64,000 bases of DNA. Source: Candidatus Eisenbergiella pullicola. GTDB taxonomy: Bacteria > Bacillota > Clostridia > Lachnospirales > Lachnospiraceae. Numbering within the stretch: the first letter of the stretch is position 1; every line of letters begins with the position of its first letter. The notes under the pieces were generated by a model. It was not told the DNA's origin. It did no database searches and saw nothing but the letters and a program-made list of their open reading frames with translations. Shown one piece after another: positions 1 through 64,000 of the stretch. A program made the position numbers and the translations under genes. The stretch lies in assembly GCA_019117385.1 (NCBI GenBank), contig DWZU01000033.1, positions 12,301-76,300 of the forward strand, read 5' to 3'.

Positions 1-327
1 GCTCTCTTTCACATAAGGTTTTGGAACCGAATACTGCGCCGCAGATGCCAGCAAAAGCTCCTCAGCCCGTTCCGTCAGGATCCGCTCCTCCTTTTCTTCG
101 TCCGTCAGGGACACCTCCTTCCTGCGTTGTCTCACTTCCGGCATTCGCAGAACCGCCCTGACGTGTTCCCGAATCGGCAGCCCCATATACTGCCGCAGTT
201 CCTGCTGGGCTACCTCTATTTTCCTTTCGGAAAACGCCTCCTGCAGCGCTTTCAGCGGCGCCAGACAGCCGAAATCCACCAGCGTACCCGCCCAGTCAAA
301 AATAACCGCTTCTATTTTCCTCTCCAT
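1..327 (-). CDS. Phosphonoacetaldehyde hydrolase (PhnX)-like HAD hydrolase, 3' part runs off the window
   Basis: Not in the ORF track. Manual translation from ATG 327 (RBS GGAGG upstream) gives MERKIEAVIFDWAGTLVDFGCLAP..., open to base 1. DWAGTxVDxG is the phosphonatase motif I. The cap segment reads MGLPIREH instead of MGLxKxxH. Confidence 0.8.
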   Translation of the reverse strand, partial: MERKIEAVIFDWAGTLVDFGCLAPLKALQEAFSERKIEVAQQELRQYMGLPIREHVRAVLRMPEVRQRRKEVSLTDEEKEERILTERAEELLLASAAQYSVPKPYVKES

Positions 328-616
328 GTCTTCTTTCCTCCTGCATTGTACGGATTTCTCAGTGGGTTTTCCCAATTCAATTTGCCGTTTTTTCCTAGGA
401 TTGCCCTGATTTCGAAAATAATACTCTTTTTTCCATAACCGCGATCCGTTTTCATTGTATCAGGAGCGCTTTTCGCCTTCTATCCGAAGTATGAAAAGGG
501 AACGCAAAAAATAGTAAAATTTTTTTCCTTCGACCCCGTTTTGATCCCGGTCGAACCGTATTCTGTATATACAAGATAACAAATCGCAAAAATCATTGAG
601 AAAAGGAGACAACGAT

Positions 617-1564
617 ATGATGAGAAAAAATCTGAAACAGACCCTGCTGACCGCGCTGTTCCCCTTCGCTGCATCCGCAATTTTGCTGGGCTGCAGCCCT
701 CAGGCCTCCAGCGCGTCCTCTTCGGAACCCGCGACCGCAGCGCCTGCTGCCGTCATCCAGACGCAATCCCCCGCTTCCCCTGAGTCCCTCGCTGCAACAG
801 TTTCTCAGACAGCAGGCTCGATCCTTCTCAGCGTCAATCCGGAAATTGAAATCGAGTACGACGGCCGTGGAATGGTCACGGCGCTGGAAGGAATGAACGA
901 GGACGGCAAAACCGTCATCGCCGGTTATGCGGACTATCAGGGAAAAGAATGCCGCGCGGTGGTCAATGACCTGATACGCAGGATGTATGAATCCGGCTAC
1001 TTCGATCAGACCGTAGAGGGACATGAAAAGAATATCGTCGTGAAGCTGATGCAGGGATCCTCTTCTCCGGACGATGATTTTCTCGAAGATGTGGCGGAAG
1101 GAGTCCGGCAGGCCGTCAGAACCTGTGATCTCGATGCTTCTCCCATTTCCATCAGCAAAAAAGATCTGGACTCCAACGGGCTGATCGGCCTGGAAAAGGC
1201 GAAGGAGATTGTTCTGGCTCAGCTGGGCCTTTCGGAAGCGGACTTCACGGAACGGGACTACGAGCTGGATGATGGCGTCTATGAACTGGAATTTACTGCC
1301 AACGGCGTGGAATATGAGTACGAAGTCAACGCCTTCAACGGCAAGGTACTGGAAGCGGACCGGGAGCATAACGATGACTGGGGACATTTCGACGACGATC
1401 AGGATGACCGGTATGACGATGATTGGGACGACGATCGGTTCGACGACGACGATTGGGATGATGATTGGGACGATGACGACTGGAATGATGATGACGATTG
1501 GGACGATGATGACTGGGACGATGATGACGACGACCGGTTCGACGATGACGATTGGGACGACTGA
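617..1564 (+). CDS. Lipoprotein with RsgI-like (NP-motif) domain, PepSY-like domain and Asp/Trp-rich tail
   Basis: RBS AAGGAG at 603-608, ATG 617; lipobox LLGC; SILLSVNPEIEI...MNEDG segment; IGLEKAKEIVL...YELEF...YEYEVNAFNGKVL PepSY-like segment; acidic tail. Confidence 0.8.
   Translation: MMRKNLKQTLLTALFPFAASAILLGCSPQASSASSSEPATAAPAAVIQTQSPASPESLAATVSQTAGSILLSVNPEIEIEYDGRGMVTALEGMNEDGKTVIAGYADYQGKECRAVVNDLIRRMYESGYFDQTVEGHEKNIVVKLMQGSSSPDDDFLEDVAEGVRQAVRTCDLDASPISISKKDLDSNGLIGLEKAKEIVLAQLGLSEADFTERDYELDDGVYELEFTANGVEYEYEVNAFNGKVLEADREHNDDWGHFDDDQDDRYDDDWDDDRFDDDDWDDDWDDDDWNDDDDWDDDDWDDDDDDRFDDDDWDD
1373..1561 (+). repeat. Degenerate GAY-rich/TGG tandem repeat encoding (D3-6)W/RF units
   Basis: Read directly: encodes DDW...DDDWDDDRFDDDDWDDDWDDDDWNDDDDWDDDDWDDDDDDRFDDDDWDD. 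Confidence 0.9.
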
Positions 1565-1641
1565 GACTCAGGCGAAACGGAATCCGGATTTCCGGAATGC
1601 CGTCATGAATCGGGAATTCACAAAGAGCCCCTAAGGAGACC

Positions 1642-1854
1642 TTCTGCCAGTCCCTGGTCTACGGCGCCGGGCGCAATTTCGCCCAGCAGTACGGGGCCCT
1701 CAACGGGGAAATGGTGGGCAGCATCCCCGTCGGCATCGAAACCCGCGGAAACGGCGATGTGCCCTTCTGGCCCATGGAAAACAACGCCACCTACAAGGAA
1801 GTCTGGACCACCTCTGCCGGGCGGTGGCTGTCTTTGGCTGCGGAACTGTACTGA
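1642..1854 (+). pseudogene. Orphan C-terminal about 70 aa of a GH9-like glycoside hydrolase
   Basis: Frame reads FCQSLVYGAGRNFAQQYGALNGEMVGSIPVGIETRGNGDVPFWPMENNATYKEVWTTSAGRWLSLAAELY-stop. In-frame stop upstream at 1606-1608 and no RBS/start. Resembles the C-terminus of gut-bacterial GH9-like proteins (from memory). Confidence 0.6.
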
Positions 1855-1863
1855 ACCGTAATT

Positions 1864-4278
1864 TCATCTGATGTCATATACGCTGCGGACGCCGAACTTT
1901 TCGGCGTCCCCGCGCAGAATGCGGATCTGCCTGCTCCCTCCTTCCAGATCGAAAAAGTTATCTTCCAGCACCGCATCCCCGTCTATGCCATACAGCTCCA
2001 CGCCCCGGGCAAAAGCTTTTGTCCGGACGGTCAGAAGATCTCCCCGCTTTTCCACCGACAGCTCCGGATCCCGGAAACGGTAATGCTTGGGCGCGGTGAA
2101 CAGCGCCGTTCCGCTGCTGACGGTCTGCCCGTCCCGTTTCAGAGCATAGGAAAAATGCTGCTCCAGAATGTCCACCTGGGGAAATTCCAGTTTCCGAAGC
2201 CAGCGGGCGGACAGCGGCTCCGCTTCCACTTCTTCTTCCCCGCTCTGCAGGATATTGCCGAAAGCGTCCCTCAGCTGCCACTCCACCGTTGCGCGAAATG
2301 CGGTCCTGGTTTCGTTGCAGACGCACAGCTGCATGGCGTTTTTCACTTCTGAGGGCTGGGCCACCACAGAGCTTCTCTGGGTGAGTTCATTCTCCTCCTG
2401 GCAGGAAACCGTCACCGGCGCAAAGAACCGCTTCGCCGCGTAGTGAAGCGCTTTCCAGCGGCCGAAATAGTCGATGGACGACCAGGAAGCCACCGGCCAG
2501 ATATCGTTGAGCTGCCAGTAGATGGCGCCCATGCACCTGCCCCGGTTTCTCCGGAAATGCTCCACGCCGTACCGGATGGCATCCGCCTGCAGCATCTGGG
2601 ACGCATACAGCAGTTCCGCGAAACCGGAAGGATACAGATACGTCATGGAAAGATACTGCAGGATCTTTCCGTTCGCCCCTTCGTTGCGCTGGTGCCGCTC
2701 CATCACCCTCGAAAAGACGTTACGGTCCTCCGGCAGGGTGAAGCTCTCCACGGTGCGCAGACAGGGGAAGGACTGGAACCCGAATTCCGACAGATAGCGG
2801 AAGCAGAAATCCCGATAGGCCGTAAAAGGAAGGCCGGAATGCCACACATCCCAGTTGTGTACATCCCCCCTGTCCGGACTGTTGGGTTCGTCATAACATC
2901 CGCCGGAGGACGGGGAGGAAGGCCAGAAGAAGGTATCCGGATCTTCCTTTTTGAGGATCCGGGGAACGATCTGTTCGAAAATCCGGATATAGACAGCTTT
3001 TGTCTTACAGTCTCCGCCGTATTTCCCCTGCTGCGACAGCCACTCCATCTCGTTGTTGCCGCACCACAGGCCCAGGCAAGCATGGTGCCGGATCCGCCGC
3101 ACGTTTTCCGCGATCTCCGCCGATATGTTTTCCTCGAATTCATCGGTCAGGCGGTAGTTGGCGCAGGCAAACATCAGGTCCTGCCAGACCACCAGCCCCA
3201 GCTCATCGCAGGCGTTATAAAAATCGTCCCCCGGATAATAGCCGCCGCCCCAGACGCGGATGATGTTAAAATGGCAGTCCCGGCAGTCTTCCAAAAGCCG
3301 CCTGGTCCGTTCCGGCGTCACCCGGGCGAGAACGCTGTCCTCCGGAATGTAATTCGCCCCCATGGCAAAAAACGGCACCCCGTTCACTTCATGGGCGAAG
3401 CCCTCCCCGTATTCGTCCTCCTGCCGCCGCACCGTCAGCGTCCTGAGCCCGATACGGCGCACCGCTTCCTCGAGGATTTCCCCGCCGTCTCCCTTCAGGC
3501 AGACCCGCACTTCATACAGCGGCTGTTCCCCCAGGCCGTTGGGCCACCAGAGACGTGGGCTTTCCACAGCGATTTCCTCCCCGTTTGGAATCCGCCGTTC
3601 CCTGCCCTCCGGATCCTTCAACAGGATTTCCGCGCCGGCCGGTTCCGCCGTCACCGTAAGGAAGACGCCGTCTTCGTGCCGCTGCCGGATGCGCACCTCT
3701 CCCAGCCGGCGCTCCCCCCAGGCCAGCAGGGAAACGCCCTTCCAGATTCCCGCGTCGGGAAGGCGGGGCCCCCAGTCCCAGCCGAACATGCAGTGGGGTT
3801 TTCTGATCTGCGGAAATCCCCGCATGGCATGTTGGGTTCCTCCCACGTGATATTCTCCGTCCCGTTCCCGGATAAAACGGGTGGGGGATAAAATTCTGAC
3901 CCGCAGCTCGTTATCGGAAGGGCGCAGCAGTCCCGTCACCTCCCACTCCCAGCTGCGAAAAAAATTGTCTGCCCTTCCGATCTGTACGCCGTTCAAAAAC
4001 ACGCTGGCAACAGTGTCGATTCCTTCAAAGCAGATCGCCGCATGGGCTGCCTCCAGCGCTTCCTTCGACGCGTCGAAGGTTTTGCAAAACGTGAAATCCT
4101 CTTCCATCAGCGCCAGGGCGTCCAGTTCATTTTCCCGGTAAAACGGATCCTCCATTTTCCCCGCATCCAGCAGGAAGGAATATACCGACCCGGGGATCCG
4201 GCCGGACACCGTTTCCCCGTTTTCCCGATGCAGCTCCCAGATTCCGTTCAGATTCCATTTCCTCATCTTTATCTTCAT
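1864..4278 (-). CDS. GH2 beta-mannosidase
   Basis: [30 protein letters not shown] and YWQLNDIWP motifs of GH2 beta-mannosidases; no signal peptide. Confidence 0.92.
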
Positions 4279-4312
4279 TCCTCCGCGTTGAAGCGCCGCG
4301 AATCCGGTCCCC

Positions 4313-5254
4313 TTATCCTTTGACCGATCCGATCATCACGCCTTTTTCAAAATATTTCTGCAAAAACGGGAAAACGATCAGCATGGGCACGGTGGAAACC
4401 ACAATGACCCCGTATTTGATCAGGTTCATCACGTCCGCCTGTTCCAGCATCGCCTGCATGGCTCCGGCATCCACCACGTTATTCCCTTCCAGAATGGTGG
4501 TCATCAGTTTGCTCTGGATCAGGATCTCCCGCAAAATCAGCTGCAGGGGATATTTCTCCCTGTCGCTCAGATAGATCATCGCGTTGAAATACTCGTTCCA
4601 GTGCCCCACGCCATAATACAGCGCCATCACCACGATGATCGGCTTTGACAGGGGCAGCACCAGCTTTCGGAAAATCCCGAAATCGCTGCATCCGTCGATC
4701 ATCGCCGCCTCATGCAGCTCCCAGGAAATTCCCGCGAAGAAGGTGCGGGACACGATCAGGTTGTAGACCGATACCAGCCCGCCGAGCATCATATACAGCC
4801 GGGTGTTTAAAAGGCCGAAATCCCGGACGTTCAAATACATGGGGATCAGGCCGCCGCTGAAATACATGGTAACGATGAAAATTTTCATCAGCGGCCCCCT
4901 TCCCGGAAGGTCCTTTCGGGACAGGGCGTAGGCGCAGGGAAGGGTCACCAGCAGGTTTAAAACCGTTCCGCCCACCGTATAGAGGATCGTATTGGCATAG
5001 CCCGAGAAAATATCGTCATACTGGAGAATATACTCGTATCCCTCCAGCGTAAATCCCTTCGGAAGAAGGATCAGGTTTCCCGCCGCCACTTCCTTCGGAT
5101 CGCTGACCGAAGCGCTCAGCACGAACAGAAGGGGATAGAGGGCGATCACCACCGTGACGGCGAGCACGGCGAATATAATGACCGTAAACGCCAGATCGTT
5201 AAGGCTCATTTTCTTCCTATGTCTCGCCGCGTTCAAAGCAGTCTGATTTTTCAT
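4313..5254 (-). CDS. Carbohydrate ABC transporter permease (LplC/YtcP type)
   Basis: Multiple TM helices; EAAMIDG EAA loop; C-terminal [12 protein letters not shown]. Confidence 0.93.
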
Positions 5255-5266
5255 CTCATCCCCTCC

Positions 5267-6184
5267 TTACCACAGGCTCGTCTCCCCGGCTTTCCGGGAA
5301 ATGAAGTTGGCCGCCACCAGAATGATGCAGTTGATTACGGAATTGAACAGCCCGACCGCCGTGGAGAAGGAATAGCTGTTATTTTCCAGGCCCACCTTAT
5401 ATACATAGGTAGAAATGATCTCGGAGGCCATCAGGTTGGAATCGTTCTGCAAAAGATAGACCTTTTCGTATCCGATCCCCAGCAGGGAACCGCAGTTTAG
5501 AATGAATACGATCACCATGGTGGGAATCAGCGCAGGCAGATTCACGTGCAAAATCCGCTGAAACCGGGATGCCCCGTCCATCTCCGCCGCTTCCAGGATC
5601 TCTTTGTCCACGGAAGCCAGGGCCGCGAAATAGATAATGCTCCCCCACCCGGCTTCCTGCCAGATGCCCGACAGCACATAAATCCACTTAAACGCCCCGC
5701 TCTCCTGCATGAAAAAGATCGGTTCCCCGCCCAGCATCTCGATAAACTTGTTCACGATCCCGCTGCTGGGGCTTAAAAACAGGGTCAGCATACCGCAGAC
5801 CACCACGATGGAAATGAAATGGGGGGCAAACAGCACCGTCTGGATGGATTTGCGCGCCCGGTTATTCTTCACTTCGTTCAGGATCAGCGCGATGATCACG
5901 GATGCCGGAAATCCCAGGATCAGCGCCAGCACGCTCAGCGTCAGGGTATTTTTCAGAATGATGGGGAACCAGAAGGAAGAGAACAGTTTTTCGAACTGCT
6001 CCAGGCCCACCCACGGGCTCCCCAGCACTCCCTTCTTGAAACTGTAATCCTTAAACGCGATGATCAGGCCGTACATGGGTTTGTAGTTGAACAAAATCAC
6101 ATACAACAGCGCCGGGACGATCATCAGATAAAGCTGCCACCTGGGCAGAATTTTCGTTCTGTTCTTGCCTTTGGTTTTCGTCAT
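5267..6184 (-). CDS. Carbohydrate ABC transporter permease (LplB/YteP type)
   Basis: YKPMYGLIIAFKDY, EAAEMDGASRFQ, IISTYVYKVGL. Confidence 0.93.
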   Translation of the reverse strand: MTKTKGKNRTKILPRWQLYLMIVPALLYVILFNYKPMYGLIIAFKDYSFKKGVLGSPWVGLEQFEKLFSSFWFPIILKNTLTLSVLALILGFPASVIIALILNEVKNNRARKSIQTVLFAPHFISIVVVCGMLTLFLSPSSGIVNKFIEMLGGEPIFFMQESGAFKWIYVLSGIWQEAGWGSIIYFAALASVDKEILEAAEMDGASRFQRILHVNLPALIPTMVIVFILNCGSLLGIGYEKVYLLQNDSNLMASEIISTYVYKVGLENNSYSFSTAVGLFNSVINCIILVAANFISRKAGETSLW

Positions 6185-6204
6185 CCTCTTTTCCTCTTTC
6201 CTCT

Positions 6205-8364
6205 TTACGTTCCCTTGTTTTTTCTGTACTGGGAGGCGTTGATCCCATAAGTCTGCTTGAATTTCTTCCGAAAGCCGGGCACGTCGAAGTATCCCACGCT
6301 TTCCGCGATCTCCTGAATGGTCAGGTCCGTTTCCAGAAGCTTCTTTCTGGCCTCTTCCATCCTCAGGCCGCTCAGATAATCGATATAGCGGATTCCGAGC
6401 CTTTTCTTAAACAGCCTGCTGACATAGGTCTTGGAAAGATGGAACCGTTCGGCCACGTTTTCCAGGGAGAAATCGTTTCTCCAGAAATTTTCCCGGATAT
6501 ACTCCAGGATGCTGTCCATCAGCGGATCCGCTTCCCGGGAGCAGATTTCCTCCACCGCTTCCTGCATTCCCTTCAGGAACGCGGACGTATCCCCCAGGTT
6601 GAGGGCGCTGACTTTTTCCAGCGTCTCCGCCCCTTTTTCCGGCTCCTGATTCTGCAAAAATGCGATCATGTAGCGAAGCAGGCAGAAACAGCGGTAGTAC
6701 AGCTGTTCCCTGTCCGGCCCTTCTTCCCCGATCAGGCGGGCGAGGACCACTTGCGCCGCTTTCGCATCCCGCTCCGTCAGCGCCCGGTCAAATTTGCTCA
6801 GTTCTTCGTCCCCTTCGATTTTCTGCCTGCTCTCGTCCTCCAGCTTTCTCGTGCAGAAAAAGACTTCCGGGAGCTTTTCGGACGAAGCGAATTCCTGAAA
6901 CCGCTCCATGGTTTCCATCCAGGCATAGGCGATCATGTGCTTTTTCTCGTAAACATTGCTGATGATCACCGTCAGCTGTTCCCTTTTGTCCGCGAAAAAT
7001 CCAGACAGGCGGTCTCCCTGCTGCGCTCTCGCCGCCCGGTTGTCGTCCTCATTGGGCATTTGCAGCAGGAATTCATATACCGTGCGGTTTTGCAGCTGGT
7101 CGCAGCAGCAGATTTCCTCCTGCATTTCCCCCACGGCCTCCCGTTTCGGCTGCGGTTCCGCGCCGTCTTTCCTGCAGATCAGGCACACCGCGTAATACTC
7201 CCCGTAAAGCTCCTGCCCGCAGGCTTCCAGCAGCCGTTCCGCCTGGGCCACGTTGGTATACGTGCCGTGCAGAAGTTCCATGGCCCCCTGCTGCCGCACG
7301 ATTGCCCGGTATTCTTCGATGATCGTTTTGGACGCGTCGTTTTCCCGTACGATTCCCTTCACCGCTTCCTGCAAAAACTCCCATTCGTCCCGGTATTCCC
7401 TCCGGATCCCTGCCCGGCCTGCGCCCACCAGTCTGACCACCTTCTCCGTTTTCCGGTAATAGTTCAGGCTGATCCGAAAAGCTACGGCCCCGGAAAGGAC
7501 CATCAGCGCGGACATCAGCACGTACAGCGCGATATGATAGCGGGTCACATCCTCATAGATGGAGCCGTATTTCCAGCAGAAGCAGAAGGCTATCCCCGTA
7601 TCTTCCATCACCATCTCCTTGATCATCCAGTGTTCCTCTCCCTGACCGCCGGGAAATTCTTCTTCTGCGATCGCGGAAAACCCCTCTTCCCCGTTTCCGT
7701 TTAAGTACAGGGTCTGTCCGTTATCCAGTCCGATCTGTACGTACAGTTCCTCCACCTGCAAAAGAGGGGTCAGCAGCTGCGCAAACTCTTCCGCGCTCAT
7801 GCAGAAATTGACAGATCCCTCCTTGCTGTTGAGGGTTTTTCCCATGGGAAAATGAAAGACCAGACCGTAAGATCCGCTTTTCCCGCCGGAAAGCGCGATT
7901 CCTTTCCTATCGCTCCCGATCAGTTCCCTCATCTTTTCCTCGTCCGCCCCGCTGCAGCCCAGCGTATTTTCCACCCAGATATCCATGCTCGTGGATCCCT
8001 GCAGGGAATAAATGGTGCCCGTGCTGTAGGAAACAAAGCAGTCGCTGATCTGTTTATCATAGGAGCAAATCTGCGACAGAATGCCGATTCCCTCCTGAGC
8101 GTAACTTTCCCCCTGCAGCATAGCCGAGGGGGAAAGCTCGCGCATGGCGGACAGCTGGGCGCCTTTGGTGAGGAGATCCCTGTATTTTTTATCCACCGCT
8201 TCAATCACCTGATTGACCGCCAGGGACAGCCTGCTGTCGTCAAGCTTTTTGTATTCTCCGGATATTCCGTGAAAGGCGGCGAGGAGGATGATGAAGAGCG
8301 GAATCAGCAGCCCCACGTAAGAAAAAAACATTTTTTTGAGCATGCCGCTTCTGATTGCGCGCAT
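6205..8364 (-). CDS. Membrane-anchored AraC-family regulator (YtdP/YesS-like)
   Basis: Two TM segments flanking a sensor region; C-terminal AraC HTH (SLENVAERF...YVSRLFK...IAESVGY...FRKKFKQTYG). Confidence 0.9.
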   Translation of the reverse strand: MRAIRSGMLKKMFFSYVGLLIPLFIILLAAFHGISGEYKKLDDSRLSLAVNQVIEAVDKKYRDLLTKGAQLSAMRELSPSAMLQGESYAQEGIGILSQICSYDKQISDCFVSYSTGTIYSLQGSTSMDIWVENTLGCSGADEEKMRELIGSDRKGIALSGGKSGSYGLVFHFPMGKTLNSKEGSVNFCMSAEEFAQLLTPLLQVEELYVQIGLDNGQTLYLNGNGEEGFSAIAEEEFPGGQGEEHWMIKEMVMEDTGIAFCFCWKYGSIYEDVTRYHIALYVLMSALMVLSGAVAFRISLNYYRKTEKVVRLVGAGRAGIRREYRDEWEFLQEAVKGIVRENDASKTIIEEYRAIVRQQGAMELLHGTYTNVAQAERLLEACGQELYGEYYAVCLICRKDGAEPQPKREAVGEMQEEICCCDQLQNRTVYEFLLQMPNEDDNRAARAQQGDRLSGFFADKREQLTVIISNVYEKKHMIAYAWMETMERFQEFASSEKLPEVFFCTRKLEDESRQKIEGDEELSKFDRALTERDAKAAQVVLARLIGEEGPDREQLYYRCFCLLRYMIAFLQNQEPEKGAETLEKVSALNLGDTSAFLKGMQEAVEEICSREADPLMDSILEYIRENFWRNDFSLENVAERFHLSKTYVSRLFKKRLGIRYIDYLSGLRMEEARKKLLETDLTIQEIAESVGYFDVPGFRKKFKQTYGINASQYRKNKGT

Positions 8365-8390
8365 CCTTCCCCGCCTCCTGTTCTTCGCTG

Positions 8391-10106
8391 TTATTTATAC
8401 ATCCTGTCGTAAGCCGCCTGATCGATTTCCAGCATCCGGTCCAGACCCATGTTCTTTACGGTTTCCACATGGGACTCCCACTCGCTGTCGATATCCAGCT
8501 CGCCGGTGATGAATCTGGTGCGCATGGAGCCTAAGTAGGAGCTGATATCCGTATAGATGGTGCTCCGCTCTTCCGCTTCCTCAGCCGTATAGACCAGAGG
8601 AGGGAAGGTTTCCACTACCTGGTCCACGTCTCTGTGCGCCTTTTCCACCAGGACCAGCCAGCCGTAGGAATCCAGCAGCGCATCCAGGTCTTCATCCGTG
8701 GCCTTGTCCATCAGTTCATACTGATATCCTTTTCCCACGCCGTAAACGTTGAACGCCTCATTGGCGATCGCCTTTTTGTAACGGTACTCTTCCGAGGAAG
8801 AATAGCCTTCCGGGCAAACCCTTTCGCGGATCTCATAGTCGAAGGAAATACCGTCCACCTTCTCGTAATTCCAGTCGATCCCTTCGAAGCCGTCAATGGC
8901 TACAGCCGCGCCTTCGTCCGTATAGAAGAAATCCACCAGACGGGCCAGGGCTTCCGGATACTCGGTATCCGCATTGATCAGCACCCTCACGGAGCCCGTA
9001 TTGATATAGTTGTTCACCACGCTGGTGGAAACCGGGTTGTATTCGGAAGTCAGCCCGCCGAACCATGCGCAGGTGCTGTCGAAGGAAATGTCGGAATTCG
9101 CCACCACATAAGGTACGCCAAAAGCGAAGCAGCCCAGCGTATCCGCGGATACCTTCGCGCTCACCTCGTCAAAGGTGTTGGTAAAAGCTTCCTGATCCAT
9201 CAGCCCTTCTTCGTACAGCCGGTTCATAAACTCCAGAAAAGCCCTGTAGTTTTCGGTGATGTCGGCCAGATAAACCTGTCCTTCATCGTCCACCTGCAGG
9301 ATCGTATTCCCGGAGGTGGAGAAAATGCCGAATGCGGACTGTACCGCGACTACGCAGTTGCCGGTAGGGATTTCATCGTCAGGATCGCCGTTGCCGTTTG
9401 CGTCTTCTTCCTTAAATGCTTTCAGCACGTTATAAAAATCTTCCACCGTTTCCGGATAGTCCAGCCCCAGATTGTCCAGCCAGGTCTGTTTGATCCACTG
9501 GCGGTTCGCCAGGCCCACGTCCACGCCGTCGCCCGCTTCCAGTCTGGGCAGTCCGTAAATATTTCCGTCGGGCGCCGTGATCACCGCTTTATACTGGGGA
9601 TACTCTTCCATCACCGCCGTCAGATTGGGCATATACTCCAGATATTCATTGATCGGCAAAAAATAGCCTTCTTCTCCATAGGAATTGGCGTCCGTCTGAG
9701 AAATGCTGGCGTGGATGATCAGATCCGGCAGCTCGTCGGAAGCCATCATCAAAGACAGCTGCGTAGGCCATTCTTCCTGTTCATATACGGTACAGTCCAG
9801 TTTAATGCCGAAGCGCTTTTCGATTTCCTGCACCATGGTGGTTTCGTTCCAGTCTTTTCCTCCGTCGTAAGTGCCCGCCACCGCTACGGTAATCGTTTCA
9901 TCGCAGATCGGATATCCTTCTTTATTGAAATAACTGTCTCCGTCCGCAGCCGCCTGGCCGGAATTCCCGGCCGCAGACGTTTCCGCCGCGCCGCTCTCGG
10001 CCGCGCTCTGCGTACCGCTGTCAGAACCGCATCCGGTCAGCATGGAAAGGGTCATTGCGCTCACCAGGCCTGCGGAGATCAACTTCTTGAGGGCTCTTTT
10101 CTTCAT
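8391..10106 (-). CDS. Carbohydrate ABC transporter solute-binding lipoprotein
   Basis: Lipobox LTGC; LMMASDELPD; DANGNGDPDDEIP; adjacent permeases. Confidence 0.93.
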   Translation of the reverse strand: MKKRALKKLISAGLVSAMTLSMLTGCGSDSGTQSAAESGAAETSAAGNSGQAAADGDSYFNKEGYPICDETITVAVAGTYDGGKDWNETTMVQEIEKRFGIKLDCTVYEQEEWPTQLSLMMASDELPDLIIHASISQTDANSYGEEGYFLPINEYLEYMPNLTAVMEEYPQYKAVITAPDGNIYGLPRLEAGDGVDVGLANRQWIKQTWLDNLGLDYPETVEDFYNVLKAFKEEDANGNGDPDDEIPTGNCVVAVQSAFGIFSTSGNTILQVDDEGQVYLADITENYRAFLEFMNRLYEEGLMDQEAFTNTFDEVSAKVSADTLGCFAFGVPYVVANSDISFDSTCAWFGGLTSEYNPVSTSVVNNYINTGSVRVLINADTEYPEALARLVDFFYTDEGAAVAIDGFEGIDWNYEKVDGISFDYEIRERVCPEGYSSSEEYRYKKAIANEAFNVYGVGKGYQYELMDKATDEDLDALLDSYGWLVLVEKAHRDVDQVVETFPPLVYTAEEAEERSTIYTDISSYLGSMRTRFITGELDIDSEWESHVETVKNMGLDRMLEIDQAAYDRMYK

Positions 10107-10166
10107 ACCCGTCTCCTTCCTTTTTTCAGTTTTCTGTGACCATCCGGATGTGTTTTGTACAGTGCC

Positions 10167-10195
10167 ATTATAGTATCCCCGCTCTTATTTTGTAA
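10167..10195 (-). promoter_or_regulatory. SigA-type promoter of the SBP-AraC-permease-mannosidase operon
   Basis: TTACAA-N17-TATAAT on the minus strand, about 60 nt upstream of ATG 10106. Confidence 0.6.
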
Positions 10196-10264
10196 ATATG
10201 GCTAAAATATCACCCCTTTTTCCCCGATTTTGTGGCTTAATTGACTCGTTTTTTTCAGTCAGGT

Positions 10265-10282
10265 CATTTTTTTACATATTTT
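10265..10282 (+). repeat. 18-bp inverted repeat, left copy (CATTTTTTTACATATTTT)
   Basis: Exact reverse complement of 12515-12532; overlaps the stop codon of the GH42-like gene. Confidence 0.75.
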
Positions 10283-12383
10283 TCTGTATCCATACCGCCG
10301 TATGGGGCAACAGGGTTTTTCCGTCCACAGGATATTGAAAATCGCAACCCGCAGCCCGTTTTCGTTCTTCTTCCGGGATTTCCCAGGGCGTACTTCTGTG
10401 ATTCACCACGATCATCCCGTTTTCAAATTCCCCGATTTCCAGATCTTTTCCCGCCCATGGGCGAAGCCCTTCTTTCACGATTTCGGAAAACAGCGCCTCA
10501 AACAGTTTCGTTTTCGACAATGCCAGAGGGTACATTTCCCCGTTCTTCTGTTCGTAGGGGACATGGGGGATATTCTGGGAAGCATAGGCCGCTCCGGCCT
10601 GTACGCCGAAAGAGATCACGCGCCCGCAGCCGAAGGCCCTTTCCGCTACGCATGGTTTTTTGCTGTCCAGATAAACGGCCAGCGTTCGATCCCCTTCTAT
10701 GCTCTCAAAGGAGAGCCCCTGCGGGATAATCGGACGGTCGAAAATCCAGGGTTCTTTTCCGTGGGCGGTTCCCTCGATGCCGAAGGCGTGTTTCGCGTAT
10801 CCGTCCGCCGGGCCGTGGATCAGCGTTCCGCCCGCCTCCACCCAGCTTCTCAGCTCTTGTTCCGCTTCCGGTTTACGGTCCGTCTCATAGCAGTCGTCCG
10901 CAGGAAGGATCAGCACCTGATAGTCCGAAAGTCCGCCCGCTTCGATCTCCCGATAGTCGATAACATCCACCGCAAGCCCCAGATCGCTGAGGATCCGGTA
11001 CCATCCCAGGGAATCCAGCCGGCGTACCTTATTGCCCTCTGTCCGGAAAGGCTCGATCCCGGCCATGGCCGAAGGGAAGAGCAGAGCCGCCGTCTTTTTC
11101 CTCCGCCCCACCCGTTTTTCCGTCACCCGGCGGCACCAGAGATTCCCTTTTTTCAGGGATTCCTGGAAAGAATCGTCCAGGCAGTTTAAAATTCCGCCGT
11201 CATCCATCCCGTTGATCCCGTAACAGGAATAGCCGTCCGCTCCGGAGGCGGTCATGGTCCCGATGATCTCGCAGGGGGTCAGATAACGGTACAGATCCTG
11301 ATACAGAAATCTTCCCCAGTAAATTCCGCCCAGAAACGGCCTGCCCTTGTTCAGCGCCCGCATCATGCTGTGCTGGTAAGCGCTCACATATGCGTCCGGC
11401 GTCCCGTCCGGGGTAACGGGCACGGTCAGGAAATGGCAGCAGTCCACATGGGGCGCCAGCCCGTAAATATCCACGCCGCGCACCGCCGTATCCCACAGAT
11501 CGCAGAAGTCCGCGTCCTGATCCGTCAGCCGGCTGCCGTCTATATTGAGGAAATATCCCCACTGGGAAATCCCGGGAAACAGATACAGATCCTCTTTTAC
11601 CGTTTTAAGCCTTTCCTCCATCCGGCAAAAATACGCGGTCAGTTCCTCCATCCTCCACTGCGCGTTGTCCTGCCACAGGCGGAATCGCCTGGTCTGCTCC
11701 CGGATATCCGTCTCCGAAATGGGATCGCTGCCGTCATAATGAAAGCCAAACCAGCATTCCTCCAGCGTCAGCTCGCTGAAGTCCTTTTTCTCCACTCCGT
11801 AAGCCCGGTTAAACGCCTCGATCGTGCCGTACTTCCTTTTCAGGAAATCCGCATAGCGCTCCCGCCCTTCCTCTTCAAAACTCATGGCCACCATGGGATC
11901 CCACATGCTGCAGAGAGGATGCCTCTCCCTGCCTTCCACGGAAATGGAGGCCATATTTTCCCCATAGGTCTGCAGGAGCCGCTCCACATGATCCACCATG
12001 GATTTCTGGGCCGCAGGGGACCAGTACTTATACCATCTTCCCGGTTTTCCCTGCCGGTTGATCACTTCCTCGCCGAAAATGGGAGGGCTGAACCGGATTC
12101 GCGGATACAGGTTATCCCCGTTCAAATACAGGGCCAGAAACGTATGGGTCAGCCCGTGCCGCTTTGCGGAATCCATCATGAATTCCTGCATTTTCACGTA
12201 CTGGCTGGCTTCCCCGCCCTCGCACCTCTCCTTCACGTCTTCCCAGGCCTTCGTATCCAGCATCACGCTGTCGAACCCCAGACCGGCAATCTGTTCCATG
12301 GTCTTTTCCACGAAGGCCTCATCGTCGTATGCCGGGCGGTAAAAATTCCCGAACCATACGTTCAGCCATGCTCTTTTGCTCAT
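10272..12383 (-). CDS. GH42-fold (beta-galactosidase-like) protein with atypical catalytic positions
   Basis: KYGTIEAFNRAYG GH42 hallmark; C-terminal trimerisation-type domain (YQVLILP...WVEAGGTLI); RBS AAAGGAG before ATG 12383. Confidence 0.75.
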   Translation of the reverse strand: MSKRAWLNVWFGNFYRPAYDDEAFVEKTMEQIAGLGFDSVMLDTKAWEDVKERCEGGEASQYVKMQEFMMDSAKRHGLTHTFLALYLNGDNLYPRIRFSPPIFGEEVINRQGKPGRWYKYWSPAAQKSMVDHVERLLQTYGENMASISVEGRERHPLCSMWDPMVAMSFEEEGRERYADFLKRKYGTIEAFNRAYGVEKKDFSELTLEECWFGFHYDGSDPISETDIREQTRRFRLWQDNAQWRMEELTAYFCRMEERLKTVKEDLYLFPGISQWGYFLNIDGSRLTDQDADFCDLWDTAVRGVDIYGLAPHVDCCHFLTVPVTPDGTPDAYVSAYQHSMMRALNKGRPFLGGIYWGRFLYQDLYRYLTPCEIIGTMTASGADGYSCYGINGMDDGGILNCLDDSFQESLKKGNLWCRRVTEKRVGRRKKTAALLFPSAMAGIEPFRTEGNKVRRLDSLGWYRILSDLGLAVDVIDYREIEAGGLSDYQVLILPADDCYETDRKPEAEQELRSWVEAGGTLIHGPADGYAKHAFGIEGTAHGKEPWIFDRPIIPQGLSFESIEGDRTLAVYLDSKKPCVAERAFGCGRVISFGVQAGAAYASQNIPHVPYEQKNGEMYPLALSKTKLFEALFSEIVKEGLRPWAGKDLEIGEFENGMIVVNHRSTPWEIPEEERKRAAGCDFQYPVDGKTLLPHTAVWIQKNM

Positions 12384-12514
12384 CACGCAATCTCCTTTCC
12401 CCGTCCGCCGGGCCTTTCCTTTCCGTCCCGCCGGACGCCGCATCGAAAATGACAGGAAGAGCGTAACAGATTCCTCCCTGGCCGCATATCGGCATCCATG
12501 CCAACTCTTTCCCG

Positions 12515-12532
12515 AAAATATGTAAAAAAATG
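12515..12532 (-). repeat. 18-bp inverted repeat, right copy
   Basis: AAAATATGTAAAAAAATG, the exact reverse complement of 10265-10282. Confidence 0.75.
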
Positions 12533-12614
12533 CGGCGTTTCCGCCTCCTCCGTACAGGAAGGGGAAAACGCCGCATCGACAGCCGCCTATGCGGGAAAAA
12601 CAAAGCTCACTTCG

Positions 12615-13634
12615 TCAGCCTTCATATTCGATCACGACTTTGCATTCGTCATTGCTCCCGGATTCGAACAGCTTGACGAACATATCCTGCACCGCTTTCG
12701 CATCGTGAGGAATACGGCTGGTGATGGTCTTCAAAAACAGATCTTTGTTTTTGCAGATCATATCGAATGCTTCCCGATAATCCGCTGCCGTAAAGTACAA
12801 CCCCGTGCGGATGGCGATTTCCTTCATATACATCGGCATCGTCGCTGCAGACATCCGCTGTGCGTGCATGCCCAGCATCACCAGGGTAGCGCCGGAATTC
12901 ATGATCTGTACCAGCTCGTCGTAATTCTCCAGACCCAGGCAGTCTATGACATGGGAGAAGCCGTCTTCCGGCGTGATCGCCTTGAGCTGCTCGCCGAAGT
13001 CTTCCTCTTTCACGCTCAGACAGTCGTCCACGAATTCATAGTTCTTGCAGAAGTTCACGCGCCCCTTATTGCGTCCCACCATATAAACCTTGCCCGCTCC
13101 CAGGAGTTTGGCACAGGCCGCGGCATAGATGCCGATGGGGCCGTTTCCCCAGATCAACACCGCATCGCCGGGCTGAATGTTGCAGTATTTCACGCCGTGC
13201 AGAGACACCGCCACCGGCTCCGTGATGGCGCCCAGCTCCAGCGGCACGTCGTCCGGCAATTCACAGACGAAATCCCCTCGGACGCTGACGTATTCGGAAA
13301 ACGCGCCGTCCATCGTCACTCCCGGATTGTCCACCATCATCTGTTTACAGAGATGTTCCTGTCCGTTTTTGCAGAATTTGCACTGTCCGCAGGGATTGAA
13401 TTCCGCCGCGCATACCCTCGCTCCCTTTTTGAACGGGAAATCGCCCGGATCCTCGACATATCCGCTGAACTCATGTCCGATGGACATTCCCTGATACGCG
13501 TTCCAGAGCATATTATCGCTGCCGCAGATCGCCACGTATTTCGTTTTCAGGATCACCCTTCCTTCCGATGCCTTCGGCATGTCCTTCTCCACCATTTCGA
13601 AATTGTGAACGGGATTGATAATCAAACTCTTCAT
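12615..13634 (-). CDS. Zn-dependent medium-chain (sugar/polyol) dehydrogenase
   Basis: ICGSD, GHE, structural CxxCxxC...C and GNGPIG motifs. Confidence 0.92.
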   Translation of the reverse strand: MKSLIINPVHNFEMVEKDMPKASEGRVILKTKYVAICGSDNMLWNAYQGMSIGHEFSGYVEDPGDFPFKKGARVCAAEFNPCGQCKFCKNGQEHLCKQMMVDNPGVTMDGAFSEYVSVRGDFVCELPDDVPLELGAITEPVAVSLHGVKYCNIQPGDAVLIWGNGPIGIYAAACAKLLGAGKVYMVGRNKGRVNFCKNYEFVDDCLSVKEEDFGEQLKAITPEDGFSHVIDCLGLENYDELVQIMNSGATLVMLGMHAQRMSAATMPMYMKEIAIRTGLYFTAADYREAFDMICKNKDLFLKTITSRIPHDAKAVQDMFVKLFESGSNDECKVVIEYEG

Positions 13635-13660
13635 AGCGCGTCCTCCTTTCGCCGCTGCGA

Positions 13661-14191
13661 TTAAATATAGTAAACCCTTTTTCCCTTTCTTTCAGCCGGT
13701 TGCGGATAGTCCCCGTCCGGATATCCCAGAATGCAGTGTCCGATCCCCTCGTAATCCCCTTCGATTCCAAGGGATTTCAGAATTTCCTTTCCTTCCGGAC
13801 GTTCGAACTCCTCTTTTGCCCGGTGAATCCAACAGCTGCCGATGCCTAACGCATGAGCGGCCAACATCAGATTCGCCATCACCAGGCTGCCGTCATAGAC
13901 ATACGTGCCGCAGTTTCGATCTGCCAAAACGATCAGAACGGCCGGCGCGCCGTAAAACGGATCCCCGTCCGTTCCCATGATCGAGGCGTTGAGCCGGGAC
14001 AGGCGATCCCGCATATCCCGATCCGTCACCGCCACGATAATAGGGGACTGGCGGTTCATACCGGTAGGCGCCCAGAGACCGGCCTCGATGATCCTGTCCA
14101 GATCCTCCTTCCCGATCGCGTCCGGTTTGTACTTGCGCACGCTCCTCCTGCTTTCGATACAATCGAAAATTTCCTTCTGCTTTTGCGTCAT
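13661..14191 (-). CDS. Nitroreductase family protein
   Basis: RRSVRKY, APTGMNRQ, NLMLAAHALGIGSCWI. Confidence 0.93.
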   Translation of the reverse strand: MTQKQKEIFDCIESRRSVRKYKPDAIGKEDLDRIIEAGLWAPTGMNRQSPIIVAVTDRDMRDRLSRLNASIMGTDGDPFYGAPAVLIVLADRNCGTYVYDGSLVMANLMLAAHALGIGSCWIHRAKEEFERPEGKEILKSLGIEGDYEGIGHCILGYPDGDYPQPAERKGKRVYYI

Positions 14192-14194
14192 GAT

Positions 14195-14293
14195 AACCTC
14201 CATTCCGGAGCGCCGGCGACGGGACGAAGAGAATTCGCGAACGCTTTTTCCCTTCTGTCATAAGAGCCGTTTGCGACGCTCCGCACAAACAGG
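14195..14293 (-). repeat. About 100-nt structured intergenic element, copy 1 (candidate cis-RNA or MITE-like element ending in the RBS)
   Basis: Clear similarity to 59591-59690; hairpin whose loop (CGGAGCGU) is complementary to a segment beside the SD. Confidence 0.7.
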
Positions 14294-14335
14294 CCCGTCT
14301 TTCCCAAATAGTGGCATCTCGGTTCTTTCAGACAT

Positions 14336-15331
14336 TCATAGAACCTGCGCGCAGGACGCGCCGCTTAAAACGATTTCATCCCGCTTTTGCAAACGGTTTT
14401 CCTCCCAGGCGAACACGTTCAGCACGCCCTCTCTGTTGCAGGCGTTGACTACCAGGTTCGTCCCCGGAACCTGCGACAAATGCCGGGGCCAGTTTCCCGT
14501 CTCCCATTCGCCGATCCGGTTCAGTTTTTCCTCCTTCACCGAAAAAGCCGCCACCGTATTGGCTCCCCGGTTACAGACCAGTACCGTATGGGCATCCGCC
14601 ATACAGGCCGTGCCGGGATAATTGATCCCCTGCTCCCCTGTGGCCTGCACAGTCTGAACGCAGGCCGGAGTCGTCGTCCTGTCGCTTCCTTCATACCGCC
14701 AGAGCCGCAGCGTGCCGTCCAGTTCCTGGACGGACAAAAGCAAATTTTCCGTCAAAGGCAGCAGCTGCCGCGGTCCGGCTCCTTCGGGCAGACGAATCGG
14801 ATTCAGTTCCTCCTCCGGCAGCCCGTTCGCCATCCGATAGCGATAAATCCGGTCCCGCCCCAGATCCGACAGGTAAAGGATATCTTCCTGCTGCGAGGCC
14901 CAGTGCGCATGGGGCCTGGCCCCGTCTTCAGCGCCCCCGCAATGCGCCACATCCTCGGGTTTGCGGTGCCAGAGGATCTTTTTCAGCCCGTAGTCCACCG
15001 CAAAAAAGTCCCCCGTACCGTAGCAGCTGGCGTACAACGCCGTCTCCCCTTCCCAGAGATGGCACAACTCCCCGCCGGGCAACGCGATCCGACCCTCCTC
15101 TTCCCCCAGAGAGCCGTCCTCCCGTACGCGCCGGCGACCGATGGCCGCCCGTTCTGTCTGCTCCGACACCATGTACAAAAAGCCGTCTTTCTTCAGAATC
15201 CAGGAAGGGCTGCCCCCCTGCCGAATCCCTCCCTCTACTTTCGCCTTCCCCTCCCGGCTCAGGCAGACCGTCAGAACATCGTTCCCCGCTTCCGCGGTAT
15301 AACCGCTGCAGGCCAGTCTGATCTCCCTCAT
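14336..15331 (-). CDS. Lactonase family beta-propeller protein (Pgl/YkgB-like)
   Basis: PHAH, GAGPRQL and WPRH motifs; RBS AAGGAG before ATG 15331. Confidence 0.85.
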   Translation of the reverse strand: MREIRLACSGYTAEAGNDVLTVCLSREGKAKVEGGIRQGGSPSWILKKDGFLYMVSEQTERAAIGRRRVREDGSLGEEEGRIALPGGELCHLWEGETALYASCYGTGDFFAVDYGLKKILWHRKPEDVAHCGGAEDGARPHAHWASQQEDILYLSDLGRDRIYRYRMANGLPEEELNPIRLPEGAGPRQLLPLTENLLLSVQELDGTLRLWRYEGSDRTTTPACVQTVQATGEQGINYPGTACMADAHTVLVCNRGANTVAAFSVKEEKLNRIGEWETGNWPRHLSQVPGTNLVVNACNREGVLNVFAWEENRLQKRDEIVLSGASCAQVL

Positions 15332-15345
15332 TTCCGTCTCCTTCT

Positions 15346-16158
15346 TCATTTGAGATCCAGATCCGTCTTCAGCCACCAGCGCAGCACGTCCTGAATCTTC
15401 GCATCCCAATATTTCCACTGGTGATCCCCTTCCGACTCTTCACAGGTCAGATCGTATCCCAGTTTCTTCACATGATCCCACACTTTCAGGTTTCCCTCGT
15501 ACAGAAAATCCCCTGTGCCGCACCAGGCATACAGCGGCGGCAGCTCCTCCCGGAGCTTGTTCGCTGCCAATCCGTCCGCCAGCGCGAGAATCTCATCGCT
15601 CGATCCCTGCAACCTCTCCACGTTTCCGAAGATCCCTTCAAAAAGCGCCTTCTTTCCTTCCGGCACCTCCGTCTGCCTCCGATAGTCTTCCACGATATCC
15701 AGCGCGCCGGACAAAGACGCGCCTGCCCCGAAGGTGTCGCTGGCCCTCAACGCCAGTTTCCACGCTCCATAGCCGCCCATGGACAGCCCCGCCGCCAGGG
15801 TATCCTCCCTTCTGTCCGACATGCGCGGGAAGAATTCACGGCAGATTTTCGGCAACTCTTCCGACACAAATGTCCAATATTTCATCCCATACGTCGTATC
15901 CGTGTAAAACGCCAGATGCGTGGTGGGCATCACCACCGCGATCCCCAGCTGGCTGACATAGCGCTCGATGGAGGTGCGCCTCTGCCAGATGGTCTGATCA
16001 TCGCTCATCCCGTGGAGCAGATACATGGTCTTATAGCGCCCGTCCGCGGCCTTTCCCTCCATCCCGATCTGCCCGCTGGTCTGTTGTGGCAGAATCACGT
16101 CCATATCCATACACATTCCCAGTACATCTGAGAAAAAATCCACATGCAGCAATGCCAT
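15346..16158 (-). CDS. Alpha/beta-hydrolase esterase (tributyrin esterase/FrmB-like)
   Basis: YLLHG, GLSMGG nucleophile elbow, GDHQWKYWD; RBS GGAGGA before ATG 16158. Confidence 0.9.
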   Translation of the reverse strand: MALLHVDFFSDVLGMCMDMDVILPQQTSGQIGMEGKAADGRYKTMYLLHGMSDDQTIWQRRTSIERYVSQLGIAVVMPTTHLAFYTDTTYGMKYWTFVSEELPKICREFFPRMSDRREDTLAAGLSMGGYGAWKLALRASDTFGAGASLSGALDIVEDYRRQTEVPEGKKALFEGIFGNVERLQGSSDEILALADGLAANKLREELPPLYAWCGTGDFLYEGNLKVWDHVKKLGYDLTCEESEGDHQWKYWDAKIQDVLRWWLKTDLDLK

Positions 16159-16463
16159 TGCCAAAGTCCTCCTCGCTGAATATTTTGCAGAATGCCTCCC
16201 TTTCATTGTAGCATTCCGCCGTCCCTCTGGCAAGCCGGCGCAGGCATTCAAAATTCGATCAGTCGCCTCAAAAAAGGCACTTCTCTCCGCCCTTTCCAAC
16301 GGTATCATCAAATCATATATACAAACCTTTTTTAAATTTGAAAAACCTCCTGACGGATGGTATAATGAATGAATAGTATCTCTCGATAAACGGCCGCCCG
16401 AAAGCCGTCTCTTTCCCGACGCGGCCGCAGTATTCCGCGCTGTGGCGCATACCGGTAAACACC

Positions 16464-17507
16464 ATGAAAAAAGTAACTTTACAGGAGATTGCCAAGTCCT
16501 TAAACATTTCCCGCACCACCGTCTGGAAAGTCTTCAGCGGACACGACGGCGTTTCCGATGCGTTGAGAGACAGAGTTCTGACCCGCGCCCGCGAACTGGG
16601 ATATCAGTTTCCGGAACGCATCGCCGGCGGAACTACCCCTGAGATCTCTTCTTCCACCAGCATCGCCCTCGCCGTCTGCCGTCCGGAAACCTCCATCTTC
16701 TGGATGAAGATCATCCATCAGGTGGCCAAAGAGCTCTCTTTTCTCAACGCCAATCTGGTATATACCTATCTGCCATCCACCGTGGACGGAGACTATACTC
16801 TCCCGGCGTCCCTCACGAATGGCAGCACACAGGGCATGATCGTGATGAACGTGTACGATGAGCAACTGGTTCGTCTGCTGGCCTCCCTGTCCGTACCGAA
16901 GGTCTTTCTGGACACGCCCACGCACATCCCTCCGTCCCAGCTGAACGGGGATCTGCTTCTGATGGAAAGCGCGGACAGCGTCTCCCGCATCACGGAGCAT
17001 CTGATCCAACAAGGCAAAAAATCCTTCGGTTTCATCGGCGATATCGATTATGCGAAATCCAACTACGAACGATATGAGGGTTTTCTGAATACGCTCGTCA
17101 GACACCGCATTTCCTGGGATCCTTCCCTGTTCCTTACCGGCGCCATCGGGATGGATACCCACAAAGAGGAAATCGATGCATTTCTGGATACTTTTTCCAA
17201 AATGCCGGATGCTTTCGTCTGTGTCAGCGACTACGTGGCCTGCATCCTGATCCAGCTTTTAAACAAGCGGGGGTATCGGGTTCCGGAAGACGTGGCCGTG
17301 GCCGGTTTCGACCGCAACCTGGAACATCCTTTGGCCGAGGATCTCACCACCGTCCAGGTATTCAACCAGGATATCGGGCAACGGCTGGCGCACCAGATAC
17401 TGTTTCGGATGAAACACCCCAAAACGCGATACGAAATCACCTATGTCTCTTCTGAGCCCATTTTCCGCGCCTCCACCGGGGATGCGCCGGATCCCACGGT
17501 GGCATGA
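16464..17507 (+). CDS. LacI-family transcriptional regulator
   Basis: VTLQEIAKSLNISRTTVWKVFSG HTH; RVPEDVAVAGFD; divergent from the esterase operon. Confidence 0.93.
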   Translation: MKKVTLQEIAKSLNISRTTVWKVFSGHDGVSDALRDRVLTRARELGYQFPERIAGGTTPEISSSTSIALAVCRPETSIFWMKIIHQVAKELSFLNANLVYTYLPSTVDGDYTLPASLTNGSTQGMIVMNVYDEQLVRLLASLSVPKVFLDTPTHIPPSQLNGDLLLMESADSVSRITEHLIQQGKKSFGFIGDIDYAKSNYERYEGFLNTLVRHRISWDPSLFLTGAIGMDTHKEEIDAFLDTFSKMPDAFVCVSDYVACILIQLLNKRGYRVPEDVAVAGFDRNLEHPLAEDLTTVQVFNQDIGQRLAHQILFRMKHPKTRYEITYVSSEPIFRASTGDAPDPTVA

Positions 17508-17725
17508 GCGGAAAAGGCCCGGAGCCCGGGAATCGTAGGGGATTTTCTGATCGGCAGATAACGGATTCCCCTCTGCCTTTAAACCTTTCTTTCGCTCATA
17601 CCCTTTGTGTCACACCTGCGTCTGCCCCTGGCCGATAGGCTTTTGAATGAAGCGCTTTCGCCGGCTGCCGGGCGGATCAGGGGCTCTCGCCCATCAAAAT
17701 CGTGCGCCGCCAGACGCACTGCTGC

Positions 17726-17771
17726 AAACAGCGCGCGGGACTGTCTGTATGACAATCCCACGCGCTGTTTT
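17726..17771. terminator. Long stem-loop closing the pilus operon
   Basis: AAACAGCGCG...GGGA.TGTC/GACA.TCCC.CGCGCTGTTT immediately after the sortase stop codon. Confidence 0.7.
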
Positions 17772-17781
17772 AATCCGCGGA

Positions 17782-18402
17782 TCATGACGGCTTCCTGCAG
17801 CGCACAGCCAAACGGTTTTTTCCTCCGTACGTACAGGTAAACAACGTCAGGTCCCATCCTCTGTCCTTCATATTTTCCACTTCCTGTGGTTTCAATGTTT
17901 CCAGTTCCGACACTTCATAGAAAAAAAGATTTCCTTCTACGTCCTGAAATGAAATTCGGGTTCCCGGTTCCAGATTTTTTAACGGGGTGAAATGCGCCCG
18001 ATAATTGTGCCCGGCGACGACAAACCCTCCAGCGTAGGCAGATCCTGCATAGCGGCATGGAGCTGTCTTCAGCTTTTCGTAACTCCATTCGCTCATAACC
18101 GGCAGAGACAGCTCCAGGGCCGGAATCTCCAGAATACCGATGTACTCGTTTCCATCGATCTCCACAACAGGCATCTCCCTGTCCGAATCGATCACATATT
18201 CCGGAATTTCCTGTCCTTCTGCTCCATAGTTTTCCTCCGCTTCCATAAATCGGGACAGCTCTTCACAAACTCCTTCCGACGCTCTCTTTGCCCGCCTGTC
18301 ATCCCATAGATTATAAGCTTCCAAAGCGAGGGAAGCTGCCAGAAACAGCGCCCCTCCCGCCATCCATACAGCTCCCTTTTTCTTCTGCCTTCCATTCTTC
18401 AT
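17782..18402 (-). CDS. Sortase (second, class D-like)
   Basis: N-terminal TM; VAGHN (His), LTLFTCT (Cys), RLAVRC (Arg); ATGA overlap with the upstream gene. Confidence 0.88.
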   Translation of the reverse strand: MKNGRQKKKGAVWMAGGALFLAASLALEAYNLWDDRRAKRASEGVCEELSRFMEAEENYGAEGQEIPEYVIDSDREMPVVEIDGNEYIGILEIPALELSLPVMSEWSYEKLKTAPCRYAGSAYAGGFVVAGHNYRAHFTPLKNLEPGTRISFQDVEGNLFFYEVSELETLKPQEVENMKDRGWDLTLFTCTYGGKNRLAVRCRKPS

Positions 18403-19529
18403 GAGCGCCGCCTTTTCCATCCGATCAAAAACAGGCACAAACCGATTCCGGCGAAAACGGGCACCGGCCACTGAAGGACGCCCGTCTGCGGCAGAGACGG
18501 CTGTCCCTGCGTTTCCTGCGCCTCCGTCACCGTGCTTGCCGGAACTTCCGTCACAGCTTTTTCCAACGGCGTTTCGTCCTTCTCGAACCGTTCCGGCGTC
18601 TCTCCAGGGCCCGGTCCCTTCGAATCATCAGGGGATTCCGGGCGCTCCGAGGTTCCCGGCTCTTCCGGTTCTTCCTCGCTGTACGAGTTGGTTACTACAA
18701 ACAGGATGCCCTCCTGATGCACTAAAACCGTATATCCTTCCGGCACCTCGCTTTCCGCAAGCTGCCACCTGGCATCTCCCGCCAGTCCCGTCCAGGTGTG
18801 GCTCCATCCGTTTTCCGCATTCAGAATCACCGCATCCTCCACCTCTCCGTCTCTCAAAAGCTGAACCTCGATTTCCTTCGGCCTGCTGTCCTCATGCCCG
18901 TCATCTTTCCAGACCTTCTGCACGCTTCGGTCTACATTTGGCGGCGTATAACCGCTTTCGAATTTGCAGGCCGCCGTTACCTCATCGATCCAGTTATTTC
19001 CGTCCAGCCCGGGCACAGAAATCAAAAACGGTTCCGGCGTATAGAGATAGACTCCTTCCGCCTCCAGACTTCCTTCCCGGTAAGGATCTCCTTCCACCAG
19101 ATACAGCCCCTTTTCCAGCCCATTAAAATACGCCTTTCCGACCTCGTCTGTCCGGCTTTTCTCATCCGGTGTTATCTCATCCCGGACAACATAGGCATGC
19201 AGTGTCTCCGCCAGCGCCTTCCACTCCGAGCTATCCTCGGCGTTCTGGGGTACGGGGTACTGCTCAAAGGCTCCGGTCAACGTGAATTCCGCGCGCGAAA
19301 GATCCATGTCCCCCACCCGATACAGCCGAAATTCCACGTCCGGAAAGCCTTCCTGCTCCGTCCCGAAAAAGACGGTCAGGGACAACTCTGTTTTTCCGGG
19401 CTCTTCCGCCGCGGTTCCTGGCTCGAATGCCAGCGCTGTATTCGGCCGGCCGCTCAGACTTAAGCACCAAACGCACAGGATTGCCGCCAATATCCGGAGG
19501 TATGCCAGAAAACATCTTCGTCCACTCAT
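18399..19529 (-). CDS. Ancillary pilin, Cna-B domain, LPQTG sorting signal
   Basis: Signal peptide; VQKVWKDDG...RPKEIEVQLLRDG...NGWSHTW Cna-B domain; LPQTG + TM + KRRRS. Confidence 0.88.
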   Translation of the reverse strand: MSGRRCFLAYLRILAAILCVWCLSLSGRPNTALAFEPGTAAEEPGKTELSLTVFFGTEQEGFPDVEFRLYRVGDMDLSRAEFTLTGAFEQYPVPQNAEDSSEWKALAETLHAYVVRDEITPDEKSRTDEVGKAYFNGLEKGLYLVEGDPYREGSLEAEGVYLYTPEPFLISVPGLDGNNWIDEVTAACKFESGYTPPNVDRSVQKVWKDDGHEDSRPKEIEVQLLRDGEVEDAVILNAENGWSHTWTGLAGDARWQLAESEVPEGYTVLVHQEGILFVVTNSYSEEEPEEPGTSERPESPDDSKGPGPGETPERFEKDETPLEKAVTEVPASTVTEAQETQGQPSLPQTGVLQWPVPVFAGIGLCLFLIGWKRRRS

Positions 19530-19559
19530 CGCAACTTGCCTCCTTCATTTCTATTTTTC

Positions 19560-20429
19560 TTACTGTTTCCGTTGTCTCCCGTTTTTCCTGTCGCTCTTTG
19601 CGCGCCGAAAAAAGAGAAGTATAGCGGCCGACAGCACCGCCAAAATCGGGATTATCAGCAAATATTCCGCCGATATCGACTTCATTTCCGTTTCATCGCA
19701 GGCGGGCGTTCCGATTTCCTCCCGTGCCTGTACCCGAACCCCTCTTACCAGGAGCCGATGCGTGTTTACTCCGTAGGGCGTGCAGGTCACCAGCGTGCAA
19801 TAATCCTTTCCTTCTTCCGGAGCCAGCGCCTCCGTTTCATCCGGCTCTACCGTCAGAATCCGATCCACCTGATAAGTCAGAACACCGTCCAGAATATGAA
19901 GTCGAAACGTATCCCCTTCCTCCAGCTGATCCAGATCCGTAAACAGTCTGGCGGAAGGGAGCCCTCTATGGCTGGAAAGCACGCAGTGCGTTCCTTCCCC
20001 TCCCACGGGGAGGGCCGTGCCCGCTATGTGCCCCACTGCGATCTGGAGGACCGCTTCGTCCGTGCCGTGATAAACAGGCAGCAAACAGTTGATGGAGGGG
20101 ATCTCCACATACCCCATCATTCCATTTCCTGTCACGTTCAACAGGCGCTCATATTCCGTCTGCTCCTCTTCCGTCATTTTTTTCAGATACGCTCCGGAAG
20201 AAAGGTTTTGATTATACTCCGTCGCTTCCTTCCAGAAGGGCTCATATTCCCCGCTTTCCAATTCCGCAACCTTTTCCGTATAGGCACGAATGGCCCGGGA
20301 CTGATGGAGGGAATTCCACCAATCGCTGACGGTTGGGTACAGCATCAGCGCGATCCCTGACACAAAAACGAGAAACGGGAGCGCTGCCGCCATAACAGAG
20401 CGGATGCGCTTTTTTGACTTACCTCTCAC
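19560..20429 (-). CDS. Class C (pilin-polymerising) sortase
   Basis: HCVLSSHRGLPSARLFTDLD, CTLVTCTPYGVNTHRLLVRG, C-terminal TM; GTGA overlap with the pilin stop. Confidence 0.93.
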   Translation of the reverse strand: MRGKSKKRIRSVMAAALPFLVFVSGIALMLYPTVSDWWNSLHQSRAIRAYTEKVAELESGEYEPFWKEATEYNQNLSSGAYLKKMTEEEQTEYERLLNVTGNGMMGYVEIPSINCLLPVYHGTDEAVLQIAVGHIAGTALPVGGEGTHCVLSSHRGLPSARLFTDLDQLEEGDTFRLHILDGVLTYQVDRILTVEPDETEALAPEEGKDYCTLVTCTPYGVNTHRLLVRGVRVQAREEIGTPACDETEMKSISAEYLLIIPILAVLSAAILLFFRRAKSDRKNGRQRKQ

Positions 20430-22087
20430 TTTTTTTCGCCCCTTTTGCGCACGATCACGAAACAAGTCGCGCCCCCGGCCGCTGCCAGCAATCCGCCCAG
20501 CACATAAAATGCGGCGGTGCCGGAACCTCCGACCGCAGGAAGAAGAAGGCCGCTTTCGTTCACGATAGAGAGCTCGATCACCCCCTCTTTCACGACTGCA
20601 TTCTCACCGTCGTCGTTTCCGGTGACAGACCAGCTGCACTCCGTGGAAGGCGCTCGCGGCGGCGTCCATGCGACAGAGATTTTTATCGGCTCTTCCAACC
20701 GCCTGTAGCCGTCCGGGGCCCTCAGTTCCGTAATGGTATACTCTCCGGCCGCCAATCCGTCGAAGCGAAGCACACCGTTTTCATCCACGGTTCCTTCCAC
20801 CTTCCCGTCATCCGCTTCGATGACTCCTGCGCCGGATACCAGGACGCGGTTTAGTCCCCTTCCTTCCAGCAGGAATTTCGCCCCGCTCAGAGAAGCTCCT
20901 TTCGGATCCACCTTCAAAAGTTCCAGTCCGGTGACATAAGTGCGGGTCTCAGAAGGCGGCGTCTCCCCCACCGGGCTGTCCGGGCCTGGTTTGTCAGGAT
21001 TTCCCGGCGCGCCCTGTCCTCCGGAAACGTTGGGGTCATTTGAAAAAAACAGTTTCGCCTCATTCCTGTTTCCTGCCGTACCGATCTGTGCCTCTTCATT
21101 CACTGTCGCCGAATAGGAAATAGCGATCGGCGCTTCCGTCTGTCCCTTATACTGAATAAAATTCTTCAAAATGATCCGAACGGTCTGTTCCTGTCCGGCC
21201 GAAGCATGTTCCGGTTCCGTCTCTACCGCATAGCCCAGACCCTCTGTGAGTTCCGTCTCCCCCACCCGGACTGTTACGGAGGTCTTGTCAAAAGTCAAAC
21301 CTCCGGAGAGGGTGTCCTCTACCATAAAGTAATATTTTTCATAACCGTCCATCGCCGGAACCCCTGAAACGATTTTGAACGGAACGGTGTCTCCCACAGC
21401 CGCCTGATTTACGGTTACGTCCCCATCGGTTCCCGGATCGGTATCCAGATCTCCGTCGATTTTTTTATCCAGCTCCGGGGCATCCTCTTTCGCGTTGATA
21501 CGGATGTCTCCGTCCGCCACCTTAAGCATGAATTTGCTGTAAGCGCTGCCTTCCGCTCCGGAGGACATCGCCGCCTCCCGGATGAAATAGTACCCGTCTT
21601 CCAGGCCGGCGATGGTATAGATATAGCCCGCCGAAACGCTTCCCGAAGGAGCGCCGGAAACTCGTTTCGTATCGCTCAGATATTTGGATACCACATCGGA
21701 AAACGCATCCAACAAAACGCTGTTATCCATAAAAGATCCTTTTTTATCGGACAACTTCTCCGCCACATCGGCGGCGGAAGAACAGTCTTTAAAATGACTT
21801 CCCAGCGTCGGATTGTTCTGCAGGGCCTCCAGAAGGGGGCTGGTTTCCGTCCCTCCCCCCCCGCTGCGGATCACGCCGTCGCCCCAGGTTATATCTACCA
21901 ACACTCCGCCTGAAATGTGTCCTCCCAAAATTCGATAGGCCTCATAAGTATGGCCCGGCGCAGCGGAATGGATCGTGACAGTATGGCCTGTTTCGGCTGC
22001 CAGAATAGGTGAAGCTGCTGTCAGGCACAAGGCCAGCGACAGCAGGATCCCGATAAGCCCTGCAAATTTTCTTCTTTTCTTCCTCAT
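20426..22087 (-). CDS. Backbone pilin (SpaH/EbpC-like isopeptide domains), sorting motif LPAVG
   Basis: Signal peptide; INAKEDAPELDKKI pilin-Lys region; VGDTVPFKI; E-box YTITELRAPDGY; LPAVGGSG + TM + RKRGEKK. Confidence 0.88.
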   Translation of the reverse strand: MRKKRRKFAGLIGILLSLALCLTAASPILAAETGHTVTIHSAAPGHTYEAYRILGGHISGGVLVDITWGDGVIRSGGGGTETSPLLEALQNNPTLGSHFKDCSSAADVAEKLSDKKGSFMDNSVLLDAFSDVVSKYLSDTKRVSGAPSGSVSAGYIYTIAGLEDGYYFIREAAMSSGAEGSAYSKFMLKVADGDIRINAKEDAPELDKKIDGDLDTDPGTDGDVTVNQAAVGDTVPFKIVSGVPAMDGYEKYYFMVEDTLSGGLTFDKTSVTVRVGETELTEGLGYAVETEPEHASAGQEQTVRIILKNFIQYKGQTEAPIAISYSATVNEEAQIGTAGNRNEAKLFFSNDPNVSGGQGAPGNPDKPGPDSPVGETPPSETRTYVTGLELLKVDPKGASLSGAKFLLEGRGLNRVLVSGAGVIEADDGKVEGTVDENGVLRFDGLAAGEYTITELRAPDGYRRLEEPIKISVAWTPPRAPSTECSWSVTGNDDGENAVVKEGVIELSIVNESGLLLPAVGGSGTAAFYVLGGLLAAAGGATCFVIVRKRGEKK

Positions 22088-22140
22088 AGGGTTTTCCTTC
22101 CTCAATCAATCAACCCGCTTTCCGGAAACGGGGCGGAGGG

Positions 22141-25100
22141 CTATAACGCCCTCCTGCGCCTCCGGTTTTTCCATGCCATATAAGCCAGGGAAAGGGCCGA
22201 CAAGAATGCGCCTGTGAGCAGATAGCCCCAGGTGCCGCTTCCACCCGTCTCAGGCATCTCATATCCCGGAGCGTTCAAAACAGTCTGGGAAACAATCCCT
22301 TTTCCGCTCTCCGGTTTGTTCACAATCTGTCCGGGATTCTCATTCAGGTTATAGCCTTCCGGCGCCCGAAGTTCCAACAGATAGTAGCTGTCTTCCGTCA
22401 ATTCCGCCCAGAATGTTTTCCCGTTTTCTTCCTCCGTAATCCGAACTTCTTTCAGATACCAGGCTTTTCCGCCCTCCTCGAGCGTTCTGTCCGGTTTCAG
22501 ATCGTAAACTTCTTTCAGATTTTCGTACGCATCATCCGCCATCGCTTCCGCTTCGTTCGGACTGTAAAGCGCGAATACTGCATTGCCCAGAAGCTGCGCT
22601 GTTTCCTCGCTCTTTTTCGTCAGTTCCAGCGTCCAGATATTGCGGATATTGGTGCAGACGATCTCCTGGTTTTGCAGCGGGTTATAAGTAAAGGTCATGG
22701 TATTCCCGGTCCGTCCGTTGATGTCGCCGAAGACATAGATACTGTCCTCTCCCTGGGGTAATTCCAACACGGTGTACTTCTTCCCGTTCTCCCATTTCCA
22801 TTCCTCCGTCTCGCGCACAAAGGAGCCGTTCTGATAGGAATAGACGAAAGTATCTTTCAGCACCGCCGGGTTCGCAGAGGTTTGCCCTTCTTCCACGGTC
22901 AGTTCCGCCAGAGTATATTTTCTTCGCTCCGTTTCCAATGTCTGTGCCACACCGCTCTCCGAACCATCTGCAAATGTCATCGCCTCTCCCTCATAGATCA
23001 GGAATCGGAAAGTCTCCTGCCGAGGTGCCAAAAACGCCCGGCCCTCGGAATCCTTCAGGCTCTTTTGCAGATGCGGAACGCCGGCAACCTGGACGCCTAC
23101 GCTGTCAGGCGACGCTTCCAGTTCTGCGTTGCTACCCTTCAGACTGTAGCGGTACCCGAAACTGTTCCAGGCCGTTGCCAGCGGCTCCGGATCTTCTCCG
23201 TCGCGGATCACCGCCGTAAAGCTCACCTCGATCTTCGCACCGGCAGGGATCAGCTCCCCGCTTTCATCTTTCACTTGCAGCCGCAGGGAACGCATTTCGG
23301 AAAAATCGCTCACCTGCTTGCAGGCCGTCCAACCATCTGTTTCGATGCCCGACCGATCCTGACTGGAAAATTCCGTCTTGCCGCTGAATTCCAGCACATA
23401 TTGCTCTTCGTTAAGCTTCCGACCGTCCACCTTCACCGAGACTTGTGGATCCTTTGCAAAGTCCACCTGAAAATCGCTGTGACGCGGTACATCCTCATAA
23501 AAAGAAATGTGGTCGCCTTTCTGGGGAAGATTATCCAGAAGGATAAACCGATCCATGCCGGATCCCCCGCCCTGTGCGCTCCCGCTGTTTTCGACGCTCA
23601 GCGTATACCGAAATGCCGCATCTTCCTCCAAAAGGGAAATATAATTTTGCGATTCATCGGAGTTCGCCGAGTTGGCCGTCTCCGTCCCGTTCTTCTCCAG
23701 CTCCGTCACGGATTTGAGGGAAGATGTGGAATAACCATAGGAGACCGCTACCCCGGCATTATTCACGATGGAAGGCTTGTCCTGATACAGGTCATAATCG
23801 CCTATCGTCACATCGTCTTGGTCAAACTGCTGTTTGGGCGTAAGATAGCAAACATTGTAATAACTCGTATTTTCATATCTCTGCTCGATATTTTCCGTGG
23901 TCAGCGTCAACTCCACAGAGCCGCCTTCCGGAACCACCAGCTCGTGCTGTCCGGCCTGGAAGAAAATGGATAAAGTTTCTCTTCCGTTCTCATCCCGCCG
24001 GAGAGAAACATCCATCTTCGCGATCTGCGTGCCGCTGTACCCCCCATATCCTCTGAGCCTGCTTCTGATAGGAACAGGATCTCCGTTAATTTCCAGGGGC
24101 TTTTCTCCGTCAATATCTTTGATGATAACCGTCTGGTCATTCTCCTTCCGTTCCCCTGAAAAAGAGAAGAGTTCTCCCTGCGTCCCGGCGCCGCTCGCGC
24201 CGAATTTCACCGTGCAGTCGACTGTCCCCGTAAACTGATAGGGCGCCATCATCCTGTCCGTTATGGTATAGCCCCGTATAGGAGCTGTGCCGTTGTTTAC
24301 CGCCGTGACCGTCCACTTCAGAGGATCAGAATACCCCGCAAACGACACAGACGCGCGTTTGTCGATTCCGGGCACGATTTCGCCTCGCTGCATGGTTACT
24401 TTCGAGCTGAGCCATTTCGTACCGTCCGCAACGCCTCCCGTGTTCATTCCCCACTGTCCGATCTGTTCGTTTCCGTACAGGAACCGGCCACCGTCGTTGG
24501 ACGCCTTATTCTCCTTGTTTTTGCGCTCCACGGACGCTGCTTTGTTCAGCTCGCACGCTGAGCCGTTATAATTGAAATAAGGCATTGCCGCTACGTTTTC
24601 CGCAGAATCCGACGTATCCTCATAACCGTTCGTACAGCAATTGTACGCGACGACCACGGCCTCTCCGGAGCTGAGATAATACATTCCCCGATCCGCGTCA
24701 TAGGAAAGGGACTCGTTTCCGCCGTCTCCCGACAACGCGAAGGCCAAAAGCCCGCCTTCCCCTTCCGTCACCTGAATGCCGGCCTTTTTATACTTCACAG
24801 TCGTCCCCGAATCGCCTACCGCAATCAGGCTATTGTAATAGGAATCATTATTGCTCACCCGATAGACGGAATTGCCTGCCCTATACAGACACTCGTAGGT
24901 GAATCCCTCGGGCATCACATCCTGAATTTCGCTGAGATACATCCTGGAATCGCCGCTGTTATAAAGGGCGATATAATAGGTCACGATACCACGATTTCCT
25001 TCGTCATTGATATAATACAGCAGACTGTCCTTTTCCTGGCTCGGGACGTAGTAAAAGTTGGTGTTATAATCGTTCGCCCGTCCGGTCAGATAGACCCCCT

Positions 25101-28100
25101 TTTGCAGAAGGCCTTCCGCCGGCGCTTCGATATCGTGGAATACTTCATCCTGCATGTTGTCCAGCCGAAACGTATTTTTCAGATCCAGACTTCCGAACAA
25201 ATGGCTGTATGCCTGCCACTGCTCTCCCTTCGGGAAGGTCAGCTGCACGTAAATATACGCGTCCCCGTTCATAGTAAGGGTAAAGTCGTCGCTCCATTCG
25301 ATGATCTGCTGATTCGGGTTTTCCGGATCCGCAACGATCTCCCAGCCCGTTTCCGTCTTATCGGAAATAGTCAGCTCCGTTCCTTCTTTCGGAACATAGC
25401 AGATCTGAACTGTCTCGTCATTCCAGTAGCCCGCTTCTGCCAGCGGCAAAAAATCCCGCAGCGAGCTGCCGCCAACCGTTTCCGGCTTCTGCCCGAGCAG
25501 CTTCAGATCCAGGCGATACGTAACTTGTTCGCCTTCTTCCAGCGTAATGCGCCCTGTCACCTCATCCTTCGAAGGATCGTGACTGTCTGTAATCGGTTCC
25601 CCTTCCTGCAGGTTCGTGACGATATTCTTCTGAATTTCGACCCGTTTCCCGCCGAAAAATGCGTCATCGTACAGGCGGTGCCCCGGACGCTCGCCGATCC
25701 AGCATTCGTTTCTGAAACTGTAGTCCTGAGCCTCAACCGGCGCCAGCCCATAATCGACAATCGCCAAATAGTCGAATTTTCCTGCATCGCCCGTGAAATT
25801 CCCTTTGGGTCCGATGCTCCAATAGATCAGCGTATCCAGCCCCTCTGAGCCTTCCGATACGATCACCTTGACTGCGGTTTTGTTCCCGATGCTGACATTT
25901 TGGTATGTACCCGCTTTGCTCAGGATATAGTACTCTTTTTGAGTGGCAGGATCCGTGTACTCTTCAAAACCGCGCTCGCCCATCCCCGAATTGCTCTCTT
26001 TCTCCACCAACAGTGCCTGCGGCCCCCGCATACGGTCGACCACCGGCAGGGCGTCCGGCGGACCGGGCGTTCTTCTGCTGTCCACTTCGATTTTGTACCG
26101 GATCACATCCCCCTCCAAAATATCCACGGAGTCCTCTCCATCCAACGTCGTGTCCCCCAAATAGGCTCTCTTCGTAAGGGTATAATCCCTTTCGATGTCC
26201 GTCAGGACGGATGCCTCCTTTTTCTGTCCGCCGATCTCATGGGAAACGGCCGTATTCTTGACTTTTTCCGCATACAGATAGTTATTCAGGATGTACCAGG
26301 GCTGATCCTGCATCAGACGCATAAAGCTGCTCTTGGCCGAAGCCGGAATGCTGAAGATTCTGGTTCCAGGGTACAGAGTCTGCCCCTCCTGATCCCAGCT
26401 GCAGTGATAGGTTACCGCCTCCGTTACCAGATAGCCGATTTTGTTCAGCGCCTCCTCTATTGTAGAACACTCCTCCCCTGTTCCGATTCGGGTTACATCC
26501 GTTTTCCCCTCTGCCCGTTTCGTCTTCATCAGGATACAGCTTCCGTCGTTCGCCCAGCTAAAGGCAATGGTAACGCCTTTTTCGGCAACCCCGGGATCTT
26601 CCTTAACAAGGCCGTCATAATCCTTCAGGTCCCTGCCGATTTCGAACGGTTGATACAGATTTGCATTTTCCAGCGTGATGGTCAGATCTTTCCCATACGC
26701 ATCGTTCAGCATTTCGTTCATATTTCCCGGCGTGATATACCAATAGTCCTCCAGCCGGTCTTCCACAAAATCCAGATCTTCAAAAGGAAGTCCGGAAGTA
26801 TTCTCCAGCTGAATCGAAAAATGCGCTTCATGATATCCCATGAAAACGCTTTCCGGGCCCTTCTTGGTCAGCGTATAATCCGCCTTTCCCGCCACGATCT
26901 CCGCAGAAGCTTCTGCCCTCAGCGGCTCAGCATCCTGTGCAAAGCTGAACTCCGGAATCATCTCCACCGTATTTCGAATTTCATAAATCTTTGCCTGACC
27001 GGAAGCGCTTTGCAAAACTTTCGGATTCACCGCGATCATTTCGTCCTTAACCTCATAGCTTAACGTGAGGCCAGGAATCTCGGATTGTGTCGATGGATTC
27101 ACATAATCCCAGCAAACCTGCAGTCTTTCTTCCTCATCGACTTGAAGCCACAGTTTATACTCTTTTTTCTGATTACTTTTCTGTGTTATCTCGAAAAGCT
27201 CATACGCTTCTCCTGCAATCGTAACGTAAATGTGACTCCAAGCGGAAGAAGTCCTGACTCTCCAGTCGCCGGCCTTCACCGCCTCGATCAGCCCTTCCCT
27301 CCAGAAAAACCCTTCCGGAAGCGTCAAAGTATCCGTGAACTGAGCGCTTTTCATCACATCCTTACCATATAAGGACGTTTCTCCTTTATGTTCCAGGGAG
27401 ACCGTAAACTTCAAACCATTGACTGTGATCTGCCCATTCTCCGTTCCGTCTCCGGTGAGCGTCGCCGTCCCATCGCTCGTCTTGGTCACTTCGAATTCAT
27501 CCGGCTGAGTTTCCCAGGTCATCCGAATAGTCTGCTGCGGCAATACGACGCCGTCTCCCAGCTGCTCTGCTTCTTCTTGACTCAGGACACTGAGCCAGAT
27601 AAAGGCGTCTCCGCCTGCGGTATAGTTTGAATAGGTCGCGGCGATATTGAAGTTCAGCGTTTCTCCCGCCTTTGTCTTCTGTACCTCCGCATAATAAATA
27701 TCGGGCAGCTCAGATTCCTGAAAGGACACCGAAATGCCTCCGAAGCTCGCGTCACCTTCCAGGCTCAGTTTTCCGTCTTCGCTGTCGAACTTAAAGTAGA
27801 TACGGACGATATCCTCGCTGTCGCCTTTGCCTCCTGAAATGGTGACGTTGCTGGTAATACTCATCCCGGTTTTCACTTCCCTGTTTCCGGGAATATTGAC
27901 CGCGATCGTCCTTCCCGTGGAGTCTACGACGGAAAGGCTACTGCCTGCGGACTCCACTTCTTTCACATAGCTTTCAAAAAGGGCAGTTCTGAAAAAGGTT
28001 GCCGCATTCGCTCCGGCCGCTTTCCAGTTCTCCAGAATTACGGCCAGTTTTTTGATCCCGTTAATGCTGGAGAGTTTCTCGCAGTATTCAAAAGCTCCTT

Positions 28101-31100
28101 CTCCCAGATGCTGCAGATTTTCCGGCATCGTAACGGCTTCCAGGTTGTCGCAGTTCGCAAATGCGTGTCCTCCGATGTCGGTAACCGCATTTCCGATCAC
28201 CGCTTTCCCGATGTTGTCGCATTCCGCAAACGCATAGTCCCCAATGCCGGTGACGGAATCCCCGATTGCGATTTCCTCGATTTTCTCCCGGAAATCTGCC
28301 CAGGGTGCCGGATTCTGTGCGCTGTAATCGTACATCTCCCCGCTTCCTGAAATTTCGAGACGACCGCCTTCCAGCCGCCAGGTAAGGTTCTCTCCGCAGG
28401 TTCCTCTTCGAACCAGTTCTCCCTTTTCATTTACCAGATAAGGGCTGTATTTTTCCGTCAGCAGAATATCTCCCCCGGACGTATGAACCAGCAAATCTTT
28501 TCCTTTATAGACGAATTCGTTCGGCCCCTCCAGCACCATATCCTTCAAAAGGGAGGTCTTTCCCTGAAAGTCGGTTCCCAGGCTCGACATGAAATCGTAG
28601 GTCAGCCGATCCACGTCCGCGCTCACAGTCAGACGTTCTATGGTCGACTCCTTAAAAACGGACTGGGAGTGGATGCTCTCGATATCCTTCGCCTTTAAAA
28701 TCAGGGTTTTGAGCGCGGTACAGTTATCAAAACTATCAGACATCATTTCTTTCAGCGAATTACCGAGGGTCACTGTTTCCAAAAGAGTGCAGTCCCCGAA
28801 TGCGTTCTGTCCAATTTTCTGCAGACCCGCGCCGGTATCCAGACGCTTCAGCTGCAAACAGCCGTTAAAAGCCCATTCTCCAACGCTTTTCAGACTGTCA
28901 GGCAAAACCAGCTCCTCAATGGGAGCGCCTGCGAACGCGCTGTTCCCGATGCTCTCGAGAACAGCATCCTCTGCGAATTCAAGTTGTGCCAGGCTGTCGC
29001 ATTCCTCAAACGCATAATTCCCGATCTCCTCAAGCTTCTCGGGAAACTCGATCGATTTCAGGCTGGTGCAGCCTCTGAAAACCGAACTTCCGATCCGCAC
29101 CAGGCTTTCCGGAAGGCCGATCTCCTCCAGTTTCCCGCATCCCCAGAACGTGCTCGACTCCAATGCGGTAACTCCTTCCGGGATTTCGATCCGCTCCAGA
29201 CCGCTACAGGATTCGAATGCGCTCCACCCGATGTCCGTCAGCGTATCCGGCAGGGCAACTTTCGTCAGGTTCGGGCATTCGCGGAAACAGTTGTTCCCGA
29301 TTCCCGTAATGCCGTTCTCCACAACGATGCTCTTGATCTCATCCGAAAACCCGTACCACGGACTTCTGCCATAGTAGGTGGTGCTGAAATTTTTCATCTC
29401 ACCTTCCCCGTAAATGGTCAGTATCCCGCCGTCCAGTTTCCAGAAAACACCCTCGTTGACTTCTCCTCCGCGCAGAAGTTTCCCGTTCTCATCCACCATA
29501 TAGTCGCCTTCGCTGAGCGCCTGGCCTCCGATGGTGATGCTGCCGTCATAATAGGTAAAGGAATTCTCCCCCCGGAAGGTCAGCTTCGTCTCCGTTTCGG
29601 AGGGATTCATCATGGAGAGCGCATATTTGCAGAGGTCTTTCACGGTTTTGTCGACTATGATCTCGCCCGGCGTCTTACTCCCGTAGAAAATGTAAGATCC
29701 CAAATCCGTTGCGCGCAGCGATTCCGCCTGAAGCGTCACGGTTTCGATCCCGTCGCAGTACGCGAACGCGTAATTCCCGATATCTTCCACCTTTTGCGGA
29801 ATTACGATATCCGTCAACCCGTCACAATCAGAAAAGGCCCTTTCCCCGATCCCGACCAGGCTTTCCGGCAGCGTCAGCGCCTCCAGGCCGGAACAGCCCG
29901 AAAACGTATACCTCTCAATCTTTTTGATTCCCTCAGGAACCGCGATTTCCGTCAGGGCCTCGCAATTGGCAAAAGCATAGCTGCCGATTTCCGAGACTTT
30001 AGCGGGAATCACGAATTCGTTCATCTGTTTGCATTCCTGGAAAGCGTAATTGCCCAGGGACGTAACTGTCTCCGGGATCGACGCTTCCGTCATATTCTCC
30101 AGGCCGCTAAACGCATAGTTTCCGATATGGGTGATATTCCCTTCCACGACGACCTTTTTCACCAACGCCCTGGAAGAATACCAGTCGGGACGATTATAGG
30201 TAGAATAGTCCTCCATCTCCCCGTCGCCGGTGATAATCAGCGTCCCATCAAAGTCCAATGTCCAGATCAGTCCATCTTCGCAGCTGCCGCCGATCTTCAA
30301 TCGCCCCTGCTCGTCCACTTCATAGCTGCCCTGGCTGAGGGCGCAGTTTTTCGCGACGAAACTGCTTCCTGTATAGGTAAATTTCCCCGGTCCGAGAAAT
30401 TCCAGAGTGATCTGGTTCCGCTCTCCGGAGGACCAGCCGTAAGTCAGATAGTACAGATTCGTATAGGCCAACTCGGTCAATGTCCTCGCATCGATCGCGA
30501 CGGTCTCGATTGAAGAGCTGTTTCTAAACGCCGTGCTATCGATTTCAGCCGCCGAACGCAGCGTCACCTTTTTCAAATTTTCAGAATCCGAAAAAGCGTA
30601 AGAGCCTACGCTCTCCACCCCGGCTCCGAGGACGATCTCCTCCAGGCTGACGCATCCGCGAAAGGCATTGTTCCCGATTTCCGTAACTTTATCGGGAATC
30701 ACGATTTCAGTGAGAGCCGAGCATCCCCGAAACGGTTCGTCCTCCAGAGCAGTCAGCGTTTCGGGCAGTTCTACCCCGTCCAGTGCGCTGCAATCCTCAA
30801 ATGCCCTCATTCCGATCTTTGTCACGCCATTTGGGATCTTTACGGTCCTAAGGGCTGTACAGTCACTGAATAAATAGCTGGGAATCGCCGTTATCCCTCC
30901 GGGAAGAACGGCTGAAGTCAGATTTTCACATCCCGAAAATGCGGATGTTCCGATCTTGGAAACGCTGTCCGGAATGCTTACGCTCGTCAACCCGCTGCTA
31001 TAGAAAGCGGAAGATCCGATGCTTTCCAGCCGTTCTGGCATCTCTATAGAAGAAAGGCTGTAATTCTGATAGAAGCTGTACGCTCCAATGTTTGTAATGC

Positions 31101-33621
31101 TGTCCGCAAGCTCGGCTGAAGCCACGTACTGGCAACCGAAAAAAGCATACTCCCCTACCGATGTAACCCCATCTCTCACTTCCACCGACGTGATCCGATC
31201 CCTGAGCGAATACCAGGGCGGAGTGGAAGCATAGCTGCTGAAATCGTCCATGGGACCGCTTCCGGAAATGATCAGCTTTCCGGTATCGTCCAATTCCCAC
31301 TGCACATTTTCTCCGCAGGTACCAGACATATCCGCTTCGATCTTTCCGTTCTCATCCACTTTATAAGTGATTCCCTCGAGCAGGACGAGTTCTCCGATGG
31401 TCAGACTCTCTCCGACATAAGTAAACTGATTCTCTCCTTCGAAAGTCAGGGTCAGATTTTCCAGATTCCCTCTCGCTGTCGCGATAGCCGCAAAAAACGA
31501 GTTGTACAGAGTCTTCGCCGTCTTTCCTACGATGATCGTATTCAAGGCGGTGCAATCGTCAAAGGCGTCTCGATCGGTGTCCGACAGATTCGTCGATTCG
31601 AGTCGGATGGACGTCAATGTTTCACACCCGCCGAACGCGTATTCCTCTATTTTGTTCATAGTGGCCGGAAGGACCACGTCCGTTAACGCGCAGCCATAAA
31701 ATGCACGCCCCCCGATCTGTGTCACCCCTTCCGGAATCTCTATGCTGGACAGATCTCCACAATTTGCAAAAAGCCCTTCGGGGACTACTGACATCCCGGC
31801 AGGAACATTCGCGCTCTGAAGACCGCACCCTGCAAACACAGAATTGCCGATACTCTTTACACTGTCCGGAATTTCGATCTCGCTAAGCTTCAAACAACTG
31901 CCGAAAGCCATGTCACCTATCGTTTGAAGCCCTTCCGGCAGCTCTATCCGCCCCAGATTTTGACATGCGACAAACGCTTGCATGGGAATCTCTGTCACTT
32001 TGTCCGGAATTTTAATTTCTTGCAGGTTCGAACACATGCCAAAAGCCGCTTCCCCGATTTCCGTCAGGCCTTCCGGCAGCGCTACCGTTTTAATCCCTGC
32101 ATAGGCAAAGGCAGCATCCCCGATTTCGAGCACGCTTTCCGGCACGGAATAAGACTCGTCCTGCTTTCCGCATGGAAAAATGAGCAATACGGTTTTGTCC
32201 GCGTTGAACAAAACGCCATTTTCCGCGCAGCAGTCGGAATTTCCCTCCTCCACTTCAATGGACTCCAGGTTCGGGCATAAAGCGAAATGCAGAGATTTCA
32301 CGCCTTTTATATCGGCCCCGATTCGAATGGCCGTAATGTCTACCCGATAGCTGTTCCAGGGAATCTCCCCCATGTTTCCCATTTCTCCCGGATCCGGCAT
32401 CGTCCCGCTGCCGCTGAGCACCAGTTCGCCGTCCGGCCTCATGAACCACTGTACGCCGTCCCCGTACTCGCCTCCCACGCCTTCCGCCTTCAGGCTGCCG
32501 TCTTCCTGGGCGATGTAGGTCATCCCGGGATAAAGCGCTATTCCCGCCAGGGTAATCCCGGTGTCACCCTGATACTCGAATCTTGCTCCCTCCCCAAAGT
32601 TCACCTCCAGCTGTTCCCAGCCCATCCTGTTCAGGATGGAGTCGTGCAGCGTCTGCACGCCGGAAGTTATGGTAAGCTTCTTTAACACGCTGCAGCCATC
32701 GAACGCATTGATCCCAATGGTTTCCAAACTTTTCGAAGCGAGCGTGACCTTCTCCAGCGCCGTACATTGCGCAAAAGAATAATCTCCTATGGTATTCAGG
32801 CTCCCTGGCAAAGTCACGTTGGTCAGAGCAATGCAGCCATAAAACGCGCTATCTCCGATTTTCGTGATGCCTTCCCCGATTTCGATCTCCGTGATGGATT
32901 CCCGTACATCAGCCCACGGAGCGCCTTCGGCGCTATAGCTATTTACTTCCCCCTTACCCGATAGGTACAATTTATTATTTTCAAAGCGCCAGGTCACGTT
33001 TTCTCCGCAGCTTCCTTCCGTCGCGCGGGACGTCGCCTGTACGGCCGGCGCATTTTGGGAAACAGTCAGTTCTCCTTCCGACACCTGATTTCCGGAAACG
33101 GATCCATCTTCTTCGGCCACCTGATTGCCCGAAACAGTTCCTGCTCCGTTTTCTTCTTCCTCCGCGCCATCCACATCCTCAGTTTCCTCTTCTAAACTCT
33201 CTTCCGAAGTCTCTTCCGAACTCTCCTCCGCGCTCTCTGTGGGTACCGTTCCTTCCTCTTCAGACGTCCCTTCTCCGGGACTCTCACCGTCCGGTTCCGC
33301 TTCGCTGATTTCCTCCCCGGTCGGAGCTTCTTCGCTGGTTTCTTCCCCTCCATCCCCTTCCGTATCGGTTTCTTCTCCGGTCTGGCTTTCCATGCCGGAC
33401 TCTTCTCCTGTATTGGACTCCTCTTTGTTGGCTTCCTCTCCCTGATCTTCCCCGTCATTCCTGACAGTATCGCCTTCCTCCGTCTGCCTTTCCGTCGAAG
33501 GAATCTCCTCTACCGTATAGGTGACTGGCTCTGTGCTTTCAGCGTATACCTGCCGGGGCCATGGGGAAAGGATCATTACACCACATAGAAGCAGACTCAA
33601 TAATCGTTTTCTCAGTTTCAT
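22141..33621 (-). CDS. Giant (3,826 aa) cell-wall-anchored BspA-type LRR / pilin Ig-like protein, probable pilus tip adhesin
   Basis: Signal peptide, acidic linker, many LPxSL/VxxIGxxAFxxC LRR_5 repeats, C-terminal E-box YYLLELRAPEGY, MPETG + TM + RRRRR; RBS AGAGGA before ATG 33621. Confidence 0.9.
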   Translation of the reverse strand: MKLRKRLLSLLLCGVMILSPWPRQVYAESTEPVTYTVEEIPSTERQTEEGDTVRNDGEDQGEEANKEESNTGEESGMESQTGEETDTEGDGGEETSEEAPTGEEISEAEPDGESPGEGTSEEEGTVPTESAEESSEETSEESLEEETEDVDGAEEEENGAGTVSGNQVAEEDGSVSGNQVSEGELTVSQNAPAVQATSRATEGSCGENVTWRFENNKLYLSGKGEVNSYSAEGAPWADVRESITEIEIGEGITKIGDSAFYGCIALTNVTLPGSLNTIGDYSFAQCTALEKVTLASKSLETIGINAFDGCSVLKKLTITSGVQTLHDSILNRMGWEQLEVNFGEGARFEYQGDTGITLAGIALYPGMTYIAQEDGSLKAEGVGGEYGDGVQWFMRPDGELVLSGSGTMPDPGEMGNMGEIPWNSYRVDITAIRIGADIKGVKSLHFALCPNLESIEVEEGNSDCCAENGVLFNADKTVLLIFPCGKQDESYSVPESVLEIGDAAFAYAGIKTVALPEGLTEIGEAAFGMCSNLQEIKIPDKVTEIPMQAFVACQNLGRIELPEGLQTIGDMAFGSCLKLSEIEIPDSVKSIGNSVFAGCGLQSANVPAGMSVVPEGLFANCGDLSSIEIPEGVTQIGGRAFYGCALTDVVLPATMNKIEEYAFGGCETLTSIRLESTNLSDTDRDAFDDCTALNTIIVGKTAKTLYNSFFAAIATARGNLENLTLTFEGENQFTYVGESLTIGELVLLEGITYKVDENGKIEADMSGTCGENVQWELDDTGKLIISGSGPMDDFSSYASTPPWYSLRDRITSVEVRDGVTSVGEYAFFGCQYVASAELADSITNIGAYSFYQNYSLSSIEMPERLESIGSSAFYSSGLTSVSIPDSVSKIGTSAFSGCENLTSAVLPGGITAIPSYLFSDCTALRTVKIPNGVTKIGMRAFEDCSALDGVELPETLTALEDEPFRGCSALTEIVIPDKVTEIGNNAFRGCVSLEEIVLGAGVESVGSYAFSDSENLKKVTLRSAAEIDSTAFRNSSSIETVAIDARTLTELAYTNLYYLTYGWSSGERNQITLEFLGPGKFTYTGSSFVAKNCALSQGSYEVDEQGRLKIGGSCEDGLIWTLDFDGTLIITGDGEMEDYSTYNRPDWYSSRALVKKVVVEGNITHIGNYAFSGLENMTEASIPETVTSLGNYAFQECKQMNEFVIPAKVSEIGSYAFANCEALTEIAVPEGIKKIERYTFSGCSGLEALTLPESLVGIGERAFSDCDGLTDIVIPQKVEDIGNYAFAYCDGIETVTLQAESLRATDLGSYIFYGSKTPGEIIVDKTVKDLCKYALSMMNPSETETKLTFRGENSFTYYDGSITIGGQALSEGDYMVDENGKLLRGGEVNEGVFWKLDGGILTIYGEGEMKNFSTTYYGRSPWYGFSDEIKSIVVENGITGIGNNCFRECPNLTKVALPDTLTDIGWSAFESCSGLERIEIPEGVTALESSTFWGCGKLEEIGLPESLVRIGSSVFRGCTSLKSIEFPEKLEEIGNYAFEECDSLAQLEFAEDAVLESIGNSAFAGAPIEELVLPDSLKSVGEWAFNGCLQLKRLDTGAGLQKIGQNAFGDCTLLETVTLGNSLKEMMSDSFDNCTALKTLILKAKDIESIHSQSVFKESTIERLTVSADVDRLTYDFMSSLGTDFQGKTSLLKDMVLEGPNEFVYKGKDLLVHTSGGDILLTEKYSPYLVNEKGELVRRGTCGENLTWRLEGGRLEISGSGEMYDYSAQNPAPWADFREKIEEIAIGDSVTGIGDYAFAECDNIGKAVIGNAVTDIGGHAFANCDNLEAVTMPENLQHLGEGAFEYCEKLSSINGIKKLAVILENWKAAGANAATFFRTALFESYVKEVESAGSSLSVVDSTGRTIAVNIPGNREVKTGMSITSNVTISGGKGDSEDIVRIYFKFDSEDGKLSLEGDASFGGISVSFQESELPDIYYAEVQKTKAGETLNFNIAATYSNYTAGGDAFIWLSVLSQEEAEQLGDGVVLPQQTIRMTWETQPDEFEVTKTSDGTATLTGDGTENGQITVNGLKFTVSLEHKGETSLYGKDVMKSAQFTDTLTLPEGFFWREGLIEAVKAGDWRVRTSSAWSHIYVTIAGEAYELFEITQKSNQKKEYKLWLQVDEEERLQVCWDYVNPSTQSEIPGLTLSYEVKDEMIAVNPKVLQSASGQAKIYEIRNTVEMIPEFSFAQDAEPLRAEASAEIVAGKADYTLTKKGPESVFMGYHEAHFSIQLENTSGLPFEDLDFVEDRLEDYWYITPGNMNEMLNDAYGKDLTITLENANLYQPFEIGRDLKDYDGLVKEDPGVAEKGVTIAFSWANDGSCILMKTKRAEGKTDVTRIGTGEECSTIEEALNKIGYLVTEAVTYHCSWDQEGQTLYPGTRIFSIPASAKSSFMRLMQDQPWYILNNYLYAEKVKNTAVSHEIGGQKKEASVLTDIERDYTLTKRAYLGDTTLDGEDSVDILEGDVIRYKIEVDSRRTPGPPDALPVVDRMRGPQALLVEKESNSGMGERGFEEYTDPATQKEYYILSKAGTYQNVSIGNKTAVKVIVSEGSEGLDTLIYWSIGPKGNFTGDAGKFDYLAIVDYGLAPVEAQDYSFRNECWIGERPGHRLYDDAFFGGKRVEIQKNIVTNLQEGEPITDSHDPSKDEVTGRITLEEGEQVTYRLDLKLLGQKPETVGGSSLRDFLPLAEAGYWNDETVQICYVPKEGTELTISDKTETGWEIVADPENPNQQIIEWSDDFTLTMNGDAYIYVQLTFPKGEQWQAYSHLFGSLDLKNTFRLDNMQDEVFHDIEAPAEGLLQKGVYLTGRANDYNTNFYYVPSQEKDSLLYYINDEGNRGIVTYYIALYNSGDSRMYLSEIQDVMPEGFTYECLYRAGNSVYRVSNNDSYYNSLIAVGDSGTTVKYKKAGIQVTEGEGGLLAFALSGDGGNESLSYDADRGMYYLSSGEAVVVAYNCCTNGYEDTSDSAENVAAMPYFNYNGSACELNKAASVERKNKENKASNDGGRFLYGNEQIGQWGMNTGGVADGTKWLSSKVTMQRGEIVPGIDKRASVSFAGYSDPLKWTVTAVNNGTAPIRGYTITDRMMAPYQFTGTVDCTVKFGASGAGTQGELFSFSGERKENDQTVIIKDIDGEKPLEINGDPVPIRSRLRGYGGYSGTQIAKMDVSLRRDENGRETLSIFFQAGQHELVVPEGGSVELTLTTENIEQRYENTSYYNVCYLTPKQQFDQDDVTIGDYDLYQDKPSIVNNAGVAVSYGYSTSSLKSVTELEKNGTETANSANSDESQNYISLLEEDAAFRYTLSVENSGSAQGGGSGMDRFILLDNLPQKGDHISFYEDVPRHSDFQVDFAKDPQVSVKVDGRKLNEEQYVLEFSGKTEFSSQDRSGIETDGWTACKQVSDFSEMRSLRLQVKDESGELIPAGAKIEVSFTAVIRDGEDPEPLATAWNSFGYRYSLKGSNAELEASPDSVGVQVAGVPHLQKSLKDSEGRAFLAPRQETFRFLIYEGEAMTFADGSESGVAQTLETERRKYTLAELTVEEGQTSANPAVLKDTFVYSYQNGSFVRETEEWKWENGKKYTVLELPQGEDSIYVFGDINGRTGNTMTFTYNPLQNQEIVCTNIRNIWTLELTKKSEETAQLLGNAVFALYSPNEAEAMADDAYENLKEVYDLKPDRTLEEGGKAWYLKEVRITEEENGKTFWAELTEDSYYLLELRAPEGYNLNENPGQIVNKPESGKGIVSQTVLNAPGYEMPETGGSGTWGYLLTGAFLSALSLAYMAWKNRRRRRAL

Positions 33622-33792
33622 ACTCACTCATCCTCTCTCAAACTTCTTTTTGCGAACAATGGAACTGAGAGGCAAAGCGGACTCGCGCGCTGAGCACCTC
33701 GAAGCACCACTGTGCGGATGCCAGTTCCTTCCAGCGGAGATACAATCCGCCGAATATATCTGTTTAGCGGATTAAAGCTGTTTCCGCCATAC

Positions 33793-33844
33793 AAAAAAGG
33801 CGTATCGCGCCCGCGGATAATGCCCCGCAAACGCAATGCGCCTT
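33793..33844 (-). terminator. Terminator-like hairpin in the pilus operon leader
   Basis: AAGGCG...GCGG/CCGC...CGCCTT followed by a T run on the minus strand. Confidence 0.5.
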
Positions 33845-33872
33845 CCGGTTGAAGTTCACAAATTACGCAGCC

Positions 33873-33900
33873 AAAAAAGACAGACTCACTTATTCTGTCT
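33873..33900 (-). terminator. Promoter-proximal terminator-like hairpin in the pilus operon leader
   Basis: AGACAGA-ATAAGTGAG-TCTGTCT followed by TTTTT on the minus strand. Confidence 0.5.
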
Positions 33901-33918
33901 GTCTGCCTGTCTGTCATC

Positions 33919-33948
33919 AGTATATTTTGGGAAATCATCGCCTGTCAA
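33919..33948 (-). promoter_or_regulatory. SigA-type promoter of the pilus operon
   Basis: TTGACA-N18-TATACT on the minus strand, about 300 nt upstream of ATG 33621. Confidence 0.7.
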
Positions 33949-34057
33949 CCCCTCATTTCAAATTCCCCTTTTTATCTATAATGATACCAGCAAATATTTT
34001 ACACGAAATAAAATCTAAAATCAATAGTTTTTATCGTAAATTTATAATATAGTTTTT

Positions 34058-34100
34058 AAGGAGGCGAATTATCATTCTTTCTTTAATAATTCGCCTCCTT
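34058..34100. terminator. 15-bp stem-loop after the aminopeptidase gene
   Basis: AAGGAGGCGAATTAT...ATAATTCGCCTCCTT right after the stop codon; the U-tract is weak. Confidence 0.55.
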
Positions 34101-34103
34101 GTG

Positions 34104-35522
34104 TCACTTCTGCGCTTCCTTCATCAGATAGTACAGGGAGGTCACGCCTGCGCCGGTAGCTCCGCTGCTCTCGAACGCATAGGTAGGCGTCCCGCACCAG
34201 GCCGTTCCGGCGATATCCAGATGGATCCAGGGCTTACCCTCGCAAAAATGCCGGATGAACAGCCCTGCCGTAATGGTTCCGCAGAAGCTTCCTCCGATAT
34301 TTTTCACATCCGCCACATCGCTTTCGATCATTTTCTCATGTTCTTTTCCGAAGGGGATCCGCAGATACCTCTCTCCGGAATGGGTCAATCCCCGTTCGAA
34401 CAGGCCGTAAAACTCCTCATCGTCCGACATCGCCCCTCCGATGGTATTTCCCAGCATCTGCGCCACCGCACCGGTCAACGTGGCGATATCCAGCACTTTG
34501 GTAATCCCCTCTTTCCGGATCCCGTAGCTCACAGCGTCGGACAGCACCAGGCGCCCTTCCGCATCCGTGTTGAGCACCTCGATGGTCTGCCCGCTATAGC
34601 CGGTGATCACATCGCCGGGCAGAAGCGCCGACTGGGAGATGCGGTTTTCCGCCAGAGGCAGGCAAGCCGTGATATTCACCTTTAACCCCATCTTCGCCGC
34701 CGCGTATATCGCAGCTGTCACCGCCGCAGCGCCTCCCATGTCCCCCTTGATACCGGCCATGGAGTCCCGGGGTTTCAAGCAGTAACCGCCGGTATCGCAG
34801 GTGATTCCTTTCCCGATCAGCCCGTAGACTTCGCTGTCCTCCGGGTTACCCCGATAGCGCAGGATGAGCAGGCATGGCGGATATTCGCTGCTGCCGCCGA
34901 TCCCATAGAGCGCTTCCATGTGCATGGCGCGCAGCTGACCGTACACCAGGGCTTCCGCTTCGATGGGCGCATCCCCCACATATTTCTGGATGATCCGCTC
35001 GAAATCCATGGGGCGCAGATGGTTGCCGGGGGTATTGACCATGTCCCTGGCAAACCGGATACCTTTTAAGAGTTCCTGCCCTTCCTTCAGCTGCTCGGGG
35101 AAGTCCTCCGCGCCCTCCAGCCCGAAAACGCATTCCTTTTCCGGTTCCCGGCCGGTTTTCCGGTATACATATTCATAACCTCCCAGGCCCAGCCCCAGCA
35201 CCGCCGAGATTACCGCATCCGGCCCCAACCGTTCCACAAAGGGCTTCAGATTCGCCGAACATTCCTCGATTCCGCGCGCTTTGCACGCTTTTGCCACCGA
35301 GGCCATAAGCTCCTTGACCTCCAGAAGCGTCAGTTCGCGCTCCTTCCCGCAGCCCGCCAGCAGCACGGTCTGGCCGCCCAGAGGCACAGGCATAACGTCA
35401 AGATAGTTCCCGGAAAACAGATTTTCCAGCCCCATCTTATAGCCGCGGATATGGGGATCCTTTTCCCAGACGAAATCCACATAACACGCGTCATTGCGCC
35501 TCTTCACCGCTTGTATCATCAT
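34104..35522 (-). CDS. pepA: M17 leucyl aminopeptidase
   Basis: GKGITCDTGG, KGDMGG, NTDAEGRL, DIATLTGA, WIHLDIAGT. Confidence 0.93.
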   Translation of the reverse strand: MMIQAVKRRNDACYVDFVWEKDPHIRGYKMGLENLFSGNYLDVMPVPLGGQTVLLAGCGKERELTLLEVKELMASVAKACKARGIEECSANLKPFVERLGPDAVISAVLGLGLGGYEYVYRKTGREPEKECVFGLEGAEDFPEQLKEGQELLKGIRFARDMVNTPGNHLRPMDFERIIQKYVGDAPIEAEALVYGQLRAMHMEALYGIGGSSEYPPCLLILRYRGNPEDSEVYGLIGKGITCDTGGYCLKPRDSMAGIKGDMGGAAAVTAAIYAAAKMGLKVNITACLPLAENRISQSALLPGDVITGYSGQTIEVLNTDAEGRLVLSDAVSYGIRKEGITKVLDIATLTGAVAQMLGNTIGGAMSDDEEFYGLFERGLTHSGERYLRIPFGKEHEKMIESDVADVKNIGGSFCGTITAGLFIRHFCEGKPWIHLDIAGTAWCGTPTYAFESSGATGAGVTSLYYLMKEAQK

Positions 35523-35554
35523 TCCAAAAACCTTCTTTCTTCTTCTCCCTCACA

Positions 35555-35589
35555 AGACAGCCATGCTCGCTTTTTTCGCATGGCTGTCT
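35555..35589. other. Intercistronic 12-bp stem-loop between yitT and pepA
   Basis: AGACAGCCATGC...GCATGGCTGTCT. Confidence 0.6.
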
Positions 35590-35595
35590 GTTAAA

Positions 35596-36447
35596 TCATA
35601 TCATATGTCCGAATTTTTTGCCGATCACGTTGCTGGCCTCAGCGACGATGATCAGGGCGTGAGGATCCACCTCTTCCACCTTTTTCTGAATCCTGGCGCA
35701 GTCCGCCCGGTCGATGGCGCCCATGATCACCCGCTGGGTTTCGCTGGTATAACCGCCTTCCCCTTTCAGGACGGTGATTCCGGCCCGCTCTTCCAGGAAC
35801 ACGCAGCGAACCATGTCCGTACACTCGCTCATCACGATCATCAGATTCCGGGAATTGGAATGATTCACCAGCTGATCCATGAAAATGCCGGAAATATATA
35901 CCGTCACCGTGGCGTACAGGATCGTCCGCACATCCCGATAGACCAGGCCGGAAGACAGCACGATCAGGATATTGATAGCCGACACCAGGCTCCCCACCTG
36001 CAGATGCGGAAATTTCCGCTGCAGGATGAGGCCGATCATCGTGATGCCCCCCGTATCGGAGGTACCGAGGTAGACCATTCCCAGTCCGGTTCCCATGAAC
36101 GCCCCGGCGAACAGCGCCGCCAGCAGCGGATCATCGGCGAGAGCCGGCAGCACCGGCTCCAGCAGATCCGTCATCAACGACAGCAGCACGATGCTGCACG
36201 CCGCTTTCAGCGCGAACTGAGGGGGAAAAATCCTCTTTCTCCACACGATGAACAGGATCGGCAGATTGAACAGGGAGCAAAACAGACCCACCGGGAATCC
36301 GGTCGCGTAGTTGACCAGAATGGCGATACCGCTGGCGCCGCCCGGCGCGATCTGGGCCGGCGCCGCGAAGCACCGGATCCCCACGGTGTACAGAAAAATC
36401 CCCACCACGTTCAGGAGGATCACATCCCTCAATTTTTTCTCCCTCAT
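35596..36447 (-). CDS. YitT-family membrane protein (with DUF2179-like C-terminus)
   Basis: IAPGGASG, GTSDTGG, GITVLKGEGGYT, VDPHALIIV. Confidence 0.9.
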   Translation of the reverse strand: MREKKLRDVILLNVVGIFLYTVGIRCFAAPAQIAPGGASGIAILVNYATGFPVGLFCSLFNLPILFIVWRKRIFPPQFALKAACSIVLLSLMTDLLEPVLPALADDPLLAALFAGAFMGTGLGMVYLGTSDTGGITMIGLILQRKFPHLQVGSLVSAINILIVLSSGLVYRDVRTILYATVTVYISGIFMDQLVNHSNSRNLMIVMSECTDMVRCVFLEERAGITVLKGEGGYTSETQRVIMGAIDRADCARIQKKVEEVDPHALIIVAEASNVIGKKFGHMI

Positions 36448-36463
36448 TCTCTCACTCCCCCAA

Positions 36464-39013
36464 TCATTTTTGCAAAAGCTTCATCGCCAGATCCACGCTC
36501 CCCACGTTGTATCCGGCGCAGGCGAAAATACCGCGAAGGCCTCCTTTGAGCACCACCAGAAGCGGCAGTTTTTCCGGATCCACGAACATCTCCCGCGCCG
36601 CCATTTCCGCGCGCTTCTCGCAATCGAAGAAAATTTCCACGCCGTCGACGCTGTCCAGCGCTTTCTGAAGAGTGGCGTTCTGGAGCTCGCTCTCCTTTCT
36701 GAGCACAGCGATCATCCGATAACCGCCGGAATTCCACCGTTTTGCAGCCTCCATCATCTCGTTGAGCACATGTTCCGTAGGCTCTTCGCCCACGCCCAAA
36801 AAAGCCAGCACGGTCGGCTTTCCGCTCACCAGCTCTTCCATCGAATGGGTCTCTCCCGAGCCTTCCGCTACCAGAAAATCTTCCAATGGGAAGTCCACGA
36901 GCAGTTCTTCCAGACCGCTCTCCCAGAAGAACATCTCCACCTGTTTTTCCTCGCCGGCATTCAGCGAAAACGCGCGCTCCGCCACGTGTTGATTGCCGTT
37001 GGGAAGCCTTCTGCAAGCCAGCAGCCGATAAATGCCCGGCTCCAGGGAAAGATCCAGTTTCCCTCCCTCTTTAAACTGTGCGCTTCCCAGGTGCAGGGTT
37101 TCATAACCGTCCTCCGCAAGCTTTCCGATGGTCCAGGTCTGGTCATATTTCCATTCCTCCCCGTCCCGAGCGGTCAGAGTGAGGACGGCTGGCGTCTGCG
37201 TCCCGTCAACGCGTTCGGAAGCCTTCGCTCCTTTTGGGGTGACAAAAACGCCGCTCCGGTAATACTGGGGATTCAAACGGGCGGTTTCCACCCGGGCGGC
37301 CAGATTCAGGCTGCGGCAAATCGCCACAAACAGAATCGCCCGGGCGATTTCACTGCCCCTGCCCATCTTCAGGCAGCCCGACGGGGTGGCAAAAATCGTG
37401 CCGTATTCCTCTTCTGCCGCATAATCCACATGTTCCTGTACATAACGCCAGATCTTCTCCGGATCCTGCCGAAACGCTTCCTTTTCTTCTTCCGTAAAAC
37501 GCGCCCGAATTTCGGAACGCCAGGGTTTCAGCTCTTCCTTCCAGATTCTGGGAGAAAGGACGTACTGTTCGAAAATATCCTCCGGCAGATCACCTCTGCT
37601 GCAGTCCAGATGATCCTCCAGCACATCCGCTTTCAAATCCTTGTAATCCTTGACGCTCAGCGCATCCAGCATCCGGCGCCGCAACGGATTTTCATCCCGT
37701 TTCAGAAATTTCAGGATCTCTTCCCCATTCTCTCCGGCAGTGCGCAGCATGGACAACAGCGCCGCATCCGCTTCGTCCGCCTGAGCCGTATAGGCTTCCA
37801 GGGCGCGCGCAAACCGTTTTTCCCGGATCCGCTTCGATTCTTCCTGCCGCCGAAGGCCCGTCTGAACCTGTTGCGCAGTCTCCCTGACCCGGACGGGGCA
37901 AAATTCTTCCGGCGCCCGCAGCTCCCGGCTCACCCATTCGTCCGTCAGCACATCCGGATCATCCGCCCCGATACAAAGCTGCAGCTCTACCGTCGGGCAT
38001 TCGGACGCGCACGCCACGGTTTCGGCGCAAAGCCCGTTTGCGCGCGCCCGAATCCGCAGGTCTCCGCAGCCGGTTTCGGTTTCTACCGTTCCCCGGGCAT
38101 CCGTCAAAAGCTCTGCCGCCGGGAAATATTCCGCCATGTTCAAAATCTCCAGCGTCACCTGCGCTCCCGGAACCGGATTGCCACAGGCATCCTTCACCTC
38201 CACCCGGAGGGGCGCTGTTTTGGTATAGGCTCCCGTCAGATTGTGGTCGAAAACGGCTCCTTCTCTGCCGAGCGCCGCTTCCTGTCCCGCCGCACCGAAA
38301 TCGGAAAAGGTCCGGCTGTGGATCAGAAGGGCACGGCCCGCCGCAGCGGTAAACCAGCCTTTATCCAGCACTTCTTCCGGCTCGCAGGCCCCGAAGAAAT
38401 GCCATTCACCGTTTAAATATACTTCCACCCAGGCGTGGTTGTCGTCACAATGCGCCCAACGGGGCGCATAGACCTGGCGGGCCGGAATTCCCACGCTCCT
38501 GCAGGCGGTTACTGCGAAGGTGGATTCTTCCCCGCAGCGCCCTTTCCCACTCCGATACATGGTCATGGGCGATGCGGTTCGGATGTCCGTGGATTCGTAA
38601 GTGGCGTTTTCTGCGCACCAGTAATTCACTTCCAGCACCGCTTCCTTAAGAGAACGTCCCGCCACCCGGTCTTTGAGCTTCTCATAGAAAAAGGGACGGC
38701 AGTCCGTCAGATCCTCGGAATTGACCCGACAAGCCAGCACATAATGCACGAAAATATCTTCCGGAAGGGCAGCGCACCATTCCATATTTCCCCGAAGCCA
38801 CAGCCCGTGCCGAACGTAGCTTAAAAACAGGGAAAAATCGTATTCCCCTGCGTCCCGCAACGGCATGGTGCCGTACAGATATTTCATCAGGATCGCCTCC
38901 GGAGCGGTGCAGGCCTCAAGGCCTGCGTCCAGTTCCATTTTGATCGGCGAAAGGAACTGTTTCCGTTCCCGATATTTTCTCTCCGCATATTCCTGCAGCT
39001 GTTGAGAGATCAT
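36464..39013 (-). CDS. Transglutaminase-like (papain fold) multidomain protein with PNGase-like active-site motifs
   Basis: GRCGEES...GIPARQV...NHAWVEV...WHFFGACEP; second degenerate TGase-like domain; C-terminal thioredoxin-like segment; no signal peptide. The start could alternatively be 39037. Confidence 0.85.
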   Translation of the reverse strand: MISQQLQEYAERKYRERKQFLSPIKMELDAGLEACTAPEAILMKYLYGTMPLRDAGEYDFSLFLSYVRHGLWLRGNMEWCAALPEDIFVHYVLACRVNSEDLTDCRPFFYEKLKDRVAGRSLKEAVLEVNYWCAENATYESTDIRTASPMTMYRSGKGRCGEESTFAVTACRSVGIPARQVYAPRWAHCDDNHAWVEVYLNGEWHFFGACEPEEVLDKGWFTAAAGRALLIHSRTFSDFGAAGQEAALGREGAVFDHNLTGAYTKTAPLRVEVKDACGNPVPGAQVTLEILNMAEYFPAAELLTDARGTVETETGCGDLRIRARANGLCAETVACASECPTVELQLCIGADDPDVLTDEWVSRELRAPEEFCPVRVRETAQQVQTGLRRQEESKRIREKRFARALEAYTAQADEADAALLSMLRTAGENGEEILKFLKRDENPLRRRMLDALSVKDYKDLKADVLEDHLDCSRGDLPEDIFEQYVLSPRIWKEELKPWRSEIRARFTEEEKEAFRQDPEKIWRYVQEHVDYAAEEEYGTIFATPSGCLKMGRGSEIARAILFVAICRSLNLAARVETARLNPQYYRSGVFVTPKGAKASERVDGTQTPAVLTLTARDGEEWKYDQTWTIGKLAEDGYETLHLGSAQFKEGGKLDLSLEPGIYRLLACRRLPNGNQHVAERAFSLNAGEEKQVEMFFWESGLEELLVDFPLEDFLVAEGSGETHSMEELVSGKPTVLAFLGVGEEPTEHVLNEMMEAAKRWNSGGYRMIAVLRKESELQNATLQKALDSVDGVEIFFDCEKRAEMAAREMFVDPEKLPLLVVLKGGLRGIFACAGYNVGSVDLAMKLLQK

Positions 39014-39033
39014 CTTCTCATCCCTGCCTTTCC

Positions 39034-40056
39034 TCATTCTTCCGCGTCCAGCTTACGGCGCAGGTATTCTGTAAGGGTATGGGTTCCGTCGCTTCTGTAC
39101 TCCCAGTACATGATGCCTCCCATGCCGTTTTCCTGCACATACTTCACCTTGTTGGCCAGGGACTCTTCGTCCTCGTAGCTGATAAAGGTATTCCCGTCAT
39201 AAAGCCAGGGTACCCCGGCCTGTTCGTCCCAGTGGCGGACGAAGCCGTTTTTGTCGATGTAGTTTGCCGTCAGCTCCGTATAGTCCGGCCCGTAACCGCC
39301 AACGGTCTGGGCTTCCATCCCCAGGCCATCGGCGCTGCCCGGCTGTACCCCTTCCCATTTTCTGGAATAGAAGGGAACGCCCAGGATCAGCTTCTCCATG
39401 GGAACGCCGGCCTGATGGAAATTCTGCGTACACTTATGGCCGCAGGCGTCGATCAGATTGCAGCGGCTGTGATAGAGGGCCGCATGGTGGCCCGTAACCT
39501 TCTGGAACCCTCCCTGCAGATCATAGGTCATCAGCTGTACGTAGTCCAGATATTCCGCCGCCTTTCCCATATCCGTCTGCAGAGTGAAATAGCTGTCTCC
39601 GCCGGCCGCTATGGTCACCATTTTCCCGTCTGACCACCCGCCCAGTGCTTCCCGGAGAGCCGCGAGCAACAGGATGAAATTCTCCCCGTCGGAAGGATCC
39701 GAATCGATGCCCGCGATGGAGGTTCCGGGATACTCCCAGTCGATGTCGATCCCGTCCAGGCCGTACTCCTGTACCAGCTCCAGGCCGGTCAGGGCCATTT
39801 TTTTACGCCCTTCTTCGGTTCTGGACGCCAGGGAGAAACCGCCCGCGCTCCAGCCGCCTACGGAAAGCAGGATCTTCAGATCCGGATTCTTCTCCCGCAG
39901 CCGTTTCAGGGCTTCCTTCTTCCCGCTTCCGTCCCAGACGATACAACCGTCCACTACGTGTCCGAAGGCGATATTGATCACATCCAGGGCGCGGATATCC
40001 TCTTCTCTCACGTCCTGTAAGTCCCTCGTCCCCACATAACCGATTAACTTCTTCAT
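39034..40056 (-). CDS. GH18 chitinase/endo-beta-N-acetylglucosaminidase family
   Basis: LSVGGW, intact DGIDIDWEYP (DxxDxDxE), MTYD, GIMYWEY; no signal peptide. Confidence 0.92.
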   Translation of the reverse strand: MKKLIGYVGTRDLQDVREEDIRALDVINIAFGHVVDGCIVWDGSGKKEALKRLREKNPDLKILLSVGGWSAGGFSLASRTEEGRKKMALTGLELVQEYGLDGIDIDWEYPGTSIAGIDSDPSDGENFILLLAALREALGGWSDGKMVTIAAGGDSYFTLQTDMGKAAEYLDYVQLMTYDLQGGFQKVTGHHAALYHSRCNLIDACGHKCTQNFHQAGVPMEKLILGVPFYSRKWEGVQPGSADGLGMEAQTVGGYGPDYTELTANYIDKNGFVRHWDEQAGVPWLYDGNTFISYEDEESLANKVKYVQENGMGGIMYWEYRSDGTHTLTEYLRRKLDAEE

Positions 40057-40072
40057 ATTCTTCTCCTTCTTC

Positions 40073-41506
40073 TCATTTTTCCAGCCGATACACCCGGGCG
40101 ATGGGCGCTGCCTTTTCTTCCCATACGGGCGGCTTCACCGCGATTCCATCGCCACGGCGTTCGAACTCCGCCGCCGCTTCGCTCCCCAACAGGGTCACTT
40201 TCGCTACCGGGCCTTCATAAGGAATCAGAACTTCTTCCGGCACCGTCTGGTTTTCGTCCCCGAACAGCTCCAGAGCATAGACGGTCTCCCCCTTCTTCGT
40301 GAAGGCGATGTTGCCCGCCTGGTAAGGCGCGCACACTCTCGTCCCGTAGATCGCTTCCCCGTATACTTTCAGCCATGCGCCCAGCCCTTTTAAGCTTTCC
40401 ACCGCTCCTTTGGGCAGCCGCCCGTCCGGCTGAGGTCCCACATTGATGGCCAGATTTCCTCCTTTTGCCACGATCCCCGTCAGCAGGCAAACCACTTCTC
40501 TGGGCGACTTATAAGTATCCTCATAGGCGAAGGAAAAAGAAGTTCCCAGGGTGATACAGCTCTCCCACGGAATTCCCAGAGGTTCTTCGGGAACGCACTG
40601 CTCGGGCGTGACGTAATTTTCATAAGGGCCTCCCACAGTCCGATCCGCGCACAGCATACCGGGCTGCCACTTCCGGATCTCCTCGATGACTTCTCCCAGG
40701 CGGATATCCTGCCCGCTCTGAGGGCATACCCAGCCGGCATCGAACCACATGATATCGATTTGCCCATAGTTGCTGGCCAGTTCTTTGATCTGATTTTGGG
40801 TGAAGGTCACGAATTTCTCCCACAATTCAGGCTCTTCCTCCGGCCGGTAGGAAGGCCCTCTCCACATATAGTCCCCCCTGGGAAAGCCCTTCGCCCAATA
40901 GCTGTCCACATGCCAGTCCGCTTTGGAAAAATAAGTCGCGATGCCGATTCCTTTCTTGCGGAAAGATTCGAACAGGTGCGCGCAGATATCCGCGTATTTA
41001 TGCGTATGGAACGGGCAGTCTTCCGCCGTTATCTTATAGTCCGAATACTGGCTGTCCCACATGCAGAAGCCGTCATGATGCTTGGTGGTGAAGACCAGGT
41101 AACGCACGCCTGCCTCTTTTGCGATCTCAGCCCATTGCTCCGGATCGAAACGGATGGGGTTAAAGGTTTTGTTCAGGTCAAAATACTGTTTCTTGAACTC
41201 GCTGCCGCTGGCTTCCCAGTCGATCCCCGTGCGGGACCACTCCGCATCCGCGTCGGAAAGCGCCCAGGACTCCACCACGCCCAGCTGGCAATAAGGGCCC
41301 CAGTGCATCATCAGCGCCAGCTTCTGATCCTGAAACCACTCCAGCTTTTTTAACACCGCCGGATCCTGGGGCCGGACATAGCGATCCGCTGTGCTGTAAT
41401 TGTGGACGCCTTTTTCCACCACTTCTTCCTGCTGCTCCCGGATTTCTTCCGCGGCTCCGTCGGCCGCGCGCTCCTCTTCCTGTCTGATTGCTGTCTCTTC
41501 CATCAT
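40073..41506 (-). CDS. GH29 alpha-L-fucosidase
   Basis: WFQDQKLALMMHWG, TTKHHDGF, MWFDAGW, KGGNLAINVGP. Confidence 0.92.
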   Translation of the reverse strand: MMEETAIRQEEERAADGAAEEIREQQEEVVEKGVHNYSTADRYVRPQDPAVLKKLEWFQDQKLALMMHWGPYCQLGVVESWALSDADAEWSRTGIDWEASGSEFKKQYFDLNKTFNPIRFDPEQWAEIAKEAGVRYLVFTTKHHDGFCMWDSQYSDYKITAEDCPFHTHKYADICAHLFESFRKKGIGIATYFSKADWHVDSYWAKGFPRGDYMWRGPSYRPEEEPELWEKFVTFTQNQIKELASNYGQIDIMWFDAGWVCPQSGQDIRLGEVIEEIRKWQPGMLCADRTVGGPYENYVTPEQCVPEEPLGIPWESCITLGTSFSFAYEDTYKSPREVVCLLTGIVAKGGNLAINVGPQPDGRLPKGAVESLKGLGAWLKVYGEAIYGTRVCAPYQAGNIAFTKKGETVYALELFGDENQTVPEEVLIPYEGPVAKVTLLGSEAAAEFERRGDGIAVKPPVWEEKAAPIARVYRLEK

Positions 41507-41525
41507 AAAAAATCCGTCATCCTTT

Positions 41526-42815
41526 CTAGTCGTTGTTGGTAATGACCTCTCCGTGTCCGAGGTTGTAGGTGATCACGTCTTCCAGCTCCACTTTCAGCAC
41601 TGTTGCGAAGGGATGGATATCCATGTTCTGCGCCCAGATCCACAGCGTGCCCGGAATGCCGCTCCAGGGCAGCGCCCCTGTATAGGAAAACTTCAGTTCC
41701 TGCCCGGTGTGCAACACGGTAACCCGTTTCACCGGCGTCTTGATTCCCTTGACGCACAACGCTTCCTGGGGCTTGTCATACACGAACAGGTATAGCGTCT
41801 TCTGATCCTCCGACAGGGTGCTGCCGCCCAAAAACTGCGCATAGCTGATCCCCTTCCCGGTATCATACACCGCTTCTCTGTGATCCGCAATCCAGCTGCC
41901 GAGATCCAACAGCACTTTTTCCTGGCGTTCGTCCAGGGTTCCGTCCTCTTTGGGGCCCACGTCCAGAAGCATCCGCCCGCCCAGGCTGATGCAGTCGCAG
42001 AACATCCTTATGATCTGCCCGCTGGTCTTGTAATCGTTGTCGCTGGGACGATATCCCCAGGACGTGTTGATGGTGGTGCAGAACTCCCACTCTCCTTTGG
42101 GGCCGTAAAGGGGAATCCCCTGCTCCGGCGTTTCGTAATCCCCGTATCCCTGCATTCTGGAATTGAGCACCACGTCCGGGTTGAGACTGTGCAGGTATTC
42201 CCGGAACTCGGGCATTTTCCACTGGGCGGCGCTCCTCTCCCAGTCCCCGTCAAACCAGAGGAGATCCACCGTTCCATAATTCGTCATCAGCTCCCGGAGC
42301 TGGTTGTTGTTGAATTCCAGAAACTCTTCCCACTTTTGGGGATCTTCCTCCCCTCCTGCCGGAGTCGCGAAAACGTCCTTCAGGCAGTCCTCCTTTTTCG
42401 CCCCTTCCGGATACACGCTCCTGTAGCGGGGATCGGACCAGTCGATGAGGGAAAAATAGATCCCGGTCTTCAGCCCTGCCCGGTGCATCGCCTCCACATA
42501 TCCCCGGATCAGATCCCTGCCCGCAGGCGTCTTCTTCACCACGCTCAGGTCGCTGTATTTCGTGTCGAACAGCGCCACCCCGTCGTGGTGCTTGGACGTC
42601 AGAACCGCGTACTGAGCCCCGGCCTTCACGAACAGATCCGCCCATTTGTCAGGATCGTATCTGGAAGCGGTGAATCCTTCGCACTGCTTCATATAGTCCT
42701 CGTAGGAAATATTTCCGTTGTGGAACGACCAGGATTCCGATACGTCCCCCACCGCATAGATTCCGTAATGCACAAAAATACCGAGTTTTGCGCGCCTGAA
42801 CCATTCCTGCATCAT
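41526..42815 (-). CDS. GH29 alpha-L-fucosidase (second, divergent paralogue)
   Basis: WFRRAKLGIFVHYG, TSKHHDG, LWFDGDW, GGRMLLDVGP. Confidence 0.92.
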   Translation of the reverse strand: MMQEWFRRAKLGIFVHYGIYAVGDVSESWSFHNGNISYEDYMKQCEGFTASRYDPDKWADLFVKAGAQYAVLTSKHHDGVALFDTKYSDLSVVKKTPAGRDLIRGYVEAMHRAGLKTGIYFSLIDWSDPRYRSVYPEGAKKEDCLKDVFATPAGGEEDPQKWEEFLEFNNNQLRELMTNYGTVDLLWFDGDWERSAAQWKMPEFREYLHSLNPDVVLNSRMQGYGDYETPEQGIPLYGPKGEWEFCTTINTSWGYRPSDNDYKTSGQIIRMFCDCISLGGRMLLDVGPKEDGTLDERQEKVLLDLGSWIADHREAVYDTGKGISYAQFLGGSTLSEDQKTLYLFVYDKPQEALCVKGIKTPVKRVTVLHTGQELKFSYTGALPWSGIPGTLWIWAQNMDIHPFATVLKVELEDVITYNLGHGEVITNND

Positions 42816-42884
42816 TTTGCCAGTTTTCCTCCCTGTTTCGCTTTTTCGAAGTCATTCCTCCGGTATGCACAAGTTTGCATCCCG

Positions 42885-42926
42885 AAAAAAAAGGCATATT
42901 ACCGAATCATCCGTAATATGCCTTTT
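42885..42926 (-). terminator. Intrinsic terminator-like stem-loop between the SBP and GH29 genes
   Basis: AAAAGGCATATTAC-N10-GTAATATGCCTTTT with a T8 run on the minus strand. Confidence 0.75.
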
Positions 42927-42984
42927 TGACATCGCCCGTTTTCTCCCGGGCGGCGCCGCTCTCAGGCGGCGCCAGTCATCCTCA

Positions 42985-44616
42985 TTACTCCAGTACGGTC
43001 TCGATGCCGTGTACGCTCAGCCAGTCTTCCAGGCCCAGAGCGTAGTAGCCGTCAACATACGCCTGCCAGGTCGCATCGTCGTCGATGTCGAGCTCGCCGG
43101 ATACGAACATAGCCTGCTGCTGGTTGAAGTAATCCTGAATCGCGGTGGCGATATCGGAATATCTGTCAACCTGATCCAACGGGATCCAGAACTTGGGAAC
43201 AACTTCTTCCGTCAGATAAGGCTCGTAGGTCTCTTCCAGAACCTTCTTCTCGTCATAAACCGGGTTCTCTTCGATGAACTCGAAATCCTTAGGCAGATAC
43301 TTGGGCAGGGACTGAGGCCACAGGTTGCCCCAGCTCAGAGCTTCCTTCTCTTCGTCGGTCATGTCGGACTGCTCCACGTTGATGGCGCGGTAGCCGTCGC
43401 CTTCCTCGAATACGACCGTTCCGACAGGGCCTCTGTTACAGCCGATACCGTTCTCCAGGGAGAACGCGTTGTCGAACCAGCGGCAGATCACTTCGGGGTT
43501 CTCAGCGTTGTCGGTGATGACAGCCTGGGTTCTGTAAACGGAGAAGCCAGTGGTGGCTCTCAGCCAGGTGCCGCCGTTGTCGGTGTTGAGCACGGGCAGA
43601 ACGCCGAATTCGCTCTTCTCCGCCGTCTGAACGATGCCGGAGAACTCGCTGCTGCCGTACGCGATGGAAACGCCGTACAGATCTCTGTTGCCCTTACCTT
43701 CCCAGGTGGAGCTGTCCTGCGTGTACAGCTCTACGTCAACCAGGCCCTCTTCATACAGGCCGTTGAACCAGCTCAGGAATTCGCGGTACTTGTTGCTGAC
43801 AGCGCCGAATACCACTTCGCCGTCCACGATGGCGACGCCTTCGTTATCCATGGGAAGCCCGAACCAGCCGGCCATCGCTTCGATGTGTTTGTTGTTGGGG
43901 TCCGCGGAGAACGGGATCTCGTCGTTGGGGTCGCCGTTTCCGTTGGCATCCTGCGCCTTGAACGCGCGCAGCACTTCCACGAATTCATCCGTGGTGGTGG
44001 GCATATCCAGACCCACGTTCTCCAGCCATCTCTCGTTGATGTAAGGAGAGTAGTTCACGGTGGTATCGCCGCAAACATAAGGGATGGTGTAGATATGTCC
44101 GTCCGGAGCGGTCATCTCTTCCCGCACGCCGGGCAGATCCAAGATCTCGCTGATCCTCGGGCAGTATTCTTCGAAGTAGTCCTCCAGCGGGATGAACACG
44201 CCCTGGTTCACGCCGTAGGTCAGGATCAGGCTGTCGTTTAAGATCCAGCCGCCGACCACGTCAGCATAGTCGCCGGAGTTCAGGGCCAGGTTCAACCTCT
44301 CGGTCGCGGTTTCGTTGGGATAGATCTGCAGTTCAACTTCCACGTTGGTCTGATCCTGCAGGATGGGCATCATTGCGAATTCACCAGTCTGGCTGGAGTC
44401 ATCGCAGAAGATGGAAAAGCTGTAGGTTCCCTCATCAACCAGAGGCAGCCCTTCCGCATACATGACGCCGTTCACCTTTCCGCTTTCGTCCACGGTAGCT
44501 TCTTCCACGGGGGACACATCAGCGGCCGCTTCGTCGCCGCCACCGCCGCCACAGCCCGCCAGCGCGCCGGCACACATGGCGGACGCGAGAAGAAGCGCAA
44601 GCGCTCTCTTTTTCAT
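42985..44616 (-). CDS. Carbohydrate ABC transporter solute-binding lipoprotein
   Basis: Lipobox LAGC; APDGHIYTIP; DANGNGDPNDEIP. Confidence 0.93.
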   Translation of the reverse strand: MKKRALALLLASAMCAGALAGCGGGGGDEAAADVSPVEEATVDESGKVNGVMYAEGLPLVDEGTYSFSIFCDDSSQTGEFAMMPILQDQTNVEVELQIYPNETATERLNLALNSGDYADVVGGWILNDSLILTYGVNQGVFIPLEDYFEEYCPRISEILDLPGVREEMTAPDGHIYTIPYVCGDTTVNYSPYINERWLENVGLDMPTTTDEFVEVLRAFKAQDANGNGDPNDEIPFSADPNNKHIEAMAGWFGLPMDNEGVAIVDGEVVFGAVSNKYREFLSWFNGLYEEGLVDVELYTQDSSTWEGKGNRDLYGVSIAYGSSEFSGIVQTAEKSEFGVLPVLNTDNGGTWLRATTGFSVYRTQAVITDNAENPEVICRWFDNAFSLENGIGCNRGPVGTVVFEEGDGYRAINVEQSDMTDEEKEALSWGNLWPQSLPKYLPKDFEFIEENPVYDEKKVLEETYEPYLTEEVVPKFWIPLDQVDRYSDIATAIQDYFNQQQAMFVSGELDIDDDATWQAYVDGYYALGLEDWLSVHGIETVLE

Positions 44617-44731
44617 AAGTCATTCCTCCTTATAAATTTGTTATATTTATGCACCGGATTCCTTCACGCTCGGAGTGAAAAATCCGCTCCAATAAATATC
44701 TGTCTGTAAATCTCCGTATGTTTCCCGTTTC

Positions 44732-45667
44732 TCAGCCCTTGACGGAACCGATCATGACGCCCTTGACGAAGTGCTTCTGGATGAACGGATAGAGCACCAG
44801 TACGGGCACGCTGCTGATGATGATCAGGGAGTACTTCATAACGTCGATCAGCTCCTGCTTTTCGCGGAGCGCAGCTCTGGCCGCCGCGGACGTGGCCGCC
44901 TGGCTCAGCGCCGCCTCGTTGGTGATCAGGATGTTTCTCAGCACCAGCTGCAGCGGATATTTTTCCGGATCGCTGATATAAATCAGGGCGGAGAAGTAGG
45001 AGTTCCAGTGTCCAACGCCGTAGTACAGCACCAGGATCGCGGTGATGGCGCCGGACAGGGGCAGGGCGATTTTGAAGAAGAACTGGCCCTGGGTACATCC
45101 GTCGATTTCAGCCGCCTCGTACAGCTCCTCGGAGATGTTGGACTGGAAGAAGGTCCGGGCCACGATCATGTTGTAAACGCCCAGACATCCGGGCAGGATC
45201 AGCGCCCAGTATGTATCCAGCATGTGAAGGTTTCTGATAACCAGGTAGGTAGGGATCAGACCGCCGCTGAAGAACATGGTCACCATGTAGAACGCGGTGA
45301 TGATCTTCTTGCCGCCGAACTTGCTGCGGGACAGGGCGTATGCCGTCGGCATGGTCACAGCCAGGTTGACCAGCACGCCGCTGACCGTGATGACGATGGC
45401 GTTGAAGAAGCCCCTCACGACGGAATCGTCGTTGAATACTTCCGCATATCCCTTCAGGGTAAAGCCGATGGGTTTCCAGATAACCTGTCCGGCGGAAACC
45501 GCCTTGGGATCGCTGAAGGAGGAGATGATAACCCAGTACAGCGGATATGCCACGATCAGAAGGATCAGGGTCAGGATGATGAAAATCACCGCATCGAAGA
45601 TCCGGTCCTCCCGGCAGCGTTTGATAACTGTTCCCTTTTCAAATTGATTCTCTTTCTTTTTGCTCAT
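44732..45667 (-). CDS. Carbohydrate ABC transporter permease
   Basis: EAAEIDG loop; [12 protein letters not shown]; start moved to ATG 45667. Confidence 0.92.
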   Translation of the reverse strand: MSKKKENQFEKGTVIKRCREDRIFDAVIFIILTLILLIVAYPLYWVIISSFSDPKAVSAGQVIWKPIGFTLKGYAEVFNDDSVVRGFFNAIVITVSGVLVNLAVTMPTAYALSRSKFGGKKIITAFYMVTMFFSGGLIPTYLVIRNLHMLDTYWALILPGCLGVYNMIVARTFFQSNISEELYEAAEIDGCTQGQFFFKIALPLSGAITAILVLYYGVGHWNSYFSALIYISDPEKYPLQLVLRNILITNEAALSQAATSAAARAALREKQELIDVMKYSLIIISSVPVLVLYPFIQKHFVKGVMIGSVKG

Positions 45668-45680
45668 GCTTCGTTCCCTC

Positions 45681-46610
45681 CTACCACAGACTGTTGCCGG
45701 ACAGCTTATCCGCCGCCTTGTTGACGACGAGCAGCATGACCAGGTTGACAATCGTATTGAACAGGCCGATTGCGGTGGAGTATGACATGTCGTTGTTGAT
45801 CAAACCGACTTTATACACGTACGTGGAGATGATTTCCGACACGTTCATGTTCAAATCGTTCTGCAGCGCGTAAGCCTTTTCAAATCCGATGGAGAGGATG
45901 CTGCCGCAGTTTAAGATCAGCAGGACCGTAGCCGTCGGCAGAATGGACGGCAGGTCGATGTAGCGGATCAGCTGGAACTTGGTGGCGCCGTCGCATCGCG
46001 CCGCTTCATGCAGCTCGGGGCTGATGCCGGAAAGGGCTGCGAAATAGATGACGGAGCTCCAGCCCATGCCCTGCCATACGCCGCTCCAGACGTATAAGTG
46101 CCGCCAGTATTGTTGCTTGGCCATGAAGTTGACCGCTTCTCCCCCGAAGAACTGGATCACCGTATTGATCACGCCCACGGTAGGGGACAGGAACAGGATG
46201 ATCATACCGCACATAACGACCGTCGAAATGAAGTTCGGCGCGTAGGTCACCATCTGGATCACCTTGCGGTATTTGGGATGCCGGAACGAGTTCAGCATCA
46301 GCGCCAGGGCGATCGGGATCGGGAAGGATACGATCAGCCCGTACAGGCTCAGGATCAGTGTGTTGACGATGGTCATCTCGAAGTAGGGGGACTCGAAGAA
46401 CCTCTGGAAATAGTAAAGGCCCACCCATTTGCTCCCCATGATGCCGGCTTTTGCATTAAATCTCCGGAATGCGATCTGCACGCCGTACATCGGGATGTAG
46501 CTGAAAATGAAGGTCAGAACAACGCCTGGCAGACAGAACAGCCAGAGAGATCTGTCCCTCTTGAGCTGCTTCATGAAGCTGCCTTTCTTTTTGACTGCTT
46601 TTGTTTTCAT
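45681..46610 (-). CDS. Carbohydrate ABC transporter permease
   Basis: YIPMYGVQIAF, EAARCDGA, IISTYVYKVGL. Confidence 0.93.
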   Translation of the reverse strand: MKTKAVKKKGSFMKQLKRDRSLWLFCLPGVVLTFIFSYIPMYGVQIAFRRFNAKAGIMGSKWVGLYYFQRFFESPYFEMTIVNTLILSLYGLIVSFPIPIALALMLNSFRHPKYRKVIQMVTYAPNFISTVVMCGMIILFLSPTVGVINTVIQFFGGEAVNFMAKQQYWRHLYVWSGVWQGMGWSSVIYFAALSGISPELHEAARCDGATKFQLIRYIDLPSILPTATVLLILNCGSILSIGFEKAYALQNDLNMNVSEIISTYVYKVGLINNDMSYSTAIGLFNTIVNLVMLLVVNKAADKLSGNSLW

Positions 46611-46671
46611 ACGCTTCTCCTTTCAATAGTTGAACTTAATGCGGTAAATCTGTTTCATCCCCCCTCCTGAT

Positions 46672-46711
46672 TTAACGTTTTTAACATAATTAACACTTTG
46701 GATCATGTTAA
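46672..46711. promoter_or_regulatory. Candidate operator: three TTAAC units at 9-bp period plus an inverted GTTAA
   Basis: TTAAC at 46672, 46681 and 46690; GTTAA at 46707; upstream of the ABC operon start. Confidence 0.4.
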
Positions 46712-47022
46712 ATTGTTTTCTCCCCGCCTTCAGGTTTTATCTAAATTGTATACTTTAAATTCCAATTCAAATTGTTTCATGGTATTTATTATGATAAATA
46801 TAAACTTTTTCTAACCAGTATGTCAACATGTTTCACTAGATTTTTATCCTCTTTCACATTGTGCACAAATTTTTACCCGTTTTTTCAGTTCAATTTTAGT
46901 TAAATTTTTTTGTCCGTCCTGAGAACACGGGTTAACCCGTCCACTGCCTCAAAAACCTCACGTTTTATCGGGTTTTTCCCGCAAAATACGACTTTTTTCC
47001 GCCTTTGGCAGGCAAAAATTTC

Positions 47023-47073
47023 GTTCAGTTTTGTTCAGTTTTTCTTGCAACATTTTTGACCGAATGTTATACT
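47023..47073 (+). promoter_or_regulatory. SigA promoter of the CBM9-like gene with an upstream tandem repeat
   Basis: TTGCAA(47045)-N17-TATACT(47068) with a TG extension; GTTCAGTTTT x2 at 47023-47042 abutting the -35. Confidence 0.65.
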
Positions 47074-47175
47074 TTGTGCAGAAACTTTCCTCCCTGCCAG
47101 CGCTTTCGGCGCGGCCGCGGCGCCTCCGGCAGGGGCAACCATCGATGTTCATTCCTATAAAATGAGGTAATCGCC

Positions 47176-48249
47176 ATGAACGCTATCCGAATTCCTGTTC
47201 CCGCCGTGGATTTCGCTCCGCCCGTCTACGTCTGCAGACGCGCCGCGCATCCCTTCACCCTGGACGGCAGGCTGGACAAACCCTTCTGGGAAAACATTCC
47301 CTTCACCGACGCTTTCGGGGATATCGAGGGCCCGCACATGCCCGCCCCCCGTTTCCGCACCAGGGCCAAAATGGCCTGGGACGACGAGTATTTCTATTTC
47401 GGCGCCCTGATCGAGGGGGATGAGATCTGGGGCCACATCGTGGACCGGGACGCCGTCATCTTCCATGATAACGATTTTGAAATCTTCATCGATCCGGATT
47501 CCGATACGCAGCAGTATTATGAATTTGAAATGAACGTTCTGAATACGGTCTGGGATCTGTTCCTGCCCGTGGCTTACCGGGACGGCGGCAGCGGTCTCAA
47601 CGGATACGATATGCACGGGCTGCGCACAGCGGTGCACGTGGACGGAAGCGTCAACGACCCGGCAGCCGCCAACCGGAGCTGGAGCGTGGAGGTCGCGATC
47701 CCCTTCGCGGCCCTGACCGAATGCCTTGCCGACAAGCGCGCGCCCAGAGACGGCGAATTCTACCGCGTCAATTTCTCCCGCGTGCAGTGGAAGGTGGATG
47801 TGGAAAACGGTTCTTACCAGAAGCGCACCGATCCTTCCACCGGACGGCCGCTGCCCGAGGATAACTGGGTGTGGGCTCCCACCGGCGTGATCAACATCCA
47901 CTACCCTGAGCTCTGGGCTTTCGTGTTCTTCGCGGATTCCGACCGGGACGACAGCAGCTATACGATCCCCGCGGACGAACGCCGCAAATGGGAGCTCCGG
48001 AAGGTCTACTACGCGCAGCAGATCTATCGCGACTTAAACGGCGCATACTGCGCGGACGCCGACACGCTGCTCGAAACTCTGCGGGAGCACGCGCCCAACG
48101 GGTTCAACACCGGATGGAACGCTCCCGGCCTCCTGATCGAGACCACCTCCCATTCCTTCGAGCTCTCCTGCGACGCAGCGGAGGAAGGCAGGAGGATCGT
48201 CCTCGCCGGAAACGGCAAGGCGGGGATCGCGGAGGAAAGCAGGCGTTAA
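47176..48249 (+). CDS. Carbohydrate-binding family 9-like (DOMON-like) protein, cytoplasmic
   Basis: LDGRLD...W, TRAKMAWDDEYFY, DNDFEIFIDP, YYEFEMN, WSVEVAIPF; no signal peptide. Confidence 0.8.
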   Translation: MNAIRIPVPAVDFAPPVYVCRRAAHPFTLDGRLDKPFWENIPFTDAFGDIEGPHMPAPRFRTRAKMAWDDEYFYFGALIEGDEIWGHIVDRDAVIFHDNDFEIFIDPDSDTQQYYEFEMNVLNTVWDLFLPVAYRDGGSGLNGYDMHGLRTAVHVDGSVNDPAAANRSWSVEVAIPFAALTECLADKRAPRDGEFYRVNFSRVQWKVDVENGSYQKRTDPSTGRPLPEDNWVWAPTGVINIHYPELWAFVFFADSDRDDSSYTIPADERRKWELRKVYYAQQIYRDLNGAYCADADTLLETLREHAPNGFNTGWNAPGLLIETTSHSFELSCDAAEEGRRIVLAGNGKAGIAEESRR

Positions 48250-48256
48250 GATAACG

Positions 48257-48320
48257 AAAAGGGCACCGGTTCAGGTGACTTCCCAGCTATGCTGGCTGGA
48301 ACCTGAACCGGTGCCCTTTT
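48257..48320. terminator. Bidirectional terminator between convergent genes
   Basis: 20-bp perfect stem AAAAGGGCACCGGTTCAGGT / ACCTGAACCGGTGCCCTTTT. Confidence 0.85.
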
Positions 48321-48346
48321 TCGCAGGTTGCCGTCATTGCCGCAAC

Positions 48347-49951
48347 CTATCCGATGTCCTTTCTCGCAGGTTGCCGCCGCCTCCACGTTCCGGGCGCCGT
48401 TGCGGCGATTTCACCTGCATCCGGCACCAGTCCTTCCGGCGTGAGGCGAAAGACGGCATCGCACACTTCTTCGATATATTTCCGGTCATGGGAAACGCTG
48501 ATGACGGCGCCCTTGTATTCCTTCAGCATCCTGCGGATCACCGGCCCCGAAAGGGGAGAAAAGTTGCGGGTGGGTTCGTCCAGGATCAGCACATCCGCTC
48601 CGGACAGGCTCATTTTCAGAAGCAGCACTTTCGCCTTCTGGCCGCCGGACAGTTCCCGGATAGGATGATCCATCTCCCCGGCGGTAAATTTCAGGGAGCC
48701 CAGATACGTGCGGATCCTGGTGCGCTCCTCCTTCTCCCCCGTCCGATCCAGATAGTCCACCGGCGTTTCGTCCCGATCCAGCATCTCCTCGTAGTTCTGC
48801 GGCATATAGGCCGCGCGGATATCGTCCCTGGCCAGGAGCTGCCCGGCGATCCACCGGATCAGGGTGGTCTTTCCCGCCCCGTTTTTTCCGATGATGCAGA
48901 CTTTCTGCCCGCCCCGGACGCGCAAAGATACGTTTCTGGCCAGAATACCGCCATCCCCCGGCGCTCTCAGCTCCAACGTCTCCAATTCCAGCACGGTTTT
49001 CCCGGCGGGCATTTTCACCCCCTCTCCGAGTTTGAAAAAGATCGCCTCTTCCGTTTCCGGCAGTTCGGTCATTTCCCTGCTTTCCCTCTCATAACGCCTT
49101 TCCAGGGATTTCACCGCCTTCATCTTCTTTTTGAGCAGATAACCGCCGTGGGGATCCTGCCGGGATACGCTTCTGAGCTCATTTTCCACTTTCTGCTGCA
49201 TTCTCCGGAATTTCTCCTGTCTTTTTTTCTCCTCCCGGCGCTCGTTTTCGGCCTGCTGCTCCTGATTTTCCATACTCTCTTGCCGCCGCTTCAGATATTC
49301 CCGATAGGGGAGGCGAACGACGCTGCAGCGGCTCTCGGTTTTCCTCTTCAACTGTTCCATGTGAACGATCACATTGGCCGTTCTCTCGATGAGCGTCTCA
49401 TCATGGGAAACGAAGAGAACCGGCCCCTTCCAGTTTTGTATCAGTTCTTCCAGCCATTCCAGCGTTTCGATGTCGATATCGTTGGACGGCTCATCCAGCA
49501 GCAGCGCCGTAGGCTGTCCCAGCAGAAGGGACGCCATCTGCGCTTTCACCTTCTCTCCCCCGGACAGACTTTCCATCCGCTGATCGCCGTAAAAAAATTC
49601 CGGTTCCAATCCCAACTGTCCGGCCAGGACGGCCAGTTCTTTCGGCGTCTGTTCCCAGAACGCCGGCTGAGCGCTGAAATATTCGTACACGGTCTTCTCC
49701 CGCTCTCTTTCCGGCAATTCCTGCGGAAGATAGCCCAGCCGTTCTCCCTCACAGATACGATCCCCCGCCGCCTCCGCATAGCCTTCGATCAGTCCGGGGG
49801 CATAGATCCATTTCAGCAGCGTGCTCTTGCCGTTTCCTTCCTCTCCGACGATCACGGCCTTATCCCCGGGATTCAGGCATAGCCGAAAGCCCTTTGCGAT
49901 CTCACGGAGATCCTTTTTGTGCACGATCGTCAAATCTTTTACCTGCAACAC
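48347..49951 (-). CDS. ABC-F family ATPase (tandem NBDs, no TM; ribosome-associated class)
   Basis: GEEGNGKS/LSGGE/LDEP and GKNGAGKT/LSGGQ/LDEP joined by a charged helical linker; GTG 49951 with RBS AAGGAGG. Confidence 0.9.
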   Translation of the reverse strand: MLQVKDLTIVHKKDLREIAKGFRLCLNPGDKAVIVGEEGNGKSTLLKWIYAPGLIEGYAEAAGDRICEGERLGYLPQELPEREREKTVYEYFSAQPAFWEQTPKELAVLAGQLGLEPEFFYGDQRMESLSGGEKVKAQMASLLLGQPTALLLDEPSNDIDIETLEWLEELIQNWKGPVLFVSHDETLIERTANVIVHMEQLKRKTESRCSVVRLPYREYLKRRQESMENQEQQAENERREEKKRQEKFRRMQQKVENELRSVSRQDPHGGYLLKKKMKAVKSLERRYERESREMTELPETEEAIFFKLGEGVKMPAGKTVLELETLELRAPGDGGILARNVSLRVRGGQKVCIIGKNGAGKTTLIRWIAGQLLARDDIRAAYMPQNYEEMLDRDETPVDYLDRTGEKEERTRIRTYLGSLKFTAGEMDHPIRELSGGQKAKVLLLKMSLSGADVLILDEPTRNFSPLSGPVIRRMLKEYKGAVISVSHDRKYIEEVCDAVFRLTPEGLVPDAGEIAATAPGTWRRRQPARKDIG

Positions 49952-49976
49952 AGGATTCCTCCTTCCCGACGCCTGT

Positions 49977-50035
49977 ATCCTCAGCGGAGCGTCTTTTTTA
50001 TACGACAGGAAATGAAATTTCCTGTCGTATAAAAA
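49977..50035. repeat. 59-bp palindromic repeat, copy A
   Basis: Identical to 56684-56742; contains a 19-bp perfect stem TTTTTATACGACAGGAAAT-GAA-ATTTCCTGTCGTATAAAAA. Confidence 0.9.
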
Positions 50036-50097
50036 AAAGAACCCGCCTTCACCCGAAAACAGATTCCACAAAAACGCGCGCCGGCGCGAAAACGCAT
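49981..50097 (-). other. Candidate 38-aa leader ORF upstream of the ABC-F gene
   Basis: GGAGG 9 nt before ATG 50097; MRFRAGARFCGICFRVKAGSFFYTTGNFISCRIKKTLR-stop; traverses the hairpin. Confidence 0.3.
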
Positions 50098-50366
50098 CGG
50101 CCGGTTCCTCCATTATCTCTCAATCCGACTCATCGGTGGGGCTTCGGAATGCACTGTCATCCAATTCGGCATGAAAACAAAATCCACAGACAGGCGTCTG
50201 TAAAATATAAGGTCTCATTTCTCACCAAATCAGATTATCTGAACATTTCCTCACCCAACGCGCCAAAGCGCGCCTTTCTCCCGATTTCAAATCCACTATA
50301 GCACATTCCGCCCCGGCCGGCAATCCGTTTTTTTCGAATACGCCCCGGCCGGATTCCGGCACGTTC

Positions 50367-50603
50367 TCACAGACAGCTTTCCGGCCGGTTGCGCACCAAA
50401 AACAGAAGGCTTCCCAGATAGCCCACTACCAGGGCAGCCAACGATGCGACGGCGATCTCGTCCACCCAGCCGCCCAAAGCCATCCGCATAAGCTTTCCGG
50501 CCAGGAGTCCCACCAGAAACCAGAGCGCCGTGCCGCCCAGAATTACAGCATGAGGCGGACATGAAATCAAAACTCGATACAAGATATTTTTCTTCTTCCC
50601 CAT
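50367..50603 (-). CDS. Small hypothetical membrane protein (78 aa, 2 TM)
   Basis: RBS AAAGGAG before ATG 50603; basic N-terminus followed by two hydrophobic segments. Confidence 0.65.
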   Translation of the reverse strand: MGKKKNILYRVLISCPPHAVILGGTALWFLVGLLAGKLMRMALGGWVDEIAVASLAALVVGYLGSLLFLVRNRPESCL

Positions 50604-50734
50604 TCCACTTCTCCTTTGCCTGTCTGCAGCCGAACAGATTCTGTGAAAAGCATAAAAAGAAACGCGGTATTCTGCCACCATCCCCCGGCAAATACCGCGT
50701 AAAATCAGCGTAAAGCTTTCCTTCTTATTTATTC

Positions 50735-51922
50735 TTATTCCGCTTTCCCGCCTTTTTGCAGGGCGGCATCGGCCGCTCTCTTCTCCCGCTCTCTGCGGGC
50801 GTTTCTCCGGTTCACCCCATACCCCAGCAATTTATAGAGCGTCGCTGCGCTGGGCACGCCCAACAGCATGCCCGGAATGCCCAGCACTCCTCCGCCGATT
50901 GTGACAGCGGCCAGTACCCACATGCCAGGAAGGCCGATGGAACTCCCCACCACTTTAGGATAGATCAGATTCCCTTCCAGCTGCTGAAGGATTATGATGA
51001 ATATGAGGAACAGAAGGGCTTTCAGGGGATCCTGGGTCAGGATCATGAAAGCGCCCACCGCTGCGCCCAGATAGGCCCCAACGATGGGGATCAGCGCAGT
51101 AGCCCCGATGAACGCGCCTATCATGGGCGCATAGGGGAAGCGGAAAATCAGCATCCCTGCCGTGCACAGGCTTCCCAGGACCACTGCCTCAGTCACCTGC
51201 CCTACGATGAAGCTGGAAAAAGTCCGATCCGCAGTCACCAGAATCCGTTTACAGCGTTCGATCCAGCAAGGGCGTACGAAGGCCCGAACCGTCCGTTTGA
51301 GCTGATCCGCCAGCTTCTCCTTGCTGGCCAGAATATAGATCGCGAAGATAAGAGCGATGACGGAATTCACCACCGCACCCACCAGACTGCCCACCAGGGT
51401 CACCGTGGAATTCAAAAAGCCGCCGATTCCGGCCTTAAGATAGTTGATCACGCTGTCCCACAGGCTGTTCCAGTCCACGTTCAGATTCTGCAAATTTTCC
51501 AGCATCTGTCCGGTCTGCGGAAATTCATCCAGATTTTCCGCCAGCCAATCCACCACTTCCCGAAACGCCACCGGGATGGACTGCCCGATGATGGCGAAAG
51601 CTTTGATCAGCTCGGGCACCACCAGGCGGAGGATGAGGTAGATCACAGCCGCGATCAGCACCAGGGAAAGGACGATGCAGACAGGGCGCCGGGTCCTTTT
51701 TGCCAGACGGGATCCGGAATTGGGAAAATAGAGTTTCTCCAGCTTCCGCATCACAATATTGAGCACGTAAGCCACCGCGCAGCCCGCGATCAGAGGGGAA
51801 GCGATGCTCCACAGATCTCCCGCCCCTCCCAAAAGCACGTTGAAGTACCGAATTCCCAACACCAGGACAGCAGCCAGCAGAAAATATTTCACAATCCTGG
51901 GATCCATTTTTCTTTTTTCCAT
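50735..51922 (-). CDS. AI-2E family transporter
   Basis: Multi-TM; LIPIVG, QQLEGNLIYPKVVG, GIPGMLLGVP. Confidence 0.93.
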   Translation of the reverse strand: MEKRKMDPRIVKYFLLAAVLVLGIRYFNVLLGGAGDLWSIASPLIAGCAVAYVLNIVMRKLEKLYFPNSGSRLAKRTRRPVCIVLSLVLIAAVIYLILRLVVPELIKAFAIIGQSIPVAFREVVDWLAENLDEFPQTGQMLENLQNLNVDWNSLWDSVINYLKAGIGGFLNSTVTLVGSLVGAVVNSVIALIFAIYILASKEKLADQLKRTVRAFVRPCWIERCKRILVTADRTFSSFIVGQVTEAVVLGSLCTAGMLIFRFPYAPMIGAFIGATALIPIVGAYLGAAVGAFMILTQDPLKALLFLIFIIILQQLEGNLIYPKVVGSSIGLPGMWVLAAVTIGGGVLGIPGMLLGVPSAATLYKLLGYGVNRRNARREREKRAADAALQKGGKAE

Positions 51923-52001
51923 TCCCTATCCCCTTTCCGATCCGTCATCCGCCTTTTCCCGAACAGATCCTATGCTTCCATCGCCCGCGGCAGCGGAAAA
52001 T

Positions 52002-52697
52002 TCAAACGTCAGGTTCTTCCGGGTTCTGCACGCCGCCCGGACGGTTCTCGATCATCCTCCGGATTTCCTGCATCCGGTAGTCCACATGGCAGATCGTGTC
52101 CGCGCAGATCTTGAGCTCTTCCGCAATCCGGTCCGCGTTCCCGATGTCCTGTTTATATTTCAGCTTATGCTCCAGGCTCGCCCAGAAATCCATGGCGATG
52201 GTGCGAAACTGCACTTCCGCCCGCACGTGTTTCTTTTTCCGGGAAAGGAAAATCGGGATTTCCAGGATCAGGTGCAGACTTCTATAGCCATTGGGCTTCG
52301 GATCCCGGATGTAATCCTTCACCTCCACGACCAGAATATCATCCTGTTGAGACAGCTGCCTGGCCAAAGTATAAATGTCTTCCGGAAAGGAGCAGATCAC
52401 CCGGACGCCCGCGATATCCGACATATTCTTTTCGATGCTCTCCGGCGACAGCTCCCAGCCCTTGCGCTGTATTTTCTCCACGATGCTGTGAGGCGATTTC
52501 AATCTGGTCTTAATCGTTTCAATGGGATTACGATTATGCTGAAGGGAAAATTCCGTATCCAACACCCGGAATTTCGTCTCCAGCTCCAGAATGGCGCAGC
52601 GGTATTCCATCATAAGCTGCCGATATCTTCCATCCTCAAAAAAAATCTCTTCGGGATACTCTTTTCCCCGGATTCCATTTTCCGTATTTTCTGCCAT
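52002..52697 (-). CDS. Small alarmone synthetase ((p)ppGpp synthetase, RelP/RelQ-like)
   Basis: RLKSPHSIVEK, DIAGVRVIC, DYIRDPKPNGYRSLH, EVQFRTIAMDFWASLEH. Confidence 0.93.
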   Translation of the reverse strand: MAENTENGIRGKEYPEEIFFEDGRYRQLMMEYRCAILELETKFRVLDTEFSLQHNRNPIETIKTRLKSPHSIVEKIQRKGWELSPESIEKNMSDIAGVRVICSFPEDIYTLARQLSQQDDILVVEVKDYIRDPKPNGYRSLHLILEIPIFLSRKKKHVRAEVQFRTIAMDFWASLEHKLKYKQDIGNADRIAEELKICADTICHVDYRMQEIRRMIENRPGGVQNPEEPDV

Positions 52698-52783
52698 GAC
52701 AGGCCTCTTCTCTCCTTTTTTCATCTCCGGAGCGCATTCCCGCCCGGAGGAACTGCGGACTCACAGAATCCTGTTCGAAAACC

Positions 52784-52834
52784 GAAACCGGGCTGCGAGC
52801 TCACTCCTTTTAGTGTAAGCCACAGCCCGGTTTC
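52784..52834. other. Intergenic stem-loop
   Basis: GAAACCGGGCTG...CAGCCCGGTTTC 12-bp stem downstream of the acylphosphatase gene. Confidence 0.5.
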
Positions 52835-52868
52835 CGGCAAGGCATTTGCTCCATATTTAAGAAAAACT

Positions 52869-53246
52869 TCATCCCAGCACTTCGAACCGGTCGCCTCTGC
52901 ACAGAGGGCAGTCCCGCTCTTCCGCTTTTTCGATGGAGATCCGGCCGGCAGAATTGAGCCGGAGCAACAGCAGATCGACAACCTCCGCCTTTCCCTGAAC
53001 CTCCATCTCTACCCGGCCATCGGGCAAGTTTAAGACCCAGCCGGTCAGTCCCAGCTTGCTGGAAATGGCGAATGCGGTATAGCGAAATCCCACTTCCTGC
53101 ACGCGGCCGGAGAAATAGTAGTGCCTGCGCACATGCCCCTGCTCCCGCAGCGGCCGCGCCTCTTCCTCCGGAAGCTCCTCCTGTCCGTCCGGGCGCCCTT
53201 CCCTCATCGCGGCAAAGAGCAACCTTTTCCAAAATCCTGCCGCCAT
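52869..53246 (-). CDS. Acylphosphatase family protein
   Basis: GRVQEVGFR, GLTGWVLNLPDGRVEMEVQG. Confidence 0.85.
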   Translation of the reverse strand: MAAGFWKRLLFAAMREGRPDGQEELPEEEARPLREQGHVRRHYYFSGRVQEVGFRYTAFAISSKLGLTGWVLNLPDGRVEMEVQGKAEVVDLLLLRLNSAGRISIEKAEERDCPLCRGDRFEVLG

Positions 53247-53273
53247 AGAACCCCCTGTCGTCGAATCGGCCCG

Positions 53274-54224
53274 TTACAGCTTCAGCCCTTTCAGCAGATC
53301 CCCGAGGGACGTGCCGATGGATTCCCGGGAGCTGTACTGCGCCGCCCGCTTTTCTTCCTCTTCGTCAGGCCTTGCGGACTCCTCCACCGCCTTCATGCTC
53401 AGGCTGATCTTATTGTTGTTGGTGTTGAGCACCTTAACCTTTACCGCATCGCCCACGTTAAGCACTTCGGACGGCTTTTTGATCCGCCTCTGGCTGATCT
53501 GCGAGATGTGCACCAGCCCGCTTAAGCCGTCTCCCAGATCCACGAAAGCGCCGTAAGGCATCAGGCTCTCCACCCGGCCTTCCATGATGGTGCCGGGAAC
53601 GAGCATGGCGATTTTGTGGTTGAGCGCCTCCTCTTCCTTTTCCTTCAGGATTTCTTTTGCGGAGAGCACCAGTTTCTTCCTGGCCTTTTCCACCGTGATA
53701 ACCCTCACCTCGAGAGTTTTTCCCACGAAGGTCTCCAGATCCTCCACATAGCTCAAAGACAGCCGCGAAGCGGGAATGAATCCGCGAATACCGTCCACAT
53801 AGGCGACCACGCCCTTGTTCACAGCTTCGCTCACTTTCACCGTCAGCGTTGTTCCCTCTTCCAGATCCTTCTGCAGTTTATCCCAGCCTTTTACTTCCGC
53901 AGCTTCCACGCGGGAAAGCTGGATATTGCCTGCGCCGTCGTCCGTCTTCACCACGGTGCCTTCAACGGCATCGCCCACATGTACGTCGTTTAAAATCGAA
54001 AAGGAAGGATCCCTGCTGTAGTCCTCCGCTTTGATCACGCCGGGCGCATAATAGCCCAGGTCCAGCGTCACCCCCGTTTCACTGACGTCGATCACGCTGC
54101 CGGAAATGATATCCCCTTCCCGGATGGTGCGGAAAGAAGCTTCCAGCTCTTTGCTGTAATCTTCCATGGTCTCCGCCGCGCCGTCTTCTTCCACATCCGC
54201 AATCCCCGTTTTGATTTCTTCCAT
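53274..54224 (-). CDS. S1 RNA-binding domain protein (three S1 domains, ribosomal protein S1-like)
   Basis: Repeated S1 motifs (GIRGFIPAS; YGAFVDLGDGLSGLVHISQIS); RBS GGAGG before ATG 54224. Confidence 0.9.
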   Translation of the reverse strand: MEEIKTGIADVEEDGAAETMEDYSKELEASFRTIREGDIISGSVIDVSETGVTLDLGYYAPGVIKAEDYSRDPSFSILNDVHVGDAVEGTVVKTDDGAGNIQLSRVEAAEVKGWDKLQKDLEEGTTLTVKVSEAVNKGVVAYVDGIRGFIPASRLSLSYVEDLETFVGKTLEVRVITVEKARKKLVLSAKEILKEKEEEALNHKIAMLVPGTIMEGRVESLMPYGAFVDLGDGLSGLVHISQISQRRIKKPSEVLNVGDAVKVKVLNTNNNKISLSMKAVEESARPDEEEEKRAAQYSSRESIGTSLGDLLKGLKL

Positions 54225-54324
54225 AATGACCTCCTCTTTGGCGTTTCGCCCTGCTTTCGGCCTGTTTTTCTGCCGTCCCTTCATTTTACCACGGTTTTGG
54301 CAGAAATTCCAGTTTTACCGGACA

Positions 54325-54353
54325 TTGTCATCACGAATCCGAACTGCTATAAT
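54325..54353 (+). promoter_or_regulatory. SigA promoter of the HD gene
   Basis: TTGTCA-N17-TATAAT with a TG extension. Confidence 0.75.
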
Positions 54354-54387
54354 AGGGTTCATCTCTGATCGAAAGGAAGTGGCTTTC

Positions 54388-55377
54388 ATGGAGTTACTGC
54401 AGATTTATCACCCGCAGATCCCCGAATTTTTGTCCCGGCTTTCCCTGACGGACGAAATGCTCCGTCTAAAGGGCGTAGGCATGGACTGCGGGTGCGAATA
54501 TACCGGCTATCCCGCCTACCGGGACTGCCCGCCTGCTTCCCGCTATGAGCACAGTCTGGGCGTCGCCCTGATCATCTGGCATTTCACCCGCAGTGCAGAG
54601 CAGTCCATCGCCGGCCTGTTTCATGACATCAGCACCCCGGCCTTTTCCCACACGGTGGACTTTCTGAACCGGGACTATATGCAGCAGGAGTCCACCGAAA
54701 CGGGCACCCGGGAAATCATCAGCCGCTCCGTCCAGATTTGCGCCCTGCTGAAAGAATACGGCGTCGCGGCGGAAAGCGTCTGGGATTATCACCGCTATCC
54801 CATCGCGGATAACGATTCCCCACGCCTTTCTGCGGATCGTCTGGAATACACCCTCCGCAATTTCGTCCGCTACGACAGAAAAACGCCGGAAGAGATCCGA
54901 CGTTTTTACGGAGATCTGACCGTCTGCAAAAACGAAGACGGGCAGGAAGAACTGACGTTTCTTCACCCGGACATCGCGGTGGAGTTCACCCGGCTGGCCC
55001 TGAAGGCTTCCCTTCTGTATATTTCGGATTCCGACCGGTATTCCATGCAGTGCCTGGCGGATCTGCTCCGGGATGCCCTTTCAGCGCGCATCCTGACCCG
55101 GGAAGATCTGCACACGACGGAATCGGCCGTCATCGGCAAACTCCTGGCCCGGCCTGAAACGGCGGCCGCCTGGAATCGATTCCGCCGGCTGTCCGAAATC
55201 CGCAGCCGCAAAGACCTTCCGAACGAGCCCGGCTGGTTCCGGGTTCCCGCCAAAAAGCGGTACGTGGATCCCATGGTCTGCGGAAGGGGCAGAGCCTCCG
55301 CCCTGTCCGAATCCCTGAGGAAAGAGATCCGGGATTTCATGGCCATCGATTACGATTCCTGGCTCAGGGGCGATTAA
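54388..55377 (+). CDS. HD-superfamily phosphohydrolase
   Basis: RYEHSLGV...AGLFHDISTPAFSH...SADRLEY; RBS AAAGGA before ATG 54388. Confidence 0.88.
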   Translation: MELLQIYHPQIPEFLSRLSLTDEMLRLKGVGMDCGCEYTGYPAYRDCPPASRYEHSLGVALIIWHFTRSAEQSIAGLFHDISTPAFSHTVDFLNRDYMQQESTETGTREIISRSVQICALLKEYGVAAESVWDYHRYPIADNDSPRLSADRLEYTLRNFVRYDRKTPEEIRRFYGDLTVCKNEDGQEELTFLHPDIAVEFTRLALKASLLYISDSDRYSMQCLADLLRDALSARILTREDLHTTESAVIGKLLARPETAAAWNRFRRLSEIRSRKDLPNEPGWFRVPAKKRYVDPMVCGRGRASALSESLRKEIRDFMAIDYDSWLRGD

Positions 55378-55391
55378 GGAAGGGGCTCCCG

Positions 55392-56591
55392 TCACTCCGC
55401 GAACACGTATTCCCGCAGCCTCCGAAACGCTTCCTGCACCCTGGAAAGAGGCAGGGCCAGATTCATGCGGATCGCGTAGGGACGGCCAAACGGTCTGCCG
55501 TCCTGCCAGATCACGCCTGCCCGGATGCCCTGCCGGATCAGTTCATCCATGGAAACGCCCTTCTTTTCGCACCACTCTTCGCAGTCCAGATACAACATGT
55601 AAGTGCCTTCCGGTTTCGCCAGGCTCACGCCCTGAAAATGTTCCCGGATGAAATCGCAGGCGAAATCCACGTTTTTCGTCAACACTTCCCGCAGCTCGTC
55701 CACCCATTGGGATCCTTCTTCCCCATAAGCGCCGATGAGGGCGTGCATGGACAGCACATTCATGCTGTTATAGTGGGAAAGAGCGGCCTGTTTGCGCACC
55801 CGATCCCGAAGCCAGCCGCTGTAAATGATATGGTAGGAGCCGATCAACCCCGCCAGATTGAACGTTTTGGAAGGCGCATAGACCGCGATGGTTCTCTGGC
55901 GCGCGTCTTCGGAAACGCTCTGAGTGGGGATGTGACGATGCCCTTCCAGGATCAGATCGGACCAGATTTCATCCGAAATTACGATGCAGTCGTTTTTGCG
56001 GTACACTTCCATAGCCGCTTCGATTTCCTCCCGCTGCCAGACCCTGCCGCAGGGATTATGAGGAGAGCAGAAAATCGCCAGGTGGATGCGGTTTTCCTTC
56101 AGCCTGCGGTCCATGTCCTCATAGTCCATCCGCCAGATCCCCCTCTCATCGCGCTTTAACTGGCTGTGCACGATTTTCCTGCCGTTTTCTTCCAGCACGT
56201 GGGTGAATCCGATGTAAGTGGGCGAATGCACCAGAATCGCCTCCCCCGGCGCACTGAACGCCTGCAGGGCCGAAGATACGCAGCCCAGCACGCCATTTTC
56301 ATAGCCGATGGCCTCTTTCGTCAGCCCCGTCACCCCATTGCGCTTCTCCTGCCAGCGGATAATGCTGTCATAATAGTCCTCTGTAGGATCGAAGTAGCCG
56401 AAGGCCGGATGCGCCACCCGCTCCTGAATGCTCTTTTGTATGGCGGGAACCGTGGGAAAATTCATATCCGCCACCCACATGGGAATGCGATCGAACCCTT
56501 CTTCCACCTCCGCCCCGGGGAAAGGGATCACATCCACTGCGATGGCATCCTTTCCCCTCCGATCCATGATACTCGTGAAATCGTACTTCAT
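55392..56591 (-). CDS. MalY/PatB-family PLP enzyme (cystathionine beta-lyase / C-S lyase-like)
   Basis: PMWVADM, CSPHNPCGR, SDEIWSD, APSKTFNLAG. Confidence 0.92.
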   Translation of the reverse strand: MKYDFTSIMDRRGKDAIAVDVIPFPGAEVEEGFDRIPMWVADMNFPTVPAIQKSIQERVAHPAFGYFDPTEDYYDSIIRWQEKRNGVTGLTKEAIGYENGVLGCVSSALQAFSAPGEAILVHSPTYIGFTHVLEENGRKIVHSQLKRDERGIWRMDYEDMDRRLKENRIHLAIFCSPHNPCGRVWQREEIEAAMEVYRKNDCIVISDEIWSDLILEGHRHIPTQSVSEDARQRTIAVYAPSKTFNLAGLIGSYHIIYSGWLRDRVRKQAALSHYNSMNVLSMHALIGAYGEEGSQWVDELREVLTKNVDFACDFIREHFQGVSLAKPEGTYMLYLDCEEWCEKKGVSMDELIRQGIRAGVIWQDGRPFGRPYAIRMNLALPLSRVQEAFRRLREYVFAE

Positions 56592-56683
56592 TTGTTTTTT
56601 CTCCAATCCTGTCTGTTTCTCTAAACAAAGAATCCCGCCTGAAGGTTTCTCTGTCTGCGATAAAAAAGTGTGCGCCGGGGCGC

Positions 56684-56742
56684 ATCCTCAGCGGAGCGTC
56701 TTTTTTATACGACAGGAAATGAAATTTCCTGTCGTATAAAAA
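56684..56742. repeat. 59-bp palindromic repeat, copy B
   Basis: Identical to 49977-50035; lies between the rubrerythrin and MalY/PatB genes. Confidence 0.9.
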
Positions 56743-56787
56743 TAGGGGGAAAGAAGCTCCGGCCTCTTCCCCTCCTTTTTCAATCGC

Positions 56788-57321
56788 TTAGTAATTCTCC
56801 GCCTTCACCTGGAAATATGCCTGCGGATGCGCGCATACCGGGCAAACTTCCGGCGCCTTCTTGCCGATCACGATGTGGCCGCAGTTGGAGCACTGCCACA
56901 CGGTATCGCCTTCTTTGGAAAATACCAACCCATTCTCCACGTTCGCCAGCAGTTTCAGATATCTCTGCTCATGCTCTTTCTCAATCTCGCCCACCATCTC
57001 GAACAGGCTGGCGATGTGGTCAAAGCCCTCTTCGCGGGCTTCCTTAGCGAAAGTCGCGTACATATCCGTCCATTCGTAGTTCTCGCCTTCCGCAGCGGCC
57101 TTTAAGTTCTCTGCGGTGCTTCCGATTCCATCCAGCAGCTTGAACCAGATCTTCGCATGCTCTTTCTCGTTGTTCGCAGTCTCTTCGAAGAGGTTGGCGA
57201 TCTGAACATATCCTTCCTTTTTCGCCTTGGAGGCGAAGTAAGTATATTTGTTTCTCGCCTGAGATTCTCCTGCAAATGCAGCCAGCAGGTTCGCTTCCGT
57301 TTTACTTCCTTTTAATTCCAT
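56788..57321 (-). CDS. rbr: Rubrerythrin
   Basis: [13 protein letters not shown], two ExxH di-iron motifs, C-terminal CxxC...CPVC rubredoxin domain. Confidence 0.95.
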
Positions 57322-57429
57322 CGTTTTCCCTCTTTCTTTCTGATATTTCGGCACTGTGCCGTCCGCCTTCATACGGATATCCACAGTATTCCCCCGATAC
57401 CTAAAGAATATTCCTTTTTCTGGCAGCAG

Positions 57430-58872
57430 TCAATTCTTTTCGCTGCCCTCGATGACCTTTTTATAGAAGTCCACGGCCGGCGAAAGAGCGCCCCGGCAGA
57501 TATTTTCGTTCAATCCGTGAATGCTGGCATATTGTTGTCCGTCGATGTAAAGGGGAGCGAAGCGCAGGCAGTTGTCGCTCAGATCCCGGTAGTATTTCGC
57601 GTCCGTACCTCCCGTCATGACGTATGGGCAGACGCCCACCCCCGGATAGACCTCCGCTGCTACTTTCTCGATCAGGTGGAACGCGTCTCCCTTAAAATCC
57701 ACCACCGGGCAGGGCTCGTCCTTATAAATTACTTCCGTTTCCAGGCCGAACTTCGACGCTTCCCGGGAAATGAGGGCGATGCTCTCCTCCGTGGGCTGAT
57801 GAGGGATGAAGCGCATGTTGGCGGTCACCCATGCTTCCTGGGGCAAAACGTTTAAACCATCCGCGCCCCTGGCCATGGTGAACGCCATGGTGGTATGCAG
57901 CATAGCCCCGGCGGCAGGACTTATGGAGGGTAAGAGTTTGATCAGAAGAGGCTCAAACAGCCACATATTGGCGAAGATAACTTTCATTCCAAACGTCATG
58001 TTGGGCGCCATGCGGGCGAACATTTCCTTCACCGTGGGGTTGAACCGGCTGCTGAAAGGGCTCTTTTTCTCCATGGCAGCCATGAATTTGCCCAGGCGCA
58101 CCAACGGCGTATTTTTCCCCGGCGCGCTGGCATGTCCGCCTTTCCCTTTTGCGATGAAGCGCACATCGCCATAGCCCTTTTCCAGCACGCCCACCATGGC
58201 GTAGATGCCTTTGACGCCAGCCACCGGCTCCTCGATGACCATGCCGCCTTCATCCAGCAAAAAGTCCAGTTTCACGCCCTGCTCTTTCAGATATTTTGCG
58301 GTCAGCGGCGCGCCTTCCCCGCTCCATTCCTCGGTACAGCTGCTGGCCACATACACATCCCGGCCCGGGACATAGCCGTCCCGGATCATCTCCTCCACTG
58401 CGGTCAGGATGCAAAACAGGCTGGCCTTCGTGTCCACGGTGCCTCTGCCCCAGACCCGCCCCTGTTCGTCGATCTCTCCGCTAAAGGGCGCGTGTTCCCA
58501 TTCCCCGTTGGCTTCCACCACGTCGTGATGGCTCATCAGCAGGATGGGATTTCCCTTTCCCTGTCCCTTCCAGCGAAAAAGAAGGCTGCCGTTGAACACA
58601 TGCTTTTCGCAGGTTTCATGAATCAGGGGAAACATTTCCTCCAGTTTTTTATGAAAGTCCAGAAACTTCTGCCGGTCCGGGTCAAACCGGCTGGACACCG
58701 TTTCCATCCTGACCAGATCGGCAAGCCGTTTCCCATACTCTTCAGCCCTGGGGCTTTCGTCCAGCTTCACTTCTGCCGTTTTCGCCGTCGTGGGCTTCAG
58801 CAGGGCCGCCCGGAGCACCACGACCAGGATCAGAACCGCCAAAAGCGCTAAAATCACCAGTAAAACCGTCAT
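57430..58872 (-). CDS. M20/M25/M40 metallo-hydrolase with an N-terminal membrane anchor (Gly-X carboxypeptidase-like)
   Basis: MSHHDVV, GRGTVDTK, TEE, LDEGG, GGHAS, GGTD, IHGLNE. Confidence 0.92.
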   Translation of the reverse strand: MTVLLVILALLAVLILVVVLRAALLKPTTAKTAEVKLDESPRAEEYGKRLADLVRMETVSSRFDPDRQKFLDFHKKLEEMFPLIHETCEKHVFNGSLLFRWKGQGKGNPILLMSHHDVVEANGEWEHAPFSGEIDEQGRVWGRGTVDTKASLFCILTAVEEMIRDGYVPGRDVYVASSCTEEWSGEGAPLTAKYLKEQGVKLDFLLDEGGMVIEEPVAGVKGIYAMVGVLEKGYGDVRFIAKGKGGHASAPGKNTPLVRLGKFMAAMEKKSPFSSRFNPTVKEMFARMAPNMTFGMKVIFANMWLFEPLLIKLLPSISPAAGAMLHTTMAFTMARGADGLNVLPQEAWVTANMRFIPHQPTEESIALISREASKFGLETEVIYKDEPCPVVDFKGDAFHLIEKVAAEVYPGVGVCPYVMTGGTDAKYYRDLSDNCLRFAPLYIDGQQYASIHGLNENICRGALSPAVDFYKKVIEGSEKN

Positions 58873-58891
58873 TTTCTATTCTCCTCTTTTC

Positions 58892-59587
58892 TCACAGTTT
58901 TCCCTTGCGAAACAGCGCGTAGCCGATGAGCAGCGCCAGGCCTCCGCTGGGAATGATCAGCAGGCTGGTCTGGGAGATCGCCGCGGGCACGAAAACGCAC
59001 AGCAGGGTCATCAGAAGCACCGGGATCAGCGCGATCTGCGGGCTCTTGGAAAAATATTTCAGTCCCAGGGCGCCGAACAGCGCGGGCACCACATTATCGA
59101 AAGCGGGGCGCAGCGCCGGGCTCTGCAGCACGGGCTGCAGGGGTGTGAGCAAAATGACTCCCGCCACGATCACCAGAGTGGTCACGATGGCGCTGGTCGC
59201 CACGCTGATAGTGGAGATGATTTCCTGCTCCGACGTGCCCGGTTTCGTGCCGGCGATGTCGCAGGCGTTCATCACGCAGGGAATCTTCATGTTGGTCACA
59301 TTGCCCGTGAGGAATGTCAGATAGCTGCCTCCTGCCCCCAGCATGGGCGTATACACCAGAAATTCCACGATGGATACCGGAACGTAAATGATCGCCACTC
59401 TGGCGAATCCGGAGAGAAATCCTTTTCCTTCCGGCATCACGCCGTTGATCGCGCCCACTGCGAAAGGAACCGCCACCAGAAGGATCACCGCTGCGATCAG
59501 CATAATCCGTCCCAGGCGGTGCAGGCCGTCATTGAATTCCTGCAGGAACTGTTCCCGTTCCTGCCCTTGCAACACTTTTTCTTCCAT
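58892..59587 (-). CDS. Uncharacterised multi-pass membrane protein
   Basis: About 6 TM; YTPMLGAGGSYLTFLTGNVTNMKIPC; co-oriented with DUF5058 and M20. Confidence 0.8.
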   Translation of the reverse strand: MEEKVLQGQEREQFLQEFNDGLHRLGRIMLIAAVILLVAVPFAVGAINGVMPEGKGFLSGFARVAIIYVPVSIVEFLVYTPMLGAGGSYLTFLTGNVTNMKIPCVMNACDIAGTKPGTSEQEIISTISVATSAIVTTLVIVAGVILLTPLQPVLQSPALRPAFDNVVPALFGALGLKYFSKSPQIALIPVLLMTLLCVFVPAAISQTSLLIIPSGGLALLIGYALFRKGKL

Positions 59588-59590
59588 AAA

Positions 59591-59690
59591 AACCTCCATT
59601 CCGGAGCGTCAGCGACGGGGCGAAGAGAAATCGAGAATGCGATTTCTCTGATGCCATCATAGCTATTTGTGACGCTCCGGCACAAATAGC
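59591..59690 (-). repeat. About 100-nt structured intergenic element, copy 2
   Basis: Similar to 14195-14293; two 10-bp hairpins and loop-to-3' complementarity; ends in GGAGG. Confidence 0.75.
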
Positions 59691-59703
59691 CGTGCCCTCC
59701 CTC

Positions 59704-60450
59704 CTAAATCGCCATCTGGATCGCCACAGCCAGACCCATGGCGATGAGCATACTGGCCGCCAGGCTGAAATTCTCCAATACGGCCTTTCCTCTTTTCTGT
59801 ATGAAGTATTCGAAAACAGCCATCACGGCCGCAGCGATGGCCGCCACAGCCAGAGGCATCCAGTCCGATCCCTCCCGCGGTACCGCCTTGCCCACATAGG
59901 AACCGATATACGCGCCGCACAGGCCGATGAACATGGCCGTGGTGGCGTGAGCTCCGAATCCCGGCCCCTTGCTCTCACTTTTTTTCGGAGCGCTTTTGAG
60001 CTTGTTCAGGTATTTCTTCCCGAAGAAAATACAACAGAAAATCCCTCCCAGGATCCCCACCGTCATCACCAGCGCGATGGTCACGAACGCCTGCATGTTC
60101 ATTTCTTCCAGGCGAAGTCCCGACATCCCCAGGCTCTGGGCCGCCATTTCCGCTACGTTGAGCTCATACTGCAGGGCGCCGATAACGGACAGGCGCAGCC
60201 AGGACAGGGGTACGCCCAGGGTTCCGCTCAGGGCCACCACTCCCAGCAGGATGCTGATAGAGGGCAGCAGCGTGAAAGTGGCGCTGGACATGACGGCCTT
60301 TTTCAGCACCTTTTTATCCATGCCGATCCGGATGCCCGCCCGATAGCTTTTGATCAAAAATACGAAGCACATGATCGTGATGAATCCCAGGACGCCCGCC
60401 ACAATTCCGTAGAAAGGCGCGGAATTCACCCGCTGCAGATAGTCGTTCAT
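59704..60450 (-). CDS. DUF5058-like membrane protein
   Basis: YLQRVNS...KSYRAGIRIGM...PSISILLG...LSWLRLSVIGALQYEL pattern recalled for DUF5058; start at ATG 60450. Confidence 0.7.
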   Translation of the reverse strand: MNDYLQRVNSAPFYGIVAGVLGFITIMCFVFLIKSYRAGIRIGMDKKVLKKAVMSSATFTLLPSISILLGVVALSGTLGVPLSWLRLSVIGALQYELNVAEMAAQSLGMSGLRLEEMNMQAFVTIALVMTVGILGGIFCCIFFGKKYLNKLKSAPKKSESKGPGFGAHATTAMFIGLCGAYIGSYVGKAVPREGSDWMPLAVAAIAAAVMAVFEYFIQKRGKAVLENFSLAASMLIAMGLAVAIQMAI

Positions 60451-60492
60451 ACTCTCTCTCCTCTCGATTTTTCTTCTGCACGTTACCGTTCT

Positions 60493-60521
60493 ATGATAAG
60501 TTGGGGCGAAGGGGATGTCAA
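60493..60521 (-). promoter_or_regulatory. SigA promoter of the DUF5058 operon
   Basis: TTGACA-N17-TATCAT on the minus strand. Confidence 0.7.
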
Positions 60522-60536
60522 GCGGCTGAAAGGCCA

Positions 60537-60588
60537 AAAACGCGCAGCCCATCGGCGCTCTGTTTCAGCGCCGAAGGCTGCGCGTTTT
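60537..60588. terminator. Terminator-like hairpin after degV
   Basis: AAAACGCGCAGCC...TCGGCGCT/AGCGCCGA...GGCTGCGCGTTTT. Confidence 0.7.
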
Positions 60589-60661
60589 CTCTTTTCCTGT
60601 GAAAGTGACGGACGGCAGTCGCAGACGAATCGCGCCTGCGTCGGCGGGCACACCCGCTTTG

Positions 60662-61311
60662 TCAGGAATCCGCAGCGCTATCCCTTTTGAGAAAGGCGAT
60701 CCCCATCAGGTATGACCCGTTATGCGCTCCCACCATGGTTCCGATTTGAACCAGTTCCGGTTCCGGCGCGTTCTGAAACCCCGCTGACTTCAGCGCCGTC
60801 CGGAAAGCGTTCAAAACTTCCTCCCCGTCTTCCCGGCTGAGCCCATACCCCACCTGGAGGGAATATCCGTCCAGCCTTTCCGCATTCTTTTTGAGGAAGG
60901 CTGCTGCCTGTCTCGCCAGTTCCAACAGCGATTTCTTACGGCCCCTGGCAATGGCGCTCAGGGAAATGACGCCTTCTTTAAAGAGAATGACCGGCTTTAT
61001 CCCCAGCCCTACGGCCGCCAGCTTCACCAGCCCGCCGATACGGCCTCCTTTACGAGCAGACCCTGAAAGACCGTCAGCGCTTTCGTATCGACGACCTCGA
61101 TTCCCGGAAGGGACGTCCTGGGAAAATCGCCGGGATGATCCATCATTCTCTGATAGAACTCGTGATAGGTAAAATCGAAAAAATCCCTTTTATATTCGCC
61201 GTCTTCAAAGGCGACGTAAAGCGGGACGATTCCGATATCGTTTTCCCCGCAATAGCCCTTCGGCAGATCGCAGCAGCTGTCGCTTATAATTTTGAATCCC
61301 TTCTTTTCCAT
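60662..61311 (-). pseudogene. DegV-family fatty-acid-binding protein, two internal deletions and a frameshift
   Basis: IISDSCCDLP...PRTSLP N-terminus joined directly to VVDTK..FQGLL, then a frame change into KGGRI...IKPVIL...VGAHNG. Confidence 0.85.
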
Positions 61312-61453
61312 GAAATCCTTCTTTCCATATATCGCATTCCATCATACGGTTTTCAAAACCGGGATACCCGGTTTCGCTCTTTCAAAATCATTATACGCCT
61401 CCCCTTCTCATTTAGAAACCCCTTTTTTGCGGCGCTCCGACGCAAAACTGCCG

Positions 61454-61492
61454 GGGGCTGTGAAAAAATGATTTCTCACTTTTCACAGCCCC
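61454..61492. terminator. 13-bp stem-loop after the oxidoreductase gene
   Basis: GGGGCTGTGAAAA...TTTTCACAGCCCC. Confidence 0.6.
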
Positions 61493-61500
61493 TTTCTCCG

Positions 61501-62490
61501 TCAGTTTTCCCTCTCTTCTTCCGGATATCGCAGTCCCCACTCTTCCCGCAGCCCGGTCATCAGCCGCATCACTTCCGCCGTCAGGGAAAGATTCATGGCG
61601 GAGTCGTCGCCGGAAATCACCGCCGCTTCCATATCCTGCATCTCATACAGCAGGGCGTCCTCCGTCCGCCCGGCTTCGATCTGCGTCCGCCGGCCGCTGA
61701 CCGCATCCACGAAGACGGCGCTGTCGGCTCTGGGGTAATCGGAAATCTCCAGATACCCTTTTTCGCAGCTGATCACAGCGCGCTTGGGCTGTCTGGAGTG
61801 CAGGCTCAACGTGATGCCCGCCATTTGTCCCTCAGGATTCATCAGCAGAATGCCCGCCTGTTCGTCCACGCCCGTCGGCGCCTGTTTCATCAGGCTTTTG
61901 ACCTGATCGGGACAGCTGTCCAGAAAGCTGCGCGCCAGACTTAAGGCATATACGCCGATGTCCAACAGCGCGCCTCCTGCCAGATTCCGGTTGAAGAAGC
62001 GATTTTCCATGTCGTATTCTTTAAAACTTCCGAAGTTGATCTGAAGCATTTGCACCCTTCCGAAAGCGCCTTCCCGCAGAAGGGCCCGGAGTTTTCGATA
62101 CAGGGGCATGTGCCAGATCGTCATGGCCTCCGCCAGAATCACTCCGCGCTCCCGGGCCAGCCCAATGGCTTCTTCCAGCTCGCCGCTGTTTAAGGTGATG
62201 GACTTCTCACACAGCACGTGCTTGCCGTTTTTCAGCGCCTCCCGCAGAAAACGGATGTGGGTGTTATGGGGCGTGGTCAGGTAAACGATGTCCACCTTCG
62301 GATCGGCAAAGAGATCTTCCATCCGGTCATAGACTTTTTCCACCCCGTATTTCGCCGCGAAGTCCACGGCTTTCCAGTGGGTTCGATTCCCTACTCCGTA
62401 AAGCCGCTTTCCCATTTTCTGCAGAGCCTGCGCCATCTCGTTGGCGATCACTCCGGTGCCCAGCACCGCCCAGTTCATCTGTTTTTCCAT
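61501..62490 (-). CDS. Gfo/Idh/MocA family oxidoreductase
   Basis: WAVLGTGVIA, YLTTPHNTH, GKHVLCEKS, GGALLDIGVY. Confidence 0.92.
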   Translation of the reverse strand: MEKQMNWAVLGTGVIANEMAQALQKMGKRLYGVGNRTHWKAVDFAAKYGVEKVYDRMEDLFADPKVDIVYLTTPHNTHIRFLREALKNGKHVLCEKSITLNSGELEEAIGLARERGVILAEAMTIWHMPLYRKLRALLREGAFGRVQMLQINFGSFKEYDMENRFFNRNLAGGALLDIGVYALSLARSFLDSCPDQVKSLMKQAPTGVDEQAGILLMNPEGQMAGITLSLHSRQPKRAVISCEKGYLEISDYPRADSAVFVDAVSGRRTQIEAGRTEDALLYEMQDMEAAVISGDDSAMNLSLTAEVMRLMTGLREEWGLRYPEEEREN

Positions 62491-62492
62491 TT

Positions 62493-63344
62493 TCAAAACT
62501 CCCCTTCATGCTTTTTGAAAAAGTCGTAGTACGTCCGGACGCTCTCCAGCTGTGTCCACCGCTTCACGTCCACCGGGTTCTCGCTCATATCGTAAATCTT
62601 CGCCCCCCGCATGGAGAGCAGGAAAGGCGAGTGGGTGGAAATCACCAGCTGACAGCCGAAAAACCGGGCGGAATCCTCCAGAAACTTCGCCAGTTCCAGC
62701 TGTCTGGCCGCGGAAAGGCTGTTTTCCGGTTCGTCCAACAGATACAGGGCATTTTCCCGGATCCTGTCCGTGAAACACAGAAACGCGCTCTCGCCGTTGG
62801 AATGCTCCCGCACATTATCCATCAGCCGCCTGCGCACGTACTTCGACTGGGTTTTGCTGCGCGCCAGGTTGACTTGCTTGAGCCGGTCGTAATCCGCCAT
62901 CGTGCGGAAATGGAAATCCGCGTATTTCGCGTCCAGATATTCCTCGAACACCTCTTCCCGCTTCCGGTCGATCCCTTCATTGAGCGCCCGCAGATCCAGC
63001 ATAAAATCGAACACGTCATCGCTGGTGAGGATGCAACTCTCCTTCGGAATCCGGCCGCAGCTCTCATAGCTGCACATGCGCAGATACTCTCCGAAAAAGT
63101 TGGAGCTGTTCCCTGCGGTCTGGCGCCTGAGCCCCAGTTTCCCCGCGATCACGTTGAGCGCCGTGGATTTGCCGCAGCCGTTTCCCCCATATAAGATGGT
63201 CACCGGCTCGAAATCCATCCGCGAAAAGCCGATGGCGGAAAGCACCTGAAACGGATAAAAGCTGTCGTAACAGGTTCTTTTGATCTCCATGAAAAAGCTG
63301 AATTCCTGATCGCTGTCCGGAAAGCGAAACTCTGTCAGATACAT
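62493..63344 (-). CDS. Stand-alone ABC-like/AAA ATPase (COG3910-like)
   Basis: Walker A GGNGCGKST, signature-like SNGES, Walker B LLDEPE, STHSP; RBS GGGGAG before ATG 63344. Confidence 0.88.
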   Translation of the reverse strand: MYLTEFRFPDSDQEFSFFMEIKRTCYDSFYPFQVLSAIGFSRMDFEPVTILYGGNGCGKSTALNVIAGKLGLRRQTAGNSSNFFGEYLRMCSYESCGRIPKESCILTSDDVFDFMLDLRALNEGIDRKREEVFEEYLDAKYADFHFRTMADYDRLKQVNLARSKTQSKYVRRRLMDNVREHSNGESAFLCFTDRIRENALYLLDEPENSLSAARQLELAKFLEDSARFFGCQLVISTHSPFLLSMRGAKIYDMSENPVDVKRWTQLESVRTYYDFFKKHEGEF

Positions 63345-63436
63345 AACGTTCTCCCCCATCGCTGGACTCCTGTCCGGGATTATGGTATGATTTTAACATA
63401 TTATAATCCCGAAATCACCCCGAAAAAGGAGGTCTT

Positions 63437-64000
63437 TATGTCCCCATCCCGCGAATCCTTTCCTTCGCCTTCCGCCTTTCATTCCCGTCTTTTCTTTTGG
63501 CTGGCCGTCGCGCTGATTCTCCTTTTTCCCGCTGCAGGATTTCTGTGGCTGCTCAATCCGGCGCCTGCGGATGCGGGCGGCACGGGCGTCACTTCCCTGC
63601 CCATCGCGGATTATCTGGAAGAAAACGACGTTCCCCAGATCCGGGAATGGCTGGACGACTGCTCTGTCTCTTTGGATCTCACCTCCGCTTCCGCCCTGGT
63701 TTCCCAGTCGACAGAAGGGGATCTGACCCTCACCCGGTATCTGGTCTACCTGCCCGCCGCGCCGGATCAGCCTCAGCTCTCCATCGCCCCTTCCCGCCGC
63801 CTGTTTTCGGAATCCATCTCCATCGAAGTGAAGTCTTCTTCGGACAGCATCGGCGGCGGCAATACCCTGCTTCTGGTTTCCCATACCTGTGACCGCAAAA
63901 AGGCTCCCTCTTTAAAGCTTCGCTACAACGGCCAAAGGGTGGACTGCCGGTTTCTGGAAGCGGATTTTCCGCTGGGCCTGACGGACAGCGCTTTGCCGGA
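63437..64000 (+). CDS. Hypothetical membrane-anchored protein, runs off the window
   Basis: Not in the ORF track. RBS AAGGAGG, ATG 63437, frame open to the end; one N-terminal hydrophobic segment (FWLAVALILLFPAAGFLWLL). Confidence 0.75.

Follow-up and report, generated by a model that had tools for sequence, protein, structure and literature searches.

A GH42-fold protein that has lost the strand-7 nucleophile is a credible candidate for a new family of sugar-cleaving enzymes

The window, a 64,000-nucleotide stretch of Candidatus Eisenbergiella pullicola DNA, encodes a 703-residue GH42-fold protein that is a credible candidate for membership in a new family of sugar-cleaving enzymes, because the GH42 nucleophile has been lost and the protein belongs to a small uncharacterized family found in high-mannose glycan gene clusters. 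From fold, conservation and gene context we infer its activity, its substrate and its nucleophile or base: the chances are about even that it is an active cytoplasmic exo-glycosidase, probably catalyzing an α-mannosidase-type step on N-glycan fragments by a nonclassical single displacement.

Gene and genomic neighborhood

The gene and its neighbors are arranged as follows.

10272–12383, minus strand: gene of the GH42-fold protein (703 residues; stop codon included)
12530–12576, minus strand: terminator-like hairpin, then a T-run, closing the upstream dehydrogenase unit
10167–10196, minus strand: promoter-like site TTTACA-18-TATAAT (11/12 match), between the GH42-fold gene and the binding-protein gene
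8391–10106, minus strand: lipoprotein solute-binding protein (SBP) of an ABC importer
6205–8364, minus strand: membrane-anchored AraC-type regulator
4313–6184, minus strand: two ABC permease genes (5267–6184 and 4313–5254)
1864–4278, minus strand: cytoplasmic GH2 β-mannosidase

Translation starts from an ATG at 12383, with the ribosome-binding site AAAGGAG 7 nt upstream; an alternative longer frame from 12443 (the 723-residue form) is without a ribosome-binding site. The 703-residue protein carries no signal peptide and is therefore cytoplasmic. Since the hairpin at 12530–12576 ends the upstream dehydrogenase unit, the GH42-fold gene is transcribed from a start of its own. A perfect 18-nt inverted repeat brackets the gene. 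Elsewhere in the window lies another operon for the N-glycan core, which includes a gene for a cytoplasmic GH18 and two GH29 genes.

Fold and family membership

The AlphaFold2 model of the protein (pLDDT 80, pTM 0.87) retrieves GH42 β-galactosidases as the best solved structures (4uzs, 4ucf, 4uni and 8ibr; Foldseek TMq 0.66–0.69, E 1e-27 to 1e-23), and this match, together with a Pfam PF08532 hit, reveals the complete three-domain GH42 fold of barrel, trimerization domain and β-sandwich.

11100–12383, minus strand: catalytic (β/α)8 barrel, residues 1–428 (DSSP of both models)
10554–11096, minus strand: GH42M-like domain (trimerization, glutamine-amidotransferase-like), residues about 430–610 (PF08532, 28 bits)
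10275–10553, minus strand: C-terminal β-sandwich, residues about 611–703 (model strands 648–701; hhalign to the GH42 C-terminal domain)

The next structural matches of the whole model are the GH35-type IaSGT and then GH164, and the isolated barrel is closest to GH35 IaSGT, GH14 β-amylase, GH42 and GH164. The low-confidence parts of both models (whole protein and isolated barrel) are the conserved catalytic loops 87–119, 162–169 and 279–304. In profile comparisons, 44 family members align with 11 GH42 proteins over residues 9–672 at 99–99.8% hhalign probability (E 9e-18 local, 1e-27 global). A PDB sequence search with the single protein gave no significant match; with the family profile only helix 4 and domain 2 were matched, the latter including the second domains of 7vkx, 9ta3, 4ucf and 8ibr. 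The GH42-like fold proposed in an earlier note on this DNA is thus borne out by both approaches (TM 0.67, hhalign 99%).

We looked for placement in a known family and found that none of GH42, GH112, GH164 or GH35 fits. The Pfam GH42 model (PF02449) scores 22 bits against a cut-off of 21, over only 31 residues (188–218 of the 723-residue form); a whole-genome search with this model found the true GH42 of the genome and not the GH42-fold gene. A PF02449 match over the barrel, the Asn-Glu motif and the strand-7 Glu are all absent, the strand-4 motif being Trp161-Asp162-Pro163 versus Asn-Glu in GH42. The GH112 model PF09508 (Lact_bio_phlase) has no Pfam match at E ≤ 1. For GH164 and GH35, the similarity to 7vkx and 6t5o is confined to segments of domain 2 and helix 4, and the strand-7 Glu is missing. 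No NCBIfam model matches the protein. We also considered GH185/GH163 (DUF4838) substrate-assisted enzymes, since one relative adjoins a DUF4838 gene, and rejected membership in them: there is no Pfam match to DUF4838, GH18, GH20 or GH85, the fold neighbors are different, and no member of GH18/20/84/85/163/185 is found among the best 50 structural matches of the barrel. Compared with these substrate-assisted barrels, the protein has no carboxylate pair at strand 4, and its Asp394-Asp395 pair lies behind strand 8.

The family is compact and rare: an exhaustive search of 1.84 billion representatives returned about 190 clusters (187) at 50% identity, with the family present in 6 of the 251 genera of the host's bacterial family and in 2 of the 20 species of its genus. 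Literature searches on GH42-like and Glyco_hydro_42M proteins, on new mannosidase and N-glycan GH families and on Lachnospiraceae N-glycan loci turned up no account of it.

Conservation of the catalytic face

Residue conservation was counted over 137 full-length relatives and is centered on five segments.

11892–11915, minus strand: LCSMWDPM, end of strand 4, residues 157–164 (Asp162 codon 11898–11900)
11310–11345, minus strand: GRPFLGGIYWGR, strand 7, residues 347–358 (Gly353 codon 11325–11327)
11193–11222, minus strand: YGINGMDDGG, loop after strand 8 (Asp394-Asp395 codons 11199–11204)
12249–12263, minus strand: MLDTK, end of strand 2 (Asp43 and Lys45, family-specific and conserved, on the catalytic face)
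12102–12122, minus strand: NGDNLYP, loop after strand 3 (Asp90 nearly invariant; Asn91 in 137/137)

On strand 7, hhalign aligns GH42 ‘pFllME’ with ‘RPFLGGIYWG’ and places the nucleophile Glu opposite Gly353, a residue that is Gly in 135 and Glu in one of the 137 relatives. The next nucleophile candidate, position 355 at the end of the strand (DSSP 352–355), is Tyr or Phe, and no conserved carboxylate is found on strand 7. The replacement of the GH42 nucleophile by Gly, which the earlier note had read from this one protein, therefore extends to a family-wide loss of the strand-7 carboxylate. The family-specific Arg358 is conserved in 133/137, and the sole member with Glu at 353 has Lys in its place.

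On strand 4, 134 of the 137 relatives have Asp at position 162 and two have Glu; a small divergent subclade has Ser there. Asp162 directly follows the strand (DSSP 152–161), and an ungapped count back from helix 4 brings it no more than one residue away from the Glu of the GH42 ‘NE’ motif. The proposed change of the acid/base from Glu to Asp thus holds insofar as an acidic residue is kept (136/137); because Asp162 is set in different registers relative to the GH42 Glu by hhalign and by phmmer, the exact position is only probable, and from the alignments Asp162 is probably the acid/base equivalent and presumed general acid. There is no Cys after strand 4, and the zinc-binding Cys cluster of GH42 is therefore absent, as the same note had stated. 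As a control, the true GH42 of the genome carries WHISNE and FLMMES.

Asp394 (135/137) and Asp395 (136/137) are the most conserved carboxylates of the family; hhalign places them at most two residues from the GH42 ‘EKFH’ motif, and they are candidates for a catalytic base or for sugar or metal binding. Trp297 and Asp305 are invariant (137/137), and the YGTIEAFNRAYG motif is present, beginning at residue 185. Overall, the barrel strand ends and their loops contain the most conserved residues of the family; as judged from these alignments, the catalytic face is conserved.

Genomic context of relatives

Genes found near relatives encode GH2 β-mannosidase or GH130, GH38, GH85, GH125, mannose-6-phosphate isomerase (PMI) and ABC importers, which is a setting of high-mannose N-glycan catabolism. 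The gene order is GH38 ... SBP, GH42-fold gene, GH2 β-mannosidase in loci L015–L019; GH42-fold gene, GH38, GH3, GH20, GH130, GH125, NagB in Butyrivibrio; and GH130, GH42-fold gene, GH38, GH85, ROK/PMI in genome G042. Further loci read GH130, GH42-fold gene, GH38, PMI, or SBP, GH130, GH42-fold gene. The functional tie to the neighboring ABC importer and GH2 β-mannosidase, suggested earlier from the window itself, is strengthened by the recurrence of this pairing in the genomes of relatives. The N-glycan setting (GH38, GH130, GH85, GH125 and mannose-6-phosphate isomerase) had been missed. The presence of GH38, GH130, GH85, GH125 and mannose-6-phosphate isomerase points to an α-mannoside or similar linkage and does not indicate a galactoside.

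Genome G042 has the family locus and one GH38 and lacks GH92 and GH125, so that an α-mannosidase activity appears to be missing there. Among six genomes with the family, GH92 is absent from four and GH125 from three, a ‘missing α-1,2-mannosidase’ pattern that is suggestive only. With nine GH38-like genes, two GH125 and one GH92, the genome of the window itself shows no α-mannosidase gap. A 40%-identical relative adjoins a GH163-type DUF4838 protein and a GH63-like protein, and some relatives occur in unrelated settings, beside sulfatases, GH43, or a GFO/IDH/MocA oxidoreductase and a xylose-isomerase-like TIM protein.

Discussion

The protein would represent an undescribed family descended from a GH42/GH35-type clan GH-A scaffold of TIM barrel, trimerization domain and β-sandwich. 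Its substrates would be N-glycan fragments (Man_n-GlcNAc) brought into the cell by import, on which it would act there alongside GH38 α-mannosidase and just ahead of β-mannoside cleavage by GH2 here and by a GH130 phosphorylase in relatives; its likeliest task would be to take off α-linked mannose left by GH38. With the strand-7 glutamate lost, classical clan GH-A double displacement through this residue is impossible. A Gly-Gly stretch followed by the conserved Arg358 has replaced the strand-7 nucleophile. The likeliest chemistry is a single displacement in which Asp162 would protonate the leaving group and water would attack from the vacated side, with either Asp394/Asp395 or a residue of the strand-7 loop, Asp363 or Glu372, as its activator. 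Phosphate may take the place of water as attacker, which we regard as less likely. A carboxylate of the strand-7 and strand-8 loops (Asp363, Glu372 or Asp394/395), or one from the adjacent subunit, could also sit where GH42 has its nucleophile and so make a retaining mechanism possible again.

The closest known relatives show both how much of the scaffold is kept and where it departs. GH42 enzymes (1KWG, 4UZS, 4UNI, 8IBR and 5XB7) are clan GH-A β-galactosidases and α-L-arabinopyranosidases. They share with the family the three-domain architecture, a similar length (TMq 0.67), the helix-4 motif RY..FL...Y..I..LN, GID.Y..A..D ahead of strand 6, A.G.DG ahead of strand 8 and an acidic strand-4 end. 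In contrast to GH42, the family has Trp-Asp-Pro, Gly-Gly-Ile-Tyr and no zinc Cys cluster, conserves its own Asp43, Lys45, Asp90, Asn91, Arg358 and Asp394-Asp395, is not linked to GH42 by sequence searches, and occurs in an N-glycan/mannoside rather than a galactoside context. The GH164 β-mannosidase Bs164 (6T5O) and the GH35-type β-1,2-glucosyltransferase IaSGT (7VKZ) have the same three-domain fold (TMq 0.61–0.66). Among solved structures, IaSGT is the one that the family profile matches best (E 2e-10), and GH164 has mannosides as substrates too. Each is a classical retaining enzyme that uses a pair of glutamates, of which the family lacks the one on strand 7. The isolated barrel matches GH14 β-amylase (3VOC and 1ITC) about as well as GH42 (E 7e-11, TMq 0.57). 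GH14 is an inverting enzyme that acts on α-linkages with a strand-7 Glu as general base. Unlike the family, it keeps this Glu; it lacks the trimerization and sandwich domains and has no detectable sequence relation.

One alternative is an inverting phosphorylase like GH112, in which, by analogy, the proton would come from Asp162 and an attack of inorganic phosphate on C1 would yield a sugar 1-phosphate; we consider this unlikely. Phosphate would then fill the space vacated by the nucleophile, between Gly352-Gly353, Arg358 and the glycine-rich strand-8 loop, a placement that we likewise regard as improbable. The region after strands 7 and 8 is the standard phosphate site in many TIM barrels, and the family has invariant glycines behind both strands. 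Family-specific conserved basic residues (Lys45, Arg97, Arg302 and Arg358) line the catalytic face, the sole Glu353 member has also exchanged Arg358 for Lys, and GH130 phosphorylases directly adjoin the family gene in several loci. GH112 resembles the family in its GH42-like architecture, in lacking a protein nucleophile and in having an Asp as proton donor, a role presumed for Asp162. In GH112, the site for phosphate and the proton donor lie close to where GH42 carries its nucleophile and acid/base (PMC8106489). Yet the parallel that had been drawn with GH112 lacks specific support. hhalign to GH112 reaches only 82.8% (E 9e-6, mostly domains 2–3), against 99% for GH42, a low-confidence alignment pairs the GH112 ‘GDHW’ Asp with Ser273-Gln274-Trp275 on strand 5, and no GH112 structure appears among the best 50 structural matches of either model; moreover, the family lacks a PF09508 match, its substrate context is another, and the window's genome has no GH112. 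The context also argues against phosphorolysis. The sole β-linkage remaining in a high-mannose glycan after GH85 or GH18 is already served by GH2 or GH130. Phosphorolysis of an α-mannoside would yield β-mannose 1-phosphate, a product with no apparent partner enzyme; the loci have mannose kinase/PMI, which handle free mannose, and no phosphomutase. The earlier suggestion of an inverting phosphorylase or hydrolase is accordingly supported in part: loss of the strand-7 carboxylate agrees with it, GH112 likeness has no specific support, and a phosphorylase is possible by analogy only.

It is similarly improbable that the protein is a retaining glycosidase with a shifted nucleophile (Asp394/Asp395, Asp363, Glu372 or Asp162) or one supplied by the substrate (2-acetamido or 2-OH). 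The α-glycosidases of GH13/GH27/GH31/GH36 use a strand-4 Asp as nucleophile, and the strand-4 residue of the family is, as in these α-retaining barrels, mostly Asp and not Glu. The substrate provides the nucleophile as 2-acetamido in GH18/20/84/85 and as 2-OH in GH99. Asp394-Asp395, the most conserved acidic pair of the family, recalls the adjacent Asp-Asp or Asp-Glu pairs that are a feature of GH84 and GH20, and the glycan setting contains GlcNAc, with GH20, GH3 and GH163 nearby. However, neither GH13/27/31/36 nor GH18/20/84/85 is found among the best 50 matches of the isolated barrel, and no second carboxylate lies one or two residues ahead of Asp162, unlike in substrate-assisted families.

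That the protein does not cleave glycosides at all, being either a dead GH42 relic with a sugar-binding or regulatory role or a barrel turned to other sugar chemistry (isomerase, epimerase or lyase), is very unlikely. The canonical nucleophile is lost, as is Asp162 in a few divergent members, the window gene has its own promoter region and flanking inverted repeat, and one distant relative lies beside the oxidoreductase and the xylose-isomerase-like TIM protein. Against this, more than 20 near-invariant polar residues of the catalytic face are retained even where sequence identity falls to 28%, many unrelated assemblies have the gene within an enzyme operon, flanked by GH130/GH2 and GH38, and all three GH42 domains are kept. 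The pseudo-enzyme that had also been proposed is disfavored because conservation peaks at the barrel strand ends and loops, making the catalytic face the most conserved part of the barrel. A β-1,2-xylosidase or bisecting-GlcNAc-ase of plant or avian N-glycans was considered from context, and nothing specific supports either.

Our preferred reading, α-mannosidase-type cleavage by single displacement, can be set beside the high-mannose N-glycan pathway of the Gram-positive Streptococcus pneumoniae, which consists of the GH85 EndoD, an ABC importer, GH92, GH38 and GH125 and likewise combines an endoglycosidase and ABC import of Man_n-GlcNAc with subsequent cytoplasmic exo-mannosidases (PMC5215778). 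The loci studied here differ: the family constantly accompanies GH38 and either GH2 or GH130, none of them has GH92, and GH125 is found only in the Butyrivibrio locus. Their enzyme set looks incomplete, since most have only GH38 and a β-mannoside-cleaving enzyme, with the family as the constant unassigned partner.

To our knowledge, an α-D-mannosidase on a clan GH-A scaffold is unprecedented, and GH112 is the only precedent for such a change on a GH42-like scaffold. We suggest tentatively, and with more doubt than confidence, that the family is either the first α-D-mannosidase on this scaffold, with an inverting mechanism or one aided by a metal or neighboring group, or a second GH42-derived phosphorylase lineage that arose independently of GH112. 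N-glycan foraging is far less mapped in gut Firmicutes than in Bacteroides. Knowing the activity would supply a step in the pathway by which Lachnospiraceae of the chicken, rumen and human gut break down high-mannose N-glycans, and would probably add a CAZy family. The family would then show for a second time in nature, after GH112, how a retaining clan GH-A barrel can come to work without a nucleophile of its own, which would help to explain how glycosidase mechanisms evolve and to engineer glycan-trimming tools.

Sequence and fold of the GH42-fold protein

Translation of the GH42-fold protein most likely begins at the ATG at 12383, as AAAGGAG lies 7 nt upstream; the product of 703 residues has the N terminus MSKRAWLNVWFGNFY and no signal peptide. 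Three motifs quoted in an earlier note on this gene are all found where that note had placed them:

10272–12443, minus strand: open frame of the GH42-fold protein
Residues 157–164: LCSMWDPM
From residue 185: YGTIEAFNRAYG
Residues 347–358: GRPFLGGIYWGR

A word-indexed search returned 383 matches, the best 120 of which are all 45 to 99% identical; the few of these with a name are labeled "hypothetical" or "beta-galactosidase trimerization domain-containing". An exhaustive search of 1.84 billion representatives (E ≤ 1e-3) yielded only 187 clusters, ~17 full length, with identity down to 28%, and did not reach true GH42 proteins. Members turn up in 6 genera out of the 251 sampled from the window's bacterial family; within the window's own genus, 2 of 20 species have one. 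The window's genome holds a single copy. One homologue, P0012 (1032 residues), has a C-terminal extension of ~300 residues found in no other.

In Pfam, GH42M scores only marginally (28 bits), and the GH42 model matches over just 31 residues (22 bits); no NCBIfam model matches, and a PDB search with the single sequence gave nothing significant. AlphaFold2, given 30 homologues, yields a model (pLDDT 80 and pTM 0.87 for the whole protein) with a (β/α)8 barrel (residues 1–428), a Rossmann-like domain, and a C-terminal β-sandwich. Foldseek against the PDB ranks GH42 enzymes first (4uzs, 4ucf, 4uni, and 8ibr; TMq 0.66–0.69, E 1e-27 to 1e-23), followed by the GH35-type glucosyltransferase IaSGT and GH164 Bs164. 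The barrel modeled alone (pLDDT 74.5) matches IaSGT, GH14 β-amylase, GH42, Cwp19, and GH164, with no GH112, GH13/27/36, or GH18/20/84/85 structure among its top 50 matches. We aligned 44 family members by hhalign with 11 GH42 and 10 GH112 proteins, both sets from related genomes; the GH42 comparison gave a probability of 99.0 to 99.8% (E 9e-18 local, 1e-27 global, residues 9–672) and the GH112 comparison 82.8% (E 9e-6), mostly over domains 2 and 3. The protein is therefore a remote GH42 relative, which upholds the GH42-like fold proposed in the earlier note and lends no specific support to its analogy with GH112. The fold is common to GH42, GH112, GH164, and GH35, but the protein lacks the sequence and catalytic traits that define these families, and no paper found in the literature searched describes its own family. 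It is probably a new GH family on a GH42 scaffold with a remodeled catalytic center.

Candidate catalytic residues

In the hhalign alignment, the GH42 nucleophile motif pFllME pairs with RPFLGGIYWG, and the Glu faces Gly353. Of the 137 full-length sequences, 135 have Gly and one has Glu here, bearing out the earlier reading that the nucleophile Glu has become Gly. Position 355, where DSSP strand 352–355 ends, is Tyr in 128, Phe in six, and Asp in one, and no conserved carboxylate occurs on strand 7 across the 137 sequences; the genome's own GH42, examined as a control, retains both WHISNE and FLMMES. Without a carboxylate on strand 7, the protein cannot follow the classical double displacement of clan GH-A unless its nucleophile comes from a loop carboxylate or a neighboring subunit. 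P0130 (locus L034) is the single member with Glu at the nucleophile position (LVEFYVGK) and has Lys for Arg358; in P0137, position 162 is Glu and position 355 is Asp (LDICR). The two may represent intermediates or reversions that would help to trace nucleophile loss.

Asp162 comes immediately after strand 4 (DSSP 152–161 of the model); a gap-free count back from helix 4, which aligns well, puts it no more than one residue from the GH42 Glu. The proposed replacement of the acid/base Glu by Asp stands insofar as an acidic residue is kept (134 Asp and two Glu among the 137 sequences), while its exact register differs between hhalign and phmmer. Because of this difference in placing the strand-4 segment, and because a small divergent subclade has Ser at 162, Asp162 is the probable, not certain, general acid. 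The cysteines that cluster after strand 4 in GH42 are missing, as had been noticed. In most members a C-x-x-C instead precedes strand 4, and Cys158 is conserved as well; these cysteines could bind a metal at a site unlike the zinc site of GH42. Following the C-x-x-C, most members have a variable stretch of low complexity, up to ~80 residues long (alignment A1). Neither the window protein nor either of its two closest relatives has the C-x-x-C.

Family-specific conserved residues on the C-terminal barrel face are as follows:

Strand 2: Asp43, Lys45
Strand 3: Asp90, Asn91
Strand 5: Gln274, Trp275
Trp297, Asp298, Arg302
Strand-7 loop: Arg358, Asp363, Glu372
After strand 8: YG.NG.DDGG, universal in the family

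Clustering of these residues on the catalytic face favors a functional active site over the pseudo-enzyme once considered; the loops that carry them are those with low confidence in both models. A protein that does not cleave glycosides is the least probable of the readings weighed here.

Genomic context

Features of the window around the gene and of a second locus are as follows:

12530–12576: terminator-like hairpin 5' of the gene
10196–10167: promoter-like site, first downstream of the gene
10265–10282 and 12515–12532: perfect 18-nt AT-rich inverted repeat, CATTTTTTTACATATTTT / AAAATATGTAAAAAAATG
34104–46610, minus strand: second N-glycan core operon

Beyond the promoter-like site lie, in order, a lipoprotein solute-binding protein, a membrane-anchored AraC regulator, two permeases, and a cytoplasmic GH2 β-mannosidase. 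The repeat flanks precisely the gene plus its upstream region, and one of its arms overlaps the stop codon (chance expectation ~5e-5 in 2.5 kb); together with the patchy spread among the 20 species and the unusual place ahead of the ABC operon's own promoter, it suggests a cassette insertion or invertible segment. Upstream and co-oriented (12615–16311) are genes for a Zn-dependent alcohol dehydrogenase, a 7-bladed lactonase, and an esterase, parted from the GH42-fold gene by the hairpin, with a divergent LacI regulator beyond (16464–17507). The second operon encodes an ABC importer (two permeases and a solute-binding protein), two GH29 fucosidases, a cytoplasmic GH18 of 340 residues that is likely an endo-β-N-acetylglucosaminidase, a transglutaminase-core protein (857 residues), a YitT membrane protein, and an M17 aminopeptidase.

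Gene orders at loci of relatives (target, GH42-fold family member; SBP, solute-binding protein)
L015–L019: GH38, two-component system, SBP, permeases, SBP, target, GH2 β-mannosidase
L013 (Butyrivibrio): LacI, permeases, SBP, target, GH38, GH3, GH20, GH130, GH125, NagB
L046 (genome G042): permeases, SBP, GH130, target, GH38, GH85, ROK kinase/PMI
L049: GH130, target, GH38, PMI
L048: SBP, GH130, target
L033 (40%-identical relative): DUF4838 (GH163-type), GH63-like, target

The recurring core is an ABC importer, GH38, the GH42-fold family, and either GH2 or GH130, to which GH85 and mannose-6-phosphate isomerase are often added; the link to an importer and β-mannosidase drawn earlier from the window recurs in L015–L019. 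Distant members (28–47% identity) occur in other settings: GH43 with ROK kinase, GFO/IDH/MocA with xylose-isomerase-like TIM, and sulfatases. At L020 (P0136, 35% identical), the neighbors are DUF5107/DUF4432, a GFO/IDH/MocA oxidoreductase, and a xylose-isomerase-like TIM (AP_endonuc_2), a set resembling oxidative (3-keto) glycoside cleavage pathways.

The window's genome (2.9 Mb) is well supplied with N-glycan enzymes: it encodes nine GH38-like proteins, three GH2 β-mannosidases (two adjoining GH38 or GH20/GH3/GH125), two GH125, and one GH92, on contigs C21, C42, C46, C53, C61, and C64, as well as GH3 and GH20, and no GH130 or GH112. This mannoside arsenal is unusually large for the genome's size.

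Proposed role

The recurring core corresponds to the high-mannose N-glycan route of Gram-positive bacteria, in which an endoglycosidase acts outside, Man_n-GlcNAc is imported, and exo-mannosidases act inside (cf. Streptococcus pneumoniae, PMC5215778). The GH42-fold family constantly adjoins GH2 or GH130, which suggests that it exposes β-mannose. After the endoglycosidase step, all linkages are α-mannosides except Man-β1,4-GlcNAc, the sole remaining β-linkage, which is handled by the GH2 or GH130 of the loci.

We give roughly even chances to a cytoplasmic exo-glycosidase performing an α-mannosidase-type step by single-displacement hydrolysis, in which Asp162 would be the acid and Asp394/395, Asp363, or Glu372 would activate the attacking water. 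Phosphorolysis in the GH112 manner is unlikely: Gly352-Gly353, Arg358, the glycine-rich strand-8 loop, and several family-specific basic residues would suit it, but the relation to GH112 is weak, the substrate offers no suitable β-linkage, and the loci contain free-mannose enzymes. Equally doubtful is a retaining enzyme with a relocated nucleophile or with substrate or neighboring-group assistance.

For the α-mannosidase-type role, the window's own genome shows no gap in such activities; in G042, which carries a GH42-fold locus, the activity appears to be missing, as there is a single GH38 and neither GH92 nor GH125. On genomic context only, this points to a possible α-mannosidase-type role for the family.
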